A stretch of 64,000 nucleotides of DNA. Origin: Candidatus Nomurabacteria bacterium RIFCSPLOWO2_01_FULL_42_17 (GTDB lineage: Bacteria; Patescibacteriota; Minisyncoccia; Phycocordibacterales; UBA9973). The position numbers were made by a program, and so were the translations under genes. How positions within the stretch are numbered: the stretch's first letter is position 1; the number at the start of each line of letters is the position of its first letter. The notes under the pieces are model-generated. The model did no database searches. It worked only from the letters and a program-made list of their open reading frames with translations, and was not told where the DNA came from. Location of the stretch: contig MFVE01000008.1 in the NCBI GenBank assembly GCA_001785985.1, positions 8,751-72,750 on the forward strand, in the 5' to 3' direction. Below, piece by piece: positions 1-64,000 of the stretch.

Positions 1-114
1 TCGAAAAAATTTCTTTTGAAGGCATGCAGTACAGAAAAGACATCGGCAAATCCGCTCGCTGATAATAGCATTATAGCAACGGCCGTATCTATTATGCTAT
101 TACGGTGATTTTTA

Positions 115-170
115 AGGAAAATGAAAAACCCTAACGAATCAGGATTTCTCATCCACCTTTCGTTAGGGTT
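115..170 (-). terminator. Rho-independent terminator-like hairpin downstream of the purA transcription unit. Stem AACCCTAACG / CGTTAGGGTT, then a T-run on the minus strand.
   Basis: Perfect 10-bp inverted repeat at 127-136 and 161-170 with a 24-nt loop. The plus-strand A-run at 117-126 reads as a T-run on the minus strand. Confidence 0.45.
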
Positions 171-288
171 ACTTTAATCTTTTTCCACTTACTTTTCTTG
201 TAATGGTTGACAGAATATTGAATATGCCCCAGAAAATCAAAGCGACTATCGCGATGATCAAAAAACTAAGATCTTGTACATTTTTCAT
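169..288 (-). CDS. Possible 39-aa single-TM peptide (MKNVQDLSFLIIAIVALIFWGIFNILSTITRKVSGKRLK). Below the ORF-track cutoff and has a weak RBS.
   Basis: Hand translation of the minus strand gives ATG to TAA with a hydrophobic core. No Shine-Dalgarno motif was seen. It sits between purA and the terminator hairpin. Confidence 0.2.
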   Translation of the reverse strand: MKNVQDLSFLIIAIVALIFWGIFNILSTITRKVSGKRLK

Positions 289-363
289 TCGAGGTGCTTT
301 CGTTGAGGTTCGCTAACATTAAATAGTATTTAAGCTTAAAAAGCAAGAAATTGAATACCCCCT

Positions 364-1707
364 TTATTTATCCCAATTGAAAAAGTGTTCTCGGTCTGGA
401 CCGGTGCCGACGGAGATGATTTTTACATTAAGGTCAGAAAGTTTATTTTTTATATATTTTAAATATCCAGAGAGTTCTTTGGAAACTTTCTTTTTCTCTC
501 TCACTCCATAATTAGCTTGACCCCAGCCCGGTATTTCTTCAGTGGTCACACTTGTCACCTCAGTTAAATAAAGCGGAAATTCTTTTAGAACTTTTTTATT
601 GTTTTTATATCCAGTGACCACTTTTATTTTATCACTCAGACAAATATCGGCCTTATTGATGAAAATTTTATTGGCGCCAGAGAGACCGATCGCATAACGG
701 AGGGCAAACAGATCCAACCAACCGCACATCCTCGGTCGTCCGGTGGTCGCTCCAAATTCATAGCCAGCATCTTGAAAAGCTTTCTCCAAAGCTTGATCTT
801 GTATTCTGGCTGGAAAGTTTCCACCGCCAACTTTAGTCGTATATGCTTTGATCACGCCATATATATCGCGCAAATATGTGTGAGGCACACCGAGACCGAG
901 GCAGACATTCGCAGGTAGGGTATTACTACTCGTAACATTTGGGTAATCTCCGAAATCCATATCCAGCATCACTGCCTGTGCGCCTTCTGCTAAAATATTT
1001 TTACCCTCGGACAACCTTTTTTGAATTAAAAATGACAAATCGCAAATCTGTAATTTTTTGAGCTCCCTCACAGCCTCGTCCCATTTTTCTTTCGCTTCTT
1101 TTATTTTTCCGAGCCTTTCCGCATTCATTTCAAAAGCATATTTTTCTTCATACATAGATAGAAAATTCGTATGAAATTCCGTCAGAGTTGCTTCTTTTTG
1201 GGCAAACTCTGGAGATAATATATCACCGATCAAGAGAGCTCTGCGAAATCTGACATCGCTATAAGCCGGGCCGATGCCCCTCGAAGTAGTGCCTATTTTC
1301 GTTCCTAATTTATTTCTGCGATATTCATCAGCTTGATCTAGAAAAGGATGCAAATGAGAGACCAGCTTTGCGCGATTGGAAATATAAAGACGTTTTTTAA
1401 TATCAAAACCTAAATTTTTAAGCTCGTTGATTTCTTTAATCAAAGATACAGCATCGACAACAACGCCATTGCCGATATACAGCTCGACATCTTTTTGCAG
1501 ACAGCCCGAAGGTATGATATGCCCTATAAAAGTCATATCTCCAAGTTTGAGAGTATGCCCGGCATTCGCTCCGCCCTGAAAACGCGCCACGCCGGAATAT
1601 TTTCCGTGAGACAAAAGTTCGTCTATGTTTTTTCCCTTACCTTCGTCGCCCCATTGTAGGCCGACAACCACATCAATAAATCCCTGTTTGTTTTTTAGTT
1701 TACTCAT
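364..1707 (-). CDS. purA: Adenylosuccinate synthetase
   Basis: 447 aa. N-terminal P-loop QWGDEGKGK, GHT motif, and full-length colinearity with the PurA family. Confidence 0.93.
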   Translation of the reverse strand: MSKLKNKQGFIDVVVGLQWGDEGKGKNIDELLSHGKYSGVARFQGGANAGHTLKLGDMTFIGHIIPSGCLQKDVELYIGNGVVVDAVSLIKEINELKNLGFDIKKRLYISNRAKLVSHLHPFLDQADEYRRNKLGTKIGTTSRGIGPAYSDVRFRRALLIGDILSPEFAQKEATLTEFHTNFLSMYEEKYAFEMNAERLGKIKEAKEKWDEAVRELKKLQICDLSFLIQKRLSEGKNILAEGAQAVMLDMDFGDYPNVTSSNTLPANVCLGLGVPHTYLRDIYGVIKAYTTKVGGGNFPARIQDQALEKAFQDAGYEFGATTGRPRMCGWLDLFALRYAIGLSGANKIFINKADICLSDKIKVVTGYKNNKKVLKEFPLYLTEVTSVTTEEIPGWGQANYGVREKKKVSKELSGYLKYIKNKLSDLNVKIISVGTGPDREHFFNWDK

Positions 1708-1721
1708 AATAAGTACGCGAA

Positions 1722-3212
1722 TTAATTCCCCAGACTGTAATTAGGAGGTTCTTTGGTAATTATAATATCGTGCGGATGACTTTCTTCCATGCCGGATTGC
1801 GTAATTCTGACAAATTTTGCTTTTTTCTGAAAAGTTTGAATATCTTTAGATCCGCAATATCCCATGCCCGCTCGAAGACCTCCGACCAGCTGATAGATCA
1901 CTTCAGAAAGTCCGCCTTTAAAAGCGACACGACCAACGATTCCTTCTGGAACAAGTTTCTTGATGTCATTTTCCATGTCTTGAAAATATCGGTCTTTAGA
2001 ACCTTGATTCATCGCCTCGACAGATCCCATCCCGCGATAAGTTTTATATTTTCTAGCATCTAAAATTATCGTTTCACCCGGCGATTCTTCCACTCCAGCA
2101 AAAAGACTCCCAGCCATGATAGAGCTCGCCCCTGCGGCGATAGCTTTACCGACGTCTCCCGTATATCTGATGCCTCCATCCGCGATCACAGGAACACCGG
2201 AGGCCTTAATCGCTTGCGCTACTTCATAGACAGCAGAAAATTGAGGAAAGCCTACTCCCGCGATCACCCGAGTAGTACAAATTGACCCTGGTCCAATGCC
2301 CACTTTTACCGCATCGGCTCCAGCGGCAACTAAATCTCGAGCTGCTTCCGCAGTAGCGATATTGCCGACGATAACTTCTAATTTTGGAAATTCTTTTTTT
2401 ATGTGGATTAACATTTCGATTACTCCCTTGGAATGTCCATGGGCAGTATCGATGACAATCACGTCGATGCCGTTTTGATCAAGCATTTTGACTCTCTCTA
2501 GGGTATCGGCAGTTATTCCGACCGCGGCGCCCACCCGCAGGCGCCCCAGGCTGTCTCGAGAAGATTTCGGCCGAGACTTTACCTTCATTATATCTTTGAA
2601 AGTAATCAAGCCGATAAGTTTATTTTGCTTGTCCACCAGCGGGAGTTTTTCCACTCTGTGCCTCATCAATATTTTTTCGGCCTCAAATAGATCTGTGCCG
2701 ATACTGCCGGTTATCAAATTTTTCTTGGTCATTATTTCTCCGACCGGCGTGCTCATTTTTTTCTGGAAACGCAGATCGCGATTGGTCAAAATACCCACGA
2801 GCTTCATGTCTTTATCGACGATCGGAATTCCGCCAATTTTATTTTCTTGCATTATTTTGATCGCTTCTTTTACCGATGCTTTTGGTGACAGAGTAATAGG
2901 GTCATGGATCATTCCGGACTCAGAGCGTTTTACTTTGCGTACTTGTTCTGCCTGCTGCGCAATGGTCATATTTTTATGCAAAATTCCGATACCGCCTTCT
3001 TGCGCCATCGCTATCGCCATGGCTGACTCGGTGACAGTGTCCATCGCGGCGGAGATGATCGGAACGCTGATTTTTATTTTTTTAGTTAGATGCGAGGTCG
3101 TATCGACATCTCGCGGCAAGACCTCAGAATATTGTGGCACCAACAAAACATCGTCGTACGTCAAGCCCTCTTGGAAATTCTCTCTGTCTTTCGTTTTTAC
3201 TTTGGAAGCCAT
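1722..3212 (-). CDS. guaB: IMP dehydrogenase (with CBS pair)
   Basis: 496 aa. Catalytic loop [11 protein letters not shown], an inserted CBS pair ([18 protein letters not shown]), and C-terminal GGIRYTGD. Confidence 0.93.
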
Positions 3213-3237
3213 AATATATCGTGTATACTAGCATATT

Positions 3238-4794
3238 ATGGCTGATATACAAATTCTGATCGTAGATTACGGATCGCAATATACTCTGGTTATCGGCAGA
3301 ACTCTGCGCGAACTTGGCGTGCGAAGTGTGATCTTGCCTCCCAAAAAAGTTGATCTGTGGCTGAAAAATAATCACCCGAAAGCCGTCATCCTTTCCGGAA
3401 GCAATTGGAGCGTACACAACGAGGGAGCGCCTGAGGTTCCAAAATCTCTAGATATTACGGGAAAAAAATATTTAATTTTAGGCGTATGTTATGGAATGCA
3501 ACTTCTTGCACACAAGCTCGGCGGCAAAGTCGAGCGGCCACTCTCGCATCGCGAATATGGGCCAGCAGAAGTGATACTGAATACATCACATCCGCTTTTT
3601 AGGGGCGTTAAAGAAAAAACAGATGTTTGGGCAAGTCACGGAGATACAGTTATAAAATTACCAAAGGGTTTTACTAGGGTAGCCACCTCGGCAGGTTGTG
3701 CGGCGATGAGCGATAAAAATAATCGTATCCTAGGAATCCAATTTCATCCGGAAGTCGCTCACACTAAAGAAGGTAAGAAAATATTGCAAAATTTTTTAAA
3801 TATTGCTAACTGCAAAAAAGATTGGAATCCAATTGATCTAATACATCAAATCCAAAACGAAGTCTTGGATATTGTAAATCCAGCAAAAAAACAAAAAGTA
3901 ATCTTGGGAGTTTCGGGCGGGGTAGACTCTACCACTCTCGCAGCCATTTTGGCGCCTGTTTTAAAAGAAAAACTTATCTGTATAGCAATAGATACTGGCG
4001 GACTGCGAGCAGATGAACTTTTTGAATTAAAAGCAAATACTGCGAGCGCTCTAGGAACAAATCAGGGAAAAAATTCTGCAAAAAACTTTGTGATCATAAA
4101 AGCTGGCGATGAATTTATAAAAAATATCAGCGCGACTATCGATGGAGAAGAAAAAAGGGGAAAATTCCGCGAAGTTTATAAAAGAATATTTGAAGAACAA
4201 ATAACAAAATACAGTGCTGGTTTTATTGTGCAAGGAACACTCGCCACCGACATCATCGAGAGCGGAAAAGCCGGGGAGTCGGCCATGATCAAGACGCATC
4301 ACAATGTGGGCCTTTCTTGGGAGGTAGATGATTTACATCCTTTTAGAAATTTATTCAAATACGAAGTCCGCGAACTCGCCCGGGTAATGAAACTCCCCAA
4401 GACGGTGTACGAGAGAAATCCTTTTCCTGGTCCCGGACTTTTCTTGAGAGTCGTTGGCACTCCGGTCACAGCCGAAAAAATAGAACTCGTGCGTGAAGCT
4501 GATAAAACTGTCGCGGGTATTCTAAAAAAACATAATTTAGAAAAAAATATTTCCCAAGTCATCGTCGCACTCCTAGGTATCAACTCTGTCGGAGTAAAAG
4601 GGGACGAAAGAGTTTACGGACATTCTCTAGCTGTCCGAGCTGTAGAGACAGTTGATTTCATGACAGCGAAAGGATTTTATTTTCCATCAGCCGTTGTGGA
4701 AGAGATAACTAGTGCGCTGACAAAACACAAAGACATCGTGCGTGTATTTTTCGATATGACTCCGAAACCCCCAGCCACCACGGAATTTGAGTAG
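3238..4794 (+). CDS. guaA: GMP synthase (glutamine-hydrolysing)
   Basis: 518 aa. N-terminal class I GATase (ILGVCYGMQLL, HPE), ATP-PPase SGGVDS motif and a C-terminal dimerisation domain. Confidence 0.93.
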   Translation: MADIQILIVDYGSQYTLVIGRTLRELGVRSVILPPKKVDLWLKNNHPKAVILSGSNWSVHNEGAPEVPKSLDITGKKYLILGVCYGMQLLAHKLGGKVERPLSHREYGPAEVILNTSHPLFRGVKEKTDVWASHGDTVIKLPKGFTRVATSAGCAAMSDKNNRILGIQFHPEVAHTKEGKKILQNFLNIANCKKDWNPIDLIHQIQNEVLDIVNPAKKQKVILGVSGGVDSTTLAAILAPVLKEKLICIAIDTGGLRADELFELKANTASALGTNQGKNSAKNFVIIKAGDEFIKNISATIDGEEKRGKFREVYKRIFEEQITKYSAGFIVQGTLATDIIESGKAGESAMIKTHHNVGLSWEVDDLHPFRNLFKYEVRELARVMKLPKTVYERNPFPGPGLFLRVVGTPVTAEKIELVREADKTVAGILKKHNLEKNISQVIVALLGINSVGVKGDERVYGHSLAVRAVETVDFMTAKGFYFPSAVVEEITSALTKHKDIVRVFFDMTPKPPATTEFE

Positions 4795-4832
4795 AGATAT
4801 TATTGTGTTAGTATTCGTGTATAGAAAAAATT

Positions 4833-6383
4833 ATGAAAAAGAAAATTAATTCGGCGCTGGTTTCAGTTTTCAATAAAGACGGACTTGAGGAAATAGTCAA
4901 ATTGCTGAATAAGCATGATGTAAAAATTATTTCTACGGGCGGGACTGCGGAATTTATTCGCCAATTAAAAACTCCAGCAAAGATTCCAGTGACGGAAGTG
5001 GAAACTATCACGAATTTTCCATCTGTTTTCGGCGGCAGGGTAAAAACTCTTCAACCGCAAATTTTTGGCGGTATTTTAAATCGTCGAGATAATGCTGATG
5101 ATCAAAAAGAAAAAACTAAACACAAAATCGAAGACATCGACTTGGTAATAGTCGATCTCTATCCATTCGAAGAAACGCTCGCGAGCGGCGCGCAAGAGAA
5201 AGAAATTATTGAAAAGATAGATATCGGGGGAATATCTCTCATCCGCGCCGCCGCCAAAAATTTCAATGACGTAGTTGTCATTCCCTCTAAACATCAATAC
5301 AAAGAGCTGGCGCAAATATTAGAACGTGGTAATGAGACCAGTTTAGAAGAACGAAAAAAATTCGCGGGTGATGCATTTGAAATTACGAGTAAGTATGACA
5401 GCGCAATCCGCGGATACTTTCAGGGTACGCCTCTGCGTTACGGCGAGAATCCCCACCAGAAAGCAGAATTTATCGGAAGTTTAGAAGAAAGCTTCACCCA
5501 GCTCCACGGCAAAGAACTTTCTTATAATAATCTCATAGACACCGAGGCGGCTATCATGGCTATCTACGATTTCAAAGATCCCGCTTTTGCCATCATCAAG
5601 CATATGAATGCCTGCGGACTGGCTGTGCGAAGCGAAGGAAACAAAGAGAGTTTGTTTGAAGCCTATGAAGCGGCCTATAATGCTGATCCGATTTCGGCTT
5701 TTGGCGGAATATTGGCGGCCAATAGGATGGTGGATGAAAATATCGCCGCGCTTATCAAAAAACAAAAACTTTTTATTGAAGTCATCATCGCTCCGGACTT
5801 TTCGGAAACTGCGCTGCAAATATTAAAAGAGAAAAAAGATTGCCGAATTTTAAAATGCCTGCCCGCCGATGCCTTCGGCCTCGAGCGATGGCAGGCGGGG
5901 AAAAATCCCATGTTCCCAAATAGACAGATTCGAAGTTGTTTCAATGGTTTACTTGTCCAAGACAGAGACAGCCATGTCGAAAGTGAAGCAGATTTAAAAA
6001 TTGTTACTAAACGCGCACCGACAGAAAAAGAAAAGGCTGATCTGCTCATCGCAGCGGTAGCGACTAAACATTTGAAATCCAATTCCGTAGCCCTAGTAAA
6101 GGGTGGCACGCTCATTGCCATGGGTTGTGGACAAACATCCCGCATCGACGCACTCAAGCAAGCGATCAACAAAGCCCAAAAGTTTGGTTTTTCTTTAAAG
6201 AACGCAGTGCTTTCTTCAGAAGCCTTTTTTCCATTTCCTGATTGCGTGGAACTAGCGGCCCAATCCGGCATCTCGGCCGTAATTCATCCCGGAGGTTCAA
6301 AGAATGATCAAGCGTCTATCGACATGGCGAATAAATACAATATGGCGATGGTCACAACTGGCTTTCGACATTTCAAACACTAA
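4833..6383 (+). CDS. purH: Bifunctional AICAR transformylase / IMP cyclohydrolase
   Basis: 516 aa. MGS-like N-terminal domain (ISTGGTAEFI) and an AICARFT C-terminal domain. Contains one copy of the 40-bp hairpin element at 5858-5900. Confidence 0.92.
   Translation: MKKKINSALVSVFNKDGLEEIVKLLNKHDVKIISTGGTAEFIRQLKTPAKIPVTEVETITNFPSVFGGRVKTLQPQIFGGILNRRDNADDQKEKTKHKIEDIDLVIVDLYPFEETLASGAQEKEIIEKIDIGGISLIRAAAKNFNDVVVIPSKHQYKELAQILERGNETSLEERKKFAGDAFEITSKYDSAIRGYFQGTPLRYGENPHQKAEFIGSLEESFTQLHGKELSYNNLIDTEAAIMAIYDFKDPAFAIIKHMNACGLAVRSEGNKESLFEAYEAAYNADPISAFGGILAANRMVDENIAALIKKQKLFIEVIIAPDFSETALQILKEKKDCRILKCLPADAFGLERWQAGKNPMFPNRQIRSCFNGLLVQDRDSHVESEADLKIVTKRAPTEKEKADLLIAAVATKHLKSNSVALVKGGTLIAMGCGQTSRIDALKQAINKAQKFGFSLKNAVLSSEAFFPFPDCVELAAQSGISAVIHPGGSKNDQASIDMANKYNMAMVTTGFRHFKH
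5858..5900 (+). repeat. Copy D of the ~40-bp GC-rich hairpin element (CCTGCCCGCC-[mini-hairpin GCCTTCGGC]-GGCAGGCGGGG). Sense orientation inside purH, encoding LPADAFGLERWQAG.
   Basis: Shares the CCTGCCCGC...GCAGGCGGGG termini with copies at 24754, 57916 and 62329. Locally about 70% GC against a genome background of about 35%. Confidence 0.6.
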
Positions 6384-6798
6384 TTTTAATTTAGATCGCT
6401 TAATTGCAAAAAATGATTTAAGTGATATTATTTGTATGGCTTCTGTTCTTTATGTAATTCTAAGAATGGAGGTCATAGACACCAAAACCAAGGAGAGAAA
6501 GGGAACGAAAAAATGGAGACTCAAGAAAACCAAAACTCGGAACCGACATCAGATTCGGTTCCATTGGTTCCAGCCCACGAGCTGGCAGATGGGGAAGTGT
6601 TGCTCAGAATGGCTCCTCCATCGGACTTCCAAATGCCTGTAGGCATTAAGTCGTTCGGAGGGGGATAGAAATCTCCAAAAGTAGATCAAAGGGGTCGACG
6701 GTTCACGCTGTCGACCTCCTTTTTATTTTATTTCATTTATTTTTGCCGAGTTGTTTTATATTTAAATAATGTTAAGATAATCTTAAGATAAAATTGCA

Positions 6799-7317
6799 AT
6801 GAAAAACCTAAAAATTGGAATAATTATGGGCTCAGATTCGGATCTAGAAGTAATGGCTGAAGCAGCGAAAGTGCTAGAAGAATTTAGCATACCTTACGAG
6901 ATTACTGTCGCTTCTGCGCACCGTTCACCAGAAATTGTACATAAATACGTGACTAGCGCCAAAGACAGAGGACTTAAGATCATCATCGCCGGCGCCGGCG
7001 GAGCGGCGCATCTGGCAGGCGTGGCTGCTTCGCTCACTACCTTGCCAGTAATCGGCATTCCAATGAAAGCAAAAAGTTTAGACGGGCTTGATTCGCTTTT
7101 ATCCACTGTCGGAATGCCCCCGGGAATACCTGTCGCCACTGTTGGAATAAATGCCGGGAAAAATGCGGGAATTTTAGCGGTACAAATACTAGCGACCTCT
7201 GGAAAAGATTTAGAAGATAGATTGATCGCCTACAAAGAGAAAATGAGCGGCGAAGTTGAAGCAAAAGGCAAAAAACTTTTGGAAATTGGATTTAAAAAAT
7301 ACTTGGAAAATAAATAG
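6799..7317 (+). CDS. purE: N5-carboxyaminoimidazole ribonucleotide mutase (PurE)
   Basis: 172 aa. GSDSD, SAHRSP and IAGAGGAAHL motifs. Confidence 0.92.
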   Translation: MKNLKIGIIMGSDSDLEVMAEAAKVLEEFSIPYEITVASAHRSPEIVHKYVTSAKDRGLKIIIAGAGGAAHLAGVAASLTTLPVIGIPMKAKSLDGLDSLLSTVGMPPGIPVATVGINAGKNAGILAVQILATSGKDLEDRLIAYKEKMSGEVEAKGKKLLEIGFKKYLENK

Positions 7318-7325
7318 GAATAAAA

Positions 7326-8339
7326 ATGACTAATCTTTACACAAAATCCGGCGTAAATATTAAAAAGGGCGGTGAAGTTGTGAAAAGAATAAAAAAAGAC
7401 GTCGCCTCCACACACACTCCGGCAGTGCTCCAAAATATTGGAGGATTTGGCGGGTTATACGCTCTCTCGGAAATAATAAAAAAATATAAAAATCCTGTTT
7501 TAGTCCAAAGTATCGATGGAGTAGGCACCAAGCTCTCGATAGCAAAAATGCTTAAAAAATATGATACCGTCGGACAAGATATTGTAAACCATTCTTGCAA
7601 TGACATCTTGGCGATGGGCGCTCGACCCCTGACCTTTCTAGATTATGTAGCCAACGAAACTCTGGTTTCAAAAGAAATGCAAGCGATAGTCAGCGGTATG
7701 GCAAAAGCTTGTAGAGAAGCAGGTGTGGCGCTCATCGGCGGTGAAACAGCCGAAATGCCCGGCGTATACATGAAAGGAGAACACGACATTGCTGGTTGTA
7801 TCACTGGAATCGTAGAAAAAGATAAAATCATTACCGGTGAAAAAATAAAAAAGGGCGATATAATTTTAGGTTTTCCTTCAAGTGGACTCCATACGAACGG
7901 TTTTTCTCTAGCGCGTAAACTGCTTTTAAATAAAATGACAAATAAATTGTCAGGTGAAATGATAGCGAAAACTCTGCTGAAAGTTCATATAAATTATTGC
8001 AAGCCCATTTTTTCACTTTTAGACAATGGTATTGATATAAAAGGCATTGCGCATATCACGGGCGGAGGATTTATTGAAAATATTCCGCGTATCTTACCGA
8101 AAAATCTGGATGCAGAAATTAAAAAAGGTTCTTGGCCGATGCTCCCTATCTTTCCCTATATGCAGAAAATTGGTAAAGTATCAGAGATGGAGATGTACAA
8201 GGTTTTCAATATGAGTATTGGATTAGTGATAGTAGTCAAAGAAGAAGAGAGAGAGAAAATTGAAAACATTTTAAAAAATCAAAATATTTTTTGGATTGGC
8301 AAAATTACTAAAGGAAAAGGAAAAACAAAATTAATATGA
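7326..8339 (+). CDS. purM: Phosphoribosylformylglycinamidine cyclo-ligase (AIR synthetase)
   Basis: 337 aa. PurM N- and C-terminal domains (DGVGTK, GGETAEMPGVY, HITGGG). Confidence 0.9.
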   Translation: MTNLYTKSGVNIKKGGEVVKRIKKDVASTHTPAVLQNIGGFGGLYALSEIIKKYKNPVLVQSIDGVGTKLSIAKMLKKYDTVGQDIVNHSCNDILAMGARPLTFLDYVANETLVSKEMQAIVSGMAKACREAGVALIGGETAEMPGVYMKGEHDIAGCITGIVEKDKIITGEKIKKGDIILGFPSSGLHTNGFSLARKLLLNKMTNKLSGEMIAKTLLKVHINYCKPIFSLLDNGIDIKGIAHITGGGFIENIPRILPKNLDAEIKKGSWPMLPIFPYMQKIGKVSEMEMYKVFNMSIGLVIVVKEEEREKIENILKNQNIFWIGKITKGKGKTKLI

Positions 8340-8341
8340 AT

Positions 8342-8402
8342 CCCGTTAGAAGTTGACTAATGGGAAGTTAAAAGATAAATTATAAATTTTAAAACTTCTA
8401 AC
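8342..8402 (+). promoter_or_regulatory. purM-purC intercistronic hairpin. A 13-bp perfect inverted repeat (CCCGTTAGAAGTT / AACTTCTAACGGG) ends 3 nt before the purC ATG.
   Basis: The inverted repeat was read directly. The 3' arm covers the expected RBS region of purC. Confidence 0.4.
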
Positions 8403-8405
8403 GGG

Positions 8406-9338
8406 ATGAATATCCTCAAAGAAACAAATTTTAAAAATCTAGGAGAAAAATACACTGGCAAAGTGCGAGATGTTTATAATCAAGACGATAAAGTTATTTT
8501 GATTTCAACCGACAGATATTCAGCTTTCGATCGTAATCTTGCGCTCATACCTTGTAAAGGCCAAGTGCTGACTCAAATCAGTAAATTTTGGTTCGAGCAG
8601 ACAAAAGATATTGTAAAAAATCATGCTCTGGATTTTCCTGATCCAAACGTAGTCGTAGGAGAGAAATGCACTGTGCTGCCGGTAGAAATGATCGTACGCG
8701 GATATATTACCGGCGTTACTTCGACCGCTCTTTGGGTAAATTATCAAAATGGGCAGAGGGATTTTGGAGATTTTGTTTTACCCGAGGGAATGAAAAAAAA
8801 TCAAAAGTTGGAGAAACCAGTAATTACTCCTACCACCAAATTTGAAGCGCACGACCGACCGCTCACCAGTAAAGTCATTTTGGATGAAAAAATGATAGCG
8901 CCAGAAATTTGGCAAAAAATTTGCGATATAGCTTTAAAACTTTTTACGCGCGGACAAGAGGTCGCGCTCGAAAAAGGATTGATATTGGTAGACACAAAAT
9001 ACGAATTTGGCCTCACAGCTGGTGGAGAAGTGATGCTCATAGACGAGATCCACACGCCAGATTCTTCCCGCTATTGGCAAGCCAATTCATATCAAAAAAG
9101 GATCGCCGAAGGCCTGGAACCAGAGAATTTCGACAAAGAATTTTTACGCTTGTGGTTCAAAGACAACTGCGATCCTTACAAGGACTCGGTGCTACCCGAA
9201 GCGCCAAAAGAAATGGTGCAGGAACTCTCGAGAAGATACATAAAAATATACGAACAAATCACCGGATTGCCTTTCAAGATTGAAGAGGGAAATATTGAGG
9301 AGAGAATAGAAAAAAATTTAGAAAAATATAAAATATAA
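8406..9338 (+). CDS. purC: SAICAR synthetase (long form)
   Basis: 310 aa with SAICAR_synt-family colinearity (GKVRDVY, STDRYSAFD, GLILVDTKYEFG). Confidence 0.9.
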   Translation: MNILKETNFKNLGEKYTGKVRDVYNQDDKVILISTDRYSAFDRNLALIPCKGQVLTQISKFWFEQTKDIVKNHALDFPDPNVVVGEKCTVLPVEMIVRGYITGVTSTALWVNYQNGQRDFGDFVLPEGMKKNQKLEKPVITPTTKFEAHDRPLTSKVILDEKMIAPEIWQKICDIALKLFTRGQEVALEKGLILVDTKYEFGLTAGGEVMLIDEIHTPDSSRYWQANSYQKRIAEGLEPENFDKEFLRLWFKDNCDPYKDSVLPEAPKEMVQELSRRYIKIYEQITGLPFKIEEGNIEERIEKNLEKYKI

Positions 9339-9342
9339 AATT

Positions 9343-10713
9343 ATGAAAAATGCGATCAACCCACTAGACGGAAGATATTTTGAAAAGACTCGCGCGCTGG
9401 CAGAGTATTTTTCTGAAGAAGCATTGATGAAATATCGAGTGATGATGGAATGTGAATATTTGATCAGTCTATCGGCTTTGAATAAAACAGCTTTAAGAAA
9501 ATTCACACCAGCTGAAATAAAAATCATTCGGAGTTTATACGAAAAATTTGACGACGCTTCTTATGAAGAAATAAAAAGGGGAGAAGCCATCACAAATCAT
9601 GACGTCAAAGCTGTGGAATATTTTTTGAAAGAAAAACTTGCAAAAACTTCTCTGAAAGACAGCATTGAATGGATTCATTTTGCGCTCACTTCCGAAGATA
9701 CAAATAATATAGCTTATGCACTCATTCTTTCTGATTCATTGGATCAGGTGATGAAGCCAGAAATTTCAAAAATAATCTCCGAGCTAGATAAACTTGCTAA
9801 AAAATATAAGAACTTGCCGATGCTCGCTCGCACTCATGGCCAATCCGCCAGCCCGACAACCTTCGGCAAAGAAATGAGGGTTTTTGTTGCTCGTTTAGAA
9901 AAGAGATTGGCAGGATTACAAAGTATAAAAATAGAAACAAAACTGAACGGAGCTACGGGAAATTACAATGCTCATATCACTGCTTACCCAGATGTAGATT
10001 GGCTAAAATTCACCAAAGATTTTATTCTTCAGCTTAATAAGTTACAAGCTACAAGTTACAAGCTACAAGCTAATTTAACAACTACCCAAATTGAGTGCCA
10101 TGATAGTTACGTAGCTGTTTTTGACACACTTAGGAGAATAAACACAATTCTTTTAGATTTTAATCAAGATATGTGGAGATATATTTCCGACGGCTGGGTG
10201 GGGCAGATACCGAAAGCAGGGGAGACGGGTTCGTCCACGATGCCACACAAAATAAATCCGATTGATTTTGAAAATAGCGAGGGAAATCTGGGCCTAGCAA
10301 ATGCCTTGTTTGAATTTTTTGCCCGCAAACTGCCGATCTCCCGACTGCAGCGCGATCTCTCAGATTCCACCGTCGAACGCGCTTTTGGCACTGCCTTTGG
10401 ACATTCATACTTAGCTTACGTCTCACTCTTGCAAGGCTTGAGTAAAATCAAAGTGAACGAAATAAAAATAAAAGAAGAATTAGTAGCGCATCCGGAAGTA
10501 GTAACCGAAGCCATTCAAACAATTTTGCGCCGTGAAGGAGAAAAAATGCCTTACGAACAGTTAAAAGAGCTGACTCGAGGCAAAGAGGTTACACTTTCTG
10601 ACATTCATGAATTCATCGATAACTTGAAAGTCAGCGAAAAAATAAAAAAAGAGTTGCTAAAAATCACGCCGGAAAATTACACCGGACTGGCTTCCAAACT
10701 GGCTTCAATGTAA
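9343..10713 (+). CDS. purB: Adenylosuccinate lyase
   Basis: 456 aa. Fumarate-lyase signature region (TGSSTMPHKINP) and the ADSL C-terminal domain. Contains a 7-bp tandem repeat (ACAAGCT x4) at 10044-10071. Confidence 0.92.
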   Translation: MKNAINPLDGRYFEKTRALAEYFSEEALMKYRVMMECEYLISLSALNKTALRKFTPAEIKIIRSLYEKFDDASYEEIKRGEAITNHDVKAVEYFLKEKLAKTSLKDSIEWIHFALTSEDTNNIAYALILSDSLDQVMKPEISKIISELDKLAKKYKNLPMLARTHGQSASPTTFGKEMRVFVARLEKRLAGLQSIKIETKLNGATGNYNAHITAYPDVDWLKFTKDFILQLNKLQATSYKLQANLTTTQIECHDSYVAVFDTLRRINTILLDFNQDMWRYISDGWVGQIPKAGETGSSTMPHKINPIDFENSEGNLGLANALFEFFARKLPISRLQRDLSDSTVERAFGTAFGHSYLAYVSLLQGLSKIKVNEIKIKEELVAHPEVVTEAIQTILRREGEKMPYEQLKELTRGKEVTLSDIHEFIDNLKVSEKIKKELLKITPENYTGLASKLASM

Positions 10714-10722
10714 TATAAGAAG

Positions 10723-10998
10723 ATGTCATTTAGTTTTTTTGGAAGAATTTTAGCCGCTATCATACTTCTTCTTTCAGTGCTTTTCATGCCCTTTTGGGTG
10801 TCTGCCATTTTAGCTTTAGCGGGCATGATATATTTCCCATTTTTTCTCGAAGCCGTACTGGTATTCCTCCTATCAGATTTGCTTTACGGCACTCCTCTAT
10901 CAAAGCCTTTTAATATTGTTTTTGTCTCTTTTATTCTAACACTCGCTTGCTTTATAATTTTAGAGTTATTAAAAAAGAAATTAAGATTCAATAAATAA
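10723..10998 (+). CDS. Hypothetical small membrane protein (3 TM)
   Basis: 91 aa, strongly hydrophobic, with no recognisable family. Confidence 0.5.
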   Translation: MSFSFFGRILAAIILLLSVLFMPFWVSAILALAGMIYFPFFLEAVLVFLLSDLLYGTPLSKPFNIVFVSFILTLACFIILELLKKKLRFNK

Positions 10999-10999
10999 A

Positions 11000-11082
11000 A
11001 AGACCTGTCCCGTACTAAATTTTTGATTACATGGTATATTGATAAATATTAATAGATAAAATTTTAGTACTGGGATGGTCTT
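11000..11082 (+). repeat. 83-bp imperfect-palindrome intercistronic element, copy X (AAGACCTGTCCCGTACTAAATTTTT-N33-AAAATTTTAGTACTGGGATGGTCTT). Its right arm contains the annotated ATG of the PBP2 gene.
   Basis: The two 25-nt arms match in 19 of 25 positions as inverted repeats, with T/A runs flanking the loop. A second copy lies at 49063-49143 in the same orientation relative to transcription. Confidence 0.6.
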
Positions 11083-12805
11083 CCGAAAATTTAGAAAAAC
11101 CCCCCGCCATGGCGGGGTAAACAAAAGTAAAAATACTTTCGTCGAAACGGACGAAATTTTTCTTGATTCAAAAAATCTGCAAAACTTTGACCGCCAACAA
11201 TTCGAAGGCCGGATAGAAAAACCGATTCCTAAAAAAACCATTAATTTCATCGGTATTTTTTTCCTTTTTATGACAATTATCTTTGCGAGTCGCCTGACAA
11301 ATCTGCAAATCCAAAATGGCGATGTGTATAAAAAGAGAAGTGAAAATAATATTTTAGAAAAAGTGAATATTTTTACGGAGAGAGGAATAATCTATGATCG
11401 AAATGGACTTGAACTAGCTTGGAATAAAAAGAGAGAAAATGAAGAAGGGGATCCGTCTCTCTTGTACACTCGCGCTTATATGTCGCCTGGGTTCTCACAC
11501 ATCTTGGGATATGTGAGCTATCCAGCCAAAGACAAAGACGGAAATTTTTGGCAAACTGAATTTATAGGTAAAGATGGCTTGGAAAAACAATACCAAAATA
11601 AAATAAAAGGCGAAAACGGATCAAAAATAATAGAGACAGACGCTCGGCGGGTCATCCATTCGGAAAATATTATCAACATTCCTGAAAAAGGAGACGATTT
11701 AAAGACAAGCATTGATCGGAGAATTCAGACGGCATTATTTTCTTTCATTAAAAATTTGGCGCAAAACAGCGGGTTTTCGGGCGGAGCTGGAATCATCATG
11801 GACATTCGAAATGGAGAAATCTTAACTGCTACCAGCTTTCCGGAATACAATTCTGAGATTCTTTCTTTGGGTAAGGATGCAAACAGCATTAAAAGCTATA
11901 TCACTGATAAAAGAAAATTCTTTTTAGATAGAAATGTTTCCGGACTTTATACTCCGGGTTCAATCGTCAAACCCTTTTTTGGCTTGGGCGCTCTAGTGGA
12001 AGGCGTGATCGATCCATACAAAAAAATCCTTTCGACCGGCTCTATTTCCATTCCAAATCCCTATTTCCCGGATCAAAAAACTGTTTTTAAAGACTGGCGA
12101 GTAAATGGCTGGACAAATATGGCCGAAGCCTTAGCAGTTTCTTCCGACGTTTATTTCTATGAGATCGGCGGAGGTTTTGAAAACCAGAAAGGGATAGGCA
12201 TCGCCAATATCGAAAAATACGCGAAGATGTTTGGTTTCGGAGAGAAAACCGGAGTTGACTTGCCGGATGAAACATCGGGCACAATTCCCAGTCCAGAGTG
12301 GAAAGCTGCAAATTTCAAAGGAGACATCTGGCGTATAGGAGACACCTACAACACGGCTATCGGGCAATATGGTTTTCAAGTCACTCCCATAGAAATGGTT
12401 CGAGCGATCTCCGCGATTGGAAACGGCGGCAAACTTTTAACACCGCATTTTATCTTGGGTGATAAGGAAAAAGAAAATTCAGTCAGGGCGGTAAATTTAC
12501 CCAAAGAGCACTTCGATGTGGTGCATGAGGGCATGCGCCAAGCGGTCACTTACGGCACCGCGTTAGCTTTAAATGTGCCTTATGTAGAAGTAGCAGCAAA
12601 GACTGGTACCGCTCAGCTGGGAGTAGCTAAAAATAAAGTGAACTCATGGGTTGTCGGTTTTTTCCCTTATAAAAATCCCAAATACGCTTTTGCAATAATG
12701 ATGGAAGCCGGCCCTGCCGCCAATTCGATCGGAGCTTCGTCTGTAATGCGGGAGCTTTTAGACTGGATGGCAATCAATACTCCAGAATATTTTGTTTTGC
12801 ATTAA
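11075..12805 (+). CDS. Penicillin-binding protein 2-type peptidoglycan D,D-transpeptidase
   Basis: 576 aa. N-terminal TM segment, PBP dimerisation domain, and a transpeptidase domain with SxxK (GSIVKPF), SxN and KTGT motifs. The start codon lies inside the palindromic element, so the true start is uncertain. Confidence 0.88.
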   Translation: MVFRKFRKTPRHGGVNKSKNTFVETDEIFLDSKNLQNFDRQQFEGRIEKPIPKKTINFIGIFFLFMTIIFASRLTNLQIQNGDVYKKRSENNILEKVNIFTERGIIYDRNGLELAWNKKRENEEGDPSLLYTRAYMSPGFSHILGYVSYPAKDKDGNFWQTEFIGKDGLEKQYQNKIKGENGSKIIETDARRVIHSENIINIPEKGDDLKTSIDRRIQTALFSFIKNLAQNSGFSGGAGIIMDIRNGEILTATSFPEYNSEILSLGKDANSIKSYITDKRKFFLDRNVSGLYTPGSIVKPFFGLGALVEGVIDPYKKILSTGSISIPNPYFPDQKTVFKDWRVNGWTNMAEALAVSSDVYFYEIGGGFENQKGIGIANIEKYAKMFGFGEKTGVDLPDETSGTIPSPEWKAANFKGDIWRIGDTYNTAIGQYGFQVTPIEMVRAISAIGNGGKLLTPHFILGDKEKENSVRAVNLPKEHFDVVHEGMRQAVTYGTALALNVPYVEVAAKTGTAQLGVAKNKVNSWVVGFFPYKNPKYAFAIMMEAGPAANSIGASSVMRELLDWMAINTPEYFVLH

Positions 12806-12832
12806 TCCCGATATATTGATATAATGTAATCC

Positions 12833-13060
12833 ATGCGTAGAGCATATAAACTTTTGATTTTGGGCATTTGGGTGGTGATATTACCATACCTCGGATTTCC
12901 AAGTTTCTGGAAAAATATTTTAGTAACCATCTCTGGGCTCGGACTCATTTTTTTTAGTTACGTGTTATATAAAGAATCCAAAATAAAAGAAGTAAAAAAA
13001 GAGAAAACTTTTGACAATTTTTCAGAAAATAATAATTTTGCTGAAGAAGAAAAAATCTAA
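12833..13060 (+). CDS. Hypothetical small membrane protein
   Basis: 75 aa with two TM helices and an acidic tail. Overlaps the annotated 5' end of ctpA. Confidence 0.4.
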   Translation: MRRAYKLLILGIWVVILPYLGFPSFWKNILVTISGLGLIFFSYVLYKESKIKEVKKEKTFDNFSENNNFAEEEKI

Positions 13061-13067
13061 AAGCCTT

Positions 13068-14282
13068 ATGCAGAAATTTTTGAAAGAAAGATGGAGCGCG
13101 GTGATTATCTTGTCCGTTTTGGGCGCTTTTTTTTGGGGTGTTCATGTCGGGGCGAACAATGTACCCGCAATAGACAAAGTATCTTTAGTTAATAAAGAAA
13201 CTCAAGTTGAAACAGAGGCAGATTTTGCTCCTTTTTGGAAAGTTTGGAATATTATAAACGAAAAATATCCGAAGGCCGACAAAATTGACCAAGAAAAAAT
13301 CTACGGAGCTATTGCCGGCCTTGTAGACTCCTTGGACGACCCCTACAGCGTGTTTTTTACTCCGGATGAGGCAAAATTATTTGAAGAAGAAATAGCTGGC
13401 AATTTTACTGGTGTGGGCATGGAAGTCAGTATAAAGGACAAAATCTTGACAGTCATTGCTCCGCTCAAGGACACCCCCGCTTACAAAGCCGACATTCGTC
13501 CGGGCGATAAAATCCTAAAAATTGATAAGACGATCACTGCCGGCTTAAGCATTGAAAAAGCGATCAAATTAATCAGAGGAGAAAAAGGCACGACAGTAAC
13601 ATTGACGATCGCTCGAGAAGGAGAAAAAGAACCTCTAGAGATAAAAATAGTAAGGGATACCATAGACATACCGACCATAGACACGGAAAAGAGACCAGAT
13701 GGCATTTTTGTTATCAAACTTTATAGTTTTTCTGCCAACTCGGCCAGCCTTTTTCGCAATGCGATCAAAAGCTTCGTAGATTCTAGAAGCGATAAATTGC
13801 TCTTGGATTTGCGAGGAAATCCGGGCGGATATTTGAATGCAGCTGTTGATATGGCCAGTTGGTTCTTGCCAAAAGGTAAAATTGTTGTGACTGAAGACTA
13901 CGGCAACAATAGAGAACCGGAAGTATTCAGAAGCAAAGGTTATGCTATTTTCAATGATAAATTGAAGTTTCTTATTCTGATCGATGGCGGATCCGCTTCA
14001 GCATCGGAAATCCTAGCTGGCGCGATGCAGGACTACGGACGCGCAAAGCTTGTGGGCAGCCCAAGTTTCGGCAAGGGCTCTGTGCAAGAAGCGATCAAAG
14101 TTACCTCCGATACTCTTTTGAAAATCACCGTAGCTAAATGGCTCACCCCGAATGAAAATTCTATTTCAGAAAAAGGACTGACTCCAGACTATCCAGTGGA
14201 AGTTACAAAAAAAGATTTAGAAAATAAGAAGGATGCGCAATTAGAAAAGGCCGTAGAGTTGTTGCTTAGTGGAAAGTTATAA
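13068..14282 (+). CDS. ctpA: Carboxyl-terminal processing protease (S41 family, PDZ domain)
   Basis: The ORF-track start is 13011; the probable start is the internal Met at 13068 (MQKFLKERW...), which precedes a signal/TM segment. PDZ domain plus S41 catalytic region (GNPGGY...SASASEILAGAMQD...GKGSVQ). Confidence 0.85.
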   Translation: MQKFLKERWSAVIILSVLGAFFWGVHVGANNVPAIDKVSLVNKETQVETEADFAPFWKVWNIINEKYPKADKIDQEKIYGAIAGLVDSLDDPYSVFFTPDEAKLFEEEIAGNFTGVGMEVSIKDKILTVIAPLKDTPAYKADIRPGDKILKIDKTITAGLSIEKAIKLIRGEKGTTVTLTIAREGEKEPLEIKIVRDTIDIPTIDTEKRPDGIFVIKLYSFSANSASLFRNAIKSFVDSRSDKLLLDLRGNPGGYLNAAVDMASWFLPKGKIVVTEDYGNNREPEVFRSKGYAIFNDKLKFLILIDGGSASASEILAGAMQDYGRAKLVGSPSFGKGSVQEAIKVTSDTLLKITVAKWLTPNENSISEKGLTPDYPVEVTKKDLENKKDAQLEKAVELLLSGKL

Positions 14283-14306
14283 AGTTCTTAAAGTTATAAA
14301 GTAAAG

Positions 14307-14750
14307 ATGAAAGTAATATTCTTACAAGATGTGCAAAGAGTGGGTAGAAAACATGATGTAAAAGAAATAAATGACGGTTATGCGGTAAATTTTCTTTTAC
14401 CTAGAAAGTTGGCCGAGCTTGCAACTCCCAGGGCAATTTCTGAATTAGAAAAAAGAAAGAAAAATATAGAAATAGAGAGGGAAGTGCAAGAAAATTTACT
14501 CCTGAAAAACTTAGAAGAAATAAAAGGGAAAGTGATAACTATCAAAACAAAAGCTGATGAAAAAGGACATTTATTTTCTAAAATTCACAGCAAAGAAATC
14601 ATTGCAGAAATGAAAGCGCAAAATCATGCTCATATCGGTGAAGAATTTATTGTCTTAGAAAAACCAATCAAAGAAATAGGGGAGTTTGAAATTCCCATTT
14701 CTATCAAGGGAAAGAAATCTTCGTTTAAACTTGTAGTGGAAAAAATCTAA
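14307..14750 (+). CDS. rplI: 50S ribosomal protein L9
   Basis: 147 aa. MKVIFLQDV...GYAVNFLLP N-terminal domain typical of L9. Confidence 0.9.
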   Translation: MKVIFLQDVQRVGRKHDVKEINDGYAVNFLLPRKLAELATPRAISELEKRKKNIEIEREVQENLLLKNLEEIKGKVITIKTKADEKGHLFSKIHSKEIIAEMKAQNHAHIGEEFIVLEKPIKEIGEFEIPISIKGKKSSFKLVVEKI

Positions 14751-14767
14751 AACCAGAGCTATATTGT

Positions 14768-15040
14768 CTAAATAATATTGACTATTTTCTTTACAGCTGT
14801 CTTGCCGTTAAAAGAAGTCTTGCGTCTAGAGCCAAACTTTACAGTACCGTCCTTTAGAGCGAAAAGAGTGTCATCTTTGCCTATACCGACGTTGTTGCCA
14901 GCCATGACCGTAGTACCGCGCTGACGAACGATAATAGCCCCAGATTGGGCCTTTTCCCCATCATAAAGCTTAATACCGAGGTATTGTGGATTTGAATCTC
15001 TTAAATTTTTGGCGGTTCCGCCAGCTTTTCTATGTGCCAT
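14768..15040 (-). CDS. rpmA: 50S ribosomal protein L27
   Basis: 90 aa. [12 protein letters not shown]...[15 protein letters not shown] signature. Confidence 0.93.
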
Positions 15041-15085
15041 AAAATATTGTATAATCCAATAACAAAATCAAGTATAATTCATTAT

Positions 15086-15457
15086 ATGGAAAAAATCAAG
15101 CAATTCTTGAAAAGTGAGCAGGGAAAAGATGTTTTGATAGTTATTATCGTCATTTTAGTGGGCTTGGGTTCGTTTGAATTAGGCAGATTATCCAAGGAAA
15201 ACAGCTCTTCAGGCATAAAAATCGAGTATAAAGATCAAATAAAAAACATAAAAAACCAGGAAGCCAGCGCTATTTTATCTGTGCCTGCAATTTCAAATTC
15301 ATCTCAAAAATCTTTTTTTGCCTCGAATAGGGGAACAAAATATTATTCGATCGGATGTTCGGCTGGTAAAACTATTAAACAAGAAAACAGGGTCTATTTT
15401 ACCACCAAAGAAGAGGCCGAAACGGCGGGATATGAGCTTTCCAATTCGTGTAGATAA
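15086..15457 (+). CDS. Membrane-anchored protein with a C-terminal Ada-type metal-binding-like domain
   Basis: The ORF track starts at 15032; the likely start is MEKIKQF at 15086. One TM helix. The C-terminus (YYSIGCSAGKTIKQENRVYFTTKEEAETAGYELSNSC) matches the Ada_Zn_binding pattern Y-x4-C...EN..FF...AE.AGY..C. Confidence 0.5.
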   Translation: MEKIKQFLKSEQGKDVLIVIIVILVGLGSFELGRLSKENSSSGIKIEYKDQIKNIKNQEASAILSVPAISNSSQKSFFASNRGTKYYSIGCSAGKTIKQENRVYFTTKEEAETAGYELSNSCR

Positions 15458-15732
15458 AACACATGGTACACAACATATATTGTGCGACACGGTATTTCTT
15501 TCAACAAAGGGCTTTTAGACCACTTCCCTTTAAATTACTTCACACTATTAAATAGATCTTTGAACCAATTTAGAATCCCAGCCCAAGTTAAATGAAAGTA
15601 ATCTAGAATACCTGATATGGTGATCCCGAAATAACGCATCAAAAGCAGAGCGATCACGATAATAATTATTAGTTGTAGAAATCCCCTGTTTTGATTTTTT
15701 AGATTATTTTTCATCTTTATATTTTATCATAG

Positions 15733-16998
15733 TTATTTATACGGAGGCAAATAATTCATTGGGTCAAGATAAGCATTGGTGGCTGAAATTGGCTGGGTTA
15801 GAGTTTTACCTGGATAAGACTTACTATCAAATGAGTCTACTTTTACTCCACTTGATACATACAAGGACAAATGCAGATGAGGACCAGTAGAAGAGCCTGT
15901 ATTGCCACTGTATCCTATCACAGCGCCTCTTGCCACTTGTTGTCCCACTTTTACTTTACTTAGAGACAGATGCGCATAAGTACTAGAAAGCCCATTATTG
16001 TGTTCAATAAATATCCACTTACCAAAAGATGCTTTTGGACAACAAATGTCTGTATCACCGACTCCTTTGACGATACCATCTGCAACAGATTTTACTGGAG
16101 TGCCTACAGGTGCTCGAAAATCTGTTCCACGATGAAATCCTCCCCATCTGGGAGCATATGGAGAAGTTACAAATATGCTATCAAGGGGCCAACCTAAAAT
16201 TCTGCCAGAAGGTATCTTGGATGGATCTAGGATGAATTTCAATTGTGATTCATAACCTTCTAATTCCCTTTCAAAAGCCGCTTTCTTTGCTAGCTGATCT
16301 TTCAATAATTTTTGATAATTTGCTTCGCTATTTTTTGTCTGAATCAAAAGCTTATTCTTTTCATTTGTATTTTGAATTACTATCTTTTGCTGATCCGAAA
16401 GTTTGGATTTCAAGAGGACAAGTTCATTTTTGGCGCTAATAGTTTCCTCTCTAGTATCTTCCAACTCGCTTTTTATCTCTTTTAATTCCAATATTTTTTC
16501 TCTAATTTTTTCTCGAATAGCAACAATGTTATCTATATCATTCCAGACTGCCGTAAAATCATTTTTAGATAAGATGGTCTCCAATATATTATTTTCCTCC
16601 AATTCATAAGTATCTCGAATACCCAAGCTAATGGATTCCACATCATTTTCGATAGAATTTTGCTTCGCGCCAATATCAGAGCTCAAACTCTGTATTCGAA
16701 GATTTGTTTTATCGATTTTCGTTTGAGTGATATTTATATCAACTACTAATTTTTTCTTGGTCAGATCCAATTCTTTGATTGATTTGCTCAAAGAATTTTT
16801 CTGCTCGCCAATATTCCCCAGTTCAATTTGATATATTCTTATTTCTTCTTCCAGTTTGGCAATGTCGGCATCTTTTTGATTTATTTTATTTTGCAGTTCC
16901 TGTGCTGTCTGCGCGTTAGAAAAAGCTAGAGGAATTATCAAAAATACTCCAAAAAATATCAGACTAAATAGCTTTTTGTAATCTTGATAATGTTTCAT
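15733..16998 (-). CDS. M23 family metallopeptidase with N-terminal coiled coil (EnvC/NlpD-like murein hydrolase or activator)
   Basis: 421 aa. Signal/TM segment, a roughly 230-aa heptad-rich coiled coil, and a C-terminal LytM/M23 domain (HRGTDFRAPVGTPV, HLHLSL). Confidence 0.85.
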   Translation of the reverse strand: MKHYQDYKKLFSLIFFGVFLIIPLAFSNAQTAQELQNKINQKDADIAKLEEEIRIYQIELGNIGEQKNSLSKSIKELDLTKKKLVVDINITQTKIDKTNLRIQSLSSDIGAKQNSIENDVESISLGIRDTYELEENNILETILSKNDFTAVWNDIDNIVAIREKIREKILELKEIKSELEDTREETISAKNELVLLKSKLSDQQKIVIQNTNEKNKLLIQTKNSEANYQKLLKDQLAKKAAFERELEGYESQLKFILDPSKIPSGRILGWPLDSIFVTSPYAPRWGGFHRGTDFRAPVGTPVKSVADGIVKGVGDTDICCPKASFGKWIFIEHNNGLSSTYAHLSLSKVKVGQQVARGAVIGYSGNTGSSTGPHLHLSLYVSSGVKVDSFDSKSYPGKTLTQPISATNAYLDPMNYLPPYK

Positions 16999-18274
16999 TT
17001 TTTCCTATGATCGAAGCAATAATAAAAGGATCTGGAGATTTGTCCAAGCCTGATAGGGCATAGCGAACAGGGTGCAACAGCTCTCCCCTACTGCCTAGAT
17101 TATTAGCGATCAGTATCAAAGTATTTTTAATAATTTCTGTAGTGAAATTTTCTTCAGTTAGATCTTCTAGGGCTTTGATCGCCAATTTTAAATTGCTAAT
17201 AATTTTTTCTGGAGCTATATTTTTATATATAAGTTTTGCTTTGTCTATCGTGGGTGACTTGAAAAATAAATCGAGCTCTCCCCTTTCGATCATATCTTTC
17301 ACATCTCCCCATTTTGAAATTCGTTCAAGAACAAGCGGAACTAATTTGGGATTTTTCATTTCAGCTGGCAACCACTCTAAAATATTTTTCTCTATTTCGG
17401 CTGGTGGCAGCCTTTTCATGTGTTCCTTGTTTAGCCAGTCTAGTTTTTCAGAATTAAACACTCCCCCGCTTTTTTGGATCTTATGTAAATTAAATTTTTC
17501 TATAAGTTCTTCTAGAGTAAAGACTTCTTGTTCGCCGCCTGGATTCCACCCAATCAGCGCCATAAAATTTATAATCGCTTCTGGTAAATACCCCAGATCT
17601 CTATATTCCAAAGCAGGTATCACTTCCGGATCTCGCTTGGAAAGTTTGGATTTGTCTTTACCTAGAATAAGCGGCATGTGCGCGTAAAGCGGGCGGGGGG
17701 CGCCGATAGCTTCTTGGATCAGAATCTGACGTGGAGTATTAGCGATGTGTTCTTGGCCGCGGATGACATGAGTGACCGCCATTTCAAAATCGTCCACCAC
17801 GACTGTGAAATGATAGAGTGGCTCAGTAAGACTTCGGGCGATAATAAAATCTTTCAAATCTGTCGTGTCGAATTCTATATCGCCCAAAACAATATCGTTG
17901 AATACGATTTTTTTATTTGGATTCTTAAAACGAATTACTTCGCTTCTCTGCCCTGCTTCTTTTATCTCTTCTTTTGATACATAAGCAGATCCATCAGCGA
18001 TCATTTTCTCTAAATATTTTTTATATATTTCTGTCCGCTCTGATTGCCTGAAAAATTGGTCCGGTTTTAATCCCAACCATTCAAAAAGATCCAAAAATCC
18101 ATCTTCATATTCTTTTTTAGATCGCTCTTTGTCGGTATCTTCACTACGCAGAATATAAGTGCCCTTATTTTGCTTTGCAAAAAGGTAATTATATAAGGCC
18201 GAACGAACCCCACCCAGATGGAAATGACCCGTCGGCGATGGCGCAAATCTGGTTACAATCTTTTGGTCTGGCAT
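16964..18274 (-). CDS. gltX: Glutamyl-tRNA synthetase
   Basis: Class I synthetase with HIGH (PSPTGHFHLGG) and KMSKS (KLSKR) motifs. The likely start is MPDQK at 18274, inside the longer ORF-track call. Confidence 0.9.
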   Translation of the reverse strand: MPDQKIVTRFAPSPTGHFHLGGVRSALYNYLFAKQNKGTYILRSEDTDKERSKKEYEDGFLDLFEWLGLKPDQFFRQSERTEIYKKYLEKMIADGSAYVSKEEIKEAGQRSEVIRFKNPNKKIVFNDIVLGDIEFDTTDLKDFIIARSLTEPLYHFTVVVDDFEMAVTHVIRGQEHIANTPRQILIQEAIGAPRPLYAHMPLILGKDKSKLSKRDPEVIPALEYRDLGYLPEAIINFMALIGWNPGGEQEVFTLEELIEKFNLHKIQKSGGVFNSEKLDWLNKEHMKRLPPAEIEKNILEWLPAEMKNPKLVPLVLERISKWGDVKDMIERGELDLFFKSPTIDKAKLIYKNIAPEKIISNLKLAIKALEDLTEENFTTEIIKNTLILIANNLGSRGELLHPVRYALSGLDKSPDPFIIASIIGKNETLSRLQKAI

Positions 18275-18356
18275 ACCTATATAATAACACAAAAATACAA
18301 CCCCTCCCTAGCCCTCCCCTTATCAAGGGAGGGGAAAATACAAATACAAAACGAAC

Positions 18357-19343
18357 CTATTTTTCTAATAAATGTTTAGTTTTAACAAGATACTCTTGAA
18401 CATTTTTTATCTGTTCAAAATTTTTCACTTTATGACCGTACGGGAATTTCATATAAGCGTTCAATAAAATTGAAGCTTGCAGAGCTCTTTTATTATAAGG
18501 TTTTTCTTTAAAATACCCTTTAATCAGTTGCTCGCCAGCCCGAGATAGTCCGCCATCATTGGCTATGGTTCTCATTATGCTCCGCCCTAGATCAATATAT
18601 CCATCATTAAAGCCTGGACTCGGATCAAAAATCGTCAACGGATTTGTAGCAAAGGTGTTGGAAGTTCCAAAGTCATTATGGCAATAACTGCTTTTTTTAT
18701 TATCATTTATATGAGTAATAAGTATCTCAAATGCTAAAGACAAAGATCCATGCTCTTCCCCAAGAAGATTATTTTCTCTTGCGTATTCAATTCTCTTTTG
18801 CATTTCAGGACTATCAAGCCAATCTTTAAATTGATGAAACTCAGCTTTGATATTTTTGTTGTCTAGACTGCGGCCATATCCTTTTGCTTCAGGCTCATGC
18901 ATCACGCGAAGAATTTTTCCCAACTCAACATAAATTTCTCTATTGATTGTTTCTCCTTTATGATAAGTTTCCGTTAGTGTTTTTGCATCTATAAATTCCA
19001 TCAAAATGTACTGATGACCATTCAATATTCCATCTTCAAATACATGTGGAACTCTAACCCCCGCCTGTTCCCAGACTTTCAAAAATTGAGCATCCCCGAG
19101 GGTGTGCGTGAGACTTAAAGGAATTCTAAGAACCAACTTTTCGTCAGATGTTTCTATGATACTTATGAGTGATGAAACACCCTTGTCGGCAAATGTAACA
19201 CTGACATCTTTATCTTTAAATCTTTCATGATTGGAAATAAAATCTTTAACATGCGGAACAAGAGTCATTCGTCTTTCGTTGAATTTTTGATCTACTTCGT
19301 GTTCAGATAATTTTGGCTCGTTATAAAAAGTAATTTCTGACAT
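18357..19343 (-). CDS. Kinase-fold phosphotransferase (APH/choline-kinase family)
   Basis: 328 aa. Catalytic loop HNDFGTSN (HGDxxxxN type) and a DFG-like IFDPSPGFNDGYIDLG segment. Confidence 0.6.
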   Translation of the reverse strand: MSEITFYNEPKLSEHEVDQKFNERRMTLVPHVKDFISNHERFKDKDVSVTFADKGVSSLISIIETSDEKLVLRIPLSLTHTLGDAQFLKVWEQAGVRVPHVFEDGILNGHQYILMEFIDAKTLTETYHKGETINREIYVELGKILRVMHEPEAKGYGRSLDNKNIKAEFHQFKDWLDSPEMQKRIEYARENNLLGEEHGSLSLAFEILITHINDNKKSSYCHNDFGTSNTFATNPLTIFDPSPGFNDGYIDLGRSIMRTIANDGGLSRAGEQLIKGYFKEKPYNKRALQASILLNAYMKFPYGHKVKNFEQIKNVQEYLVKTKHLLEK

Positions 19344-19351
19344 TTTTCTTA

Positions 19352-19372
19352 TGTAGACGTCCGACGTCTACA
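19352..19372. repeat. REP1 palindrome copy (TGTAGACGTCCGACGTCTACA), 3' flank of RAYT1
   Basis: Perfect palindrome with 10-bp arms. Confidence 0.8.
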
Positions 19373-19376
19373 AGTG

Positions 19377-20084
19377 TTAATCATCATTAAAGTGAAAGTC
19401 GATTTCTTCTAAATTATCACGTCTATCTTTAAAAGATTTCTTCCCCCTACTCTCTCGCACTATATCAATTATTTCTTTTCCGTGTCGGTAAAAATTTTCA
19501 TAACCGCCAAACCATTCAAGAAATTTATTTCCTTCTTTGGGATTTATAATAAAAAAATTACCTTTTTCATATTCTTCTTCACTACTACGCACTAATTTTA
19601 ATTTATTTTTTGAAATATTATGCACTTTATAATTCCACATTACATAAGCAAAAATCATTTCAAAATAATTTTCCTTTTCAGCATAATTTGATTTAAATTT
19701 CCCTTGAAGCAACGCTCCGCTTCGCCGATTTTTGTCATTAAAATATCTTGTGTATCCTCCTTGTAATCTTTTCATAAATTCACTGATACCGCCATCAATT
19801 TCCTGTTTTAAAATAAAATGAAAATGATTCGGATTAAGACAATATTCAACAATAGAAACCAATCTTTCTTTATTTTTAGGAATTTGGAGACGTCGGACGT
19901 CTACAAATGATTCTTGTTCGCGAAGTGCTAGTTCTAAACTTCCCACAGGATCTTTATAGGAAAATAATTTCATAGATAATAAAAATCTTGCAGCATCTTT
20001 TTCATCCATGAAAATAGAGCGCTTATCAACGCCTCTATTGTAAATGTGGAAATAAGAACCAGAAATAAAGGGATGTTTTCTCAT
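19377..20084 (-). CDS. IS200/IS605-like HUH (Y1) tyrosine transposase of the REP-associated (RAYT/COG1943) type
   Basis: 235 aa. YHIYNRG first-strand block, HUH motif NHFHFIL, and a C-terminal LLQGKFKS...Y..AYVMWN helix region matching the LWQ.R(F/Y)..H...YIH.NP catalytic-Tyr region of RAYTs. Paralogous to 54271-55026. Confidence 0.7.
   Translation of the reverse strand: MRKHPFISGSYFHIYNRGVDKRSIFMDEKDAARFLLSMKLFSYKDPVGSLELALREQESFVDVRRLQIPKNKERLVSIVEYCLNPNHFHFILKQEIDGGISEFMKRLQGGYTRYFNDKNRRSGALLQGKFKSNYAEKENYFEMIFAYVMWNYKVHNISKNKLKLVRSSEEEYEKGNFFIINPKEGNKFLEWFGGYENFYRHGKEIIDIVRESRGKKSFKDRRDNLEEIDFHFNDD
19888..19908. repeat. REP1 palindrome copy (GAGACGTCGGACGTCTACA) embedded in-frame in RAYT1, encoding VDVRRL
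   Basis: Near-perfect copy, read directly. It lies about 200 bp from the gene's 5' end in the loop between the YHxYNRG block and the HUH motif. Confidence 0.8.
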
Positions 20085-20100
20085 ATCTTTAGTATATCAT

Positions 20101-20121
20101 TGTAGACGTCGGACGTCTACA
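20101..20121. repeat. REP1 palindrome copy (TGTAGACGTCGGACGTCTACA), 5' flank of RAYT1 / 3' flank of murG
   Basis: Perfect palindrome. Confidence 0.8.
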
Positions 20122-20124
20122 CGG

Positions 20125-21267
20125 TTATTTCTCGTGGCTCAAAGCGATATCCACGAGAGCGCGAGCGATTTTCATCGCCGCATCATGTTTAGCAAAGGCT
20201 TTGGCGCTCTGTACCATCGAGTCGTAAACTCCTTTGTCCCCCGTTATCCTTTCAATTTCTGAGCTCAAAATATTGGCTGTCATATTCATTTCTTCTACTA
20301 CACTGCAAGCGCCCGCGCGAGCATAATTAAACGCATTTTTTTTCTGATGATCCATGTTGGTATGTGTGATCGGTATCAAAATGGATGGCACACCCCAAGA
20401 GGCTATCTCAAAAAGCATTGACCCCGCTCGAGAAATGATGATGGTGGCCGCGCCGGCAGCCATTTTCATCGCGAGAGGATTCAAAAAAGCCACCGAAAGA
20501 TACCTGGTCTTGTATTCATTCTCACTTAGCACGACTTCCGCCCTGTTCGTCACGCTCGTAAAATTCCTGACACCCGTCTGGTGGATAATCTGATAATTAT
20601 TCACCAATCTAGGCAATGCATCTAAGATAGTATTATTGATAAGTTCCGCGCCTTGAGAACCTCCCAAGACGAGGATCACTGGCAAACTCCCTTCAAGCTT
20701 AAAATAATCCAGCGCCTCTTTTTTAGGAGCAGGATTTTCTATTTCTGTTCTGATAGGCTGGCCCGTCCAAGCGATTTTTTTCTTTGGGAAGTGATCAGCC
20801 GCTTCTATGAAAGAAACAGCGATTTTTTTGGCAAAATGGCCAGCCCACCTATTCACCCGCCCCGGAGTAGAATCTGATTCATGGATCACTATTGGAATAC
20901 GTAAAATTCTCGCGGCAAAAATCGCCGGAAACGAGGCATATCCGCCCTTGCCAAAAACAACGTCTGGATAAATTGAAAACATTTTATAAAGCGCATTCAC
21001 GGTACCAAAAAAAATCTTTAAAATATCCCGGATATTTTTTAAAAAACTTTTAAAAGAAACATGGGTGCGCATTTTGCCAGTCTTGATCTCTTCATATATC
21101 AGCCCATTTTCAAAAAGCATTTCCTTGTCATAAGGATTGTCCGAGATATAGTAAAGCTTGGGCCCTAATATATTCTCGTGATCTATTATTTGATTGACTC
21201 TCTCGGTAACGGCAATAATGGGATAAAAGTGACCGCCCGAACCACCGCCTGTAAAAACTATTTTCAT
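20125..21267 (-). CDS. murG: Undecaprenyldiphospho-muramoylpentapeptide beta-N-acetylglucosaminyltransferase
   Basis: GT28 N- and C-terminal domains (MKIVFTGGGSGGHFYP, GGSQGA). The likely start is MKIVF at 21267, inside the longer ORF-track call. Confidence 0.88.
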   Translation of the reverse strand: MKIVFTGGGSGGHFYPIIAVTERVNQIIDHENILGPKLYYISDNPYDKEMLFENGLIYEEIKTGKMRTHVSFKSFLKNIRDILKIFFGTVNALYKMFSIYPDVVFGKGGYASFPAIFAARILRIPIVIHESDSTPGRVNRWAGHFAKKIAVSFIEAADHFPKKKIAWTGQPIRTEIENPAPKKEALDYFKLEGSLPVILVLGGSQGAELINNTILDALPRLVNNYQIIHQTGVRNFTSVTNRAEVVLSENEYKTRYLSVAFLNPLAMKMAAGAATIIISRAGSMLFEIASWGVPSILIPITHTNMDHQKKNAFNYARAGACSVVEEMNMTANILSSEIERITGDKGVYDSMVQSAKAFAKHDAAMKIARALVDIALSHEK

Positions 21268-21280
21268 ATACTTTATAACT

Positions 21281-22390
21281 TTATGAACTTTTTGCTTTAT
21301 AACTACTTTTAGATACCTGCAACACGATGCCAATCGCCATGAGGTATATCATGAGCGAAGTGCCCCCATGGCTCATGAAAGGAAGTGGGACGCCGGTCAA
21401 TGGAAAAACTCCAGTAATCGAAGCAATGTGCATAAATGACTGCACGGTAATCAGTATAACAATTCCAGAGACCAAAAGTCTACTAAAGAGATCCGGAGCA
21501 CTGTTCCCAATACGAAATCCACGCAGGGCAAAAAGCACATAGATAAATATGACACTGGCCGCTCCGACAAAACCCAGCTCTTCACCCACTACGGCAAAAA
21601 TGGAGTCCCCTTGCGGTTCTGGAAGATAACTGAACTTTTGAATGCTTTGACCAAATCCCCTGCCGAATATTCCACCTGACCCCATGGCAATCAGCGATTG
21701 TTGAATTTGATAGGAAGATCCCCTAGGATCGGCAGATGGATCGATAAAAGTTTTTACTCTCTCTTGCAAATAGGGCGTAAAAAAAATTAGAGTTCCCAAA
21801 AGAAATACTCCCCCGACACCCACTCCTAAAATATATTTAATAGGAACACCGGAGATAAAAAGCATCACGATTCCAGTTACGGTGATTAAAATAAAACTTT
21901 TAGTATCGGGTTGTTTAAGTAAAATGACAGCGATGAGCGCGAGCATTATAGTAAATGGCAGAATTCCAAACTTGAAATCCTGCACTTTGTTCTTTACCCA
22001 AGACAGCCAAGCGGCAAAATAAATCACGAATCCCAATTTTAAAAATTCCACCGGCTGAAAAGAAAAACCACCGAGCTCTATCCATCTTTGCGCGCCACCA
22101 TGACTCCAGCCAAAGTGGGGTATAAAAACAGCGGCGGTTAAAAGTATTGATCCTAAAAAAATCAAAAAAGAATATTTGCGCCAAAACTTGTAATTTATTT
22201 TTGAACAAAAATACATGAGAGCGAGCCCAACCCCAAGACCTAAAACCAGCTGGCTAAAAAGAACTGAGTAAAAAGTTTTTGCATTTTTAGCCAAGATCCC
22301 CAAGGACGCAGAAACAAACATCGCAACTCCAAAAACAACAAGCAGAAATATTATTATCAGAAAAAATCTATCTATCTTCTTTTCTCTCAT
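21281..22390 (-). CDS. ftsW: SEDS-family peptidoglycan glycosyltransferase (FtsW/RodA)
   Basis: 369 aa, about 10 TM helices. Conserved SEDS loops (QPVEFLKLGFVIY, LPEPQGDSIFAVVGEELGF). Sits between mraY and murG. Confidence 0.85.
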   Translation of the reverse strand: MREKKIDRFFLIIIFLLVVFGVAMFVSASLGILAKNAKTFYSVLFSQLVLGLGVGLALMYFCSKINYKFWRKYSFLIFLGSILLTAAVFIPHFGWSHGGAQRWIELGGFSFQPVEFLKLGFVIYFAAWLSWVKNKVQDFKFGILPFTIMLALIAVILLKQPDTKSFILITVTGIVMLFISGVPIKYILGVGVGGVFLLGTLIFFTPYLQERVKTFIDPSADPRGSSYQIQQSLIAMGSGGIFGRGFGQSIQKFSYLPEPQGDSIFAVVGEELGFVGAASVIFIYVLFALRGFRIGNSAPDLFSRLLVSGIVILITVQSFMHIASITGVFPLTGVPLPFMSHGGTSLMIYLMAIGIVLQVSKSSYKAKSS

Positions 22391-22398
22391 GATTTAAT

Positions 22399-22430
22399 GA
22401 GGCAAGACCTAACATGTTAGGTCTTGCCTC
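22399..22430. promoter_or_regulatory. 32-bp perfect palindrome GAGGCAAGACCTAACATGTTAGGTCTTGCCTC, filling most of the 44-bp mraY-ftsW spacer
   Basis: Reverse complement checked base by base. No T-run follows on the minus strand, so it is not a canonical terminator. Confidence 0.6.
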
Positions 22431-22434
22431 TAAC

Positions 22435-23490
22435 TTATCTGCTTATAATTGCTAAAATTATACCGATAATGGCAAAGATGACGGAGATAATCCAAAAACG
22501 CATCGTAACCTTGTAAGAAGACCAGCCAATTGCTTCAAAATGGTGATGAAGCGGGGCAAGTTTGAACAATCTTTTTCCTCCTCTAAATTTTTTCGAGGCC
22601 ATCTGTAAAATAACCGAAGCAGATGTGAGAACTAGGGGCAAAGCGACAATGGGAAGAATAAAAACTGAATCAGTCAAAAATGCCAGCGTCGCGAGGGTAA
22701 TAGTGAGGCCCATGATGCCCGTCTCTCCCATAAAAAATCTAGCCGGAGGAATGTTGAACCACAGAAATGCCAAGATCGCCCCGGTAATAACGGCTGAAAA
22801 TGCGGCGATATCGATCTGATTGTTGGCATAAGCTATCGCCGAGTAAGCGGCAAAAATAGATGCTAAAACCCCTCCAGAAAGTCCATCGATCCCATCTATC
22901 ACTCCCCCGGAAAAAGTAGCCAAGGCGACGATGATAAAAAATGGAACAATTAAAATGCCTAAATAGATTTCTCCAAAAAAAGGAATATGCAGCGAGGTTA
23001 TGCCTAATTTATAAAAAAACCACATTCCTATCATAAGAGACATAAAGGTAATGAGAAAGACTTTCCATTTGCGCCAAGATTTATCGTCCCGAGCAAACCT
23101 GCCGCTGCCATAAATCTGAATCAAGTCGTCCCAAAGCCCGATCAATGACCCTATCAAAAGCGTAAAAATAGGTATGAGGGTTTGATTGCGGCTCAAGAAA
23201 TTTATTTCAGAACTATAGCTGGAAGGAAAGAAAATTGAGGCTAAATAAAAAATAAGCGTGGTCGTCAAGACAGAAATCCAGATGATCACCCCGCCCACTC
23301 TGGGTGTGCGGAGTTCCTCCTTCTCTTTATTAATCTTTTGAAAATCTGAAGTGGTTCCGTTAGCGCTCCTAGAATACCTCTTCCACATTTTATATTTGTA
23401 AAAAAAATGAGTCGCGATTGGAGTAAAAAAAAGCCCGAAAAAAAATGCAACCGCTGTCGGCAAAAATATTTTGATTAAGCTGAAATACAT
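22435..23490 (-). CDS. mraY: Phospho-N-acetylmuramoyl-pentapeptide transferase
   Basis: 351 aa polytopic membrane protein. LRTPRVGG, NAIDGIDGL and PLHHHFE motifs of MraY/GT4. Confidence 0.85.
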   Translation of the reverse strand: MYFSLIKIFLPTAVAFFFGLFFTPIATHFFYKYKMWKRYSRSANGTTSDFQKINKEKEELRTPRVGGVIIWISVLTTTLIFYLASIFFPSSYSSEINFLSRNQTLIPIFTLLIGSLIGLWDDLIQIYGSGRFARDDKSWRKWKVFLITFMSLMIGMWFFYKLGITSLHIPFFGEIYLGILIVPFFIIVALATFSGGVIDGIDGLSGGVLASIFAAYSAIAYANNQIDIAAFSAVITGAILAFLWFNIPPARFFMGETGIMGLTITLATLAFLTDSVFILPIVALPLVLTSASVILQMASKKFRGGKRLFKLAPLHHHFEAIGWSSYKVTMRFWIISVIFAIIGIILAIISR

Positions 23491-23526
23491 ATATCCACTA
23501 TACCATTTTTTGATTAAAATGCATCA

Positions 23527-24390
23527 ATGTGCTATTGTTTTCAAGTGAAAAAACATATTTCTAAACTTGCATTGTCTTTCGCCACATTTCTTTTTGTATT
23601 CCTGTTGTTTACACCCTACTTTACGACAGACTTCATGGATTTAAGACAGCAAAAAGAAAACGAGGAAAATTATCAAAGATTTCTGCAAGAAAAAATTGCG
23701 CAAGAAATTGCAAAAAGAAACGCTGAAGACAAAATCTACTTGACTGGCAAATTTGACCCGAATCTGCGGGAAGATTTTGCTCTGGTGCCCTCACAATACA
23801 ACATCGCCAGATACAAGATGTATTTAAGAAAAGAGACTTTGGATGCTTTTGGGGACATGGCAGAAGCTGCCGCAAAAGATTCTATAGAATTGAATATAAC
23901 TTCCGCTACCAGAAATTTTGATTACCAAAAAGATCTCTGGAATAGAAAGTGGGACAGCACGACGTTGGCAGAAAAAAAAGATCTATCAGAAGACATGCTC
24001 GATGAGATAAAGAGGTTTAAGAAGATATTGGAATATAGCGCTGCTCCCGGCACATCTAGACATCATTGGGGCACAGAAATAGATATTAATAGCGTAACTC
24101 CAAAATTTTTTGAGACAAGCGAGGGTAAAAAAGTATACGAATGGCTCCAAGTAAATGCTCCCGTCTTCGGATTTTGCCAGACTTATAATGAAAAGGGTGA
24201 AAGCAGACAAGCCGGGTACAACGAAGAAAAATGGCATTGGTCCTATATGCCACTGTCCCGAACTCTCACGCAAGAATATAAAAAATTGATAAAAGATGAA
24301 GACATCACAGGATTCTTGGGCGACCAATATGTCCCCGCTTTAAATTTAATCAATAATTATGTACTCAACATCAATCCTGATTGCTTTTAA
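23527..24390 (+). CDS. Peptidase M15B (VanY/D-Ala-D-Ala carboxypeptidase-like), secreted or anchored
   Basis: 287 aa. N-terminal TM or signal segment. SATRNFDYQ and AAPGTSRHHWGTEIDI zinc-ligand motifs of M15B. Confidence 0.7.
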   Translation: MCYCFQVKKHISKLALSFATFLFVFLLFTPYFTTDFMDLRQQKENEENYQRFLQEKIAQEIAKRNAEDKIYLTGKFDPNLREDFALVPSQYNIARYKMYLRKETLDAFGDMAEAAAKDSIELNITSATRNFDYQKDLWNRKWDSTTLAEKKDLSEDMLDEIKRFKKILEYSAAPGTSRHHWGTEIDINSVTPKFFETSEGKKVYEWLQVNAPVFGFCQTYNEKGESRQAGYNEEKWHWSYMPLSRTLTQEYKKLIKDEDITGFLGDQYVPALNLINNYVLNINPDCF

Positions 24391-24964
24391 CTTCTTCCTC
24401 TAAATTCTTTGCCGCAACATCTATGGAATTTATAACTTCAGCATAGCCGGGCAGTTCTTCTACTGATTTTATACCCATAAAGGAGATCAGCTCAAAACTT
24501 GGTTTGTAGATAAAGCGCCTATTGTCTTTCGGATCTGTTATTTTTTCTACCAGCCCGCGGACGGACAAAGCGCGCAAGGTGAAGCTCGAATTCACGCCCC
24601 GGATATAATCAATCTCGGCGCGGGACACTCCATTTTTATAAAGCACAATAGACAGTGTTTCCAGACTTGCCTTGGAAAGTTCTTTATTCAGTTCTTCTTT
24701 CTGTAAATTCTCAATCAGATCGGACAACTCTGGCGCCGTGCCGAGCATAATTTCCCCGCCTGCATCAGCTATGCTTGAAGCATTGCGGGCAGGTTTTTCT
24801 TTTTCCAACAAAACTATCCCCCTGTCTTTTAAATTTTCTTTTAATTTTTCTACACCTTTGTTTATTTCTGTCTCTTCAACTTTCAAAATCTCCGAAAGTT
24901 TTTTACGTGCAATCGGCTCCCCTTTCCAAAATAATATAGCTTCTATCTTTTTTTCTATTTCCAT
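24371..24964 (-). CDS. scpB: Segregation and condensation protein B
   Basis: 197 aa with tandem winged helices (IEAILFW...). Carries one copy of the 40-bp element, encoding PARNASSIADAGG, at 24754-24794. Confidence 0.85.
   Translation of the reverse strand: MEIEKKIEAILFWKGEPIARKKLSEILKVEETEINKGVEKLKENLKDRGIVLLEKEKPARNASSIADAGGEIMLGTAPELSDLIENLQKEELNKELSKASLETLSIVLYKNGVSRAEIDYIRGVNSSFTLRALSVRGLVEKITDPKDNRRFIYKPSFELISFMGIKSVEELPGYAEVINSIDVAAKNLEEEVKSNQD
24754..24794 (-). repeat. Copy A of the ~40-bp GC-rich hairpin element, sense-oriented in scpB and encoding K-P-A-R-N-A-S-S-I-A-D-A-G-G
   Basis: Plus strand CCCCGCCTGCATCAGCTATGCTTGAAGCATTGCGGGCAGG. Inner mini-hairpin ATGCTT-G-AAGCAT. Confidence 0.65.
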
Positions 24965-24969
24965 AAATT

Positions 24970-25719
24970 TTAATTTGCAATTTGCTCCTGCTTATTAAAT
25001 ATAATATCCCCCTTATCGCCTTCTTGGACCGCATCGATAATTCCTTGCCTCACAAGCTCTAATAAAGCCAAAAATCCGACTATCGCAACCACTTTTTCCT
25101 CCCGAGTCGTTATTTTGCCGTGCAAATCTTTAAAATTCATTTTCAGAGAATTTTGTATTCTTTCGGTAAGCCGATCGATCATCTCTTCAATACTGATGAC
25201 TTTGCGCACTTCCACCTCCGGCAAAAATACTTTCTTTGGCATTGAGCCTAGGACATTTTGAGCAAAACCCATCATGCTTTCTTTTGTAATTTGCGCATCC
25301 GGCAAAAATACTAGAACATCACTCTTTCTTTCAAGTGGCGCAAAAATTATGTTTTTACCAAAATTGTTTTTGATATTTCCTCCAAGTTTTGTAAAAAGTT
25401 CGTACAATCGCAATCTCTCCTCCAGATTTTTTATATCACCTTCTTCCTCCAACGTCAGATTCAGATTAGGCAAAAGTGATTTTGATTTGATCAAAATAAG
25501 GGTTGAGGCCACTAAAATAAAACTAGCGATTTGGGCAGAAGAAATCGAACCAGAAGCGCCAAGTTTGTTCATGTAACTCAAATAATCTTCCGTCACTGCC
25601 GAGAGCGAAACATCGTTTATGAAGAATTTGCGTTTTTCTATCAATTCCAAAAGCAAACCAAACGGTCCTTCAAAATTTGCCATTTTTATTGTATATGCGT
25701 GCTCCCTTTGGGTTTCCAC
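24970..25719 (-). CDS. scpA: Segregation and condensation protein A (kleisin)
   Basis: 249 aa. ScpA N-terminal (LIEKRKFFINDVSL) and C-terminal winged-helix regions. Immediately upstream of scpB. Confidence 0.85.
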   Translation of the reverse strand: METQREHAYTIKMANFEGPFGLLLELIEKRKFFINDVSLSAVTEDYLSYMNKLGASGSISSAQIASFILVASTLILIKSKSLLPNLNLTLEEEGDIKNLEERLRLYELFTKLGGNIKNNFGKNIIFAPLERKSDVLVFLPDAQITKESMMGFAQNVLGSMPKKVFLPEVEVRKVISIEEMIDRLTERIQNSLKMNFKDLHGKITTREEKVVAIVGFLALLELVRQGIIDAVQEGDKGDIIFNKQEQIAN

Positions 25720-25741
25720 CCTTATATGCTAGCATTTCTTT

Positions 25742-28249
25742 ATGCAAAAGAAAAATACTGCGAGAAATTTCACCCGCCACAAAGGAGGGGTCCGCCTATC
25801 AAAAAATGTCATACCAATAGAATACGACATACAACTAAAACCAGATTTAGACAACTTTACTTTTTGGGGTATGGAAGTCATAACGCTTTTCATATTAAAA
25901 CCGACCAAAATATTAACTCTGCATTCTAAAGAGCTCGAAATTGAAACAGTTAGGATTGCAGATGTATATGCCAAAATTTCTTATGATGAAAAAAAGGAAA
26001 CAGCAACTTTTTTATTTCCCAAAAATATTTTAGCCGGCAAAAATAAATTAATAATAGTTTTCAAAGGAATATTGAATGATAAAATGCGCGGATTTTATCG
26101 CAGCCGTTATACTACCGGTGGCAAAGAATACCACATGGCGACAACCCAGTTTGAAGCTACAGATGCGCGCAGAGCATTTCCTTGTTTTGATGAACCAGCG
26201 CAAAAAGCTGTCTTCTATGTATCGCTCATCGTCCCACTCGGCAAGACCGCGATTTCCAATACGCTTCCCGTTTCCGTAGCAGAACATGAGGCGGGCTATC
26301 AAATAGTAAAGTTCTCGCCGACACCCAAAATGTCCACATATCTGCTCGCATTTATCGTCGGAGATTTTGAGTATATAGAATCCAAAACCAAGAATAACGT
26401 ACAAGTGCGGGTCTTTACTACTCCCGGCAAAAAACATCAAGCCGAGTTTGCTCTCGACTGCGCGGTAAAAACTTTAGAATTTTACGAAAAATATTTTGCT
26501 ATTGCTTATCCTCTTCCTGTCTTAGACATGATCGCTATTCCGGATTTTACATCCGGAGCAATGGAAAATTGGGGCGCGATCACTTATCGCGAGTCCGCTC
26601 TTTTGGTTGATGAAGAGCATTCCTCACTTTCGAATAAACAATGGGTAGCGCTGGTCATTGCCCACGAGATAGCGCATCAATGGTTCGGCAATCTAGTGAC
26701 AATGGAATGGTGGACTCATTTATGGCTCAATGAGGGTTTTGCTTCATATATAGAATATCTCGCAATAGACAAACTCTTCCCGCATTGGGATATTTGGACG
26801 CAATTTTCGAACAATGAGCTGGGCACAGCGCTTAGACTCGACGCCCTACTTCATACTCATCCGATCGAAATACCCGTGCATCACCCGGATGAAATCGGCG
26901 AGATATTCGATGAGGTGTCTTATTCCAAAGGCGCATCGATCATCCGAATGCTCGCGGATTATTTGGGTGAAAAAGATTTCAGAGACGGCCTCCGGCATTA
27001 CCTAAAAAAACATAGTTATAAAAATACTGAGACATTCCACCTCTGGGAATCATTTGAGAAGATTTCTAAAAAACCTGTCGCCAAAATGATGCATAATTGG
27101 ACTTCCGAGCCTGGATATCCAGTAGTAAAAGCTCAAATGATAAAGGGAAAAATAAATTTCTCTCAAAGTAGATTCTTCGCGAGCCCGATATCAGCAAAAA
27201 AAGTAAAAGGTAAAACAAAATGGGAAATCCCGATAAATTTCAAAAAAAATAAGGTAAATTTTGGTGAAGCAGGATTCTTTAGGACTGCATATTCTCCTGA
27301 ACTTCTCGAAAAATTAAAAATCCCGGTTGAAAAAAAACTTTTGTCCGCTCGCGATAGACTCGGCATCATCCGAGATCTATTTGCTCTCGCCGAAGCGGGC
27401 ACGATACCGACTACAGATGCACTAGAATTTTTGTCCGCATACAAAAAAGAAGACAATTATACCGTTTGGCTTGAAATTGCAATGGGTCTAGGGAGGTTAG
27501 AACAACTTTTGGCTAAGACCGACCTAAAAGCAAGACTAGACGGGCTGGTTTTCTCCCTATTCTCCCCTCTTGCCAAAAAATTGGGTTGGAAAAAGAAAAG
27601 AAACGAAGCTCACACTGATGCGCTCTTGCGTTCCCTGGCTATCTCTCGCGCCGGACGCGCCGGACGTTCGAGTGATGAAAAAATAATAAACGAAGCGAGA
27701 AAAAAATTTATTTTAATGCAAAAGGGCAAACATGTGCATCCCGATCTGCGCGGAGCTATTTATTCCATTATCGCAAAATGGGGAGGAAAATCAGAATACG
27801 ATCTTTTTATTAAAAAATATAAAAAAGAAACACTACATGAAGAAAAAAATAGAATCGGTAACGCTCTAGGAGATTTTCGTGATCCAAAATTATTAAAGCT
27901 TGCATGCGAATTTGCATTTTCGAATAATGTCCGAATGCAAGACACCATCGGCATCCTTTCTTCTGTAGGAGGAAATCCACTGGGACGAGATATCTGGCTC
28001 AATTTTATCCAGAAGAATTGGAAAACATTAGTCTCGCGTTACGGCGACGGCGGGCATACCCTCGCTCGACTGGTCAAAGCCATTTCCGGAAGCGCCGAAG
28101 AAAAGCATTTGAAAGCTTTTAAAAAATTCTTTGCCACGCACGACGCTCCGGGCGCGCAGCGCGCGATAGAGCAAGTCAAAGAGCGCTTAGAGGGCAATAT
28201 CGCATGGCTGAAACGAGATCATGAGAAAATCAATAATTTCTTGCTATAA
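25742..28249 (+). CDS. pepN: M1-family aminopeptidase N
   Basis: 835 aa. GAMEN, HEIAHQWFGNLVT-x18-E zincin motif, and an ERAP1-like C-terminal domain. Confidence 0.9.
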   Translation: MQKKNTARNFTRHKGGVRLSKNVIPIEYDIQLKPDLDNFTFWGMEVITLFILKPTKILTLHSKELEIETVRIADVYAKISYDEKKETATFLFPKNILAGKNKLIIVFKGILNDKMRGFYRSRYTTGGKEYHMATTQFEATDARRAFPCFDEPAQKAVFYVSLIVPLGKTAISNTLPVSVAEHEAGYQIVKFSPTPKMSTYLLAFIVGDFEYIESKTKNNVQVRVFTTPGKKHQAEFALDCAVKTLEFYEKYFAIAYPLPVLDMIAIPDFTSGAMENWGAITYRESALLVDEEHSSLSNKQWVALVIAHEIAHQWFGNLVTMEWWTHLWLNEGFASYIEYLAIDKLFPHWDIWTQFSNNELGTALRLDALLHTHPIEIPVHHPDEIGEIFDEVSYSKGASIIRMLADYLGEKDFRDGLRHYLKKHSYKNTETFHLWESFEKISKKPVAKMMHNWTSEPGYPVVKAQMIKGKINFSQSRFFASPISAKKVKGKTKWEIPINFKKNKVNFGEAGFFRTAYSPELLEKLKIPVEKKLLSARDRLGIIRDLFALAEAGTIPTTDALEFLSAYKKEDNYTVWLEIAMGLGRLEQLLAKTDLKARLDGLVFSLFSPLAKKLGWKKKRNEAHTDALLRSLAISRAGRAGRSSDEKIINEARKKFILMQKGKHVHPDLRGAIYSIIAKWGGKSEYDLFIKKYKKETLHEEKNRIGNALGDFRDPKLLKLACEFAFSNNVRMQDTIGILSSVGGNPLGRDIWLNFIQKNWKTLVSRYGDGGHTLARLVKAISGSAEEKHLKAFKKFFATHDAPGAQRAIEQVKERLEGNIAWLKRDHEKINNFLL

Positions 28250-28325
28250 GATAGTTTTTATGATATAATACGAGAAACGTACAAACAGACCCTCATGGTC
28301 TTCACAATTTAAAAAAGGAAACAAA

Positions 28326-29051
28326 ATGAACAAAAACAACTCGGGGGAGTATTGGGATTCCCGACTCACCCAAAGTCCGGAAAATCCATTCCCCTTAGCC
28401 CCTAAAGACTGGATTGAAAAAGTGATGGCTAAATGGAAATCTGGTAATGATGCAGAAAGGGGGAAGTATGAGAGAAAGTATCGGAAAGAAAATCGACGGT
28501 TCGGAAATTTCTGCCGCAAAAAGATGTTGGTCGAACTTAAAAACATGGATCCTGGCAGGATAAATGTTTTGGGTTTAGGCCTTCGAAGAGACATTGCGTG
28601 GACGGAAATGGCCGTTAGAATGGGGTTCGGAGTCAGTATCTGGGACATGAGTCGATTTGCGTGTGAAAACGCAAGGCGAGAGCTAATGATATTGATGAAC
28701 ATCACCCAAGTCGAGATAATGGCTGGTTGGAAATCCGGGGAAATCGATGAACAGGATGCAGTAGCATATTACGCCTGTCAATTCATCGAACACCAGGGTG
28801 ACGAATTACCAATGTTCATGCATCATTTGGGAGAATTTCTCCGGGTTCCTGGACGCAAAGTTTATTTAATCCTTCCACGTCTGGAAGACAATCCGTCCAA
28901 TAAAGTAAAATGGAACTCGGCTTCCCCACCTCTCGACCACCAATGGCAGAAACCGTTACTGGAAGGATTCGGGGGGCAACTCAATATTTATGTCTTAGGT
29001 AAGCATAAATATTTTAACCGGATGTATACATTTGTCCGGATCAGCATGTAG
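28326..29051 (+). CDS. Hypothetical protein, compositionally atypical (about 45% GC). Possible degenerate class-I SAM methyltransferase fold.
   Basis: 241 aa. INVLGLGLRRD resembles MTase motif I with the Gly-rich loop degenerated. DAVAYYACQFIEH and LRVPGRKVYLIL resemble motifs II and III. The terminator-like hairpin AGGGAG...CTCCCT plus T-run at 29064-29110 follows. Confidence 0.35.
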   Translation: MNKNNSGEYWDSRLTQSPENPFPLAPKDWIEKVMAKWKSGNDAERGKYERKYRKENRRFGNFCRKKMLVELKNMDPGRINVLGLGLRRDIAWTEMAVRMGFGVSIWDMSRFACENARRELMILMNITQVEIMAGWKSGEIDEQDAVAYYACQFIEHQGDELPMFMHHLGEFLRVPGRKVYLILPRLEDNPSNKVKWNSASPPLDHQWQKPLLEGFGGQLNIYVLGKHKYFNRMYTFVRISM

Positions 29052-29159
29052 AAAAAATCACTAGGGAGGGAACGAGGACAATCTCTTCTCTCCCTTTCTT
29101 TTTAAATTTAGTATAATCCCAGTAGTAGAGCAAAGCTCACTACAGGATAAATAAAAAAA

Positions 29160-30380
29160 ATGAAGCAAAAAATAAACACAATTTCAGAAAAAATTACTTT
29201 ACTGAATAAAACTATTCTTGACTCAATGGCGGAAAAAGACAAAGGTGCTATAGTCAAAAATTTTACTGAAAACAGCATCAAAATTTTAGGAGCTGATTTT
29301 GGCTTCGCTTGGTGGAAATTTAGCGACAGCGATGAATACAAATTGGCTTATAAAAGTCCTAGCACTCCCTACAATCCATTTTTACCAAGAAATAAAGCAA
29401 GCCATTACACGGCTATAAAAACTAGGAGACCTCTTTTTAAAAGCACGATAAAAAAAGAAGATTACGGATCATCTAATATTACTCCCTATATGAAAAGTTT
29501 TGTTATCATCCCCATTTATCATAAACAATATATTTATGGCAGCATCACATTGTGCTATAAAAAACAACACAATTTTACGGAGGAAGAAATTACTTTATCT
29601 CAAGCAATAGGACATACCACCGCTCAAGCTATCACTACCCATAGACTTCTCAAGACAGACGCTCTTCTTAGAGAAGAAAAATCCAAAACAGAGTTTATTG
29701 CAAACGCGACTCATGAGCTTCGCACTCCGCTGGCTGTCATGAAAGGCAACATAGATTTGGCGTTGATCGACAAGAAAAATTCAAAATTAGCGCATCAAGC
29801 TTTAGAAGCCGTAGACATCGAGATAGACATCCTATCTAATATCTTTAAAGATCTAGCCCTACTGACTTCTCCTAAAAATAGAAAAAATTTGATAAATCCA
29901 ATTGATATTAATATCACAAACTTGCTGGAAAAAACAATAAAAAGATTGGAAACCATAGCTGCAGAAAAAAATATAGAAATCAAAATAGAAACTCCGGAAA
30001 ACCCTAAGCATCAAAATATTTTTGTATTGGGAGATGAAGAATATTTAAATAAATTATTTCTCAATCTTATAACCAATGCCATTGCCTATGGCAAAAATGA
30101 CGGAAGTGTTTTTATCGGCATATCTAAAAACAAAGATTTTGTGAAAATAAAAATAGTAGATGACGGCATGGGCATATCAAAAGAAGATCTGCCGAAAATA
30201 TTTGACCGTTTTTATAGAGCGGACAAAGCTCATAATTCTTATGGCAATCATTCTGGGCTAGGACTCGCAATAGTAAAATGGATAACGGAAATACACGGGG
30301 GTATGATAAAAGTCCAGAGTATCCATGGTAAAGGTAGCATTTTCACCGTAACCCTACCGATCTCGTCACAGTTGAACTAG
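29160..30380 (+). CDS. Cytoplasmic sensor histidine kinase (N-terminal GAF-like domain, HisKA, HATPase_c)
   Basis: 406 aa with no TM segment. H-box HELRTPLAVMKGN, N-box NLITNAIAYGKNDGS, G1 DDGMGI, G2 GLGLAIV. Confidence 0.85.
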   Translation: MKQKINTISEKITLLNKTILDSMAEKDKGAIVKNFTENSIKILGADFGFAWWKFSDSDEYKLAYKSPSTPYNPFLPRNKASHYTAIKTRRPLFKSTIKKEDYGSSNITPYMKSFVIIPIYHKQYIYGSITLCYKKQHNFTEEEITLSQAIGHTTAQAITTHRLLKTDALLREEKSKTEFIANATHELRTPLAVMKGNIDLALIDKKNSKLAHQALEAVDIEIDILSNIFKDLALLTSPKNRKNLINPIDINITNLLEKTIKRLETIAAEKNIEIKIETPENPKHQNIFVLGDEEYLNKLFLNLITNAIAYGKNDGSVFIGISKNKDFVKIKIVDDGMGISKEDLPKIFDRFYRADKAHNSYGNHSGLGLAIVKWITEIHGGMIKVQSIHGKGSIFTVTLPISSQLN

Positions 30381-30589
30381 ACTTTTTGTGCATAAGTCTG
30401 TGGAAAAAGTTAATATAGATTTAATAATTGAAGTTATCCACATCTTATTCACAAAAAGATGCAAAAGAGCTAATTTTTGATATTGACAACAATATTCATA
30501 AAAAGTTAATATTAAAACTAGGTTAAGTTTTTTAAACAAACTAAATCTAAAAAGTCGATCAACATTAAAAAATTACGAAGAAATAAAAT

Positions 30590-30838
30590 ATGTTAAAAAA
30601 ATTTATGAAAATAAAGAAGGGGTCACAAAGTGTTCAAGAGAATAAATCTAAAAAAGAGTACGGCGTTTTAAAAATGTGCAGAAAATGTTATGCATTCCAA
30701 TACGAAAATGGATGGCATTTTGAAAAGCCTGCTCATTTACTAGAACGAGACCCAAACGAAGAAGTCACAGTGCAATTCAGCCAATGCTCTGCTTGCGTTG
30801 AAGAAGCTCTGGCTATGTATGATATGGAGTACGTTTAA
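30590..30838 (+). CDS. Small CxxC...CxxC zinc-ribbon protein, translationally coupled to the downstream alarmone synthetase. Candidate antitoxin or regulator.
   Basis: 82 aa with Cys pairs CRKC and CSAC. The stop at 30836-30838 is 1 nt before the ATG at 30840. Confidence 0.45.
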   Translation: MLKKFMKIKKGSQSVQENKSKKEYGVLKMCRKCYAFQYENGWHFEKPAHLLERDPNEEVTVQFSQCSACVEEALAMYDMEYV

Positions 30839-30839
30839 A

Positions 30840-31514
30840 ATGAATAAAACTACAGAAAGAATCCTAAAAGAATACGAAGCGAAAGCTGATTTATATAAAA
30901 AGTTTACCGATGCGATCCGTTTCCTCTTCGAGAACATACTAAAAAAGGGAGGCTATAAATATTATATTTATGCCCGCCTCAAACAGATAGAAAGCTTGGA
31001 AGAAAAAATTGAAAGAAAAAAGCTGAAAGGTAAAATATATAAAAGACTAGAAGATATAAAAGACATCGCCGGAATAAGGGTGATCTTTTATACTGAGAAG
31101 GATAGAAGAAAATTTATCTCAAAAATACAAAAAGAATTCAAAGACTCCCTAAAAATCAAAAAAACCCATAAAATATCAGGTTATCGAGCTGTTCATGCAA
31201 ATGTAGTCTTGGGAAAAGAAAGACTAAAATTAAGCGAATACGAAGCTTTTAAAGGATTAAAATGTGAAATACAACTTTGCCTCATTTTAGAGCACGCTTG
31301 GGCTGAAATCGAACATGATGTTCTATATAAAGAAAATATAAAATTGAGCGAATCCGATAAGGTTCATTATCTCCACATGAAAGACAGAATGCAAGGAATT
31401 ATGCAAAATTATATAAACAAGGCATCAGTCGAACTCGAGCGCGTTGTTTTGCAGTCTAAAAGAATAAAAAGAGATAGTGTGGGAAAATTAAAATCCGAGA
31501 TCCTCGTTCACTAA
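30840..31514 (+). CDS. RelA/SpoT-homologue small alarmone synthetase ((p)ppGpp-synthetase-type nucleotidyltransferase). Possible toxSAS.
   Basis: The ORF-track call begins at a TTG at 30798; the ATG at 30840 has a GGAG 10 nt upstream. Synthetase-domain motifs DIAGIRVIFY, GYRAVHANV and EIQLCLILEHAWAEIEHDVLYK are present. The usual RT of EIQIRT is replaced by CL. Confidence 0.75.
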   Translation: MNKTTERILKEYEAKADLYKKFTDAIRFLFENILKKGGYKYYIYARLKQIESLEEKIERKKLKGKIYKRLEDIKDIAGIRVIFYTEKDRRKFISKIQKEFKDSLKIKKTHKISGYRAVHANVVLGKERLKLSEYEAFKGLKCEIQLCLILEHAWAEIEHDVLYKENIKLSESDKVHYLHMKDRMQGIMQNYINKASVELERVVLQSKRIKRDSVGKLKSEILVH

Positions 31515-32105
31515 TATCATTCTGATTTTTCTGCCCATCATTTGATGCTCACCATTAAATGTTACGATCTTGTTGGGCGCGGTGCCGACGCCGTATTTTT
31601 CTTTCATATGCTTGTCTTCGAGTGGTATAACATAGTCATAGAGACGATTCATCGCATCCGGCAAAGTCGGAACAATTTTCTTGGTACTAACTACAAAAAT
31701 AAGATTTGGAGAGGTAAAGACTATGTGCGGTAATTGGCTCCCAGTATTCGATGCAATAATGAATTCACCTGTCTGCGCAAGAGCATGCACACTGCCTAGA
31801 TAATAATCTGAAAGAACGGCAAGCTTTCTAAGTTGCGCTTGCTTGACTGGATCTTTTTCCGCAATTATTCCTTCATGCAGATTGTTCCAGCCGTGCTTCC
31901 CTTCTTTAAGAAAATCCACGAAACCCAACTGCTCGAGCGTCACCGAAGCTCCATTCATGACCGATGCGCCTTTCGGAATGAGTTCTTTGATTTTTGCAAG
32001 TGCTTCCGATCCACTTTCCACCATAAATGCTTCCGTATTTCTCGCACTAAGAGCTTTAATAGTTTTATCTACGACTTCTTTTGTAGCTAATTGATCGTAT
32101 TTCAT
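31488..32105 (-). CDS. LUD-domain (LutC/YkgG-like, DUF162) protein
   Basis: 205 aa. Family-typical layout (ASNTGS...VVSTKKIVP) resembling lactate-utilisation LutC/YkgG. Confidence 0.6.
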   Translation of the reverse strand: MKYDQLATKEVVDKTIKALSARNTEAFMVESGSEALAKIKELIPKGASVMNGASVTLEQLGFVDFLKEGKHGWNNLHEGIIAEKDPVKQAQLRKLAVLSDYYLGSVHALAQTGEFIIASNTGSQLPHIVFTSPNLIFVVSTKKIVPTLPDAMNRLYDYVIPLEDKHMKEKYGVGTAPNKIVTFNGEHQMMGRKIRMILVNEDLGF

Positions 32106-32130
32106 ACTTTTATATTATATCAAGAATCAA

Positions 32131-32463
32131 TTAATTATTCGCATCTATTTTTGTCGCAACGATGAAGTCGTTTTCAGAGAGTCCGCCGATGGCGTGAGTG
32201 GAAAGTTCGAGAAGAACTTTATTGTAATGTATGTGAATATTTGGATGATGACCTTCTTCTTCAGCAATATCGGCGACACGCTCGACGAAATTTATCGCCC
32301 CGATAAAATCTTTAAATTTATATTCTTTGGAGATTTTTTTAGCCTCGCTGTCTAATGCCCAACCTGGAGTTTCATCTAAATAATTTTGCGCATCAGCCCT
32401 ACTGAAAGGCTTAATCCCCTTCCCTTCGCACGGTACGCACTTTTTCTTCAGTAAATCATTCAT
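32131..32463 (-). CDS. Pterin-4a-carbinolamine dehydratase (PCD/DCoH)
   Basis: 110 aa with the EEGHHPNIHIHYNKVLLELSTHA signature ([EDKH]-x3-H-[HN]-P-x5-V-x3-L-x-T-H). Confidence 0.8.
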   Translation of the reverse strand: MNDLLKKKCVPCEGKGIKPFSRADAQNYLDETPGWALDSEAKKISKEYKFKDFIGAINFVERVADIAEEEGHHPNIHIHYNKVLLELSTHAIGGLSENDFIVATKIDANN

Positions 32464-32469
32464 AAAAAA

Positions 32470-33705
32470 TTAAAGTTCATCTAAATTTAGAATATGCCCC
32501 ATTTTATTGCGCTTGGTAGTCAGATAAGAATGATTGTGTTTATTTGATTTTATTTCTATCGGAATATTTTCCACAATCTCTAGACCATACCCCGCCAGCC
32601 CCGCGCGCTTTTTTGGATTATTTGTCATAAGTCGCATTTTGGAAACACCCAAATCTCGCAGGATCTGCGCCCCGATACCATAATCTCGCTCATCCATTTT
32701 AAAACCAAGTTTTAGATTTGCATCCACAGTGTCAAAACCCTGCTCCTGAAGCTTGTATGATTTTAATTTATTTAAAAGACCTATTCCTCTGCCTTCTTGA
32801 TTCATATACACGATCACACCTTTACCTAAAGTATTTATCATCTCCATCGCCATGTGGAGCTGAGGTCCGCAATCGCAACGCAAAGAGCCAAAAATATCTC
32901 CAGTAATACAAGAAGAATGCACCCGCACCAAGATAGGCTCGTCTTTTTCCCATGTCCCTTTTACTAACGCCAAATGTTCTTCGCCTGTATCTTTGCGACT
33001 ATAAGCATATAAATCAAAATCGCCCCATTCAGCCGGCAATTTTACTTGTACTTCTCTTTTGATTAAAACTTCATTTTTTAATCTGAAAGATATTAGATCT
33101 CCAATACTGATAATTTTTAAATTAAATTTTTTCGCTATTTTGAATAATTCAGGCAGACGAGCCATCGTGCCATCTTTATTCATAATCTCGACGAGAACAC
33201 CAGCCGACCCCATGCCCGCCAAGCGCACCAGGTCAACCACTGCTTCTGTATGTCCGACTCTCCTTAAAACTCCGCCGTTCATCGCTTGAAGGGGAAAAAT
33301 ATGCCCTGGACGACCGAGGTCGTGAGGCTTTGTAGATGAATCGACTAAAGCTTGCACTGTCTTTGCTCTATCGTGAGCAGAGATGCCAGTCGTGCAACCA
33401 TGACCAAGCAAATCAACCGAAACAGTAAAAGAAGTAGAATGAAAAGAAGTATTTTTGGCAGCCATCATCGGGAGTTCAAGTTCTTTGGCTCTTTCTTCTG
33501 TGATGGGCGCGCAGACGAGTCCCCGTCCATGAATCGTCATAAAATTTATAATCTCAGGAGTCACATTTTGGGCGGAGGCAATAAAGTCTCCTTCGTTTTC
33601 CCGATTGGCATCATCCACCACGATCACAATTTTACCCGACTTGATATCTAATATAGCGTCTTCGATAGAATTTAATTTAAATTCAGTTTTTTTATTTTTT
33701 TTCAT
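32470..33705 (-). CDS. ribBA: Bifunctional 3,4-dihydroxy-2-butanone-4-phosphate synthase / GTP cyclohydrolase II
   Basis: 411 aa. DHBP synthase N-terminal half ([13 protein letters not shown]) and GCH-II C-terminal half (CDCG, EGRGIGL). Confidence 0.92.
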
Positions 33706-34172
33706 TTTAATAAAGCTAGTTCGAGAGCGGCTTCGGCCGCTTCGCCTCCGACATGGATCCTGACTTTTGCTTGTTCGAGATTGTTCATTGTTAATACACC
33801 AAAACCGACAGGAATATTGTCTTCAATCATTATCTTTAAAACTCCTTCTTGCGCCATTTTACAAACATAATCAAAGTGTGGAGTATCTCCACGAATAATG
33901 CACGCAATCGCTACTAGAAAATCATATTTTTTTGATTTTGCCAATTGGTGTAAAGCAAAAGGCATCTCCACTGCCCCAGCGACACGCACAATTTTAATAT
34001 TTTTCTCGCTGAGCTTAGATTCCTTTAGAGTTTTCAGAGCGTTCACTAAAAGCTCGTCTGTAATTTCAGAATTCCATCTAGCAACGACAATACCAGCTTT
34101 TAATTTGCTTCCATCAAAATATTTTTTATTCTTTGTTTTATTTTTTATTTGCATATTTAATAAGTATATCAA
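33702..34172 (-). CDS. ribH: 6,7-dimethyl-8-ribityllumazine synthase
   Basis: Lumazine-synthase fold ([14 protein letters not shown]). The start may be the internal Met at 34154. Confidence 0.88.
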
Positions 34173-34731
34173 ATTCTAAATTTAAAAAGTCACCCTTCTT
34201 TTTGAATTTTAAATTCGTATGTTTTAAAGTATATGGAATAATTTTCACAATAAAAGAATTACTGGAAACTTTAACAACAGTCAGACTAATCCCCTCCATT
34301 GTCACCGATCCCTTATAAACCAAAAATTTCTTGAAACTTTTAGCCGGTATTTTTATTTCAAACGCTTGTGAATTTCCTTCTTTTTTTATATTGAGAATTT
34401 CCCCTTTACCATCAATATGCCCAAGCACGATATGCCCACTTATCCTGTCGCCTAGACGCATTGATCGCTCGATATTTACTGTATCATTTTTCTTTAAAAA
34501 ACTTAAATTTGTGATCTTCAGAGTTTCTGGCATATATTCAAAATAAATATTTTTACCACCCCCGCCTTTGGATGGGGTAAATTTTTTAACAGTTGAACAA
34601 ACACCATTTACAGAAATACTTTCTCCAAGTTTTATTTTCCCTAAATTATTAGCAATTTTAACAAACAAACCATCTTTGGCTGATTTTACCTCGTTTATTT
34701 TTGAAGTTTTAGAAATTATTCCTGTGAACAT
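34138..34731 (-). CDS. ribE: Riboflavin synthase alpha chain
   Basis: 197 aa. MFTGII N-terminus and two Lum_binding repeats (SLTV... twice). Confidence 0.88.
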   Translation of the reverse strand: MFTGIISKTSKINEVKSAKDGLFVKIANNLGKIKLGESISVNGVCSTVKKFTPSKGGGGKNIYFEYMPETLKITNLSFLKKNDTVNIERSMRLGDRISGHIVLGHIDGKGEILNIKKEGNSQAFEIKIPAKSFKKFLVYKGSVTMEGISLTVVKVSSNSFIVKIIPYTLKHTNLKFKKKGDFLNLEFDILIKYANKK

Positions 34732-35054
34732 AACTGGATATCTTTTTTTATCTGAGCAATTAACTCTTCTTCTGTATTAAATTTTTGATACTCTCTCAAG
34801 AATTTTTTAGGGTGGAGAGTGACTTCTTTCCCGTATGCATCTTGACTATATCCTATCAAATGAGCTTCCACCTTTTCGGCTGGTCCTATCACAATGCCCG
34901 CGCAATATTTTTGATTTTCTAAAATTGCATCTCCAACATATACTCCGGCTTTGGGGAGCTCCTGATCATTTATTTCCAAATTCACTGTCGGAAATCCAAT
35001 CTTCCTGCCATATCCGTCGCCCTTCACTACCTTGCCTGAAATTGTGTATTGCAT
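34716..35054 (-). CDS. Riboflavin kinase domain protein (RibF C-terminal-type)
   Basis: 112 aa. G.GRKIGFPTVN and E.H flavokinase motifs. No FAD-synthetase domain is present. Confidence 0.75.
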   Translation of the reverse strand: MQYTISGKVVKGDGYGRKIGFPTVNLEINDQELPKAGVYVGDAILENQKYCAGIVIGPAEKVEAHLIGYSQDAYGKEVTLHPKKFLREYQKFNTEEELIAQIKKDIQLCSQE

Positions 35055-35062
35055 TTTAGAAT

Positions 35063-36397
35063 TTATTCCGAAAGTCTGCTATCAATCCGAGTCATATCTC
35101 TAGGAAAAGCAGTTGCCTCTTTTACGTTTTGAAGCTCAAGCATTCGAGCGGTAAAACGTTCTAGTCCAGTAGATGCTCCTCCATGGGGCGGCATGCCATA
35201 TTTAAAAATTTGGAGATAGTATGAGAACTTTTCTGGATCCATCCCTCTTTCTATAATACGTCTTACAAGATCTTCATAATTATGCATTCTCTGTGCACCA
35301 CTGTTTATTTCCAATCCACGAAACAGTAAGTCAAAACCACGAGATAAAGGTGCCTCACTTGGATCTTCATACGTATAAAAGGCGCGCTTTTTTGTGGGAA
35401 ATCTGGTAATAAATACAAAATCAGAATGAAGATTTTTCTTTACATATTCACAGAGTTGGCGTTCGTCTTCCGGAGACATATCATTCGTATCCTCGATCGT
35501 GCGATTAAATTCTTTAGAAACAAGAGCTTGCGCCTCGACTAAAGTAAATATTGGAATCTCCGCAGGAATTTCAGGCACAGTCGTATTGAAACGCGCAAAG
35601 ATATCTTTATGTAACTCTACCACTTTCGTTACTGTGTCGCGAATAGCATTCTCCAGAACTTTCATTGGCTCTCGTTCATTCTCAATGAAACCCATTTCAA
35701 AATCCATTTGAGTTATCTCACTCAAATGTCGCGTAGTCGCGCTTTTCTCTGCGCGAAAAACTTTAGCAATGGTATAGGAACGTTCAAATGGCCCGATCAT
35801 TATCTGTTTGTAAAATTGGGGACTAGTGGCGAGATATGCCTTATGATCTTTGAAATAATTTATAGAAAAAACAGCCGCCCCGCCCTCAGCATCTCCCCCA
35901 ACGATCCCGGGAGACATAAATTCTGTAAATCCCTGAGACCTTAGCGAAGAACGATACGCTTCAAGGATAGTTGATTGCATCATAAAAATATCTTTGGCTC
36001 GCTCAGTGCGAAGTGTATAGGGCAAATAATCTAAATACGTATCAAGATTCACTTCGGCACTTAGCTCAAATGGCAGATCTTCCGCTTGACTTAAAACTTC
36101 AATGTCCGTAACTTCTAGCTCTGTATCGCCGTTTAATACCCCTGCTTTTATATTTTTATCTGGGCGTTTGTTCACCATCCCCGTAATTTTGAGTACCCAC
36201 TCCGGTCTGATTGTTTTTGCCTTTTCTATCGCAGATGTCCGGCTGGGCAACGCCACGCATTGGACTTTGCCAGTCATATCACGCATATCAAAAAACACCA
36301 TTTTTCCTTGGTCGCGTCTGACATCCACCCATCCAGCGATGACAACTTCTTTACCTACATTATCTTTTAAATCCTTGATATATACTCGATCTTTCAT
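35063..36397 (-). CDS. Class IIb aminoacyl-tRNA synthetase (asparaginyl/aspartyl type)
   Basis: 444 aa. N-terminal OB anticodon-binding fold. Motif 2 FRAEKSATTRHLSE and motif 3 GGASTGLERF. AsnRS cannot be told from an archaeal-type AspRS by eye. Confidence 0.8.
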   Translation of the reverse strand: MKDRVYIKDLKDNVGKEVVIAGWVDVRRDQGKMVFFDMRDMTGKVQCVALPSRTSAIEKAKTIRPEWVLKITGMVNKRPDKNIKAGVLNGDTELEVTDIEVLSQAEDLPFELSAEVNLDTYLDYLPYTLRTERAKDIFMMQSTILEAYRSSLRSQGFTEFMSPGIVGGDAEGGAAVFSINYFKDHKAYLATSPQFYKQIMIGPFERSYTIAKVFRAEKSATTRHLSEITQMDFEMGFIENEREPMKVLENAIRDTVTKVVELHKDIFARFNTTVPEIPAEIPIFTLVEAQALVSKEFNRTIEDTNDMSPEDERQLCEYVKKNLHSDFVFITRFPTKKRAFYTYEDPSEAPLSRGFDLLFRGLEINSGAQRMHNYEDLVRRIIERGMDPEKFSYYLQIFKYGMPPHGGASTGLERFTARMLELQNVKEATAFPRDMTRIDSRLSE

Positions 36398-36437
36398 GAC
36401 AAAAACATTTTAACATAAATTAAAAAAGAAAAATAGG

Positions 36438-36490
36438 CTAAATAAAAATAAAAACCAGCAATATTTTCCTCCTTTCGAGTATTGCTGGTT
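36438..36490 (-). terminator. Bidirectional intrinsic terminator. Stem ACCAGCAATA / TATTGCTGGT, with T-runs on both strands.
   Basis: 10-bp perfect stem at 36454-36463 and 36480-36489. The minus strand is followed by TTTTTATTTTTATTT. Lies downstream of the 36521-36736 gene. Confidence 0.6.
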
Positions 36491-36520
36491 TTTGAAATGT
36501 TGATTTTTCAACAGACCCGA

Positions 36521-36736
36521 TCACCATCCCCATCCTACAGGCCTCCCTTCACGTCCCACCATGAGACCACGTATTTCACCACAATGGGCACATTTGAAAC
36601 AATCAGTCCGACCATTAGGGTTAAGAAGAGGGTCTAGATCTACTTGCACAATTTTCACTACATTTTGGCAGGTAATACACCATGCCCTTTTTGGAGGATT
36701 ATAGTCTCCACTTTGTTCATCTGAAGCACCCCACAT
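36521..36736 (-). CDS. Hypothetical small zinc-ribbon protein (CITC...CAHC), in a GC-richer segment
   Basis: 71 aa with two CxxC pairs. Local GC is above background. No recognisable family. Confidence 0.35.
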   Translation of the reverse strand: MWGASDEQSGDYNPPKRAWCITCQNVVKIVQVDLDPLLNPNGRTDCFKCAHCGEIRGLMVGREGRPVGWGW

Positions 36737-37086
36737 ATATAACCTTTCTTTTTACTATATTTTGAAATCACTTACATGGGTGGATTCCTGCACCTGAGAA
36801 TTTAAAGTTTTCACAAACTTTTTTTATTATCAAAGAACAAAAAGTGACGCTCATGCGCCACTTAATGGATTCCCTGTTTTAAATAGTTTAAAAAGAAATC
36901 AACAGAGTAGCGCAAAAGCAAATGCCTTTCCGCCCCACCAAGATTTCATTAATTTATTTATTTTAAATTGATTTTTCATATTTGTCTTCGTGCATCCTCC
37001 TATCCATGCACTAGTGCATGGTAGCATACTATAAAAAGTCTGCAACTACTAAAAATTACAGACTGTGGATAACTCTCCACTAAAGT

Positions 37087-37383
37087 TTATTTGCCTAATT
37101 TTTTCAAAACTAGATTGAAGCCGCCATTTTTATTGCGGAGCATGCGAGACCCACGGGTCACAGTGCTCATTCCAAGACCTAAATCCCCCACTACAGACCT
37201 GTGTGTTTCTCCTTTATTTAATTTTTTAACTATTTGCCAACGCAAAGACAGGGCTTCAAATTCATTAGGAGTAAGTATGTCTTTTAAAAATAAAGCCACT
37301 AATTCTTTACTACTATTAATTTTAGAAAAAATCTCCACCAGTTCCTGCTTGTATTCTGGAATTTTTTTACTGATGTGCTTCAT
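37087..37383 (-). CDS. TrpR-family (YerC/YecD-like) helix-turn-helix protein
   Basis: 98 aa. TPNEFEALSLRWQIVKKL...GMSTVTRGSR matches the Trp_repressor family HTH. Confidence 0.7.
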   Translation of the reverse strand: MKHISKKIPEYKQELVEIFSKINSSKELVALFLKDILTPNEFEALSLRWQIVKKLNKGETHRSVVGDLGLGMSTVTRGSRMLRNKNGGFNLVLKKLGK

Positions 37384-37477
37384 ACTTGATGAGATCTTTA
37401 ATAAAAGGTATCAAACCTTTTGATACGACGTCGACTCGGACATTGTGAACGAGGGGTACTCGTTCACATGCTCCTCG

Positions 37478-38482
37478 CTAGTCATAATAAACATTCACTC
37501 CGATTTTTTCTCGCACTTCATTCATTTTAGCCGATGCGACTTTTTTGGCTTTTTCGCCTCCGGCTTTTAGGATCGCCAACGCTTTCGGAATATCTTTCGC
37601 AAATTCTTTTCGCCTTTCTCGCAGTGGCGCGATGAATTTTTCCAAATCTTCTATCAACAACTCTTTTAATTCTTTATACTTTCCTGTCTTGCTCTCATAA
37701 ATAGGTAAAAGCTCAGAAGCTGGGCGAAGTAGATTATGTATCGCATAAACATTTTTAGGAATTCCTCCGCTCGCATCTGTCACAATGCTCATCACCGCTT
37801 TTTTTATTTCTTCATACTCAGCAAAAAGCAGAATGGTGTTGCCGTAACTTTTAGACATTTTTCTTCCATCGGTTCCCGGCACCACTGCTACCTTATCCAT
37901 AATCAAAGGCTCAGGTATTTTGAAAGTGTCTCCATAAATTCTGTTGAATTTTTCAGCTGTATCACGAGAAATCTCTATATGTTGTTTTTGGTCCGCTCCT
38001 ACAGGTACGGCATCTGGACTGTATAACAAAATATCAGCCGCTTGGAGCAATGGGTAATTAAAAGTTCCCACAACTATATCTTTATTCTTCGCTTCTGCAT
38101 CTTTAAAAGCATGTGCGCGCATTAAATACGGCATCGTGGTGATGGTGTCAAAAATCCAACACAACTCTGTGTGTTCTGAAATATCTGATTGCTTGAAAAG
38201 CGTCACTTTCTCTGGATCTAGCCCGACGGCTAAATAATCCAGAAGTAAATTCGTTATATTTTCTTTCATTTCCTTCGGATTTTGCAAAGAATGTAAGGCG
38301 TGATAGTCAGCTATGAAAATATAGCAGTCGTAATCATTTGATAAATCCACCCATTGTTTCATCGCCCCAAAATAGTTGCCAATATGGGCTTTTCCTGAAG
38401 ATTGAATGCCCGACAATAATACCTTTTTGCTCATAGGCAACATAATATCATAAAAAGGCTCATTTTGCGATTTTTTGTCCAC
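37478..38482 (-). CDS. trpS: Tryptophanyl-tRNA synthetase
   Basis: 334 aa class Ic synthetase. HIGH variant (SGKAHIGNY), KMSKS and the TrpRS GxDQ motif (VGADQKQHIEIS). Confidence 0.9.
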   Translation of the reverse strand: MDKKSQNEPFYDIMLPMSKKVLLSGIQSSGKAHIGNYFGAMKQWVDLSNDYDCYIFIADYHALHSLQNPKEMKENITNLLLDYLAVGLDPEKVTLFKQSDISEHTELCWIFDTITTMPYLMRAHAFKDAEAKNKDIVVGTFNYPLLQAADILLYSPDAVPVGADQKQHIEISRDTAEKFNRIYGDTFKIPEPLIMDKVAVVPGTDGRKMSKSYGNTILLFAEYEEIKKAVMSIVTDASGGIPKNVYAIHNLLRPASELLPIYESKTGKYKELKELLIEDLEKFIAPLRERRKEFAKDIPKALAILKAGGEKAKKVASAKMNEVREKIGVNVYYD

Positions 38483-38558
38483 ATTTTAATAACACTTTTA
38501 TAAACTTTTGGCCCATTTTCTCATTTTGATAATTTTTCTACTGTGCTAGAATGCCCTT

Positions 38559-39977
38559 ATGGAAAAATCGGCTACTAAAGCAGTAAAAAACATCAGACCA
38601 AAAAATTTGCGCATTCCACCTCAGAGCATCGAATCAGAAATGGCAGTCTTGGGTTCTATCATGCTCCGCAAAGACGCCATGCACGAAGTAGAAGACATGA
38701 TCAGCCCAGAATCTTTTTATGTAGAAAAACATAAAATGATTTTTCAGGCCATGCTTGATCTGTCGAACAAGAACGAGCCGATAGATATGCTCTCGCTCTC
38801 GACAAAGCTCGGAGAACAAAAATTGCTCGATAATGTGGGCGGAAATGTTTATCTGGCCGAAATAGTCAACGTCGTCCCCTCCTCTACCAACGTCAAACAC
38901 TATGCCGATATCGTACAAAAAAAATATGTCCTGCGAAGTCTGATCGAAGCCGCCGACTATGTGTCGGAGCTCGCCTTTGAAGAAGGAGACGACCGCATGG
39001 ACGATATCTTGGACATGGCGGAAAAGAAAATTTTTAGCGTCGTCTCCAGCCCAAAAAATCAAAAATTCGTAAACCTAAAAGATGCGCTACCGGAAGCTTA
39101 TGAACGATTAGAAAAATTACATGAACACAAGGGCATGCTGCGCGGACTGCCGACTGGTTTTAAAGATTTAGATAACATATTATCCGGCCTACAAAAGTCT
39201 GATCTAGTGATTCTCGCCGCGCGGCCGAGTATGGGTAAGACTACTCTGGCACTAGACATCGCACGCATGACTTCTACGACTCACGAAAAATCCGTGGTGA
39301 TATTTTCTCTGGAAATGTCCTCCCAACAATTAGTGGACAGAATGCTCTCGGCCGAGAGTCGAGTAAATGCGTGGAACTTGCGTACAGGACGAATATCAGA
39401 TGAAAAAGGAGACTTTATTAAGCTTCAACATTCACTTGATAAACTCGCCAAAGCTAAAATTTATATTGACGACCAGCCAGGAAATTCAATAGTTCGAATG
39501 AAGGCTCTTTCGCGCCGATTGAAAGCAGAAAAAGGGCTTGACCTCATCGTCGTAGACTATCTGCAACTCATGTCTACTTCAAAAAATTATGATTCAATGG
39601 TGAATCAAGTGACAGAAATCAGTAGATCGTTGAAAGGCTTGGCAAAAGAACTCGACGTGCCGGTTCTCGCACTCTCCCAGCTTTCTCGTGCGGTGGAATC
39701 TCGCGGTGGTAAACCTCGCCTTTCTGATCTTCGTGATTCGGGATCTATTGAGCAAGACGCAGATGTCGTAATGTTCCTACATCGAGATGATAAAGGAAAA
39801 GACGAATCAGAAAAAACAAATATCGTTGAAATTTTGATTGAAAAACACCGAAATGGCCCGATTGGGAAAATAGAACTCTATTTCGATGAAAAAACCACTA
39901 CCTTCCAAAGCCTAGAAAAGAGCAGCCTAAGTGAATTCGCTCCGTCAAAGGTAAAGGGAGATTTGGATGCGTTTTAA
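38559..39977 (+). CDS. dnaB: Replicative DNA helicase
   Basis: 472 aa. DnaB N-terminal domain, Walker A (ARPSMGKTT), and RecA-like C-terminal motifs. Confidence 0.92.
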   Translation: MEKSATKAVKNIRPKNLRIPPQSIESEMAVLGSIMLRKDAMHEVEDMISPESFYVEKHKMIFQAMLDLSNKNEPIDMLSLSTKLGEQKLLDNVGGNVYLAEIVNVVPSSTNVKHYADIVQKKYVLRSLIEAADYVSELAFEEGDDRMDDILDMAEKKIFSVVSSPKNQKFVNLKDALPEAYERLEKLHEHKGMLRGLPTGFKDLDNILSGLQKSDLVILAARPSMGKTTLALDIARMTSTTHEKSVVIFSLEMSSQQLVDRMLSAESRVNAWNLRTGRISDEKGDFIKLQHSLDKLAKAKIYIDDQPGNSIVRMKALSRRLKAEKGLDLIVVDYLQLMSTSKNYDSMVNQVTEISRSLKGLAKELDVPVLALSQLSRAVESRGGKPRLSDLRDSGSIEQDADVVMFLHRDDKGKDESEKTNIVEILIEKHRNGPIGKIELYFDEKTTTFQSLEKSSLSEFAPSKVKGDLDAF

Positions 39978-39983
39978 TCAGCT

Positions 39984-40595
39984 ATGGATATCATAGACAA
40001 ATTATCAGAAATTTTTAAAGAATTTCCCGGCATTGGAGAGAGGCAAGCTAGACGCTTTGTCTATTTTTTGATGTACAAGAATCCCGCATATGCGGAAAAC
40101 TTATGTTCCCTGATCGCTGACTTGAAAAAAGAAGTAGCGCAATGCAGAGAGTGCTTTAGATTTTTTATTTTAAATAAAAGTAAAGAAAGATTGTGCGATG
40201 TTTGCGCGAATCCAAACGTCGACTCTTCCACCTTGATGGTGATCGAAAAAGATTCTGATTTAGAAAGTGTGAAGAAAAGTAGAGTCTACAATGGCAAGTA
40301 TTTTATTCTGGGTGGACTCGTTCCTATCGTTGAAAAAACCACAAAGAGCAGAATTAGAATCGAAGAATTAAAAAACAAAATATCCAAAGGCAAAGATTTA
40401 AAAGAGATAATTCTAGCATTTTCCTTGAGTCCCCAGGGAGACCATACCGATTCTTATGTCCGAGAACAAATAAAAGATACAGCAGAAAAATCTGGAATCA
40501 AGGTTTCCTCTCTCGGCAAAGGCCTCTCCACCGGCACCGAACTCGAATACTCCGATAACGATACCCTCAAAAATGCGCTAAAAAATAGACAATAA
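39984..40595 (+). CDS. recR: Recombination protein RecR
   Basis: 203 aa. HhH (FPGIGERQARR), C4 zinc finger (CRECFRF...CDVCAN) and Toprim domain. Confidence 0.9.
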   Translation: MDIIDKLSEIFKEFPGIGERQARRFVYFLMYKNPAYAENLCSLIADLKKEVAQCRECFRFFILNKSKERLCDVCANPNVDSSTLMVIEKDSDLESVKKSRVYNGKYFILGGLVPIVEKTTKSRIRIEELKNKISKGKDLKEIILAFSLSPQGDHTDSYVREQIKDTAEKSGIKVSSLGKGLSTGTELEYSDNDTLKNALKNRQ

Positions 40596-40596
40596 T

Positions 40597-40624
40597 AATC
40601 CCGCATCGGCGGGATTATTTTATA
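40597..40624. terminator. Bidirectional intrinsic terminator between convergent recR and rplU (AATCCCGC-ATCG-GCGGGATT + ATTTTAT)
   Basis: 8-bp perfect stem with a 4-nt loop. T-rich on the plus strand and A-rich upstream, which reads T-rich on the minus strand. Confidence 0.55.
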
Positions 40625-40953
40625 GAAGTAATTTTCACTTTAAAAAATGGCTGGCGGTGGCCGTTCCTGCGTAAGTAACGAGATTTTTGTTTGTATTTTA
40701 CGACGAGGATTTTTCGAGCGCGGCCGATTTCTACAATTTCCGCATTTACTTTTGCGCCAGTGATATATGGAGTGCCGATAGTAGTATTTTTGCCATCATC
40801 AACGAGCAAAACCTTGTCAAAAGAAATTAGTTCCCCCTTTTTGTAATCGCCAGACTTGCCGCCCTTTATTTTCTCAATAGAAACAAGGCCTCCCTCGGAG
40901 ACTTTGTATTGCTTGCCGCCTGTTTGTATAACTGCAAATTCCTCTGTATTCAT
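40615..40953 (-). CDS. rplU: 50S ribosomal protein L21
   Basis: FAVIQTGGKQYKV...GHRQPFFKVKI matches L21. The ORF-track N-terminal extension is probably spurious. The start is placed at MNTEEF, with MSHMNTEEF as an alternative. Confidence 0.85.
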   Translation of the reverse strand: MNTEEFAVIQTGGKQYKVSEGGLVSIEKIKGGKSGDYKKGELISFDKVLLVDDGKNTTIGTPYITGAKVNAEIVEIGRARKILVVKYKQKSRYLRRNGHRQPFFKVKITSIK

Positions 40954-41049
40954 ATGGCTCATATTATATGAAATTTCATAAAAAGGCAAGCCCCGCCTCA
41001 TTGAAATTAAAAATTTGGCGGCGGGGCAAGTATTTGATATACTTACCCT

Positions 41050-42066
41050 ATGCAAACAAAAATTATTGAGAAGTATTTTTTCTTCGGTTTATTGCTCACG
41101 ACCTTTCTCTTTGCTTTTTTTATTTTCCGCCCTTTTTGGATAGTGCTGGTGCTTGGCATCTCTTTCTCGATCGTTCTCTATCCGGTATATGAATGGTTTC
41201 ATAAAAAGCGTCTGCCAAACTGGCTTTCTGCTCTTTTGACAGTTTTTCTTTTTATCATCGTACTTTGTGGTCCGCTTTTTACCATCGGCGCGGTGGTTTT
41301 CAAGCAAAGCCAGGACGTCTACCATACAGTAACGAGTAATGAAAGCACCGGGGCATTTTTGAACTCAATCGAAGAGAAAGTAAATAAAATATTGCCTTCC
41401 GGGATGACTTTTGATGTTGAGGAAAAAACAAAGGAATTTATCTCTTTCGTCTCAAACAATGTAGCCAGTATCTTTACTGCCACAGTCTCAGCATTTTTTT
41501 CATTTGTATTGGTCCTCTTAATTATGTTTTATATTCTCAAAGATGGAGCGCACTGGAGGAAAGCCATTATCGTACTCAGTCCGCTCGGAGACAAAGATGA
41601 TGAAAAAATAATCAATAAATTGGCGCAAGCGGTAAATGGCATAATCAAAGGATCTCTTTTTATAGCTCTGATTCAAGGCGTATTGCTCGGATTTGGGCTC
41701 TGGCTTTTCGGCATCAATAACGCGGCTCTATGGGGCGTGGTGGCGGCTATCACGTCTCTTATCCCCACTCTTGGAACTTCCCTTGTCTCAATTCCCGCAA
41801 TCGTTTTCCTTTTTGCCACTGGGAATACTCCTGCCGCTATCGGCCTTTTGATCTGGGCAGTGGTGATGGTGGGAATGATAGATAATCTCCTGGGTCCGCT
41901 GATCGTAGGCAAAAAAATACAAATCTCTTCCCTTTTGATTCTTTTCTCCGTGCTGGGAGGAATCTCGCTCTTGGGACCAGTCGGCGTCTTGGTCGGACCT
42001 TTGACCATAAGCTTGCTCTACACTCTGATCTCAATCTACACGAATGAATTTAAACAAAACACATGA
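41050..42066 (+). CDS. AI-2E family transporter (PerM/YhhT-like permease)
   Basis: 338 aa, about 8 TM helices, with the UPF0118/AI-2E family layout. Confidence 0.75.
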   Translation: MQTKIIEKYFFFGLLLTTFLFAFFIFRPFWIVLVLGISFSIVLYPVYEWFHKKRLPNWLSALLTVFLFIIVLCGPLFTIGAVVFKQSQDVYHTVTSNESTGAFLNSIEEKVNKILPSGMTFDVEEKTKEFISFVSNNVASIFTATVSAFFSFVLVLLIMFYILKDGAHWRKAIIVLSPLGDKDDEKIINKLAQAVNGIIKGSLFIALIQGVLLGFGLWLFGINNAALWGVVAAITSLIPTLGTSLVSIPAIVFLFATGNTPAAIGLLIWAVVMVGMIDNLLGPLIVGKKIQISSLLILFSVLGGISLLGPVGVLVGPLTISLLYTLISIYTNEFKQNT

Positions 42067-43517
42067 TTTCAGGTAAAAAAATAATATTGTATAACACTCT
42101 CTCGCGGACAAAAGAAAACTTCGCCCCTATTAATAAAAAGGAAGTTCGAATGTATACTTGCGGACCGACGGTGTATAACTATGCCCATATAGGAAACCTG
42201 AGGTCTTATGTCTTTTCTGATATTTTACAAAAAACTTTAGAGTATTCTGGATATAGAGTAAAACGTGTTATGAACATCACCGATATTGGGCACCTTTCCA
42301 GCGATGCTGACTCGGGAGAAGATAAAATGACAAAGGGACTTTTGCGTGAAGGTAAAACTCTTACGCTCAAAAATATGCGTGAGCTTGCAGAATTTTATAC
42401 AGAAAAATTCAAAGAAGATTTAAAAGCTTTGAATATTAAAATACCTACCGATCTATACTTCGCGAGTGATTATGTCAAAGAAGATATCGAACTCATCCAA
42501 AAATTAGAAAAAAAGAGTTACACATACCAAATTAGCGATGGGATTTATTTTGATATTTCTAAAATGCCGGATTATGGAATTCTGTGGGGAGGCAAAGGGA
42601 ATAAGGAAACCAAAAATGAATCGCAAACTAGAATTGGAGAAAATTCCGAAAAAAGAAACTCGGAAGATTTTGCTCTGTGGAAATTTGATAAGAAAATAGG
42701 TTTTGAGTCGCCTTGGGGTACAGGATTTCCCGGTTGGCATATTGAATGCTCGGCAATGGGTATAAAATTCTTGGGCGAACAATTTGATATTCATACGGGA
42801 GGAATTGATCATATTCCTGTACATCATACTAACGAAATCGCGCAATCAGAATGCGCAACCGGCAAAAAACCTTTCGTGAAATATTGGATACATCACGAAT
42901 TCTTAGACACGAGCAAGGGAGAGAAAATGGCAAAATCTGGCGAAAATTTTATTACTTTGCGCACCTTGACTGAAAAAGGAATGCACCCGATAACTTATAG
43001 ATTCTGGCTCTTGATGGGCCATTACCGCACTAAGCTAAACTTCGTCTGGGAGGCCCTGGAGGGCGCAGAAACGGCCCTAAAACGGCTTTATAATCTATAT
43101 AGTGAGCTCGGCCCCTCCTCCGCCAAGGCTTCGGCGGGCAAGGAAGATGTCGGCAAAGTAAATAAAGAATACCAAAATAAATTTAAAGAATTTATAGATG
43201 ATGATCTGGATACTCCGAGAGCTTTGACCGTCTTGTGGGATGTATTAAAAGATGAAAATATTTCCAATGCCGACAAAAAAGCGACCGTTTTGGATTTTGA
43301 TAAAGTACTGGGGCTAGGCTTCTCCACCCAAGGCGGACCAGCCTCGGGCTGGGAAAATGACCCTAACGCAGAAAAAATTTCTACATTAGTAGAAGAGCGC
43401 GAACAAGCTCGCCAAAATAAAGATTTCCAAAAATCCGACGAGCTCCGCAAAGAAATAAATTCTCTAGGTTATGAGGTAAAGGATACAACCGAGGGACAAA
43501 AGATTTCTAAGATTTAA
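42063..43517 (+). CDS. cysS: Cysteinyl-tRNA synthetase
   Basis: 484 aa. HIGH (NYAHIGN), KMSKS (KMAKS), the zinc-ligand Cys in MYTCGPTVY, and a DALR anticodon-binding domain. Contains a GC-rich patch at about 43030-43150. Confidence 0.9.
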   Translation: MISGKKIILYNTLSRTKENFAPINKKEVRMYTCGPTVYNYAHIGNLRSYVFSDILQKTLEYSGYRVKRVMNITDIGHLSSDADSGEDKMTKGLLREGKTLTLKNMRELAEFYTEKFKEDLKALNIKIPTDLYFASDYVKEDIELIQKLEKKSYTYQISDGIYFDISKMPDYGILWGGKGNKETKNESQTRIGENSEKRNSEDFALWKFDKKIGFESPWGTGFPGWHIECSAMGIKFLGEQFDIHTGGIDHIPVHHTNEIAQSECATGKKPFVKYWIHHEFLDTSKGEKMAKSGENFITLRTLTEKGMHPITYRFWLLMGHYRTKLNFVWEALEGAETALKRLYNLYSELGPSSAKASAGKEDVGKVNKEYQNKFKEFIDDDLDTPRALTVLWDVLKDENISNADKKATVLDFDKVLGLGFSTQGGPASGWENDPNAEKISTLVEEREQARQNKDFQKSDELRKEINSLGYEVKDTTEGQKISKI

Positions 43518-43849
43518 CCCAACTTCCCTCCTAATACCGCACCATCTTTGTCGGGCGTAATTAATATCACCTTTCCTTCTGCGTTAACCACGCCGAGCGT
43601 CAGAACTTCTGACTCAAAGGGTCCTACTTTTCTAACCGGAAAATTTACTACACCCAGAACAACCTTTCCCATCAAATCCTCTTTCGTGTACAAAGCAACG
43701 ATTTGAGAAAAAGAATTCTTAATTCCAATTTCAGGACCAAAATCTATTCTTAACTTATATCCAGGCTTTCTGGCTTCTGGATAATCATTTGCTTCGATTA
43801 TTTTCCCCACCCTAATATCTAATTTTTCAAAATCTTCTATTGTTGCCAT
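43514..43849 (-). CDS. tRNA-binding domain protein (CsaA/Trbp111/EMAP-like OB fold)
   Basis: 111 aa. FEKLDIRVGKIIEA...SQIVALY...GKVVLGVVNFP pattern. Confidence 0.75.
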   Translation of the reverse strand: MATIEDFEKLDIRVGKIIEANDYPEARKPGYKLRIDFGPEIGIKNSFSQIVALYTKEDLMGKVVLGVVNFPVRKVGPFESEVLTLGVVNAEGKVILITPDKDGAVLGGKLG

Positions 43850-43858
43850 ATAATTTTA

Positions 43859-44437
43859 TTATACCTTAAAAATTTTCTTGCGATATATACAAAATACGAT
43901 AGCTATATTTATTAATATATTATATATACCAAAAGAATAGATAGTGAAGATCCAGTTTTTGATAATAAATAAGCCCAAGATGTTACCAAATATACCCGTT
44001 ATGTAGGTTACAGAGTTTTCTGTTTCTGGAAATTTCCATGACTTTATGAGCGTGGGTATTGCTGCTAGGCCATCGCTTAGGATTGCAAATACTATTGATA
44101 TGCCTAGATTGTGAGTTACTACATAGAGTATCAAGGACAGAAGAGCGAGTAACCCACAAATTATATCTAAAGTATTTAACTTCCAATAAGCATTTTTTTT
44201 AAAGAGAAAAAGAACGATGACAAGAAGAGGTCCAAAGCCAGCCATAAATACAGGCAACACAGAAAGACCTGCTCCAGCTTTTAGCTGTAGAAATACCGCA
44301 ATAAAAGGAGCCAACATCCAAAGAAACCAAGAAACTAAATTGGGTCGCGTATTCCCGTAAATAATACTCTTGAGATACCAAAATATACCTACAAGGCTTA
44401 CGAAAACTCCAATATAAATGATTTTTTCGGGAAGCAT
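43859..44437 (-). CDS. Hypothetical integral membrane protein (about 6 TM)
   Basis: 192 aa, hydrophobic, with no recognisable family. Confidence 0.45.
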   Translation of the reverse strand: MLPEKIIYIGVFVSLVGIFWYLKSIIYGNTRPNLVSWFLWMLAPFIAVFLQLKAGAGLSVLPVFMAGFGPLLVIVLFLFKKNAYWKLNTLDIICGLLALLSLILYVVTHNLGISIVFAILSDGLAAIPTLIKSWKFPETENSVTYITGIFGNILGLFIIKNWIFTIYSFGIYNILINIAIVFCIYRKKIFKV

Positions 44438-44440
44438 ATA

Positions 44441-45517
44441 TTATATGCCCTCTTTTTTTAGCTCTTCTATGAGTTTGCGAGATTCGCGAGAAAGTTTTCC
44501 GGGAAGTTTGATGTTGAGTTTGATCAAGAGATCTCCGCGTTTGTTTTTCCCGATGGGCACGCCCTTTCCTCGCACGCGCAGAATTTCATTTACAGATACG
44601 CCCTCCGGAATTGTAACTTTGATCTCACCATCTAGAGTTTGGATTGGATATTCTGTACCCAATAGCGCTTCAGAAAGCTTTAAATTCAAATTCATCGATA
44701 AATCATTGCCATCACGTTTGAAGACCGGGTGAGAAGCCACATTTATTTTTATATAAAGATCGCCAGTAGTACCCTTCGAAACGGCTTCGCCAAAACCCGT
44801 CATTCGAATCATTTCCCCATCTCGTATGCCAGCTGGAATAACAATGGAAACTTCTTCCTCACGACGGAGCACCCCTTTGCCTTTGCATGTCTCACAAATC
44901 TCTTTTGGCACTTCACCTGTACCTAAACAAACTTCACAGATTTTTGTACTCGCGATATTTCCAAAAATTGTTCTTTTTGATTCACGAATATGCCCTTGGC
45001 CATTGCAAGTCTTGCAAGTTTCCATCTTTGTTCCCGCTTTCGCTCCAGAGCCATGACAAGTAAGACAATTGGAAGTTTTGGTAATCAAAATTTTTCGATT
45101 AGTGCCGAAAATAGAATCAGAAAAAGAAATTTGAACTTCGGTCGAAATATCCCGCCCACGTCTCGCTTCCCTTCTACCTCCGCCGCCGCCAAAGAAATCA
45201 CTGAAAATGTCGTTCAAATTTCCAAAATCAAAATCCGCCCCTCCACCCCGCTCGAAACCAGAAAAATCGAAGCCTTCAAACCCAGACTGCGAGCCGCCAA
45301 AGCCTTGAGCGTCGGCGCTGCCGTATTGGTCGTATTTTGAACGCTTAGCATCATCAGAAAGCACTTGATATGCCTCATTCACTTGCTTGAATTTTGCCTC
45401 ATTCCCCTCTTTTTTATCAGGATGATATTTATGCGCGAGCTTGTAGAAGGCCTTTTTTATTTCGTCCTTGGATGCGCCCTTATTTACTCCCAATGTTTCG
45501 TAATAGTCTTTTGCCAT
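44441..45517 (-). CDS. dnaJ: Chaperone DnaJ
   Basis: 358 aa. J-domain with HPD, a G/F region, and four CxxCxGxG zinc-finger repeats. Confidence 0.92.
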
Positions 45518-45524
45518 AAATTAT

Positions 45525-46994
45525 TTATATCATAGGCTCGGCTTCTTGTGAAGTTTTTTCTTTTTCGCCTTTCTCTTTTTCTTTTCTTTTCGCTCTGCCT
45601 TCGATGATCGCTTTTTCTTCAGCGCTACGAATGATCGTGGCCTCTTCTTCCGCGATCAGTTTGGCCGCATCGTCTTTTGGTATTGAATACTTTCGGCGCG
45701 AAGCATCAATAATTTCTTTCCTGAAAGATTTATGAGTCGCCGGCAAAACCCGGAGAGTTTCCGCTGAAAAAGGATCATATGATTCACCGTCGATCGTCAT
45801 TTTCACATAGATTTCGCCAACGGCGAGATTGATCATGTCTTTTACATCGAAAAGAGGCGCAAACTCTGGCTTTAATTTGACCGCATCTTCTCCACCGACG
45901 CGAAAAGTTATAACATTTCCCACATTTCCGAGCACTGCTTGATGCACCTTGGGCAAGATCTGGCCTACATACTGGTGCGCGATGGTCAGGTTTAGCCCGT
46001 ACTTGCGAGCTTCGGATAAAATATTTTCGAAAGTTTGAGTAACGACATTTTGAAACTCATCTACGTATAGATAAAAGTCTAGGCGATCTTTTTCCGGAAT
46101 AGCCGCGCGCTCCATTCCCGCCTGCTTTATTTTAGTCAAAAATATCGAACCGAGAAAAGAAGAATTTTCTTCGCCCAGACGGCCCTTGGAAAGATTGATG
46201 AAAATTATTTTCTGTTCATTCATCAATTTGCTGATATCTATCTTATTTTGTTTCTGGCCGAAAATGTTGCGTAAAAGCGGATCCGAGAGGAATTGCCCGA
46301 GCTTGTTTACTAGTGGAATGATAGCATCAGTATCAAACTTCTCGGACCAATCGGCAAATTCGATAGCGAAGAATCTTTTGACCATGTCATCCGTGATGTA
46401 TTCCACCACCTTCTGTCTGTAATTTCGGTCAGTCAGCATCGAGATCATCCCGCGCATCGTCGCGTGCGGATAATCGAGAAGCGCGAGACAAGTAAAACGG
46501 AAGACGTGCTCCAAGCGCGGCGTCCAATTTGCCCCGAATTGTTTCTGAAACACTTCGATGAGTCCCTGCGTCAGCTGAAACTTGAACATCGGGTCCACAT
46601 TCGCGAGCGGATTAAAAGATGCCGGGAAATCAATATCAGCTGGATCAATAATACACACGTCCTCCATTCTCTCTTTCGGCACATAGTCCAGCATTGCATC
46701 GATGACATCTCCATGCGGATCAATCAGGCAGAGACCATGCCCATAGGTCACATCTTGCCGAAGCATCAGTTCGAGCAGTTTCGTTTTGCCCACGCCGGAC
46801 TTGCCAATAATATAAAGATGGCGGCGGCGGTCCACCCGCTTGATGCCAAAGATAAATTTCTTTTCCTCTAAAGCGGCCACATAATTCGTCCGCCCAATGA
46901 AAGAAACATCTTCAGGTTTGACCTTGCCGAAGACCGGCAACTCTGGCGGCGGCGGTCCGTATTTGATTATTTGCACTCGATTCGGCTTTGGCAT
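45525..46994 (-). CDS. Soluble HerA/FtsK-superfamily P-loop ATPase (DUF87 / T4CP-VirD4-like 'type IV secretion DNA-binding domain' type), copy A
   Basis: 489 aa. Walker A IIGKSGVGKT followed by LIDPHGD, Walker B LYVDEFQN, and an AHQ motif. No TM segment. Paralogue of 49502-51610. Confidence 0.7.
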   Translation of the reverse strand: MPKPNRVQIIKYGPPPPELPVFGKVKPEDVSFIGRTNYVAALEEKKFIFGIKRVDRRRHLYIIGKSGVGKTKLLELMLRQDVTYGHGLCLIDPHGDVIDAMLDYVPKERMEDVCIIDPADIDFPASFNPLANVDPMFKFQLTQGLIEVFQKQFGANWTPRLEHVFRFTCLALLDYPHATMRGMISMLTDRNYRQKVVEYITDDMVKRFFAIEFADWSEKFDTDAIIPLVNKLGQFLSDPLLRNIFGQKQNKIDISKLMNEQKIIFINLSKGRLGEENSSFLGSIFLTKIKQAGMERAAIPEKDRLDFYLYVDEFQNVVTQTFENILSEARKYGLNLTIAHQYVGQILPKVHQAVLGNVGNVITFRVGGEDAVKLKPEFAPLFDVKDMINLAVGEIYVKMTIDGESYDPFSAETLRVLPATHKSFRKEIIDASRRKYSIPKDDAAKLIAEEEATIIRSAEEKAIIEGRAKRKEKEKGEKEKTSQEAEPMI

Positions 46995-47093
46995 AATTTA
47001 TTATTGTATCATATTCCCCTCTTGAGGGGTGGCTTTAGCCGGGGTGGAAAATCCATCCACCTCCCCCTAAAGGGTACTCCTCAAGAGGAGAAC

Positions 47094-48755
47094 TTAGTAC
47101 ACTTCTTGCTGATAACATTTCTCACAATAGACTATTTCTGGACGCTCGGGAGCATAATTTGTAGTTATTTCTTTTTTACATTTCACGCAATTACGATCCC
47201 AGAATTTATATGGACCGCGATGCGTAATGCGGTCTCGGTGGCGACAATAAAAACATTTTCGCGGTATCGGAAGGTTCATTTTTCGATAAAATAAAAGCTC
47301 TTGATTGATGATTTTATAATTACGATTGCAATCTATACACTTTAAAATTTCATCCGTGATAGAGTCTGACACATCTTTTATATGATCTGGAATATCCTCT
47401 GGTTTCATCGTTTCCTTCCCTTCTGTTTTTTGGATATCATCTTCCCATCTAAAACCAGTCTTTAGCACTTCCTCTTTTGTCATAGGCATATTGTCTTGCG
47501 CAATACTTTCGTTATAAGCAAAAGGTGCAAGCTCAGGTGGAATCATTAGCCCATATAAATCTTTTTGTTTTAATTCTTCAATTATTTTCGCTCGCAGTCT
47601 CTCATATTCTTCTTTTGAATACTGTTTATTTAAAATTGAATATTCGCCATGATGTAACGCGTCGCAACCGATGCAATTTTTACAATTTCTGACATAAAAT
47701 CCATATAAAATATCTGTAGAATTCTCTGCGCCATATGTGCCAATCACATTACTACATAGACCGGTGGCAACCACTTCAAGCATTCGTTCTGATTTAGTGC
47801 CATAGCCGATAGTGTCCATAGAATCCTTGACTCCTTTTGAGGAAAATATATATCTAGAATCTTCTGCATTGGTAGCTTCAAAAGAATCTTTAACATTTTT
47901 GCACTCAAATAAATAATCTCCAGTGGAATTGACTGTCTTAATATTATTATTTTCGCGCATTGGAAAATCTAGAATGAATTTTTGAAATTCTTTTTTGAAT
48001 TCTTCTATCTTTTCATAACTGCCCATGATTTCACCCACTTTTTTCTTATACTCTTCTGGCTGCATTGGGTGATTAAAAAAATAATACGATTTATTATTTA
48101 AATTCACACAACCGAAACAATTCATCAATCCTCGGCAATTTAAAACAAAAGCAGAATCCACTGAACCGGTGATATTTTGGCCAAAAAGTATGCCCGCAGA
48201 CTCTTGAACATTTATAGATTCATAACATCTTTCAAAACTGGTGCCAAAATACATATCAGATGAATCATTACCATGCCTGACTCCCCTTGAATAAAGTAAT
48301 TCTTCGGCCGGACTAGTATTAAAAACTAAATAGCAATTTCTACAGCCAGTAGACATATTTGTGTATTCACTATTCACGTTTGCTCCGGAACCCAGAGAAA
48401 TATATGTAGTAATTTTTGGCACTTTTTTGAGAAGCTCGCCGAACTGCTCTAAAAAAGATTTATTTTCATCATAGTCCATCGCGTAATTTTTCGGCTCCCA
48501 TTTTTCGGAGTAAAAACAATCGTAGCAATAAATAGTGTAGGGAGATTTTGGATTATACATAGAGATAATACCCTTCCCGCAAAGTCCGCACTGACGTCCA
48601 GAATAAAGAGTCGTCTCATTTCGAAACATCGCGCGCATTTTAAAACGGCACGGAGGGCAGACTTTTGGTGATGGCACCTTCATCTTTTCATAAAATCCAA
48701 GATCGTCCAAATCTAGAATAAAATCTTGCCTGCATTTTTTACAATTTTGCTGCAT
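47094..48755 (-). CDS. Cys-rich protein with duplicated FYxK-x2-(V/L)P-x-P-x2-C-x2-CR zinc-ribbon modules at both ends (copy A, partly degenerate Cys repeats)
   Basis: 553 aa. N-terminus CKKCRQDF...FYEKMKVPSPKVCPPCR. C-terminus FYRKMNLPIPRKCFYCR...CVKCKKEITT...IVYCEKCYQQEVY. Two internal YSILNKQYSKEEYE-type blocks. Paralogue of 55602-57308. Confidence 0.6.
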   Translation of the reverse strand: MQQNCKKCRQDFILDLDDLGFYEKMKVPSPKVCPPCRFKMRAMFRNETTLYSGRQCGLCGKGIISMYNPKSPYTIYCYDCFYSEKWEPKNYAMDYDENKSFLEQFGELLKKVPKITTYISLGSGANVNSEYTNMSTGCRNCYLVFNTSPAEELLYSRGVRHGNDSSDMYFGTSFERCYESINVQESAGILFGQNITGSVDSAFVLNCRGLMNCFGCVNLNNKSYYFFNHPMQPEEYKKKVGEIMGSYEKIEEFKKEFQKFILDFPMRENNNIKTVNSTGDYLFECKNVKDSFEATNAEDSRYIFSSKGVKDSMDTIGYGTKSERMLEVVATGLCSNVIGTYGAENSTDILYGFYVRNCKNCIGCDALHHGEYSILNKQYSKEEYERLRAKIIEELKQKDLYGLMIPPELAPFAYNESIAQDNMPMTKEEVLKTGFRWEDDIQKTEGKETMKPEDIPDHIKDVSDSITDEILKCIDCNRNYKIINQELLFYRKMNLPIPRKCFYCRHRDRITHRGPYKFWDRNCVKCKKEITTNYAPERPEIVYCEKCYQQEVY

Positions 48756-48765
48756 AGTTTTATAT

Positions 48766-49068
48766 TTATGCGCTAATATACTGATACTGATTCATAAATT
48801 TATAAGAAAAAGGTTCTGCGTATTTTTCCAAAATACGTCGCTCAAAAGCATCCAACTTATCGTAGCCAAGAATAAAATTTTTAATTACGCTCCATTCTTC
48901 GCGTCCGGCCGGTTTAATATCTTTAAAAGATAAAATGTTATTAACTATGCCCAGCGCGCGATTTTTTGCATTCTCCGCGGCCTGCACTTTATGTGAATCA
49001 AAAAAAGAAAAAAGTCTGCCTATTTCAGGATATAAGTTCGCCATATAAAAAAGAGAGTTCTTTTCCAT
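48766..49068 (-). CDS. Hypothetical protein
   Basis: 100 aa. Its ATG is supplied by the 83-bp palindromic element. Confidence 0.4.
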   Translation of the reverse strand: MEKNSLFYMANLYPEIGRLFSFFDSHKVQAAENAKNRALGIVNNILSFKDIKPAGREEWSVIKNFILGYDKLDAFERRILEKYAEPFSYKFMNQYQYISA

Positions 49069-49143
49069 CCCAGTACTAAAATTTTAAATTGTTATTAATA
49101 TTGACCATTTGTTTTACTCAAAAATTTAGTACGGGACAGGTAA
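49063..49143 (-). repeat. 83-bp imperfect-palindrome intercistronic element, copy Y (reverse complement of copy X). Supplies the ATG of the 48766-49068 gene.
   Basis: Arms CCATCCCAGTACTAAAATTTT and AAAAATTTAGTACGGGACAGG are identical to the reverse complement of the copy X arms over 21 nt each. Confidence 0.6.
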
Positions 49144-49144
49144 A

Positions 49145-49495
49145 TTATTTTAGATCAATAAACTTATAAATAATCTCTGTGGCTTTTTTTGTCGTTTCTT
49201 CATTATTTATTCCACGCGAGCGATTACCAGAGTTTGGTTTAATATTAACCATAGAATCAAATTCTAAAACTCCATCAGGATTTTCCTCAAAACGAATATT
49301 AAAACCCCACACATCTTCAAATTTTGAACCAGAAGCCGTCAGCATTTCTGAAGATTCAATATGATAATCCCCTCCCAAAGCAACTCGTCCAAGCTCGACA
49401 TCAACAGTGCCCTTAATCATCGTGCCATACCAAAAATCAGCCATTTTTTTTACTTCTTCCATGCTTATTTTATTATCTAAAATTTGTATCTTCAT
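49145..49495 (-). CDS. Hypothetical protein
   Basis: 116 aa with no confident family. Confidence 0.4.
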   Translation of the reverse strand: MKIQILDNKISMEEVKKMADFWYGTMIKGTVDVELGRVALGGDYHIESSEMLTASGSKFEDVWGFNIRFEENPDGVLEFDSMVNIKPNSGNRSRGINNEETTKKATEIIYKFIDLK

Positions 49496-49501
49496 TTAAG
49501 T

Positions 49502-51610
49502 TTATTCTAAAATCTTCCGCAAGACATCTTCTGGAACTTCTTTTACTTTTTCAGCCTTAGGTTGACCAGCCTCGGGCTGGGGTTTTTGAGGTATAGAAAT
49601 GGGTAGAGGAGATGGCGCAGTTTTTGATGAAATTAAATCCTTCAATTTATTCATATCCTCCGAGCTCGCGGCGCGATCAGAGCCTGTGTGGATAGGCTTG
49701 GCAGAGACAGATTCTTTTATTTTTTCTTTTAGGGCATCAAGTGAAACAGGTGCTGGAACGGGTTCTTTTATCACTGATTTCTGTGGGGCAGCTCCGTCAC
49801 TAGTGATTTTATTTAGCACTTCTCGTAACGCTAAATTTTCCTCACCGGTGCGGGCAGGTTTCGGCTTTGGAGCTATGAAAACTTTTTTAATAGCCCCGAG
49901 AATCCCAGGTTTGGGATTGATATTAGAATGAATCGTATTTGAATGCGTACCTGCTCTAAAAGGAGGCTTAACCCATTTTTTATCTAGATGATGATCCTCC
50001 CTCTCTGGATATCTTTCTTTTTCTTCATCAATATTTTTTTCCTTTTTCTCGAATTCTATACCCAAATCGGCTAGTGGTTTGAAAAAAGTGACCTCATCAT
50101 GCTTGATCTGATTTTCGGAGCCTTTTTCTACCTTTACTTCGCCAGATTTTATTTTAGCGATGCAATCTTTGCAATAAACAGCTCGGCCCGGATCGGGTTT
50201 GAAGGGCACGGTCGTTTCTTTTTTGCAGAGCGAACAAATAGCTGGAAATTTTTCTAGATTTCCGCTTCCAGTGTCGGACTCGTTGCCGAGGGACATTCCG
50301 CTCCAATTATTGATCTCTCTCTCCACCACTTCTTTGCTCTTGCAGTAAAGGGCGCGCGAAGAACGGATCACTTCTTCTTCGATCTTTTTATCGCCGGACT
50401 TCACTAGAGGTGGCAAAGTTTTGGCGGAAAAGGGACGAGAAGTAACCCCGTCGATCATCAGCTTTAGATAAATTTTATAATTCGGCAAGTTTACTATGTC
50501 TTGCGGGGTGAATTCCGGGTCAAATTCGGGCTCTAAAAATTCTGCATCGTCCGCCCCAACCCGGAAAACTATCGTCGTACCAACGTTGCCGAAAACGGCG
50601 TCTCGCACAGCTGAACTTTTATCTACTACGAGCTGAGCAGTATATTGATGGGCTACGGTGAGGTTGAGTCTGTATTTTCTAGCTTCCGAAAGAATTCCGG
50701 CGAATGCGTCCGTCACGAAATTTTGAAATTCATCCACAAAAAGATAAAAATCTTTTCTACTTTCTTCGGGAATACGCACCCGTTCCATCGCCGCTAGCTG
50801 AATCTTGGTAATGATCATACCGCCCAGAAGCCCGGAATTGTCTTCACCAATGCGCCCTTTGGAAACGTTTACTAAAAAGATCTTGCCTTCGTTCATCATG
50901 TCAAAAATATTTATCGTGCTTTTGGATTGACCGACGACATTTCGAATGATGCTGGTGGAGAGAAATTGCCCGACTTTATTTTGAATCGGCGCGATTGCTT
51001 CGTTTCGAAATTTATCCTGCCAGGCCTCGTATTCGTGTATCCAGAAAGCCTTGATGACCGGATCTTTTAAATTAGAAATTATTTTTTGGCGGTAATCTTT
51101 GTCCACCAACATTCTGGGGATACCGAGGAGAGTCGTACCCGGAGTGTCGAGTAAGGCCAAAATCGCATTGTTTAAAATATATTCCATTCGAGCGCTCCAA
51201 GCATTCGCCCAAATTTTAGTAAAAATTCCCATCAGACCCGAAGCCACCAAATGTTTGTATTGCGGATCAATCAATTCTAAAACATTAAAGCCGATATGAT
51301 GATCTGCGTCGGCTGGATTGAAATAGACGACGTCTTTGACGCGCTCGGGTGGAATGGCCGACAGGACTGCTTCGACATTTTCTCCATGAGGGTCAACCAT
51401 GCAGACCCCATCTCCATTTTTGATATTCTGAATAATCATGTTGAACATCAAAGCCGATTTACCTGTGCCGGACTTTCCAAGAATATAAACATGCTGACGC
51501 CTGTCTTTGCGCTTGATGCCAAAAAGCTGATTCCTGTCGCGATAAGTGCTGACTCCGAGATAGGTAATCTCCTTATTCTGAGGTATTTGGGGTATTTCTG
51601 GCAGATCCAT
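49502..51610 (-). CDS. Soluble HerA/FtsK-superfamily P-loop ATPase, copy B, with a C-terminal zinc ribbon and a Pro/Lys-rich tail
   Basis: 702 aa. Walker A ILGKSGTGKS then MVDPHGEN, Walker B LFVDEFQN, AHQ motif. The C-terminal ribbon CSLCKKETT...VYCKDCIAK matches the C-terminal ribbon of the Cys-rich proteins. Confidence 0.7.
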   Translation of the reverse strand: MDLPEIPQIPQNKEITYLGVSTYRDRNQLFGIKRKDRRQHVYILGKSGTGKSALMFNMIIQNIKNGDGVCMVDPHGENVEAVLSAIPPERVKDVVYFNPADADHHIGFNVLELIDPQYKHLVASGLMGIFTKIWANAWSARMEYILNNAILALLDTPGTTLLGIPRMLVDKDYRQKIISNLKDPVIKAFWIHEYEAWQDKFRNEAIAPIQNKVGQFLSTSIIRNVVGQSKSTINIFDMMNEGKIFLVNVSKGRIGEDNSGLLGGMIITKIQLAAMERVRIPEESRKDFYLFVDEFQNFVTDAFAGILSEARKYRLNLTVAHQYTAQLVVDKSSAVRDAVFGNVGTTIVFRVGADDAEFLEPEFDPEFTPQDIVNLPNYKIYLKLMIDGVTSRPFSAKTLPPLVKSGDKKIEEEVIRSSRALYCKSKEVVEREINNWSGMSLGNESDTGSGNLEKFPAICSLCKKETTVPFKPDPGRAVYCKDCIAKIKSGEVKVEKGSENQIKHDEVTFFKPLADLGIEFEKKEKNIDEEKERYPEREDHHLDKKWVKPPFRAGTHSNTIHSNINPKPGILGAIKKVFIAPKPKPARTGEENLALREVLNKITSDGAAPQKSVIKEPVPAPVSLDALKEKIKESVSAKPIHTGSDRAASSEDMNKLKDLISSKTAPSPLPISIPQKPQPEAGQPKAEKVKEVPEDVLRKILE

Positions 51611-51721
51611 ATAATGCTATTTTACAATAAAATGGCTCTTTGCGCTAATTTAACTTGACTTTTGTCTAACTTTAGAATACACTGGGAGTGTAAATGCTTT
51701 CCTTGTCGAAAGCTCCGAGAA

Positions 51722-51764
51722 ACCCCCGAAAGGGGGTTTCGTATTTTATAAAATACTCCCGCCC
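51722..51764 (-). terminator. Terminator-like hairpins just downstream of the dnaK stop (GCCCC-CGGA-GGGGC with a U-rich tail on the minus strand, and AAACCCCC-GAAA-GGGGGTTT)
   Basis: Both stems were read directly. Confidence 0.4.
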
Positions 51765-51788
51765 CCGGAGGGGCTTTTAGGAAAAATT

Positions 51789-53699
51789 TTATTTCTTCGG
51801 CGCCTCGCCTTCAGGCTTCTCTCCTTCTTTGAATTCCGCATCTTTTACTTCCGCTGGTTGCTCTTCTGGAGCTCCGGCTGGAGGAGTAGTCGTACCACCA
51901 GCCTTTTGTATTGCTTCCCCTATTTTGGACATTTCAGCCGAAAGTTCTTCGGTCGCTTTTTTGATTGCCTCTCCATCCGTGCCATCTTTAGTAGTTTTGA
52001 GCGCGGTAATTTTCATATTGACGCTGTCTTTTAATTCCGCCGGAATTTTAGCTTCGTTATCTTTCAACGCCTTTTCAGCGGTATAAATAATCATCTCTGC
52101 GGTATTTTTCACATCCACCACATCTTTTTTCTTTTTATCTTCCTCAGCGTGCATTTCCGCGTCTTTCTGCATTTTTTTAATTTCCTCATCTTTGAGTCCA
52201 GAGCTTGCTTCTATTTTGATCGATTGAGTCTTGCCAGAAGCTTTGTCTTTCGCCGTGACATTCAAGATTCCATTCGCATCCACATCGAAGGAAACCTCGA
52301 TCTGCGGCATACCGCGAGGCGCTGGTGGAACTCCGTCTAAAATAAATCTTCCTAAAGATCGGTTGTCAGACGCCATCGGACGTTCTCCTTGAACTATATG
52401 GATCTCTACGCTAGTCTGATTGTCAGCAGCCGTAGAAAAGACTTGAGACTTGCTGGACGGAATGGTCGTATTCCTCTCGATTAATTTGGTCGCCACTCCT
52501 CCGAGCGTTTCGATGCCGAGAGAAAGAGGAATGACATCGAGCAAGAGAACATCGCGCACATCTCCGGCGAGTACGCCGGCCTGCACCGCCGCGCCGAGCG
52601 CCACCACTTCGTCCGGATTGATAGACATATTCGGCTCTTTGCCGAAAAGATTTTTCACTGCCTGCACAATCGCCGGCATTCTGGTTTGTCCGCCCACCAT
52701 GATGATTTCATTTATTTCTTCCATTTTGAAAGGTGAAGCCGCTAGTGCCCTCTTGGTGATCTCAATCGAACGATCAATCAGATCTTTCGTGAGAGATTCA
52801 AGTGTGGCACGAGACATCTTCATCAATAAATGCTTCGGTCCTCCAGCATCCGAAGTGATGAAAGGAATATTTATTTCTGATTCAATGGTTGTAGAGAGTT
52901 CATGCTTTGCTTTTTCCGCAGCCTCACGAAGTCTCTGATGAGCAAGCGGATCTTTAGTTACATCAATGCCAGATTCTTTTTTATATTCTTCCGCAATCCA
53001 CTTCACTATCTTTCGATCAATATCGCCTCCGCCCATGTGACTGTCGCCATCTATAGATTTAACCTCAATAACATCACTGCCTATCTCGAGCACGGACACG
53101 TCAAAAGTTCCTCCACCAAAATCATAAACCACAATCTTTTCATTTTTCTTTTTATCAAATCCATAAGCGAGCGCGGCAGCCGTCGGCTCGTTTATAATTC
53201 TTTTTACATCTAATCCCGCGATCGCTCCGGCATCCTTGGTCGCTTTTCTTTGCGCATCATTAAAATACGCCGGCACGGTGATAACCGCTTCGGTTATTTT
53301 CTCTCCGAGCTTTGCTTCCACATCTGTCTTTATTTTTTGCAAAATCATCGCAGAAATTTCTTCCGGTCGGTAAAATTTATCTGTCATTTTAACTTTCACT
53401 CCGCCGCCATCGCCTGCTTCTATTTTAAACGGCGCGGTTCCGCGGTCTTTTTGCACTTCCGGATCGTCAAAACGATGCCCCATCAGACGCTTAATTTCCG
53501 CAATTGTATTTTCTGGATTTGTAATTGCTTGCCTTCTAGCTAAAAGCCCGACAATCCGATCGCCATTTTTTGCAGTCGCCACCACCGAAGGCGTCGTGCG
53601 ATTACCTTCAATATTTTCAATAATCTTCGGCGCGCCTCCTTCGATGACAGCGACCGCTGAATTTGTTGTACCCAAATCTATACCTATTATTTTTGCCAT
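51789..53699 (-). CDS. dnaK: Chaperone DnaK (Hsp70)
   Basis: The likely start is [14 protein letters not shown] at 53699; the ORF-track N-terminal extension is spurious. Full-length Hsp70 signatures. Confidence 0.93.
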
Positions 53700-53876
53700 A
53701 TGTTTTATTTTATTAACTAATAAATTTATTAATTTTAAAAAATCAACGCTCCCAAAACGAAACCAACTATAAACCAAAAGATAATGAGCCTAGTTCCTGT
53801 TTTTTCTAATAATCTTTTTTGTTCTGCTAACGTATCATTTACATTTTTTTCGTACATATATTTTATATAAAATTAA

Positions 53877-54167
53877 TTAATAATTATTTAAATTTAATTT
53901 AACTACGAACCAACTAACAATAATGCTAATAATTATCGGTATTAATAAATTCCATATTGTTTTTGGTAACCAAGATTCTCTTTTATCGATTAAAAAATTT
54001 CTTTTATGCTCTAAAATTTCTAATCTATGAACTAATGGTTTTTTTGCTTGGTCAAATTGCCCATCAAGGATTGATTGAGGTATGGGTTTACGCAATTTGT
54101 TGGGCAAATCAAAAATCTCCTCCTTTATTTCTAATATTTCTTTTTCAATTTTATAGAACTTACTCAT
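53877..54167 (-). CDS. Hypothetical small C-terminally anchored protein
   Basis: 96 aa with a single C-terminal TM helix. Confidence 0.35.
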   Translation of the reverse strand: MSKFYKIEKEILEIKEEIFDLPNKLRKPIPQSILDGQFDQAKKPLVHRLEILEHKRNFLIDKRESWLPKTIWNLLIPIIISIIVSWFVVKLNLNNY

Positions 54168-54270
54168 ACGCGATAATTATATACCCATCTTTAATTTTTA
54201 GCAAGTTTTTCGTGACCACGAAATACTTGTCAAAAGTTAGTACATAGTATAAGATATAACATGTCAACTT

Positions 54271-54291
54271 GTGGAGGACGGTCCTTCACAG
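54271..54291. repeat. REP2 copy (GTGGAGGACGGTCCTTCACAG), 5' flank of RAYT2
   Basis: One mismatch from a perfect palindrome. Confidence 0.75.
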
Positions 54292-55026
54292 TATGATATA
54301 AATATGCAACGACCTCATACATTTTCTATCGACGAGTACTATCATTTATATAATCGCGGAACTGACAAGAGATCTATTTTTCTAGATGTTAATGATTATC
54401 ATCGATTTATTATGCTTCTCTATCTTTGTAATACAATCGAGCCATTTGATATGCAAAAGATTTTCCGCACTAACGGTGAAGGACCGTCCTTCACAGAAAT
54501 ATTTAAACTTCATCGAGGTCAGCCCATTATTTCCATAGGCACCTGGGTACTCATGCCAAATCATTTTCATCTATTGGTAAAAGAAATAGCTGAAGGAGGA
54601 ATCACGACATTCATGCGAAAAGTGAATACTGGATATTCAATGTATTTTAATAAAAAATATGGGAGAACGGGAAATCTATTTCAGGGAAAATTTAAATCAG
54701 AACATGCCGATAATGATAATTATCTTAAGTATCTTTTTTCATATATCCATCTTAATCCAATAAAATTAATCAGAGGCGAGGATAACTGGAAAGAAGTTGG
54801 AATTACAAATCTAAATAATGCAAAAGATTTTTTATCTAAATATGAATACTCAAGTCTGCCTAGTTATCTAACTATAAAGACTAATTTTAACAAAATTATT
54901 CAGAAAGATTTATTCCCTGAATATTTTCCTGATCCAAATAATATATGGGATGATATGACAGAATGGCTTACTTCTAAAAAAGAACCCGAAGAAAAAATTA
55001 TGAAGGACGGTCCTTCACAGAAATAA
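54271..55026 (+). CDS. IS200/IS605-like HUH (Y1) tyrosine transposase of the REP-associated (RAYT/COG1943) type, paralogue 2
   Basis: 251 aa. The start may be the internal Met at 54304. YHLYNRGTDKRSIF block, HUH motif NHFHLLV, and LFQGKFKSEH...YLFSYIHLNPIKL matching the RAYT catalytic-Tyr helix. Peptides GEGPSF and KDGPSQK are encoded by REP2 copies. Confidence 0.75.
   Translation: MEDGPSQYDINMQRPHTFSIDEYYHLYNRGTDKRSIFLDVNDYHRFIMLLYLCNTIEPFDMQKIFRTNGEGPSFTEIFKLHRGQPIISIGTWVLMPNHFHLLVKEIAEGGITTFMRKVNTGYSMYFNKKYGRTGNLFQGKFKSEHADNDNYLKYLFSYIHLNPIKLIRGEDNWKEVGITNLNNAKDFLSKYEYSSLPSYLTIKTNFNKIIQKDLFPEYFPDPNNIWDDMTEWLTSKKEPEEKIMKDGPSQK
54475..54498. repeat. REP2 copy (GGTGAAGGACCGTCCTTCACAGAAAT) embedded in-frame in RAYT2, encoding GEGPSFTE
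   Basis: Perfect 8-bp arms. Same loop position as the REP1 copy in paralogue 1. Confidence 0.8.
55002..55025. repeat. REP2 copy (TGAAGGACGGTCCTTCACAGAAAT) overlapping the RAYT2 stop
   Basis: Perfect palindrome. Confidence 0.8.
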
Positions 55027-55030
55027 AAAA

Positions 55031-55558
55031 ATGAAAAACAAAAAACAGAATTACAAAGAAAAAATATTAAATTTATTGTCGGAAAGAACTGCAGTCTCTT
55101 TTACTGAGATTAATAGATTCGTGAAGGACGGTCCTTCACAGAAATACGCTGTAACCCGTTCAATAAAGGGCTTGAAGGAGGCTGGACTAATAGAACAAAT
55201 AGCATCTCCGCAAAACGAATACGCTCGTTTGACAAAAGAGGGGCAAAAAAAAGTACATATTTTAAAATTAGATAGTGATACGACACTGGTGAATACCACT
55301 TGGGATGGATTTTGGAGAATTATTTTGATAGATCTGCCAGAAGACAGAAAAAGTGAACGCGAAAGTCTACGTTACCTTCTAAAAAAAGCCGGCTTCGTCT
55401 GCTTGAAGAATTCTGCTTGGATCTCCCCTTTCCCCTTTGAACATTTGTTCACGAATATAAAAAAAGACTTGGGACTAAGAGAAGAAATGATGATCATTGT
55501 CACCGAATTTGTGGACGAAGAGACAAAAAAATTTCTATTTGAAACTTTCGGGAAATAA
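55031..55558 (+). CDS. PaaX-family-like transcriptional regulator (N-terminal winged HTH and a C-terminal PaaX_C/Cas2-like domain)
   Basis: 175 aa. wHTH ILNLLSERTAVSFTEIN...VTRSIKGLKEAGLIE. C-terminal WDGFWRIILIDLPEDRKSERESLRYLLKKAGFVCLKNSAWISPFP matches the PaaX C-terminal pattern W.G.W....D.PE...R..LR..L...GF..L..S.W.SP. Carries an in-frame REP2 copy (VKDGPSQK). Confidence 0.55.
   Translation: MKNKKQNYKEKILNLLSERTAVSFTEINRFVKDGPSQKYAVTRSIKGLKEAGLIEQIASPQNEYARLTKEGQKKVHILKLDSDTTLVNTTWDGFWRIILIDLPEDRKSERESLRYLLKKAGFVCLKNSAWISPFPFEHLFTNIKKDLGLREEMMIIVTEFVDEETKKFLFETFGK
55122..55146. repeat. REP2 copy (GTGAAGGACGGTCCTTCACAGAAAT) in-frame within the PaaX-like gene
   Basis: Perfect palindrome. 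Confidence 0.8.
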
Positions 55559-55601
55559 ACTAATTTACTATTATTATGCTATAGCATTATTATAGTAAAT
55601 T

Positions 55602-57308
55602 TTAATAAACCTCTTGCTGATAGCATTTTTCACAATAAATTATTGGGGAATATTTTTCATCATAAACTGTTTCGACTTCGGTCTCGCATTTTGAACATTG
55701 ACGTTTAATGGTGCAAAGCGGCGGACGTTTTTGCAAACGACGAGTATGTCTGACATCAAAACAAACTCGCGGAAGTGGCAAATCCATTCTGCGATAAAAA
55801 GAAAGTTCGTTAGAAGTAATACGAAAAGCTCCCGTAGAATACGGCTGATCTTTTTCGGCGCACTCAATAATTTCATTCAAAATAGAATCATCGACTTCTG
55901 CTATTGTTTCCGGTAAATCAGAACTTTTGATGGTGGTCGTATAATTTTTCTTTTCTTTCTCTTTCCAGCTGTATCCCCTTTTCAGCGCTTCCGTCTTAGA
56001 AAGTGGATAAAAATCTATCGCCGCAGTTTCATTATAGGCAAACGAAGACAAATCGGCAGGGAAAAACTCTCCATATCCATAGGATTTTCCTGTTTTATCT
56101 ACATATGGCATATCCTGCATATGCTTGATGATTTTTGGCAACAATACCTCATATTCTTCCTTCGTATATTTTTTATTTAAAATAGAATACTCGCCCTTCT
56201 TCAAACCTATGCATCCAAAGCAGTATCTAGAACTTGGACAAGAATCACAGTAGTATAGATCATGGGCGCCAGTCCAACATTGTGAACAGAAAAAAATTCT
56301 TGAATCGTTTATGCCACAATTTGCTGATTCATAAATAAGTTCAGAAGAATCGCCCCACTGGAAATGATCCATGCAGTCCTGTTCGTTGAATGCGAAATAA
56401 ATATATTTGCAATCCTTTAAATTCATACAGCCGAAAGAATTTTTAACATTTTCACAATTAAGAAACCAATTACCCGAAACTTTATTTGATTTTAAAGACA
56501 TAATTGCTCTCTCTGGAAACTTCTTCCTAAATTCATTAAATTTAACATCCATCATGACAATACCTGAATCAGTATTCAATTCAAACTCTTTGAGTTTTTC
56601 AAAATATTCTTCTTTGGTGTATTGCTTATTGAAAATACAAAATTGTTTATTAACCAAATTAACACAGCCAATGCAGTCAGAGCAATTTCGACAAGCGTAT
56701 AAAAATATAGAATCACGACACTCAGCGCATTCTTGAGAAAATCTGGTTTTATAACATTTATTGCAATCTATACATTCGTAGCATAGCTCGCAATGGTTCA
56801 CGTTAAAACAATCTACACAATTTTTCACATTTCGAGCCGTATAAGTATATAGCGAATCTTCACAATCCGAAGCTCGGAAAACCATATAACAATTCTTTAA
56901 ATCGTGCACTCTATGTGTGTATTCACTATTGATAGAAAAACCCTGGCGGACAAGTGCCATGCGCGGAACTTTATTAAATAATTCTTGAAATTGTGAAAAA
57001 AATGGCCGAGAAAAATCGTATTCTTGGCCATATTGATACGGATCCCATTCATCAGAGTAAAATTCTTTGGTTTCGTAGACCGGAAAAGGCGCTTCGGGTG
57101 GATACATACTAAAAATATCTTGCCCGCTCAAGTCAGACTTTCTTTTGTAAAATACTCGCTCATTGGCACCCACCATGCGTCGCACTGACCGGCACTCTGG
57201 ACAAAAAGTTGGTGGCGGGACTTTTATTTTTTCATAAAAAGAAAAATCATCCAGTTCGATGGTGAAATCTTTTTTACAATTTTGACAATTTTTTGTTTCG
57301 TTTTGCAT
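55602..57308 (-). CDS. Cys-rich protein with duplicated FYxK-x2-(V/L)P-x-P-x2-C-x2-CR zinc-ribbon modules at both ends and a central period-8 Cys-repeat region (copy B)
   Basis: 568 aa. N-terminus CQNCKKDF...FYEKIKVPPPTFCPECR. C-terminus FYRRMDLPLPRVCFDVR...CSKCETEVET...IIYCEKCYQQEVY. Central NCVDCFNVNHCELCYECIDCNKCY... and two YSILNK(K/Q)YTKEEYE blocks. Confidence 0.6.
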   Translation of the reverse strand: MQNETKNCQNCKKDFTIELDDFSFYEKIKVPPPTFCPECRSVRRMVGANERVFYKRKSDLSGQDIFSMYPPEAPFPVYETKEFYSDEWDPYQYGQEYDFSRPFFSQFQELFNKVPRMALVRQGFSINSEYTHRVHDLKNCYMVFRASDCEDSLYTYTARNVKNCVDCFNVNHCELCYECIDCNKCYKTRFSQECAECRDSIFLYACRNCSDCIGCVNLVNKQFCIFNKQYTKEEYFEKLKEFELNTDSGIVMMDVKFNEFRKKFPERAIMSLKSNKVSGNWFLNCENVKNSFGCMNLKDCKYIYFAFNEQDCMDHFQWGDSSELIYESANCGINDSRIFFCSQCWTGAHDLYYCDSCPSSRYCFGCIGLKKGEYSILNKKYTKEEYEVLLPKIIKHMQDMPYVDKTGKSYGYGEFFPADLSSFAYNETAAIDFYPLSKTEALKRGYSWKEKEKKNYTTTIKSSDLPETIAEVDDSILNEIIECAEKDQPYSTGAFRITSNELSFYRRMDLPLPRVCFDVRHTRRLQKRPPLCTIKRQCSKCETEVETVYDEKYSPIIYCEKCYQQEVY

Positions 57309-57340
57309 TCTATAATTCTATAGAATATTAGAATAGATTT

Positions 57341-57964
57341 TTATTCTCTATACTCATACACATTCACTCGCGCTGGGCGCATCACTCTATCGCCCAACTT
57401 GTAGCCTTTTTGAATTACACTTGAAACTGCATGATCGAGTTCCTTTTTATCGGTTGCCATCAATTCCATGGACTGATGAATGTTAGGATCAAACTTTTCC
57501 CCTACTTCGCCTATAGGTTTCACTCCATATTCTTCAAAAACTGTATTCATCTGTCCGTAGATATATTCCACACCGCGTCTCCAATTCTCATCCACTTTCT
57601 CCCATGCCTCACGGTTAGCGAAAGCCATATTGAAACTATCCACCACCGATAGAAAACGGGTCAAAATCCGCTCGCGCATTGATTCGGAAAACATCGCTTT
57701 GCGATCATCCTCGCCTTTTTTGTAATTGGCAAATTCCGCCCGCTCCTTCTGCCAGCCAGTAAGATATTCTTCCTTCTCCTTTTTGCACGCTTTCAAATCT
57801 TCCCTAAATTTCTTTAGAGTCTTTTTTAAATCTTCTTCCCCATCTTCATTGAATTCAAATTCCAAAACTTCAGAATCAGTTTCTGGAACTATATTTTCAG
57901 GATCTTTTTTAATTTCCCCGCCTGCATCGTTATGCGAAGCATTGCGGGCAGGTTCATCAGACAT
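57341..57964 (-). CDS. grpE: Nucleotide exchange factor GrpE
   Basis: 207 aa with the GrpE coiled-coil and beta-domain (DPNIHQSM, GYKLGDRVMRPARV). The N-terminal tail carries 40-bp element copy B, encoding EPARNASHNDAGG. Confidence 0.9.
   Translation of the reverse strand: MSDEPARNASHNDAGGEIKKDPENIVPETDSEVLEFEFNEDGEEDLKKTLKKFREDLKACKKEKEEYLTGWQKERAEFANYKKGEDDRKAMFSESMRERILTRFLSVVDSFNMAFANREAWEKVDENWRRGVEYIYGQMNTVFEEYGVKPIGEVGEKFDPNIHQSMELMATDKKELDHAVSSVIQKGYKLGDRVMRPARVNVYEYRE
57916..57953 (-). repeat. Copy B of the ~40-bp GC-rich hairpin element, sense-oriented in the grpE 5' end
   Basis: Plus strand CCCCGCCTGCATCGTTATGCGAAGCATTGCGGGCAGG. Inner GCGAAGC mini-hairpin. Confidence 0.65.
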
Positions 57965-57977
57965 AAATGCATTTTAG

Positions 57978-58006
57978 CACAAAAAATCCCCTTCGGAAAG
58001 GGGATT
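57978..58006 (-). terminator. Perfect 9-bp-stem hairpin (AATCCCCTT-CGGA-AAGGGGATT) with a T-run on the minus strand, ending 14 nt upstream of the grpE ATG. Terminator or 5'-UTR structure.
   Basis: Read directly. Its position is incompatible with a simple terminator followed by a promoter. Confidence 0.4.
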
Positions 58007-58111
58007 TTAATTAACGTTTGCGGCCACAACTCTCATCCTCGCCGTCGCTCGGACTCGGTCGCAGCCCCCGCCTCGCTTTTACTCACTGCTGTTCGTAATA
58101 GAGCTCCGGCC

Positions 58112-58136
58112 GAGCAAGCGGAAAGAAAAAGCCGGC
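58112..58136 (-). terminator. Intrinsic terminator downstream of rpsI (GCCGGC-GCAG-GCCGGC + TTTTT on the minus strand)
   Basis: 6-bp GC stem followed by five T on the minus strand. Confidence 0.6.
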
Positions 58137-58152
58137 GCAGGCCGGCTGTTTT

Positions 58153-58572
58153 CTAACGCTTGCTCCATTGTGGCGCCTTTCGAGCTTTTTTGAGACCGAA
58201 TTTACGGCGTTCTTTGGCTCTCGGATCGCGTTTTAGAAAACCTAGAGTTTTCAGACCTCCACGTAATTCTGAATCTGTTGATACAAGAGCGCGGGAAAGA
58301 CCATGGCGAATCGCTTCTGCTTGACTGTGAACCCCTCCACCTGAGACATGGACTTCCACACCCCATTTCTTCGTAGAGCCGGTCGGTAATCCTTTTATCA
58401 TTGGATCTAAAATCAAACGACGCTCCCCTTCTGTTTTAAAATATTCTTTAGCATCTTTGCCGTTTACAACAAAACTTGCCTTTGCAGATTCAGAAATGCG
58501 TACTCGCGCAGTAGAAGTTTTGCGTCTTCCTACTGCTTCTATATATTCACCTGTTTTTGTTTCTTTATCCAT
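58153..58572 (-). CDS. rpsI: 30S ribosomal protein S9
   Basis: 139 aa. GRRKTSTARV and C-terminal ...KRKAPQWSKR. Confidence 0.92.
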   Translation of the reverse strand: MDKETKTGEYIEAVGRRKTSTARVRISESAKASFVVNGKDAKEYFKTEGERRLILDPMIKGLPTGSTKKWGVEVHVSGGGVHSQAEAIRHGLSRALVSTDSELRGGLKTLGFLKRDPRAKERRKFGLKKARKAPQWSKR

Positions 58573-58582
58573 ATTGCTGATC

Positions 58583-58954
58583 TTAATCAGTTATTGTTAA
58601 ATGCTTCATCATTGTCCTGCGCAATTTGTTTGCTGGCAACATCTGCTCAGTGGCCAGCCTGATCAATTCTTTCAATCCTTTTTTCTCGGCTGTTTCGGTA
58701 CCTTTCAAAATACGCAATCCTCCGGGAATACCAGAATATCTGGTATGATAAATACTTTCCAATTTTTTTGCGGTAATGCTAAGCTTGGAAGCATTCACAA
58801 CTTTTACCGGAAACCCAGAATATTTGTTGCGCTCAAAACTAGGCGAGGTCTTGCCCATGAGAGACATAGCCACCTCGCTCGCCACTCGGCCCAAGGTTCT
58901 ACCACTCGCATCTATTGTTTTCTTTTCTTTAATTTTTTTGTTTTCTTTTTTCAT
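58583..58954 (-). CDS. rplM: 50S ribosomal protein L13
   Basis: 123 aa. GRTLGRVASEVA...YSGIPGG pattern. Confidence 0.92.
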   Translation of the reverse strand: MKKENKKIKEKKTIDASGRTLGRVASEVAMSLMGKTSPSFERNKYSGFPVKVVNASKLSITAKKLESIYHTRYSGIPGGLRILKGTETAEKKGLKELIRLATEQMLPANKLRRTMMKHLTITD

Positions 58955-58997
58955 ATTTTTTATTTCCTAAGCTACAAGCTAACCAGCTACAAGCTGT

Positions 58998-59351
58998 TTA
59001 TACAAATTCTATTATTGCCATTTTCGCGCCATCCGACTTTCTCGCCCCTAATTTCAAGACTCGGGTATACCCTCCTTTTCTGTCTGTATATTTCGGCGCG
59101 ATCACATCAAAAAGCTTTTTAACTTCGGGTTTGCGATTGAAAAGTGAAGAAATTACGATTCGACGAGTTGCTGCATCGCCCTTTTTTGCGCTGGTAACCA
59201 ACTTCTCGATAAAAGGTCGCAATTCTTTCGCCTTTGGTTCTGTAGTCCTGATTTTTCCGCGCACGATCAAATTGAGCGCCAAAGAATTTATCAAGGCCTT
59301 CCTGACTTTCCTAACTCTGCCGAATTTTCGTTTGTTATTGCCGTGTCTCAT
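58998..59351 (-). CDS. rplQ: 50S ribosomal protein L17
   Basis: 117 aa. MRHGNNKRKFGR...TTEPKAKELRP. Confidence 0.92.
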   Translation of the reverse strand: MRHGNNKRKFGRVRKVRKALINSLALNLIVRGKIRTTEPKAKELRPFIEKLVTSAKKGDAATRRIVISSLFNRKPEVKKLFDVIAPKYTDRKGGYTRVLKLGARKSDGAKMAIIEFV

Positions 59352-59352
59352 A

Positions 59353-60339
59353 TTAATCTTTTAAATTCAAGCCGAATTTGCCAAGCACTTTTTTAATCTC
59401 CGAAATTCCTTTTTCTCCAATGCCTTCGACTTCCAAGAGATCCTCTCTCTTCTTTCGAGCGAGCCCGCCTAGAGTGCGGATATTTGCCCCCACCAAAGCG
59501 TTTAGCGTCCTGGTAGAGAGCTCCAAACTGTCAGTCCTAGTCTTCAAGACATCGGCAAAGACTTCACTTTTTTTCGCATCGCCGCCCTCTTCCTTCTCTT
59601 TCGAGGCATTTGCAGTCGTGGCTCCGGTTCCTCCCTCTGTTGGAGCTGGTTCTTTGAAGTCAACGATGGCCTTTAATTGATTGATCATGATAATTATAGA
59701 CTGTGAAAGAGCTTCGCGAGCCGAGAGTGTGCCGTCTGTCTCGATGGAGATTCTTAAACGATTGTGGTTAGTCTTGTCGCCCACACGCATATTTTCAACT
59801 TCATAAGAGACTCGACGAATTGGGGTAAAAATAGCGTCGACAGCGATAGTGCCGACATCCACTTTTTCTTTCTGGAAAACTTCCTTAGAAATAAATCCTA
59901 GCCCCTTCTCTATTTTCATTTCGATATTTAAATTGATTTTTCCGGTAACCTCCACGATATGAAGTTCTGGATTTAAAATCTCTACTTGTCCGCCCGTTTT
60001 TATATCTCCTGCCGTCACTGCCTTTGGGCCTTTGATCGAGAGGGTGACTGTCTGAGGTTCGTCAGAAAGCATTTTGAAACGAGTCTTTTTTAAATTTAAA
60101 ATCATTACAATTACATCTTCTTTGATGCCATCGAGTGTCTGAAACTCGTGGCTGACGCCCTCGATCTTGATCGATGTGACACTGGCGCCAGGAAGTGAAG
60201 AGAGAATAATCCTGCGAAGACTGTTTCCGAGAGTATGACCATACCCCGGATAGAGACCATCTATCTCAAACACTCCTTTATTTCCCTCTTCCACTACGAC
60301 ACGAGGCTTTGAAGGCATAATTATTTTGTATTCGGACAT
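59353..60339 (-). CDS. rpoA: DNA-directed RNA polymerase subunit alpha
   Basis: 328 aa with an alpha-NTD (GYGHTLGN) and alpha-CTD HhH. Confidence 0.92.
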   Translation of the reverse strand: MSEYKIIMPSKPRVVVEEGNKGVFEIDGLYPGYGHTLGNSLRRIILSSLPGASVTSIKIEGVSHEFQTLDGIKEDVIVMILNLKKTRFKMLSDEPQTVTLSIKGPKAVTAGDIKTGGQVEILNPELHIVEVTGKINLNIEMKIEKGLGFISKEVFQKEKVDVGTIAVDAIFTPIRRVSYEVENMRVGDKTNHNRLRISIETDGTLSAREALSQSIIIMINQLKAIVDFKEPAPTEGGTGATTANASKEKEEGGDAKKSEVFADVLKTRTDSLELSTRTLNALVGANIRTLGGLARKKREDLLEVEGIGEKGISEIKKVLGKFGLNLKD

Positions 60340-60395
60340 AATTTTAAAAAGTTAGCTTTTAATTTTTCCACCTTTGGCGGAAATAATATTAATAA

Positions 60396-60998
60396 TTATC
60401 TACTATAAAATTCCAACACGGCATTCAGGTCAATAAAGCTTTCTGTATTTTTTGGCTTATCCAAAACTTTACCCTCCATACTGCCGACATCAAAACTAAG
60501 CCAAGCTGGAGGATTGTAATCTTTTATTTTTTCGGCTATGTTACTAAAAATTTTCTTTGCTTTCGACCCTTCGCGTATTTTTATAACATCTCCGGACTTC
60601 AACCCATAGGACGGAATGGTAACTCTCTTGTCATTCACAATAAAATGTCCGTGGGAAACCATTTGCCTAGTAGAACGGCGAGAACTTCCTAGGCCCATTC
60701 GGTAAACTGCATTGTCTAGGCGAGACTCAAGTTCTTCAAAAAGCGTCGTCGCTGTGCCAGAGCCCCTGCTACTAATAGCCTTCTTGACATAGTTTGAGAG
60801 CTGGCGTTCGGTGATGCCGTAAGAAAAGCGTATTTTTTGTTTTTCGATCAGCTGCGCTCCATATTCCGAAGGAGCCTTTGGACGACGCGCATTTGGAGAC
60901 ATCGAAGCAGAGGCAGCTGAAAATTTAGCAGTCTGACATTTGTCGTATACCCCGGGGCCTAATCTTCGGCAAATTTTAAATTTTGGTTTACTTATCAT
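60396..60998 (-). CDS. rpsD: 30S ribosomal protein S4
   Basis: 200 aa with an S4 domain. Confidence 0.92.
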   Translation of the reverse strand: MISKPKFKICRRLGPGVYDKCQTAKFSAASASMSPNARRPKAPSEYGAQLIEKQKIRFSYGITERQLSNYVKKAISSRGSGTATTLFEELESRLDNAVYRMGLGSSRRSTRQMVSHGHFIVNDKRVTIPSYGLKSGDVIKIREGSKAKKIFSNIAEKIKDYNPPAWLSFDVGSMEGKVLDKPKNTESFIDLNAVLEFYSR

Positions 60999-61043
60999 TG
61001 ATTTAGTTGAAAGTTATAAAGTTCATAAAGTTAAAAGTGCAAA

Positions 61044-61481
61044 TTAAACCCTGCGAGGTTTTTTTGCTTTCGGTCCGTTGTGAGGCACTGGCGTACTGTC
61101 GGAGATAGAAGTGATCTCAATCCCATGCGCCATGAATGCTCGAATTGCGGGCTCCCGACCAGACCCGACTCCTAAAACCATCACATCCGCATCTTTTACT
61201 CCTAGAATTGCTGCTTTGCTCCCGATCACATCCCCTACCTTCGAAGCCGCAAAAGGAGTTCCCTTTTTTGCCCCTCTAAAACCCAGAGACCCGGCACTGG
61301 ACCAAAACAATGTATTGCCTGCCTTGTCTGCAAAAAGCACTTTGGTATTATTGAAAGTAGCTTCAATCGAAAGAATCCCGGAAATCACTTTCTTTTTGGG
61401 TGTCTTAGGCACAACAACTTTCTTCTCTGCTTCTGTTGTTGCCTCTTCTTTTTTTATTTCTGTTGTTTTTTCTTTTGCCAT
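61044..61481 (-). CDS. rpsK: 30S ribosomal protein S11
   Basis: 145 aa. Lys/Glu-rich N-terminal extension and the GSGREPAIRA signature. Confidence 0.92.
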   Translation of the reverse strand: MAKEKTTEIKKEEATTEAEKKVVVPKTPKKKVISGILSIEATFNNTKVLFADKAGNTLFWSSAGSLGFRGAKKGTPFAASKVGDVIGSKAAILGVKDADVMVLGVGSGREPAIRAFMAHGIEITSISDSTPVPHNGPKAKKPRRV

Positions 61482-61522
61482 GTCAACTTTTCACTTTATG
61501 AACTTTATAACTTTAAACTCAT

Positions 61523-61903
61523 CTACGTCTTTGTCTCTTTTCTCTTACCTGATGCCATCGTCTTTCGGACATTGCCCCGAACGGTTCTGGAATTTGTCTT
61601 GGTTCTCTGGCCTCTGACTGGCAATCTCTTCATGTGGCGAATCCCTCGGTAACTTTTAATATCTTTCAATCTTTTAATATTGGCAGATATTTCCCTTTTT
61701 AAATTTCCCTCTATTAAAACACTTTCGATAACCACGCGAATTTTATTCTCTTCATCCAAAGATAGATCTTTCGCTTTTTTGCCGCGATCGATCCCCACCT
61801 GATCTAAAATTTTACGCGCTTTTGGAATGCCAATGCCATAGAGGCAAGTCAAGCCAATCTCAAGTCTCTTTTCATTTGGTACTGTGATTCCTAAAATTCT
61901 CAT
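61523..61903 (-). CDS. rpsM: 30S ribosomal protein S13
   Basis: 126 aa. MRILGITVP...LTCLYGIG. Confidence 0.92.
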   Translation of the reverse strand: MRILGITVPNEKRLEIGLTCLYGIGIPKARKILDQVGIDRGKKAKDLSLDEENKIRVVIESVLIEGNLKREISANIKRLKDIKSYRGIRHMKRLPVRGQRTKTNSRTVRGNVRKTMASGKRKETKT

Positions 61904-61911
61904 ATTTCTGA

Positions 61912-62022
61912 TTATTGCTTTTGTTTATGCTTTGGATTAGAGCAAGTGATCCGCAGGTGCCGCTCGCGTCTGACCATTTTACAATTATCACAGATTTTTT
62001 TTACTGCTGATCTAATTTTCAT
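61912..62022 (-). CDS. rpmJ: 50S ribosomal protein L36 (36 aa, below the ORF-track cutoff)
   Basis: Hand translation of the minus strand gives [36 protein letters not shown], with the C-x2-C-x12-C-x4-H zinc ribbon. The position between rpsM and infA is canonical. Confidence 0.85.
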
Positions 62023-62176
62023 AAAATATTTCAAAAATAACTTAAGAATAACTAAAAAAAGAAAAACAAGGAAAAAACCCTTATTTTTCAATCTATTTTC
62101 TTTTTAAAACCGCAGTTAAACGGTAGTCAATATGATACACTATTCCGTAAAAAATTACAAGCCAAATTGACTAAAG

Positions 62177-62452
62177 CTACAACCTTTTGATTATTCTTCC
62201 TTTTCCTCCATAAGAATCAAGCACGACTTCGACCGCATCTCCGATCAAGACCTTGATCCTATGCATACGCATTTTCCCTGAAAGGTAAGCTAAAATTTCC
62301 TGCTCAGTATCTATTTCATTTTTGTCGTCCCCGCCTGCAACGCTTTGCGTAGCATTGCGGGCAGGTATCTTCACTCTAAACAAGGTGCTGGGCAGAGCTT
62401 CGGTGACAATTCCTTTCACCACCGACAATTTTTCATTTTTTTGGTCACTCAT
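62177..62452 (-). CDS. infA: Translation initiation factor IF-1, carrying a roughly 20-aa insertion in the beta2-beta3 turn encoded by 40-bp element copy C
   Basis: 91 aa against the usual 72. The S1-like OB fold (LPSTLFRV...LSGKMR...IKVLIGDAVEVVLDSY) is interrupted by PARNATQSVAGGDDKNEIDTEQ. Confidence 0.88.
   Translation of the reverse strand: MSDQKNEKLSVVKGIVTEALPSTLFRVKIPARNATQSVAGGDDKNEIDTEQEILAYLSGKMRMHRIKVLIGDAVEVVLDSYGGKGRIIKRL
62329..62366 (-). repeat. Copy C of the ~40-bp GC-rich hairpin element, sense-oriented in infA
   Basis: Plus strand CCCCGCCTGCAACGCTTTGCGTAGCATTGCGGGCAGG. Inner GCGTAGC mini-hairpin. Confidence 0.65.
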
Positions 62453-62517
62453 GTATTGGTGTAACTATAATAAAATTATAAACTTGTGTCAAATTTAGAT
62501 CCGAAGAAAAATATAAA

Positions 62518-63795
62518 TTATTTGGGATAATTTATGATCAATTTTATGTCTTTGGTTTGCTCCGGCAGAGATATTTTCCAGAAAGGACTGATCGTCAAAT
62601 CAGCAGACTCAATATTGGGATATTGAGCTAATAACTGCCTGAAATCCTTTTTTGATTTACCCAAGAGGTCGGAGAGGAACTTGCCTTCATCCAACTTCCA
62701 GACTATTCTGGTAGCGCCCTTTAAATTAAAATTAATATTTTTCACATCTGCAAATGAAGCATTGTCTTTACCTAGGAGAGCAAAAGACAGATCTCTGATA
62801 TTTGATATGTATACGGGACTGCCATCGAAATCCTTGATTTTATTTTCCGCAATTTTTTTCGTTAACTTACCCTCATCAAAGAGCAAACCATAGAGGGTGC
62901 CTTTCACTTTAATCGGAAACTTTCCATCCTCGGAAGGCAAGGAGGGGGCAGGAAGATCGAGCTCATCCTCTTCTATATCGAGATAAGTCGAGCCTTTGAA
63001 TAAAATAAGTCCGCTTGGAATCTGGCTAGTGGCTTTTTGGAAAAGCCGGAACTGAAGAATATTTTTTAGGTCATTCCGAGCAATTTTCTTCTCTTCATCG
63101 GAGATAACAGGCGTCTTGCCTTTGAATCCACCAGCAATAGGACCCTTCGATCTGGCATAAAACTTAGAATATTTAGGGGTCCCTTTAAACCCAAAAATCG
63201 TGAAGTCGAGCGGATCACTATTATATTCGGCGCCAGCATTTGCTCCATAGATGCCTACCTCGACGGAACCGGGAACATTGCCTTGCATGCCGGGCACGAC
63301 TACTTGCCTCTCGGTTTTATAAATTTTGCCATTTGAACCTTCGAGTCTGGTATCTATATCCAATCGCTGGGTCTTTGAACTGAAAGCATTGTAGATCAAG
63401 ACTCTACCCCGAGCGCTCAAAGAAACGTCTTTTTGCCCCGTCGCCTGCACTATTTTCTCCTCTTCTCCTGGAATCGCAATCAGATGAAAAGGCAGAGCAT
63501 CCGTCGTGACGGCATCCAGACTCGCAGATAAATCCTGATTCAAAGTTACGGCCTGCACTTTTGGATTGACTTTAACCACTACTTTTAAAAACATAAAAGA
63601 AAGCGCGAAGAGAAAAAAAATGATAGAGATGATAGCTACACCCCAGAGCATATATCTGTGCCTGTCCTTGGGAGCAGAATGAGCAGGTGGATTTGGCTCT
63701 TTTGGGATAGGGTCTGAAGTAAAACCCGCAGACTTATTCGGCCTTATTCTTTGGCGTTTTACTTTTACCATATCTTGAAATAAATTTTTGGGCAT
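62518..63795 (-). CDS. Hypothetical N-terminally membrane-anchored protein with a Pro-rich cytoplasmic head
   Basis: 425 aa. One TM helix after about 50 residues, then a large extracytoplasmic domain with no recognisable family. Confidence 0.45.
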   Translation of the reverse strand: MPKNLFQDMVKVKRQRIRPNKSAGFTSDPIPKEPNPPAHSAPKDRHRYMLWGVAIISIIFFLFALSFMFLKVVVKVNPKVQAVTLNQDLSASLDAVTTDALPFHLIAIPGEEEKIVQATGQKDVSLSARGRVLIYNAFSSKTQRLDIDTRLEGSNGKIYKTERQVVVPGMQGNVPGSVEVGIYGANAGAEYNSDPLDFTIFGFKGTPKYSKFYARSKGPIAGGFKGKTPVISDEEKKIARNDLKNILQFRLFQKATSQIPSGLILFKGSTYLDIEEDELDLPAPSLPSEDGKFPIKVKGTLYGLLFDEGKLTKKIAENKIKDFDGSPVYISNIRDLSFALLGKDNASFADVKNINFNLKGATRIVWKLDEGKFLSDLLGKSKKDFRQLLAQYPNIESADLTISPFWKISLPEQTKDIKLIINYPK

Positions 63796-63797
63796 AA

Positions 63798-63992
63798 TTA
63801 TGTTCGAATTAAAAATCTATTAACGTAAATGGAACTAATGATCAAAAATGGATCCCGGACTATATCTTCCTCAAACTTTGCCAAACCATGAAAAACTTTT
63901 GGACCTAAAAAGACGACTTCAAATTTTGATTCGGTCAGAGTATATTGGTTAAACTGTTCATTTTTAATTATCTCCGAAAAAAAATCGGCCAA
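63798..63992 (-). CDS. Hypothetical small protein (possibly an N-terminally truncated call at the window edge)
   Basis: 64-aa ORF with no family. The start lies 8 nt from the window end. Confidence 0.2.
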   Translation of the reverse strand: MADFFSEIIKNEQFNQYTLTESKFEVVFLGPKVFHGLAKFEEDIVRDPFLIISSIYVNRFLIRT

Positions 63993-64000
63993 ATCTTTGT

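Follow-up and report, generated by a model that had tools for sequence, protein, structure and literature searches.

The locus considered here (positions 44441-57964) lies in a 64-kb stretch of DNA from Candidatus Nomurabacteria, a bacterium with a tiny genome; this stretch is referred to as the window, in which the open reading frames were read from the sequence itself. The reading frames, motifs and minus-strand gene order listed by an earlier note on this DNA were all found where it had placed them (Table 1). The genes grpE, dnaK and dnaJ are interspersed with those encoding two ATPases and two Cys-rich proteins, each designated A and B. The dnaK reading frame extends to a TTG codon at 53777, and the ATG at 53699 is the probable start. 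dnaJ begins 7 nt past ATPase A; an ATPase gene adjoins dnaJ in 56 cases, the median distance being 40 nt. Among 80 genome loci centred on ATPase A, 10 have grpE upstream of the cluster, and 24 retain the PaaX-like gene immediately before dnaK, read in the opposite direction. The hairpin listed in Table 1 lies in the 178 nt that separate dnaK from ATPase B, with a second hairpin just upstream of it, and the two might act as terminators or attenuators. The RAYT-like gene is a lineage-specific insertion outside the conserved module, its position differing between loci, and the GC content of the region is not deviant.

Table 1. Features of the locus, in minus-strand reading order (positions in the window).
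Feature	Position	Strand	Basis and remarks
grpE	57341..57964	-	Pfam GrpE, E 6e-37
Cys-rich protein B, 568 aa, 38 Cys	55602..57308	-	Double zinc ribbon, two beta-solenoid units, alpha/beta linker, double zinc ribbon
PaaX-like winged-helix regulator	55031..55558	+	Pfam PaaX_M, E 1e-19; divergent from dnaK
RAYT-like (IS200/Y1) transposase gene	54271..55026	+	Pfam Y1_Tnp; NCBIfam REP_Tyr_transpos below cut-off
dnaK	51789..53699	-	Pfam HSP70, E 5e-245
GC-rich palindromic hairpin	51719..51740	.	Terminator-like scan and the sequence itself
ATPase B, 702 aa	49502..51610	-	Pfam TrwB_AAD_bind (41.3 bits), DUF87, T4SS-DNA_transf, TraG-D_C
Zinc ribbon of ATPase B, aa 454-487	50150..50251	-	zf_Tbcl_2, 46 bits (cut-off 27); TIGR04272, 48.6 bits (cut-off 36)
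DUF5674 protein, 116 aa	49145..49495	-	Pfam DUF5674, E 4e-21
100-aa ORF	48766..49068	-	Without family match; accompanies DUF5674
Cys-rich protein A, 553 aa, 27 Cys	47094..48755	-	Paralogue of B, 38% identical over full length
ATPase A, 489 aa	45525..46994	-	Pfam TrwB_AAD_bind, DUF87, T4SS-DNA_transf; coupling-protein-like core, EP(M/L)I C-terminus
dnaJ	44441..45517	-	Pfam DnaJ, DnaJ_CXXCXGXG, DnaJ_C
Polytopic membrane protein, 192 aa	43859..44437	-	3 nt past dnaJ

The motifs GKSGxGK(T/S), (I/V)DPHG(D/E), (Y/F)VDEFQN and AHQ can be read in both ATPase translations, with Walker A and Walker B intact, and two of these motifs were counted over 174 homologues. Pfam, fold and hydropathy evidence bears out the view that the ATPases are soluble, coupling-protein-like members of the FtsK/HerA superfamily. 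Pfam coupling-protein models score over their gathering thresholds, whereas the NCBIfam coupling-protein models are matched far under their cut-offs. The 19-residue Kyte-Doolittle maximum is about 1.1, and no transmembrane segment was detected in the ATPases or the Cys-rich proteins. The structure model of ATPase A, which is of moderate quality (pLDDT 64), finds TrwB as its best Foldseek match (E 7e-10), together with DotL, Cagbeta and HerA. Moreover, the ATPases are 30-33% identical to residues 386-785 of a coupling protein from the actinomycete Embleya (33% for ATPase B, residues 389-781), although they lack the membrane domain that this protein has; annotations in the Embleya cluster include PrgI family protein, ATP-binding protein, replication-relaxation family protein and NlpC/P60. 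The ATPases are homologous to type IV coupling proteins in the cytosolic part of the latter, which comprises the nucleotide-binding and all-alpha domains.

ATPases A and B align at 45% identity across 430 aa (E 9e-135), and Cys-rich A and B align from end to end at 38% identity (E 2e-128); chance is excluded as the source of either similarity, and identities at this level indicate that both duplications are old. The description of the locus as a duplicated two-gene module had to be abandoned, as the ATPases are separate paralogues of ancient origin that have different sets of orthologues and different C-terminal appendages, and these tails are conserved in both. ATPase A (~490 aa) ends in EP(M/L)I. 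In ATPase B (~700 aa), the core leads into a CxxC-x17-CxxC zinc ribbon, which 65 of the 66 long-form ATPases possess, and then into a disordered tail that is basic (pI 9.05). Conservation is extreme: the median identity of ATPase A over 80 species is 87.6% compared with 83.3% for DnaK, and ATPase A is the better conserved of the two in 22 of 24 loci. Of 36 fully flanked loci, 34 have ATPase B no more than 10 kb away from ATPase A. ATPase homologues also exist on plasmids and a few viral contigs.

Family and structure searches confirmed that the Cys-rich proteins stand outside any described family, with no match in Pfam or the PDB. They represent a large, previously undescribed family of at least 5,026 clusters at 50% identity, which is cytoplasmic, specific to Paceibacteria and about 570 aa in length, and which has multiple zinc-ribbon sites. 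Each protein holds 24-45 Cys with conserved CxxC sites. Two beta-solenoid units make up a rigid core, and homologous double zinc ribbons cap its ends; the second ribbon of each pair (ZR2 and ZR4) is of the same type as the ribbon of ATPase B, with which it aligns at about 90% hhalign probability. The terminal motifs are present as quoted in the earlier note. Both internal YSILNK..KEEY blocks that it described were also recovered, but the first is degenerate (FCIFNKQYTKEEY in B and YYFFNHPMQPEEY in A). Orthologues of Cys-rich A are 65-84% identical to it. The second ribbon (C56, C59, C77 and C80) is kept in A and lost in B, and the lattice columns that are Cys in B and non-Cys in A are occupied by Cys in only ~30-50% of 283 family members. 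The family is neutral to acidic (median pI 6.3); in B, the N-terminal double ribbon has a pI of 4.7. Searches of 50,697 phage records and of IMG/VR found no member of the family.

The pairing of ATPase and Cys-rich genes is conserved in many related genomes, so that the Cys-rich proteins neither belong to a known, unrelated family with an unconserved pairing nor reflect recent local duplications only. A Cys-rich gene occurs in 32 of 36 fully flanked ATPase loci. Conversely, of 38 loci that are centred on Cys-rich genes and span at least 10 kb, 18 include an ATPase gene, whereas we estimate that ~2-3% would be expected, given one locus in a genome of ~0.6-1 Mb; the loci are phylogenetically related and such counts overstate the independent support. 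The ATPase is the sole recurrent neighbor family of Cys-rich arrays, and the linkage persists through three gene arrangements in which the flanking genes have changed. The genes of the module are on the same strand and separated by short gaps. Between the ATPases, the array comprises 0-4 Cys-rich genes from at least 10 subfamilies, and elsewhere up to seven copies occur in tandem. In 20 of 60 loci, however, no Cys-rich gene lies between the two ATPases, and about half of the Cys-rich arrays are located away from any ATPase, some of them next to scpAB or ftsW-murG; hence, the coupling is not obligatory in cis. The placement within grpE-dnaK-dnaJ is conserved in the clade of the window only; in the other two arrangements, dnaK, dnaJ and grpE are all missing from the 10 kb on either side. 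The module is flanked by core genes (cysS, dnaB, recR and ribosomal protein genes) with stable synteny over 80 species, and it is a conserved, chromosomal module of the housekeeping type in the class Paceibacteria of the Patescibacteria. In other lineages, CutA1 and Nramp genes flank it, metal-gene neighbors being few overall. No nuclease, relaxase, recombinase or competence gene is recurrent in 162 loci, and no type IV secretion or relaxase gene was found within 10 kb in the window or in any of these loci.

The 192-aa polytopic protein encoded past dnaJ is a candidate membrane partner of the ATPases. Family searches with it gave no match, and hhalign identifies as its homologue (probability 97.8%) a membrane protein that adjoins ATPase B in a dnaK-less arrangement. 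Of 87 loci that span at least 10 kb and contain an ATPase, 41 encode such a ~190-aa membrane protein, compared with none of 20 loci without ATPase; the protein is absent from the third gene arrangement.

A survey of 3,035 Patescibacteria genomes reported 5,713 orphan coupling-protein homologues in 2,918 of them (96%), corresponding to about two per genome, of which only 148 are near virB4 (PMC12102498). ATPases A and B, which never adjoin virB4, very probably belong to these orphans. The survey describes neither the division into A and B nor the lack of a membrane domain, and it mentions no zinc ribbon, no location between dnaK and dnaJ and no Cys-rich partners; "dnaK" is absent from its text; in the saccharibacterium Southlakia, it found the coupling-protein homologue to be non-essential for epibiotic growth, while other type IV secretion genes are essential (PMC12102498). 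Any link of the module to the Patescibacterial type IV secretion system is one that we infer. The linkage to the Cys-rich proteins gives a first handle on near-ubiquitous Patescibacteria ATPases without a known role.

A recognized subfamily of coupling proteins has no membrane domain and cooperates with small membrane proteins; in monoderm conjugation, TraJ of pIP501, which works with the small membrane protein TraI, consists of the nucleotide-binding and all-alpha domains with no N-terminal membrane domain, like the ATPases (PMC7434980). CD1115 is the sole NCBIfam model whose match covers the core in full (ATPase A, residues 54-370), and against the monoderm family cut-offs the score is 48 bits as opposed to 250. 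Unlike the coupling proteins of monoderm conjugation, the ATPases are chromosomal, lie among core genes, are extremely conserved and occur as two fixed paralogues. The best fold matches, TrwB of R388, DotL of the Legionella coupling complex and Cagbeta (E 7e-10 to 2e-9), are only ~15% identical to the ATPases, have partner proteins unrelated in sequence and fold, and are membrane-embedded parts of secretion apparatuses, whereas the ATPases are soluble. The adaptor subunits of DotL include the zinc-binding DotN and the chaperone-like IcmS/IcmW. By analogy, DotL with its adaptors may be the nearest counterpart of a coupling protein that acts with Cys-rich partners and chaperones. As to the ribbon, small CxxC-x17-CxxC proteins of Methanosarcina mazei bind zinc as demonstrated by ICP-MS (PMC12704099). 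Their domain (TIGR04272 / zf_Tbcl_2) is the one matched by ATPase B above cut-offs, and ZR2 and ZR4 have the same CxxC...CxxC layout. The M. mazei proteins are small, stand-alone and of unknown role, whereas in the present module the ribbon extends a motor ATPase and also caps a beta-solenoid protein at its ends.

Among the mechanisms considered, we tentatively regard a domesticated coupling-protein motor that engages zinc-ribbon proteins as the most likely. Like TrwB and HerA, ATPases A and B would assemble into rings that act as ATP-driven motors, either as one mixed ring or as two separate rings, and the ~190-aa polytopic protein may tether them to the membrane. The ATPases would contact the Cys-rich proteins through the shared ribbon modules, the latter acting as interchangeable adaptors or, if the direction of action is the opposite, being clients that are unfolded and passed on. 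In the clade of the window, the module would be co-transcribed with the genes for DnaK, DnaJ and GrpE, which may hold or refold the same clients. The dnaK/dnaJ link, which is confined to one clade, could be inherited synteny without functional meaning.

A less probable alternative is that the ATPases are soluble DNA or RNA translocases of the FtsK/HerA/TrwB type, engaged in DNA uptake, segregation or repair, and that the Cys-rich proteins are accessories that bind nucleic acid through their zinc ribbons and bridge or hold the substrate with both ends. The closest structural relatives (TrwB, HerA-NurA, DndH, TdpAB and CedD-like proteins) all act on DNA, the Pfam name of the matched domain refers to DNA binding, very high conservation is typical of motors with a universal substrate, and the tail of ATPase B is basic. 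However, the pI values of the Cys-rich family and of the B double ribbon are unusual for nucleic-acid binders, the 162 loci hold no recurrent gene of the classes listed above, and co-transcription with DnaK and DnaJ is left unexplained. The position between dnaK and dnaJ, with gaps to dnaJ of 7-40 nt, would be accounted for if the ATPase rings were instead an unfoldase or disaggregase working with DnaK, DnaJ and GrpE in a non-export role, and the Cys-rich proteins metal- or redox-sensing co-chaperones or a zinc buffer. The Cys content, the CxxC sites and the flanking CutA1 and Nramp genes are consistent with this model, which we consider unlikely: two of the three arrangements are without the chaperone genes, the hairpins behind dnaK suggest partly separate transcription, metal-gene neighbors are few, and we know of no coupling-protein or HerA family member that acts as a disaggregase.

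It is also rather unlikely that the ATPases, Cys-rich arrays and chaperone genes adjoin without functional connection, through shared gene-order ancestry in a small genome that rearranges slowly. All loci come from one class, and the arrays beside scpAB or ftsW-murG, like the half not near an ATPase, fit this expectation; the linkage, however, outlasts three arrangements, the ATPase is the only recurrent neighbor, and ATPase B bears the ribbon type of the Cys-rich termini. HerA systems (HerA-NurA, SIR2-HerA and DUF4297-HerA) share with the module the logic of a ring ATPase and an adjoining partner gene, and their ATPases belong to the same superfamily (DUF87 above threshold, fold E 8e-10), although the predicted model has no clear HAS-barrel domain and has the all-alpha insert typical of coupling proteins. 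That the module is a HerA-type anti-phage system with the Cys-rich protein as effector, as the earlier note had offered as an alternative, or a mobile-element remnant, appears highly improbable. Weak PADLOC matches to mad8 (E 1e-13) and HerA models, the RAYT-like transposase and the plasmid and viral homologues point that way. Against it, the PADLOC matches are to single ATPase models with no further defense-system gene present, NCBIfam HerA_antiphage scores 16 bits (cut-off 800), and domain, defense and neighbor searches found no nuclease, Sir2 or DUF4297 partner. Moreover, the module is near-universal in its clade and set among core genes, ATPase A is better conserved than DnaK, the Cys-rich family is missing from the phage and viral collections, and neither the GC content nor the variable RAYT position favors a mobile origin.

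Finally, the DUF5674 protein is an occasional member of the module. Its gene lies between ATPase B and ATPase A in four other loci (L025, L031, L059 and L136) and upstream of ATPase A in two (L007 and L035), and tblastn matches to the 100-aa ORF adjoin it in L007, L031, L035, L059 and L136.

The three chaperone genes are not contiguous in the window. The gene order that the earlier note described on the minus strand, from grpE through dnaJ, was recovered by reading open reading frames (ORFs) from the window, with Pfam matches for the chaperones, and ten other genes are interleaved with grpE, dnaK, and dnaJ (see table). Relative to the canonical hrcA-grpE-dnaK-dnaJ operon, GrpE, Hsp70, and DnaJ are present and gene contiguity is absent; the CIRCE operator, which reflects HrcA control, has no site with three or fewer mismatches in the whole window. 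A promoter scan was uninformative (36 sites found vs 36 expected). The two ATPases, ATPase A (489 aa) and ATPase B (702 aa), share 45% identity over 430 residues (E 9e-135), and Cys-rich A (553 aa) and Cys-rich B (568 aa), both deposited for the source organism as hypothetical proteins, can be aligned over their whole length at 38% identity (E 2e-128). All ATPase and Cys-rich motifs quoted in the note can be read in the window translations, and hydropathy agrees with its claim that the ATPases lack transmembrane segments, which holds for the Cys-rich family as well.

Genes of the grpE-dnaK-dnaJ region (window coordinates)
Feature	Position	Strand	Remarks
grpE	57341-57964	minus	Pfam GrpE
Cys-rich B	55602-57308	minus	
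Small unconserved ORF		minus	between Cys-rich B and dnaK
PaaX-like gene	55031-55558	plus	between Cys-rich B and dnaK; Pfam PaaX_M
RAYT-like gene	54271-55026	plus	between Cys-rich B and dnaK; Pfam Y1_Tnp
dnaK	51789-53699/53777	minus	Pfam HSP70
ATPase B	49502-51610	minus	
DUF5674 gene	49145-49495	minus	Pfam DUF5674
100-aa ORF	48766-49068	minus	no assigned family
Cys-rich A	47094-48755	minus	
ATPase A	45525-46994	minus	
dnaJ	44441-45517	minus	Pfam DnaJ, DnaJ_CXXCXGXG, DnaJ_C
Polytopic membrane protein, 192 aa	43859-44437	minus	starts 3 nt after dnaJ

A set of 80 species-level genome loci with ATPase A orthologues was compared by tblastn and ORF clustering. The order in the clade of the window is grpE, (Cys-rich), PaaX-like gene on the opposite strand, dnaK, ATPase B, zero to four Cys-rich genes, ATPase A, dnaJ, and the polytopic membrane protein. 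In the 36 loci flanked by at least 8 kb in both directions, ATPase B is present in 34, a Cys-rich gene in 32, and dnaK or dnaJ in 26. The median identity to the window proteins is 87.6% for ATPase A, 83.3% for DnaK, 74.7% for DnaJ, and 69% for ATPase B. In 22 of the 24 loci that carry both, ATPase A is more conserved than DnaK. The motif CxxC-x17-CxxC is found in 65 of 66 long-form ATPases, and a C-terminal EP(M/L)I in nearly every short form. The two ATPases are distinct paralogous lineages, each with its own tail. The suggestion that a two-gene module had been duplicated is therefore not borne out: the tails mark A and B as separate, ancient lineages, and the number of Cys-rich genes between them varies.

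Two further arrangements were found. In one of them (loci L061-L083 of our comparative set), an Nramp gene on the opposite strand is followed by ATPase A, CutA1, a cytidylyltransferase-like gene, and Cys-rich genes, and then by a membrane protein on the opposite strand, ATPase B, and a lamin-tail-domain protein; no dnaK, dnaJ, or grpE lies within 10 kb. The other, from metagenomes, has the order ATPase B, Cys-rich genes, CutA1, ATPase A, and Cys-rich genes. Hence, the proposed embedding between dnaK and dnaJ holds for the clade of the window and for that clade only, since two arrangements are without dnaK. The dnaK-less modules (L061-L083 and the additional loci L091, L094, L127, and L137) are flanked by CutA1, the Nramp transporter, the cytidylyltransferase-like protein, and the lamin-tail-domain protein. 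CutA1 is associated with divalent-ion tolerance, and these neighbors could hint at a metal connection of the Cys-rich family.

Both ATPases are soluble and extremely well conserved, and they represent an ancient pair of coupling-protein paralogues. A search on FtsK in the candidate phyla radiation gave no lead as to whether they take its place. Walker A GKSG[VT]GK[ST] and Walker B [YF]VDEFQN are present in both and in most of 174 homologues. Both pass the Pfam cut-offs for TrwB_AAD_bind (29.9 and 41.3 bits for A and B, respectively; cut-off 20.5), T4SS-DNA_transf (23.8 and 30.0; cut-off 20.1), and TraG-D_C (22.7 and 26.4; cut-off 22), as well as for DUF87, the HerA central domain (26.5 and 35.3 bits; cut-off 23.2). 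Neither is assigned to the NCBIfam coupling-protein families TraD_SXT, CD1115, or TraD F-type; the best scores (53 bits vs a cut-off of 366, and 48 vs 250) are so far below the cut-offs that the ATPases are distant relatives of these families and not members. TrwB is the closest solved structure by sequence (E 0.002) and the top Foldseek match by fold, where HerA-NurA, DotL, and Cagbeta also appear (E about 1e-9). These fold matches are based on an AF2 model of ATPase A of moderate quality (pLDDT 64), because the underlying alignment is shallow (16 rows, mostly 88-96% identical). Between its strands 113-116 and 263-267, the model places a helical block (about residues 129-260) where coupling proteins carry the all-alpha domain.

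The N-terminal transmembrane domain is absent from both ATPases (maximum 19-residue hydropathy 0.91 in A and 1.13 in B). An 812-aa coupling protein encoded by an Embleya plasmid is, over its residues 386-785, 33% identical to ATPase B and 30% to ATPase A; it has about 385 extra N-terminal residues, with a hydrophobic segment near residue 36 (hydropathy 1.82), and its gene cluster is annotated with a PrgI family protein, an ATP-binding protein, a replication-relaxation family protein, and NlpC/P60. The window ATPases are thus equivalent to a monoderm-type coupling protein reduced to its cytosolic half, with the N-terminal half missing. Moreover, neither the window nor any of the 162 loci has a VirB4-like gene, and type IV secretion (VirB4) and relaxase families are both absent from the recurrent neighbors. 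The ATPases resemble coupling proteins at the level of Pfam and depart from them in membrane domain, in secretion or relaxase context, and in NCBIfam scores; the most fitting description is a domesticated offshoot of monoderm coupling proteins that has no membrane domain. A 2025 survey reported 5,713 VirD4-type homologues in 2,918 of 3,035 Patescibacteria genomes (96%), only 148 of the 5,713 near virB4 and almost never beside a secretion system, and left their role open (PMC12102498). ATPase A and B fit this description.

Three side observations concern the ATPases. The C-terminus of ATPase A (45525-45545) reads EP(M/L)I-COOH in nearly all orthologues, and its first ~25 residues (RVQIIKYGPPPPELPVFGK; 46920-46994) are nearly invariant, yet predicted to be disordered; both look like putative docking peptides for partners. 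An orphan 395-aa homologue, 37.5% identical to ATPase A, lies beside transposases on an alphaproteobacterial plasmid of Sulfitobacter mediterraneus (L163; NZ_CP081110.1, 99994-101181). Because this homologue resembles ATPase A more closely than the Embleya protein does, the gene may have been transferred from or to Patescibacteria. On a contig classed as viral (L165; IMGVR_UViG_3300029327_000042, 4896-6266) lies the gene for a 456-aa ATPase with 48% identity to the core of ATPase B, and no Cys-rich, dnaK, or dnaJ gene is nearby.

The Cys-rich proteins constitute a new, very large zinc-ribbon/beta-solenoid family that is genomically linked to the ATPases. In keeping with the earlier note, which did not recognize the family, they match no Pfam, NCBIfam, or PADLOC family beyond sub-threshold zinc-ribbon hits, a PDB sequence search with the family profile returned nothing at E up to 1, Foldseek gave no significant match, and a literature search found nothing. 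Profile-profile comparison indicates two internal duplications, one giving the homologous N- and C-terminal double ribbons (probability 99.1%, E 4e-19) and one giving the homologous solenoid units 1 and 2 (probability 99.5%, E 1e-22). Among 283 members, the cysteines of the first ribbon (C8, C11, C36, and C39) are about 99% conserved, those of the second 42-71%, those of the third 84-99%, and those of the last, ZR4 (C538, C541, C559, and C562), 100%; a CxxCxxCxxC run at 206-215 is 80-96% conserved, and the "lattice" cysteines 30-50%. Cys-rich B is without the second ribbon and part of the third, and, as the earlier note had observed for the lattice, most of it has been lost from Cys-rich A. 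Members carry 24-45 cysteines, can be grouped at 52% identity into 10 or more subfamilies, and have a neutral to slightly acidic pI (median 6.3). The family comprises 5,026 representatives at 50% identity (E <=1e-3), nearly all of 550-600 aa, and every named member is from Patescibacteria. A 731-aa member fused to GNAT (P0446) provided no functional lead. A phage or mobile origin of the Cys-rich protein was rejected, with no match in phage records or IMG/VR.

The pairing of ATPase and Cys-rich genes recurs in other genomes, as the synteny check of the flanked ATPase loci indicates (32 of 36), and also when the search is centered on the Cys-rich genes. Of 79 metagenome loci retrieved in this way, 38 span at least 10 kb; 18 of these contain one of the ATPases and seven contain dnaK, dnaJ, or grpE, where by our own estimate chance would give an ATPase in ~2-3% of such windows (one locus in a genome of ~0.6-1 Mb). 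The ATPase is the sole recurrent neighbor family of the Cys-rich arrays (18 loci vs six for the next families). ATPase and Cys-rich genes share the same strand and are closely spaced; a Cys-rich gene follows an ATPase gene at a median distance of 20 nt and another Cys-rich gene at 29 nt. The coupling is not obligatory in cis: the interval between ATPase B and ATPase A is without a Cys-rich gene in 20 of 60 loci, and arrays of up to seven Cys-rich genes occur with no ATPase nearby (L149, and L001 beside scpAB and ftsW-murG). The loci are also related by descent, and the strongest argument for the association is therefore linkage that persists across three arrangements and not the counts themselves.

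A zinc ribbon appears to be common to both partners. ATPase B residues 454-487 score 46 bits against PF23477 (cut-off 27) and 48.6 bits against TIGR04272 (cut-off 36), while Cys-rich A residues 521-551 reach 15.8 bits against the cut-off of 27, below threshold. Profile alignment of the ATPase B ribbon with ZR4 and ZR2, the second ribbon of each Cys-rich double ribbon, gives hhalign probabilities of 90% and 91%. On these sequence comparisons, the ribbon of ATPase B is probably of the same type as those at the Cys-rich termini. A CxxC-x17-CxxC domain binds zinc in purified small proteins of M. mazei, as determined by ICP-MS (PMC12704099).

The 192-aa membrane protein next to dnaJ matches no family even at E = 5. 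It is homologous to the membrane protein beside ATPase B in the dnaK-less arrangement (hhalign probability 97.8%) and was found in 41 of the 87 loci of 10 kb or more that contain an ATPase vs none of the 20 that lack one (Fisher p = 2e-5, ignoring the relatedness of the loci); the third arrangement is without it. A coupling-protein subfamily lacking the membrane domain works with small membrane proteins, as in the case of TraJ and TraI of pIP501 (PMC7434980), and the 192-aa protein recalls partners such as TraI.

These findings raise the question of what the ATPases act on. As the main explanation we tentatively favor, at somewhat less than an even chance, an ATP-driven motor that engages the Cys-rich proteins via ribbons. 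In this model, ATPase A and B would assemble into ATP-driven rings, possibly tethered to the membrane, and would contact the Cys-rich proteins, as adaptors or clients, through the ribbon modules; in the clade of the window they might share clients with DnaK, DnaJ, and GrpE. A nucleic-acid motor with zinc-ribbon accessories would agree with the coupling-protein and HerA-like matches of the ATPases, but the ribbons are acidic and DNA-processing neighbors are absent, and we regard it as unlikely. An Hsp70-linked remodeler or metal buffer would accommodate the position between dnaK and dnaJ; it is rather less likely, as two arrangements occur without dnaK, and the metal-homeostasis idea is retained only within this alternative because CutA1 and Nramp neighbors are few. 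That the genes merely share synteny has a smaller chance again: free-standing arrays are in line with it, and the linkage across three arrangements is not what it would lead one to expect.

The suggestion that the locus encodes a HerA-type anti-phage system found no support, and a defense system or mobile remnant is very improbable. PADLOC returned single-gene ATPase matches only (mad8 E 1e-13; HerA E 1e-7), nothing for the Cys-rich or small proteins, and no full defense system complement. No nuclease or effector partner (NurA, SIR2, or DUF4297) is encoded in the window or among the recurrent neighbors. Where HerA has its N-terminal HAS-barrel, the AF2 model shows only two strands (residues 30-52) before the P-loop, in a low-confidence region. 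In place of the patchy, island-like spread of a defense system, ATPase B accompanies ATPase A in almost all flanked loci of the clade.

A more far-reaching proposal is that the ATPases serve the Patescibacterial type IV secretion system as its domesticated coupling proteins, with the Cys-rich family as cargo. We consider this improbable, and set it out for what would follow from it. The secretion system would derive from monoderm conjugation machinery, and the small polytopic protein would tether the ATPases to the membrane. The ~5,000-cluster Cys-rich family, which is without signal peptide, would be recognized via its invariant terminal double ribbon, held export-competent by DnaK, DnaJ, and GrpE, and delivered outside the cell or into a host. 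This secretion system is thought to underlie the epibiotic lifestyle of the phylum, and, if true, the proposal would provide its first candidate substrate family and first chaperone link.

A large part of bacterial diversity belongs to the Patescibacteria, and for the majority of their conserved genes no function is known. These ATPases have been reported from the phylum before. No description of their paralogue structure, of the Cys-rich partner family, of the membrane protein, or of the position in the chaperone operon was found in the searchable literature, and the Cys-rich family itself is new. The locus adds that the ATPases are under stronger constraint than DnaK (ATPase A being the one compared), that two fixed paralogues exist, each with its own tail, that they have a specific, very large partner family of new architecture, and that they form part of the Hsp70 operon in one clade. 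The open role thereby becomes testable in terms of binding partners, a translocated substrate, and type IV secretion involvement. The Cys-rich family, with several thousand clusters, merits a domain entry.

Additional features of the region concern its regulation and minor genes. Two GC-rich hairpins (51719-51790) lie directly 3′ of the dnaK stop, inside the 178-nt gap before ATPase B, and may represent a terminator or attenuator separating dnaK from the ATPase genes. The PaaX-like protein, with a winged helix and a Cas2-like middle domain, is encoded divergently upstream of dnaK, an arrangement seen in 24 of the 80 ATPase-A-centered genome loci (e.g., L002, 1551-2069), and is a candidate for the role of heat-shock regulator in place of HrcA. 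The DUF5674 gene and the 100-aa ORF are paired near ATPases in several other loci (L007, L031, L035, L059, and L136); a literature search on DUF5674 yielded nothing. A second RAYT-like (Y1_Tnp) gene at 19377-20084 on the minus strand is 37% identical to the one near dnaK. The 15-bp palindrome GAAGGACSGTCCTTC occurs at 54273-54287, 54478-54492, 55002-55016, and 55123-55137, that is, four copies within ~860 bp vs 0.12 expected in the whole window. All four are inside the RAYT-like and PaaX-like ORFs, each translated as (D/E)GPS(Q/F), and the palindrome looks like a REP-type element tied to the RAYT gene and absorbed into coding sequence.

Follow-up and report, generated by a model that had tools for sequence, protein, structure and literature searches.

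A zinc finger carried by a ring ATPase is familiar from ClpX, a hexameric ATPase whose N-terminal zinc-binding domain, a treble clef of the C4 type, recruits adaptors and substrates. Type IV coupling proteins (T4CPs) such as TrwB, VirD4, and TraD form another group of motors, and a survey of Patescibacteria counted 5713 VirD4-like homologues, only 148 of them near virB4; orphan T4CP homologues were reported in most Patescibacteria, and the authors raised the possibility of exaptation (PMC12102498). Among zinc fingers, those with two CxxC knuckles separated by 17 residues are catalogued as PF23477 (zf_Tbcl_2) in Pfam and as TIGR04272 (CxxC-x17-CxxC domain) in NCBIfam. The family includes small zinc-binding proteins of Methanosarcina mazei and finger 2 of 92-aa “zinc-ribbon domain containing proteins” from Oscillospiraceae, and zinc was found by ICP-MS to be bound to two CxxC-x17-CxxC proteins of M. 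mazei (PMC12704099). Our literature search with the Pfam and TIGR accessions and the name “zf-trcl” found nothing. Another family, PF13451 (zf_Tbcl), is described as a “probable treble clef domain,” having earlier been annotated as a zinc ribbon. Here we describe a locus of Candidatus Nomurabacteria bacterium (Patescibacteria), lying in a stretch of 64,000 nucleotides (the window, from whose first letter all positions are counted), in which a VirD4/TrwB-like ATPase, designated ATPase B, and two nearby Cys-rich proteins, Cys1 and Cys2, have related fingers.

Results

ATPase B, its finger, and its paralogue, ATPase A, are located as follows.

49502..51610, minus strand: ATPase B, 702 aa
50150..50251, minus strand: predicted treble-clef zinc finger of ATPase B, PF23477/TIGR04272 match, aa 454-487
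50162..50236, minus strand: core of that finger, CSLC-x17-CKDC, residues 459-483
45525..46994, minus strand: ATPase A, 489 aa, paralogue of ATPase B without finger or tail

The minus strand of 50160-50245 is translated into PAICSLCKKETTVPFKPDPGRAVYCKDC, and the peptide quoted in the earlier note is therefore confirmed, although its coordinates were displaced by about 9 nt, without consequence. The four-cysteine motif recognized there is real: the segment exceeds the curated cut-offs of both PF23477 (46.0 bits, cut-off 27) and TIGR04272 (48.6 bits, cut-off 36), and orthologues of ATPase B in public records already carry the name “CxxC-x17-CxxC domain-containing protein.” The spacing of exactly 17 residues is constant across orthologues, and the CxxC-x17-CxxC skeleton together with VPFxPxxGRPVYC is kept in all 120 of 120 close homologues and in 69 GTDB orthologues. 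On these family matches, the segment is a canonical CxxC-x17-CxxC zinc finger belonging to a family that is already catalogued and widespread, and its four cysteines are predicted to hold one zinc ion. It shares with the family the exact spacing, the VPFxPxxxRPVYC signature, and the above-cut-off scores, but differs in being a single copy placed after a T4CP-like core, without a preceding PF13451 partner finger. The conserved non-Cys positions are V10, P11, F12, P14, P19, V20, and Y21, all hydrophobic or proline, plus one Arg, and the flanks of the finger are Lys-rich. The finger had been thought to lie near the C terminus, but the order in ATPase B is motor core, finger, and then about 220 poorly predicted residues. 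This tail is long and contains the conserved short motifs LADLGIEFE and EVPEDVLRKILE.

ATPase B appears, from its sequence, to be an orphan coupling ATPase of the VirD4/TrwB type, or rather the soluble half of one. The P-loop core (aa ~35-430; Walker A, GKSGTGKS; Walker B, DFYLFVDE) matches the coupling-protein families PF10412 (41.3 bits vs 20.5), PF02534 (30 vs 20.1), and PF12696 (26.4 vs 22), TrwB is its sole sequence match in the PDB, and the C-terminal extension past the motor resembles the tail of TraD in position. The NCBIfam equivalog/subfamily cut-offs for TraD/VirD4 were, however, not reached (best, 47.7 bits vs 366 for TIGR03743). Differences from T4CPs are that ATPase B lacks the N-terminal transmembrane (TM) domain, that it is paired with a paralogue between dnaK and dnaJ, and that no VirB4 or relaxase gene is found among the ORFs checked. 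No hydrophobic or TM segment was predicted in either ATPase A or ATPase B, whereas in related lineages a TM partner is encoded separately: in about 30 loci a gene of one TM-protein family lies upstream of ATPase B, and in one locus (L066) the two are naturally fused. A search of the window and of Nomurabacteria-type loci yielded no member of this partner family. The window ORFs checked are housekeeping genes; of the ten largest ORFs in the window's first 28 kb, none is a relaxase, VirB4, competence, or replication gene. Identity as a defense system was considered and rejected, since PADLOC gave the ATPases only weak generic P-loop matches (mad8, HerA) and the Cys-rich proteins none.

ATPase A is 45% identical with ATPase B over 430 aa. 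The absence of the finger from ATPase A, which had been remarked on before, was borne out: the protein has only three Cys and no CxxC, and none of the 44 A-type paralogues examined has the finger either. Elsewhere the fusion to ATPase B recurs in the 69 orthologues, but the finger has been lost from several others, which still have the tail motif, and it is thus dispensable in some lineages. The fusion is old and is kept by most B-type orthologues across the phylum.

The Cys-rich genes and their fingers are as follows.

47094..48755, minus strand: Cys1, Cys-rich protein 1, 553 aa
48648..48743, minus strand: Cys1 finger 1, aa 5-36, CxxC-x24-CxxC, PF13451-type
48516..48590, minus strand: Cys1 finger 2, aa 56-80, CGLC-x17-CYDC, PF23477-type
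47244..47339, minus strand: Cys1 finger 3, aa 473-504, CxxC-x24-CxxC, PF13451-type
47115..47189, minus strand: Cys1 finger 4, aa 523-547, CVKC-x17-CEKC, PF23477-type, the protein ending 6 aa later
55602..57308, minus strand: Cys2, Cys-rich protein 2, 568 aa, paralogue of Cys1
55623..55697, minus strand: Cys2 C-terminal finger, aa 538-562, CSKC-x17-CEKC, positional homologue of Cys1 finger 4

Cys1 consists of a two-finger module, a middle region, a helical region, and a second two-finger module; the middle region is poorly modelled and largely irregular, and is possibly β-solenoid-like. Cys2 is 38% identical with Cys1 over the full length, and the second and third of its fingers have degenerated. 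Both ORFs end with the peptides quoted for them in the earlier note. The family to which they belong is very large (3602 clusters at 50% identity) and was found here solely in Patescibacteria, mainly Paceibacteria. Its two-finger module, PF13451 followed by PF23477, sits at each end of a protein of about 550 aa, and 138 of 147 members end 6 aa past the last finger. The pattern of this terminal finger is [VI]YCExCYxxE[VI]Y-COOH. A Pfam scan of 87 diverse members gave matches to PF23477 in 41 at E ≤ 0.01 (best, 8.8e-10) and to PF13451 in 31 (best, 4e-8); Cys1 of the window scores 15.8 bits on PF23477, under the cut-off of 27, and Cys2 has no Pfam match. The Cys-rich proteins have PF13451-type sequences as their fingers 1 and 3, and the Cys1 model can be superposed on “putative zinc-ribbon domain proteins” of phages at 0.6 to 0.9 Å over about 43 residues. 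Unlike these relatives, the Cys family duplicates the PF13451 + PF23477 pair at both ends and has a core without a known relative in its 550-aa protein, and ATPase B has no PF13451 finger at all. A sequence search of the PDB found no relative of the Cys family or of the free-standing two-finger proteins described below, only weak LIM/C2H2 noise. Foldseek with the Cys1 model found nothing at E < 1 in the PDB, and among viral models the finger modules were the sole matches.

In the finger of ATPase B, in both PF23477-type fingers of Cys1, and in the C-terminal finger of Cys2, the CxxC knuckles are exactly 17 residues apart. A hidden Markov model (HMM) was built from 69 ATPase B fingers and searched against 4258 ORFs from 80 loci, among which the finger class is confined to ATPase B and the Cys family: Cys-family fingers reach up to 24.9 bits, and unrelated ORFs all score 8.9 bits or less. 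Finger 4 of Cys1 scores 24.6 bits and its finger 2 scores 18.4 bits, while the C-terminal finger of Cys2, at 9.8 bits, is marginal alone, lying just below the 99th percentile (10.6 bits) of 5000 decoys that retain only the CxxC-x17-CxxC skeleton. These decoys average 2.8 ± 2.5 bits, compared with medians of 18 to 22 bits for real Cys-family fingers. Profile cross-matches between the two groups amount to 20 to 28 bits, hhalign aligns them with 97% probability, and column permutation indicates that the non-Cys columns agree in register (z = 4.9-5.2), the signal coming from K6, F/Y12, P14, V/I20, and Y/F21. The fingers of DnaJ and ClpX gave no score. Judged by these profile comparisons, the ATPase B finger and those of Cys1 and Cys2 belong to one family, in which the latter are divergent. 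The similarity reported in the earlier note is, therefore, that of one family with conserved positions beyond the cysteines and extends past generic CxxC spacing, though the E-x-(T/E) part of the pattern proposed there is not conserved across homologues.

The shared finger had been called a zinc ribbon, but the topology of the Cys1 model led us to replace this with a treble clef. In the AF2 model of Cys1 (pLDDT 84 overall, 84-97 within both two-finger modules), fingers 2 and 4 have knuckle 1 in a β-hairpin (51-55/62-65 and 519-522/529-532) and knuckle 2 at the N terminus of a helix beginning at C77 and C544, as in treble clefs. The corresponding elements of ATPase B (strands 455-458 and 465-468, helix 481-488) have a local pLDDT of only 58 to 70, and the whole model is poor (pLDDT 57.7) and hence unsuitable for a fold search or for placing the finger relative to the motor. 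The shared fold is thus predicted to be a treble clef, with low confidence for ATPase B.

Free-standing proteins composed of PF13451 + PF23477 were found in 7777 clusters, and they adjoin a sigma-70 gene in four of six loci. Finger 2 of the 92-aa proteins from Firmicutes scores 51 to 66 bits on the ATPase-finger HMM but only 18 to 27 bits on the Cys-family HMMs. In profile terms, the ATPase B finger is much nearer to this free-standing finger than to those of its neighbors, which score no more than 24.9 bits in the search of locus ORFs.

The remaining genes and elements around the ATPases are as follows.

57341..57964, minus strand: grpE, upstream of Cys2
51789..53777, minus strand: dnaK, upstream of ATPase B
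51761-51774 and 51719-51740: hairpins between dnaK and ATPase B
49145..49495, minus strand: DUF5674 protein, 116 aa, 6 bp downstream of ATPase B, in the same position in several loci
48766..49068, minus strand: 100-aa protein with no family match
44441..45517, minus strand: dnaJ, 7 bp downstream of ATPase A

The 100-aa protein and the DUF5674 protein recur together, with ATPase B or Cys genes on one side and ATPase A on the other. Of the 80 loci anchored on an ATPase, 31 have one or more Cys-family genes. Of the 36 loci anchored on a Cys-family gene and no shorter than 12 kb, 19 contain an ATPase, where chance was assumed to give about 6% (binomial p = 2e-14). In many loci, Cys-family and ATPase genes on the same strand are only 5 to 60 bp apart. 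A functional link between the ATPase and the Cys family is likely, and its basis is this tight, recurrent, operon-like synteny across Paceibacteria and not the sharing of the finger. About half of the Cys-family genes are situated away from ATPases, for example, upstream of mraY-ftsW-murG.

Discussion

The explanation that we favor, with moderate confidence, is that a catalogued treble-clef finger, a mobile module, was fused long ago to the T4CP-like ATPase B and would act there as a recognition appendage. The finger and the disordered tail with its conserved short motifs would form a recruitment/recognition appendage of a hexameric motor, analogous, in function only, to the γ domain of FtsK, the C-terminal tail of TraD, or the zinc-binding domain of ClpX, and we infer the finger to be a recognition module. 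The ClpX domain is likewise a single C4 treble clef on a ring ATPase and has a similar local pattern, CSxCGK...YC.xC, but it is N-terminal, has x18 spacing, and belongs to an AAA+ protein, in contrast with the FtsK/HerA/T4CP superfamily of ATPase B; the E. coli domain scored about 0 bits, and no relationship was detected. A TM partner encoded by its own gene would probably tether the motor to the membrane. As for the Cys-rich proteins, they would be co-operonic clients, adaptors, or cofactors, and their fingers, being of the same class, would bind the same kind of ligand, either protein or nucleic acid.

The finger itself is ordinary, a catalogued domain already annotated on the ATPase B family, but its context could matter, given that thousands of VirD4-like ATPases in Patescibacteria have no assigned role (PMC12102498). 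The conserved ATPase pair is now tied to the finger and tail appendage of ATPase B, to a membrane partner that other lineages encode apart from the motor, and to the Cys family, which sits partly inside the dnaK-dnaJ operon. Concrete and testable partners are thereby offered for the role of these ATPases.

The first alternative, proposed in the earlier note, is that the finger is a physical interface docking the Cys-rich proteins on ATPase B, whether the fingers pair with each other or both sides bind one common ligand, in which case the sharing itself would reflect partnership. In many Paceibacteria, ATPase and Cys-family genes are co-operonic, among the ORFs searched these two families alone have this finger class, and the invariant distance from the last finger to the protein end suggests an exposed terminal recognition element. 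The step from shared finger to physical or functional link could not be upheld, however. Since the finger is catalogued and widespread, its sharing adds little evidence that ATPase B and the Cys proteins cooperate, and the greater similarity of the ATPase B finger to the Firmicutes proteins gives no sign of coevolution with its neighbors. Because the Cys family has the architecture of the free-standing 92-aa proteins, which are abundant in other bacteria, the sharing is better explained by independent use of a mobile module than by exchange between neighbors. The 69 ATPase B orthologues with the finger include lineages (L059-L079) that have no Cys-rich gene within 10 kb, whereas the finger-less orthologues of L044 and L055 still have three to four Cys-rich neighbors each, and no association between the presence of the finger and Cys-rich neighbors was detected (Fisher p = 0.69). 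ATPase A, moreover, is equally co-operonic yet finger-less. We therefore consider docking through the finger unlikely.

A second alternative is that the finger binds nucleic acid, ATPase B being a DNA/RNA translocase of the FtsK/HerA/T4CP type that grips its substrate via the finger, and the four-finger Cys-rich proteins being nucleic-acid-binding factors on the same substrate. The matches of the core to the DNA-coupling proteins TrwB/TraD/VirD4 and to HerA, the Lys-rich flanks of the finger, and the sigma-70 genes beside the free-standing proteins are consistent with such a role, as is the transcription-related function suggested for the M. mazei proteins (PMC12704099). The conserved non-Cys positions, in contrast, do not form a basic surface, the ten largest ORFs of the window's initial 28 kb include no relaxase, VirB4, competence, or replication gene, and no member of the finger family is known to bind nucleic acid. 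The idea appears rather improbable to us.

A more speculative proposal, to which we would give only a slim chance, combines these elements into an undescribed, Patescibacteria-specific machine made of the VirD4-like ATPase pair, the separate TM partner, and the multi-copy Cys family. The Cys proteins would be cargo or interchangeable adaptors recognized by their invariant terminal finger, and the finger of ATPase B would be the matching or competing docking element.

That unrelated metal sites resemble each other here by coincidence, through a generic CxxC...CxxC pattern alone, is very improbable, for even though Cys1 falls under the Pfam cut-off, Cys2 lacks a Pfam match, and the C-terminal finger of Cys2 is under the decoy 99th percentile, this reading was ruled out by the decoys, the column permutation, the hhalign comparison, and the PF23477 matches of diverse Cys-family members, and the DnaJ and ClpX fingers gave no score.

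Identity and extent of the shared finger

Window 50160-50245, read on the minus strand, translates to PAICSLCKKETTVPFKPDPGRAVYCKDC, in which the core CSLC-x17-CKDC corresponds to residues 459-483 (window 50162-50236) of ATPase B, the 702-aa member of a pair of paralogous P-loop ATPases. The identity of this domain is established: it scored 46.0 bits against PF23477 (zf_Tbcl_2, "probable treble clef zinc finger"; cut-off 27) and 48.6 bits against TIGR04272 (NCBIfam "CxxC-x17-CxxC domain"; cut-off 36), and by these profiles is a canonical member of the former and equally of the latter. [quoted passage not shown] Among 80 GTDB loci across Patescibacteria, 69 orthologues of ATPase B (B-type) retain the finger, with the consensus C-S-x-C-G-K-x-T-x-V-P-F-x-P-x-P-G-R-P-V-Y-C-K-[DE]-C, and 7 have lost it while keeping a downstream LGIEFE motif. 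ATPase A (489 aa) is 45% identical to its paralogue ATPase B across 430 residues; no CxxC was found in it, and the finger occurs in none of 44 A-type paralogues, in agreement with the earlier note. The same note had placed the finger near the C terminus of ATPase B, which is incorrect, since ~220 further residues, poorly predicted by the structural model, follow it. Within this tail, the LADLGIEFE motif 3' of the finger (window ~50054-50080, residues 511-519, KPLADLGIE) is conserved in B orthologues and was seen in those of loci L044, L050 and L054-L056, several of them finger-less; the extreme C terminus (EVPEDVLRKILE) is conserved among orthologues too.

The Cys-rich proteins Cys1 (553 aa) and Cys2 (568 aa), paralogues over their full length (38% identity), end with CVKC-x17-CEKC and CSKC-x17-CEKC, respectively, each followed by YQQEVY (codons plus stop codon, window 47094-47114 and 55602-55622). 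Cys1 has a second CxxC-x17-CxxC at residues 56-80, and its C-terminal module can be aligned to the one at the N terminus of Cys2 (E=5e-7). PF23477 scored 15.8 bits on Cys1, below the Pfam cut-off, and did not match Cys2. In a search of 4258 ORFs, however, an HMM of the ATPase fingers matched both N-proximal and C-terminal fingers of the Cys family (relatives of Cys1 and Cys2) with up to 24.9 bits, the best unrelated ORF scoring 8.9 bits and DnaJ zinc fingers being absent from the matches. Reciprocal Cys-family HMMs gave up to 28.4 bits on ATPase fingers, and hhalign a probability of 96.8-97.0%. With the four Cys columns excluded, in-register column similarity still reached z=4.9-5.2 over column permutations, the signal coming from K6, F/Y12, P14, V/I20 and Y/F21. 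On the ATPase-finger HMM, 5000 decoys retaining the CxxC-x17-CxxC skeleton alone scored 2.8±2.5 bits (99th percentile 10.6, maximum 23.8), compared with 24.6 for the C-terminal and 18.4 for the N-proximal finger of Cys1 and 9.8 for the C-terminal finger of Cys2; the E. coli ClpX zinc-binding domain scored ~0 bits. The similarity is therefore not confined to the generic Cys spacing, conserved non-Cys positions being present when more homologues are aligned. The observation of a common finger made in the earlier note is correct and statistically sound: homology is established at the family level, at which the Cys-rich fingers are, by sequence comparison, the same domain as the ATPase finger. The terminal finger of Cys2 is marginal alone and is assigned via positional homology with Cys1.

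The finger is also found in free-standing proteins. A tblastn search of plasmid and phage records with the ATPase finger retrieved 92-aa Oscillospiraceae proteins annotated "zinc-ribbon domain containing protein" (for example, MYEDKTLVCKECGQEFVFTAGEQEFYAERGFQNEPQRCKACRDARK...CAACGGEARVPFEPKSDRPVYCSECFAKMREQG), which share the PF23477 finger with ATPase B but add before it a PF13451 finger; this architecture accounted for 7777 clusters in a protein search. Their second finger scored 51-66 bits on the ATPase-finger HMM, equal to the level of the ATPase orthologues themselves, and only 18-27 bits on Cys-family HMMs; the finger of ATPase B is therefore a widespread module in its canonical form. 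Each end of the Cys-rich proteins carries a divergent copy of the entire two-finger module, and nothing suggests domain exchange between the neighbours. In 4/6 loci from Oscillospiraceae and related gut contigs, the gene for the 92-aa protein (L161 3851-4129; L162 3842-4135; L163; L164) is closely preceded by a sigma-70 family gene, which hints at a transcription-related role of the module.

The Cys family comprises 3602 clusters at E<=1e-3 in a search of 50%-identity representatives, and PF23477 and PF13451 match 41/87 (best 8.8e-10) and 31/87 (best 4e-8) diverse members, respectively. In 138/147 diverse full-length members (P0241-P0390), the chain ends exactly 6 residues past the last CxxC, with the consensus [VI]YCExCYxxE[VI]Y-COOH; this invariant free C terminus suggests a terminal recognition element. 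The exact CxxC pair at the C terminus is absent in about half of the 147. In many paralogues (L003-L021), a longer C-x-C...H-x-H...C takes the place of the terminal finger's first CxxC knuckle, and many have C-x2-C-x2-C-x2-C runs in the middle region; additional metal sites are possible.

Predicted fold

For Cys1, AlphaFold2 gave a model with a mean pLDDT of 84 and a pTM of 0.84, both finger modules being above 85. In 4/4 fingers, the first CxxC lies at a beta-hairpin turn and the second at a helix N terminus, and because of these positions the model predicts a treble clef rather than the zinc ribbon proposed earlier. Residues 455-488 adopt the same topology in the poor model of ATPase B (pLDDT 57.7). 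The middle region of Cys1, modeled with lower confidence and few regular elements, gave nothing at E<1 in a Foldseek search against the PDB; matches to left-handed beta-helix or YadA-like folds were weak and not significant. Against viral models, the finger modules alone matched, to "putative zinc-ribbon domain" proteins, and a PDB sequence search found no relative of the Cys family.

Relationship between the finger and gene neighborhood

Genes of the locus, in transcription order (window coordinates)
57341-57964, minus: grpE
55602-57308, minus: Cys2, 568 aa
51789-53777, minus: dnaK
49502-51610, minus: ATPase B, 702 aa
49145-49495, minus: DUF5674 protein
48766-49068, minus: 100-aa ORF
47094-48755, minus: Cys1, 553 aa
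45525-46994, minus: ATPase A, 489 aa
44441-45517, minus: dnaJ

The earlier note took the common finger as support for a physical or functional link between ATPase B and its neighbors. A Cys-family gene lies within 10 kb at 29/69 finger-bearing and 2/7 finger-less ATPase-B loci (Fisher p=0.69), the latter being L044 (3 genes) and L055 (4 genes), and the lineages of L059-L079 keep the finger with no Cys-family neighbor. The finger is therefore neither dependent on nor predictive of adjacent Cys-rich genes, and, the module being widespread, the inference of a link from its sharing is weak. The link itself is retained on other grounds, namely, recurrent synteny, which is established and constitutes independent evidence of a functional link between the Cys family and the ATPases. 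At ATPase-anchored GTDB loci, 0-6 same-strand Cys-family genes stand among grpE, dnaK, ATPase B, ATPase A and dnaJ, frequently separated by just 5-60 bp. Of 36 metagenome loci anchored on a Cys-family gene and 12 kb or longer, 19 have an ATPase within 10 kb (binomial p=2e-14 for an assumed chance rate of ~6%). The Cys family is not associated exclusively with the ATPases. Its genes, solo or in tandem, also lie directly upstream of mraY-ftsW-murG-like or pgk-like genes, named from sequence inspection (L085, L100, L103, L105, L111, L112; L115, L119, L126, L128), and the family therefore has multiple, dispersed copies and extends beyond the ATPase locus.

ATPase B as a putative coupling-protein-like motor

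The core of ATPase B scored above the Pfam cut-offs for TrwB_AAD_bind, T4SS-DNA_transf and TraG-D_C and below all NCBIfam equivalog cut-offs, and TrwB was its sole match in a PDB sequence search. ATPase B thus resembles the type IV coupling protein (T4CP) TrwB in its P-loop core, but differs in the established absence of a TM segment. No VirB4 or relaxase was found among the ten largest ORFs of the first 28 kb of the window, all housekeeping genes. ATPase B is consistent with the VirD4-like T4CP homologues of Patescibacteria, of which 5713 were reported, only 148 near virB4, the authors raising possible exaptation (PMC12102498).

Immediately upstream of B orthologues at ~30 loci lies a family of ~430-aa TM proteins that have no Pfam match and carry 1-2 TM helices at the N terminus (for example, L047 4850-6172 and L071 6071-7654; range L032-L080), and L066 144-2714 encodes an 856-aa natural fusion of the TM protein with the ATPase domain. 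ATPase B therefore has the appearance of one half, the soluble one, of a split coupling-protein-like motor; the TM-partner family is absent from the window. In non-Nomurabacteria Patescibacteria (L032-L080), the usual, deeply conserved order is SecD-SecF-[Sigma70_r4+HARE-HTH]-TM partner-...-ATPase B (SecD/SecF named by sequence inspection), with a small TM protein, ATPase A and Cys genes optional between the last two and EF-P or MnmA often following ATPase B.

Zinc binding is reported for two archaeal proteins of this finger family (PMC12704099). The finger of ATPase B would bind one Zn. On the analogy of FtsK-gamma, the TraD tail and the ClpX ZBD, it might, with the tail and its short conserved motifs, serve as a recruitment appendage of a ring motor. 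The Cys-rich proteins could be co-operonic clients or adaptors using the same finger class. A more interesting lead than the finger is the orphan T4CP-like ATPase pair, with its split TM partner and a very large Cys-rich family whose C-terminal finger is invariant.

Transcriptional features of the locus

Successive genes from ATPase B through dnaJ lie 6 to 99 bp apart. Two GC-rich hairpins (window 51719-51740 and 51761-51774) between the dnaK stop codon and ATPase B look like a terminator or attenuator dividing dnaK from this gene run, and a separate transcript may therefore start at ATPase B. The Cys2-dnaK interval holds two plus-strand genes, one IS200-like Y1_Tnp (54271-55026) and one PaaX-like. 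The latter, a PaaX_M (Cas2-like)/MarR-like regulator gene (55031-55558, plus) just upstream of dnaK on the opposite strand, has equivalents in 17 of the Nomurabacteria-type loci L001-L022, and its product may regulate the chaperone and ATPase cluster. Within and around the Y1_Tnp gene and the start of the PaaX-like gene, the palindrome GAAGGAC[CG]GTCCTTC occurs four times (54273-54287, 54478-54492, 55002-55016 and 55123-55137; ~0.1 expected by chance), in a REP/RAYT-like arrangement.

Follow-up and report, generated by a model that had tools for sequence, protein, structure and literature searches.

Within the window, by which we mean the complete 64,000-nucleotide stretch of DNA analysed here from a Nomurabacterium, a groundwater bacterium with a tiny genome, a gene coding for a RAYT-like protein (RAYT2) is accompanied by several copies of one short palindrome, and the locus raises the question of whether gene and palindromes form a RAYT/REP unit, an autonomous insertion sequence, or a gene with regulatory or RNA-level elements. 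A pattern search of the window for the RAYT2 palindrome, (G)TGAAGGAC-S-GTCCTTCAC, returned four copies, all within 54271-55145, and no further one, with 0 matches expected from dinucleotide shuffles. The locus comprises the following features:

54271..54289, + strand: 5' copy of the RAYT2 palindrome, GTGGAGGACGGTCCTTCAC, with one mismatch resulting in a GTGG foot
54292-54297, + strand: -10-like hexamer TATGAT of the proposed RAYT2 promoter, ending 6 nt before ATG 54304
54304..55026, + strand: RAYT2 coding sequence, 240 amino acids from ATG 54304, with HuH motif H87-F-H89 and catalytic tyrosine motif Y147-IHLNP
54476..54500, + strand: internal in-frame copy, GTGAAGGACCGTCCTTCAC plus an AGAAAT tail, encoding GEGPSFTE
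55001..55024, + strand: 3' copy, TGAAGGACGGTCCTTCACAGAAAT, encoding the C-terminal KDGPSQK and entering the stop codon (55024-55026)
55031..55558, + strand: gene of a PaaX-like regulator with a winged-helix region and a PaaX_M domain, the second gene after RAYT2
55121..55145, + strand: fourth copy, GTGAAGGACGGTCCTTCACAGAAAT, in frame (VKDGPSQK) in a hypervariable loop of the PaaX-like protein

Exact matches to TGAAGGACNGTCCTTCACAGAAAT were located at 54477-54500, 55001-55024, and 55122-55145, and the 5' copy contains a 15-nt core at 54273-54287 with one mismatch (GGAGGAC...). The four copies claimed in the preliminary description were thus recovered with coordinates that had been right within 1–2 nt, and the translations GEGPSFTE, ...KDGPSQK*, and VKDGPSQK were as given there; the tail of the 5' copy, however, reads CAGTATG and not CAGAAAT. 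The same description had assigned a length of 251 amino acids to the paralogue, whose RAYT motifs are present, but the open reading frame from GTG 54271 is probably an over-extension, because aligned homologues mostly start at the equivalent of ATG 54304 and the -10-like hexamer ends 6 nt before this codon, so that 240 amino acids are likelier. The 5' copy then lies 15 nt upstream of the likely start and covers the -35/spacer region of the proposed promoter. As a DNA hairpin it folds at -5.5 kcal/mol, and hairpin stabilities computed as single-stranded DNA were -7.3, -8.2, and -11.3 kcal/mol.

The window contains a second gene of this kind (RAYT1), whose product is 37% identical to RAYT2 and which has a palindrome of its own, GTAGACGTC-S-GACGTCTAC, located upstream, inside, and downstream of the gene as in RAYT2:

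20102..20120, - strand: 5' copy of the RAYT1 palindrome, 4 nt past the murG stop codon
19377..20084, - strand: RAYT1 coding sequence, 235 amino acids
19886..19904, - strand: internal in-frame copy with one mismatch, encoding VDVRRL
19353..19371, - strand: 3' copy, 5 nt past the RAYT1 stop codon and 9 nt before the ATG of an APH-like kinase gene

Here, too, a -10-like hexamer (TATACT) follows the 5' copy and ends 6 nt before the ATG. The VDVRRL loop matches the loop of the internal RAYT2 copy, although the codon phase differs. The RAYT1 palindrome begins with GTAG and ends with CTAC, a "double foot" with respect to the GT[AG]G motif; it was found neither outside the RAYT1 unit in the 64-kb window nor in 1.5 Mb of other loci.

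The assignment of both proteins as Y1 HuH enzymes of the RAYT type is supported by several lines of evidence. A match to the Pfam family Y1_Tnp was obtained (E 2e-7, 31.6 bits versus a cutoff of 23), and the sole NCBIfam match was NF047646, REP_Tyr_transpos (E 2e-11 and 2e-6), with scores of 43.8 and 28.1 bits that lie below the curated cutoff of 80. A sequence-profile search of the PDB matched no chain, whereas Foldseek ranked 4er8_A first, the structure of the Escherichia coli RAYT in complex with its REP hairpin (E 2e-6; target TM 0.66). In the AlphaFold model of RAYT2, which has a pLDDT of 86, GEGPSFTE falls in a loop of low confidence that follows helix A and precedes the strand running to the HuH motif. 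RAYT2 carries the motifs N86-H87-F-H89 and Y147-IHL-N151-P152, in which H87, H89, Y147, and N151 are invariant among 26 homologues, and its tyrosine motif fits Y---NP, the signature of class-2 RAYT/TnpA-REP proteins (PMC6006769). In RAYT1 the HFH motif and Y---N are present, but the proline of Y---NP is replaced by tyrosine. Together with the pattern searches, these results support the earlier proposal of two RAYT paralogues that each possess a private palindrome.

The comparison of architecture covered 82 loci, namely the two window genes and 80 loci taken from Patescibacteria assemblies, of a family that numbers more than 5,700 proteins in Patescibacteria. One palindrome occurred at both gene ends in 46 of the 82 loci, and additionally inside the gene in 19 of these 46. 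Its sequence matches within a locus and differs between loci (34 distinct 7-nt arms in 48 loci), the loops of the 5' and 3' copies either agreed fully or were perfect reverse complements of each other in all but one of 38 pairs (37), and in one locus (L004) an imperfect palindrome was common to all three copies. The copies occupy recurrent positions: one at -30 to -70, one in frame at approximately +160, and one at the stop codon. The internal copy lies 20–24 codons upstream of the HuH motif, and in 20 of 22 loci its centre fell on the second position of a codon, one phase being held. The hairpins are perfect 17–19-bp dyads with stems of 8–13 bp, and the units are compact (~0.7–0.8 kb; about 760–780 bp). 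The RAYT2 palindrome has a GTGG foot in its 5' copy and GTGA in the others, and most family members (CCAAGG..., ACAAGG..., GGGAAGG...) are without GT[AG]G. Several gene calls in the family (P0001, P0002, P0015, and P0022) extend upstream and run through the 5' hairpin, and annotators should be aware that several such "transposases" have over-extended starts.

Copies of the RAYT2 palindrome also exist away from RAYT genes. A metagenome scan retrieved 57 stretches containing it, approximately 30 of which were of low G + C content (<45%), and only 6 of these low-GC stretches carried a RAYT. About two dozen low-GC contigs had the palindrome without a RAYT nearby, as singletons and as inverted doublets 31–34 nt apart, and it was found in frame in unrelated genes such as a methyltransferase-like open reading frame (L133). 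The latter contig stems from the window's own sample but was rejected as a dispersed copy in the source genome, as its locus-tag prefix, A3H53, assigns it to a different Nomurabacteria genome. Other family members (L022, L071, and L013) have additional palindrome copies in their upstream regions. Since neither palindrome occurs outside the two gene units in 64 kb, the copy number, as judged in this window, is far below that of classical REPs. A plasmid origin was rejected, as a blastn search against PLSDB gave no match. The preliminary description had stated that its RAYT/REP reading would fail if the palindromes were absent elsewhere and the proteins did not group with RAYT/IS200 Y1 enzymes; given the RAYT-type matches and the lone copies on contigs without a RAYT nearby, that reading is supported.

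The proposed RAYT2 promoter was not called by a consensus scan at threshold. Its recognition rests on the multi-locus alignment, in which 14 loci have a -10-like hexamer at a distance of exactly 6 nt from the ATG and the 5' copy overlaps the -35/spacer in most loci. From this alignment we infer that the 5' copy overlaps a promoter giving a leaderless RAYT mRNA. Such an overlap, the perfect dyad symmetry, and the resemblance of the upstream and intragenic sites to lac O1/O2 and gal OE/OI, which pair upstream and intragenic operators, would also fit palindromes that are double-stranded operators of a dimeric regulator (the PaaX-like protein or the RAYT itself) and that control the gene only, without being mobile. 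This is very unlikely, however, considering that copies also occur at a great distance from RAYT genes, as doublets, and within the reading frame of unrelated genes, and that the predicted RAYT structure has a single-strand-hairpin-binding fold and no helix-turn-helix. The PaaX-like regulator was rejected as the palindrome binder, because it adjoins the RAYT solely in the window's lineage and because the dyad conserved in its own promoter is a different one, which is likewise found upstream of PaaX in RAYT-less loci (L140–L143 and L147):

54208..54223, + strand: operator-like palindrome TTTCGTGACCACGAAA in the ancestral PaaX promoter region, outside the mobile unit and listed for context only

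That the palindromes are RNA elements (terminators, RNase sites, or mRNA stabilisers) unlinked to the enzyme is scarcely credible. On the minus strand the 3' copy together with a T-run does score terminator-like, and classical REPs affect mRNA stability (PMC3733652), but transcription is inferred to start downstream of the 5' copy, the hairpins in the window are not followed by a T-run on the sense strand, an internal terminator would truncate the enzyme, and a private sequence at three sites per paralogue would be left unexplained. As Rfam also contained no match for the palindromes, a terminator or RNA element was rejected.

Comparison with empty sites indicated how the units are placed in the genome. 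In RAYT-less relatives PaaX begins with ATGTCAAGAAAA after its promoter, whereas in loci that bear a RAYT, ATGTCAA is separated from the 5' REP by 3–4 nt (the window, L098, and L003) or by approximately 21–23 nt (L083/L101 and L004). In the window, the promoter scan and the empty-site alignment identified the left junction:

54227..54267, + strand: ancestral PaaX promoter TTGTCA-17-TAAGAT with relic start ATGTCAA (54261-54267), in which ATG 54261-54263, near the start given in the preliminary description, is what remains of the ancestral PaaX start codon

Judged from these alignments, hairpin, RAYT gene, and hairpin form a discrete indel after nucleotide 7 of the ancestral PaaX open reading frame, with junctions within a few nucleotides of the outer hairpins; the right boundary appears as the 3' copy and is not placeable to the nucleotide. 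The previously proposed insertion between dnaK and a Cys-rich gene was thus too simple a description of an insertion that separates the old PaaX promoter from the PaaX open reading frame. The PaaX-like protein is intact; its N-terminus has been remade (MKNK... in place of MSRK...), and the loop that contains the fourth copy differs in every relative. The RAYT1 unit occupies the junction of the murG stop and the APH start, the empty form of which reads TAA-A-ATG in L144. Relative to the empty sites, the junctions are TAA|ccgt-REP ... REP-ataagaaa|aATG for RAYT1 and ATGTCAA|ctt-REP on the left of RAYT2, which fits seamless insertion.

Autonomous IS200/IS605-type insertion sequences would likewise be compact, carry their own promoter, and appear as discrete indels that meet the host sequence at the hairpins without evident duplication of the target; the flanking hairpins would then be transposon ends and the element would copy itself. 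The interspersion of RAYT-bearing and RAYT-less loci in the PaaX tree points in the same direction, although this tree is weak and too poorly resolved to tell one insertion from repeated loss. We nevertheless consider such an element unlikely. The window holds just two copies, which are strongly diverged and have different hairpins, and the palindrome exists alone and as doublets far from any RAYT. Both ends of a unit carry an identical perfect palindrome and not distinct imperfect LE and RE hairpins, the tyrosine motif is Y---NP rather than the Y---Q of IS200, and the top structural match was a RAYT and not IS608 or ISDra2. Furthermore, one insertion site has been kept across lineages whose RAYTs are only 58–80% identical, which indicates long vertical descent.

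These findings are probably best explained if each unit is a compact REPtron, consisting of a gene for a RAYT-type Y1 HuH single-stranded DNA endonuclease/transposase and its cognate REP-like hairpin. By analogy with E. coli TnpA-REP and the TnpA proteins of IS608 and ISDra2, the predicted enzyme would bind its own hairpin in single-stranded DNA and cut and rejoin at the foot, which would spread REP copies and keep the gene-linked copies identical, and the whole unit would occasionally move or be lost seamlessly. As the 5' copy overlaps the -35/spacer of the putative leaderless promoter, hairpin extrusion or RAYT binding at this copy probably limits RAYT expression. The internal and PaaX copies may represent REP insertions tolerated in surface loops, and the internal one may have been fixed at an early stage of the family and then rewritten at its site to follow changes in the cognate sequence. 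A rather doubtful extension of the REPtron model is that the units are intermediates between insertion sequences and domesticated RAYTs. They would then be self-contained modules that have stayed mobile, with seamless excision and insertion, a leaderless promoter under the control of the unit's own 5' hairpin, and an enzyme that overwrites all of its gene-linked hairpins, even the one coding for part of the enzyme. If this were true, enzyme-driven homogenisation of the enzyme's own recognition sites would be a new activity, and the joint change of enzyme and target would offer a direct view of how RAYT/REP specificity diversifies.

To our knowledge, research on RAYT/REP systems has been confined almost entirely to Proteobacteria, whose hundreds of REP copies make it hard to tell which sites are relevant to the enzyme. 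The REPtron interpretation would extend the system to the Candidate Phyla Radiation, and the patescibacterial family would represent the system cut to its core of a single gene with three cognate hairpins, each at a fixed position. Its dozens of natural specificity variants provide a covariation set for how Y1 enzymes read hairpins, the junctions offer nucleotide-level evidence for the gain or loss of an entire REPtron, and the in-frame copies suggest that 8-codon palindrome insertions are tolerated in proteins of genomes with almost no spare DNA.

Work by Bertels and Rainey from 2011 is said to concern REPtrons as well. In E. coli, Pseudomonas, and Stenotrophomonas (class 2), REPtrons are tnpA-REP/RAYT genes flanked by cognate REPs or REPINs (Quentin et al., 2018; PMC6006769). 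The units described here share with them a Y1 HuH enzyme with Y---NP (without the P in RAYT1) and a RAYT-like fold, a low copy number together with divergent paralogues, each equipped with a palindrome of its own, and a palindrome that flanks the gene and also occurs elsewhere as singletons and inverted doublets. They differ in their host (Patescibacteria; Nomurabacteria), in the very few dispersed copies seen, with none in 64 kb outside the units, in their short perfect dyads that mostly lack the GT[AG]G foot, and in a 5' copy that appears to be built into a leaderless promoter; moreover, the whole unit appears here as a clean indel, whereas REPtrons, according to PMC6006769, do not transpose en bloc. 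The in-frame REP in a RAYT gene was correctly observed in the preliminary description but is less novel than implied, since subclass 2.4 tnpA-REP genes carry in-frame REPs (PMC6006769). In both cases a cognate REP lies in a peripheral variable region of the RAYT coding sequence and leaves the frame intact, but the site upstream of the HuH motif is here common to a large part of a family of thousands, keeps to a single codon phase (20 of 22 loci), and varies in step with the flanking copies. The IS200/IS605 transposases (IS608 and ISDra2 TnpA) resemble the RAYTs in their catalytic fold, in hairpins just inside both ends, in seemingly seamless insertion without target duplication, and in unit size; however, IS200 types have Y---Q, distinct imperfect hairpins, and many near-identical copies, none of which applies here. 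Finally, the Rickettsia RPEs and intragenic GTAG/CGTC REPs (PMC3733652) are likewise short palindromes in frame in loops of functional proteins, as in the PaaX-like protein and the methyltransferase-like open reading frame, but the insert considered here comprises approximately 24 nt (8 codons) and is tied to an adjacent cognate RAYT.

A tblastn search of the window with the RAYT2 protein (gene 54304..55026, plus strand) identified RAYT1 (19377-20084, minus strand), the two being 37% identical. RAYT2 matched Pfam Y1_Tnp above cutoff, and the NCBIfam family "REP-associated tyrosine transposase" was the sole NCBIfam match for both proteins, though under its curated cutoff. The residues H87, H89, Y147 and N151 were invariant in 26 homologues, and YIHLNP of RAYT2 agrees with the Y---NP signature of all class 2 (TnpA-REP) enzymes, IS200 having Y---Q (Quentin et al., PMC6006769). 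The best Foldseek match of the RAYT2 AlphaFold model (pLDDT 86) was the E. coli RAYT-REP hairpin complex (4er8_A, E 2e-6), with the ISDra2 and IS608 transposases ranking below. The family comprises 5,770 proteins at E <= 1e-3, the named members of which are nearly all from Patescibacteria. Two identical proteins, the PaaX-like one and the kinase, assign the window to Candidatus Nomurabacteria bacterium RIFCSPLOWO2_01_FULL_42_17. The 251-aa frame of the preliminary description exists, running from GTG 54271, but the gene most likely starts at ATG 54304; because most aligned homologues begin at the equivalent position, the 5' palindrome copy most likely lies upstream of RAYT2 and not within it. 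Public gene calls of the homologues P0001, P0002, P0015 and P0022 begin 5' of the real ATG, and the 5' palindrome, which is open in the RAYT frame, yields spurious N-termini such as MEDGPSQYDIN (window 54271-54303).

The RAYT2 palindrome is TGAAGGAC-S-GTCCTTCA with the tail CAGAAAT, and that of RAYT1 is GTAGACGTC-S-GACGTCTAC.

Palindrome copies and -10-like hexamers of the two RAYT units
54273-54287: RAYT2 palindrome, 15-nt core with one mismatch
54292-54297: RAYT2 -10-like hexamer TATGAT (upstream alignment)
54477-54500: RAYT2 palindrome, exact
55001-55024: RAYT2 palindrome, exact
55122-55145: RAYT2 palindrome, exact
20102-20120 (gene on minus strand): RAYT1 palindrome, upstream copy
Upstream of RAYT1: -10-like hexamer TATACT (upstream alignment)
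19886-19904 (gene on minus strand): RAYT1 palindrome, in-frame copy in the same loop as in RAYT2
19353-19371 (gene on minus strand): RAYT1 palindrome, copy just past the stop

Direct reading of 54200-55200 and a pattern search of the window bore out the four copies described around RAYT2, and re-translation reproduced the peptides assigned to them. No further copy was found in the 64 kb, where shuffled sequence gave an expectation of 0, and the RAYT1 palindrome occurred nowhere else in the window. Each paralogue has, as proposed, a private palindrome. Folded as single-stranded DNA, the hairpins of the units had energies of -7.3 and -8.2 kcal/mol, and an extended form from other contigs reached -11.3 kcal/mol.

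A total of 80 homologous loci from genome assemblies (labelled nearly all as Patescibacteria) and the two window genes were each searched for perfect hairpins. In 46 of the 82 loci the stop codon and a position 30-70 nt 5' of the start carried the same palindrome (<=1 mismatch), and 19 of these had a further copy of it within the gene at +144 to +182. Palindromes were constant within a locus and variable between loci (34 distinct 7-nt arms among 48 loci), with an AAGG...CCTT core common to many. When 5' and 3' copies were paired, their loops agreed exactly in 37 of 38 cases, 15 in direct and 22 in reverse-complement orientation, and at one locus (L004) the imperfect palindrome GAAGGTCGGAGCTTC was identical at all three sites, which indicates that the hairpins of a locus are copies of one sequence rather than stems that were selected separately. 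HuH is always preceded by the internal copy at a distance of 20-24 codons, in the lowest-confidence part of the RAYT2 model (residues 51-70). In 20 of 22 loci the second codon position forms the centre of this copy, giving peptides of the type [QEK]-G-x-[STPA]-[LF]; that of RAYT1 has a different codon phase. It is decayed in some loci and missing from a subfamily with a shorter loop that keeps the outer copies. Its site and phase are fixed while its sequence tracks that of the outer copies, which speaks for in-place replacement and against insertion time and again.

An alignment of upstream regions anchored at the start codon showed a -10-like hexamer that in 14 loci ended exactly 6 nt 5' of the ATG and in about eight more ended within 7-10 nt of it; no Shine-Dalgarno-like sequence was apparent by eye upstream of the ATG in the inspected sequences. 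The 5' palindrome is directly upstream of the -10, covering the -35/spacer. The RAYT2 promoter went uncalled in a simple consensus scan, so conservation is the basis for proposing that the RAYT mRNA is probably leaderless and that the 5' hairpin probably acts on DNA, at a place where RNA polymerase would be hindered by binding or by extrusion.

Comparison with RAYT-less relatives (PaaX 74-79% identical) revealed the units as discrete blocks. In these relatives dnaK and PaaX are divergent and 147-205 bp apart, with a PaaX promoter block consisting of the dyad TTTCGTGACCACGAAA, TTGTCA-17-TATAAT and ATGTCAAGAAAA. Because the window retains this block 5' of RAYT2 as far as ATGTCAA (54261-54267), followed by ctt and the 5' palindrome, the REP-RAYT2-REP block (about 54268-55030) sits directly behind the first 7 nucleotides of the ancestral PaaX ORF; the interval between dnaK and the Cys-rich gene given in the preliminary description is narrowed to this site. 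The new PaaX ATG lies four bases past the RAYT2 stop codon (N-terminus MKNK..., ancestrally MSRK...). A GTCAA relic also precedes the 5' REP in L098, L003, L083/L101 and L004; the spacer between them measures 3-4 nt in the closest relatives, whereas L083/L101 and L004 have one of about 21-23 nt. The RAYT1 block, extending 4 and 9 nt beyond its outer palindromes, occupies the murG-stop/kinase-start junction (L144 reads TAA-A-ATG there); this slot holds other genes in relatives (window 19344-20124 versus L144 940-1560 and L146 3440-4000), namely a GNAT acetyltransferase between two copies of ca[ct]gagaaaTAAaATGga in L144 and a pilin-like N_methyl gene in L146. Because RAYT-bearing lineages have the PaaX site in common although their RAYTs are only 58-80% identical, descent has been mainly vertical. 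RAYT-bearing and RAYT-less forms are interspersed in the weakly resolved PaaX tree, which leaves two options: the unit was lost seamlessly several times, or it entered the same site several times.

In the window the dyad TTTCGTGACCACGAAA (54208-54223) adjoins a TTGTCA-17-TAAGAT promoter (54227-54255) in the dnaK/PaaX divergent region; it is found in all relatives, with or without RAYT, and resembles an operator for the PaaX-like regulator; in these bacteria that regulator may govern the dnaK-grpE chaperone cluster. A 96-aa ORF with a hydrophobic C-terminus and no family match (53877-54167, minus strand) separates dnaK from the old PaaX promoter and is missing there in the RAYT-less L140 and L142. 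A 568-aa Cys-rich protein without Pfam match is encoded between PaaX and grpE (55602-57308, minus strand; also L001 1483-3144); a 38% identical paralogue is about 7 kb away, and tandem paralogues occur in L140, L142, L080 and L004.

The PaaX-like protein itself is 70-86% identical across >100 relatives among the matches listed, many of them Nomurabacteria, except for a segment of 8-40 residues that no two lineages share. Exactly this segment is filled by the palindrome, only in the window and its closest relatives. In another Nomurabacterium (P0208; L147 about 150-215) the same loop carries a different palindromic element, in frame (PSQPPLIKGGE...) and nearly identical to an intergenic element of the window. 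The latter, acccctccc..CCTCCCCTTATCAAGGGAGG, lies at 18300-18335 between the kinase and gltX genes. As the palindrome occupies this hypervariable loop and another relative has a different element there, the protein, which was compared with relatives lacking the repeat, is intact and the loop is a recurrent landing site.

A scan of JGI metagenome contigs for exact TGAAGGACSGTCCTTCAC returned 57 stretches, about 30 of low GC (below 45%), most of these at 33-41% like Patescibacteria contigs. A RAYT homologue was present on only six of the low-GC stretches; on the others the RAYT2 palindrome stands alone or forms inverted doublets with a distance of 31-34 nt (L095, L099, L126). These REPIN-like doublets (L095 2131-2178, L099 4302-4349, L126 3210-3260), on low-GC metagenome contigs with the RAYT2 palindrome and no RAYT nearby, are directly upstream of an opposite-strand start codon. 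Long open frames enclose some copies: in L133, another Nomurabacteria genome, the element encodes VKDGPSQK, as in the PaaX-like gene, within a 313-aa ORF that is methyltransferase-like by eye. In the other family members L022, L013 and L071 extra cognate copies lie 5' of the gene or a few kb off, and all fetched flanks yielded only 40 matches (<=2 mismatches) in 890 kb. Given these lone and doublet copies, versus none in the window beyond the two units, dispersal is real but sparse.

Protein family evidence, private palindromes and copies on other contigs all support the reading as RAYTs with cognate REPs. We infer that the RAYT most likely binds to the single-stranded form of its own hairpin by recognition and then cuts and rejoins there; the gene-linked copies would be its resident substrates, the 5' copy would brake the RAYT promoter in an autoregulatory manner, and some means of keeping the copies identical would be at work. 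Full-text search turned up no publication that connects RAYTs or REPINs with Patescibacteria/CPR. Already published are the REPtron concept, the pairing of each RAYT paralogue with private REPs, REPs that overlap the ends of RAYT genes, and REPs lying in frame within unrelated genes (PMC6006769; PMC3733652). For tnpA-REP genes themselves, REPs inserted in frame are reported as peculiar to subclass 2.4 (PMC6006769), where they lie between HuH and Y, whereas the internal copy described here is 20-24 codons upstream of HuH. New are the group of hosts, a minimal layout of three hairpins that a huge family has conserved, an internal copy fixed in both site and phase, the overlap with the promoter, and evidence at the nucleotide level of a unit coming and going as a whole.
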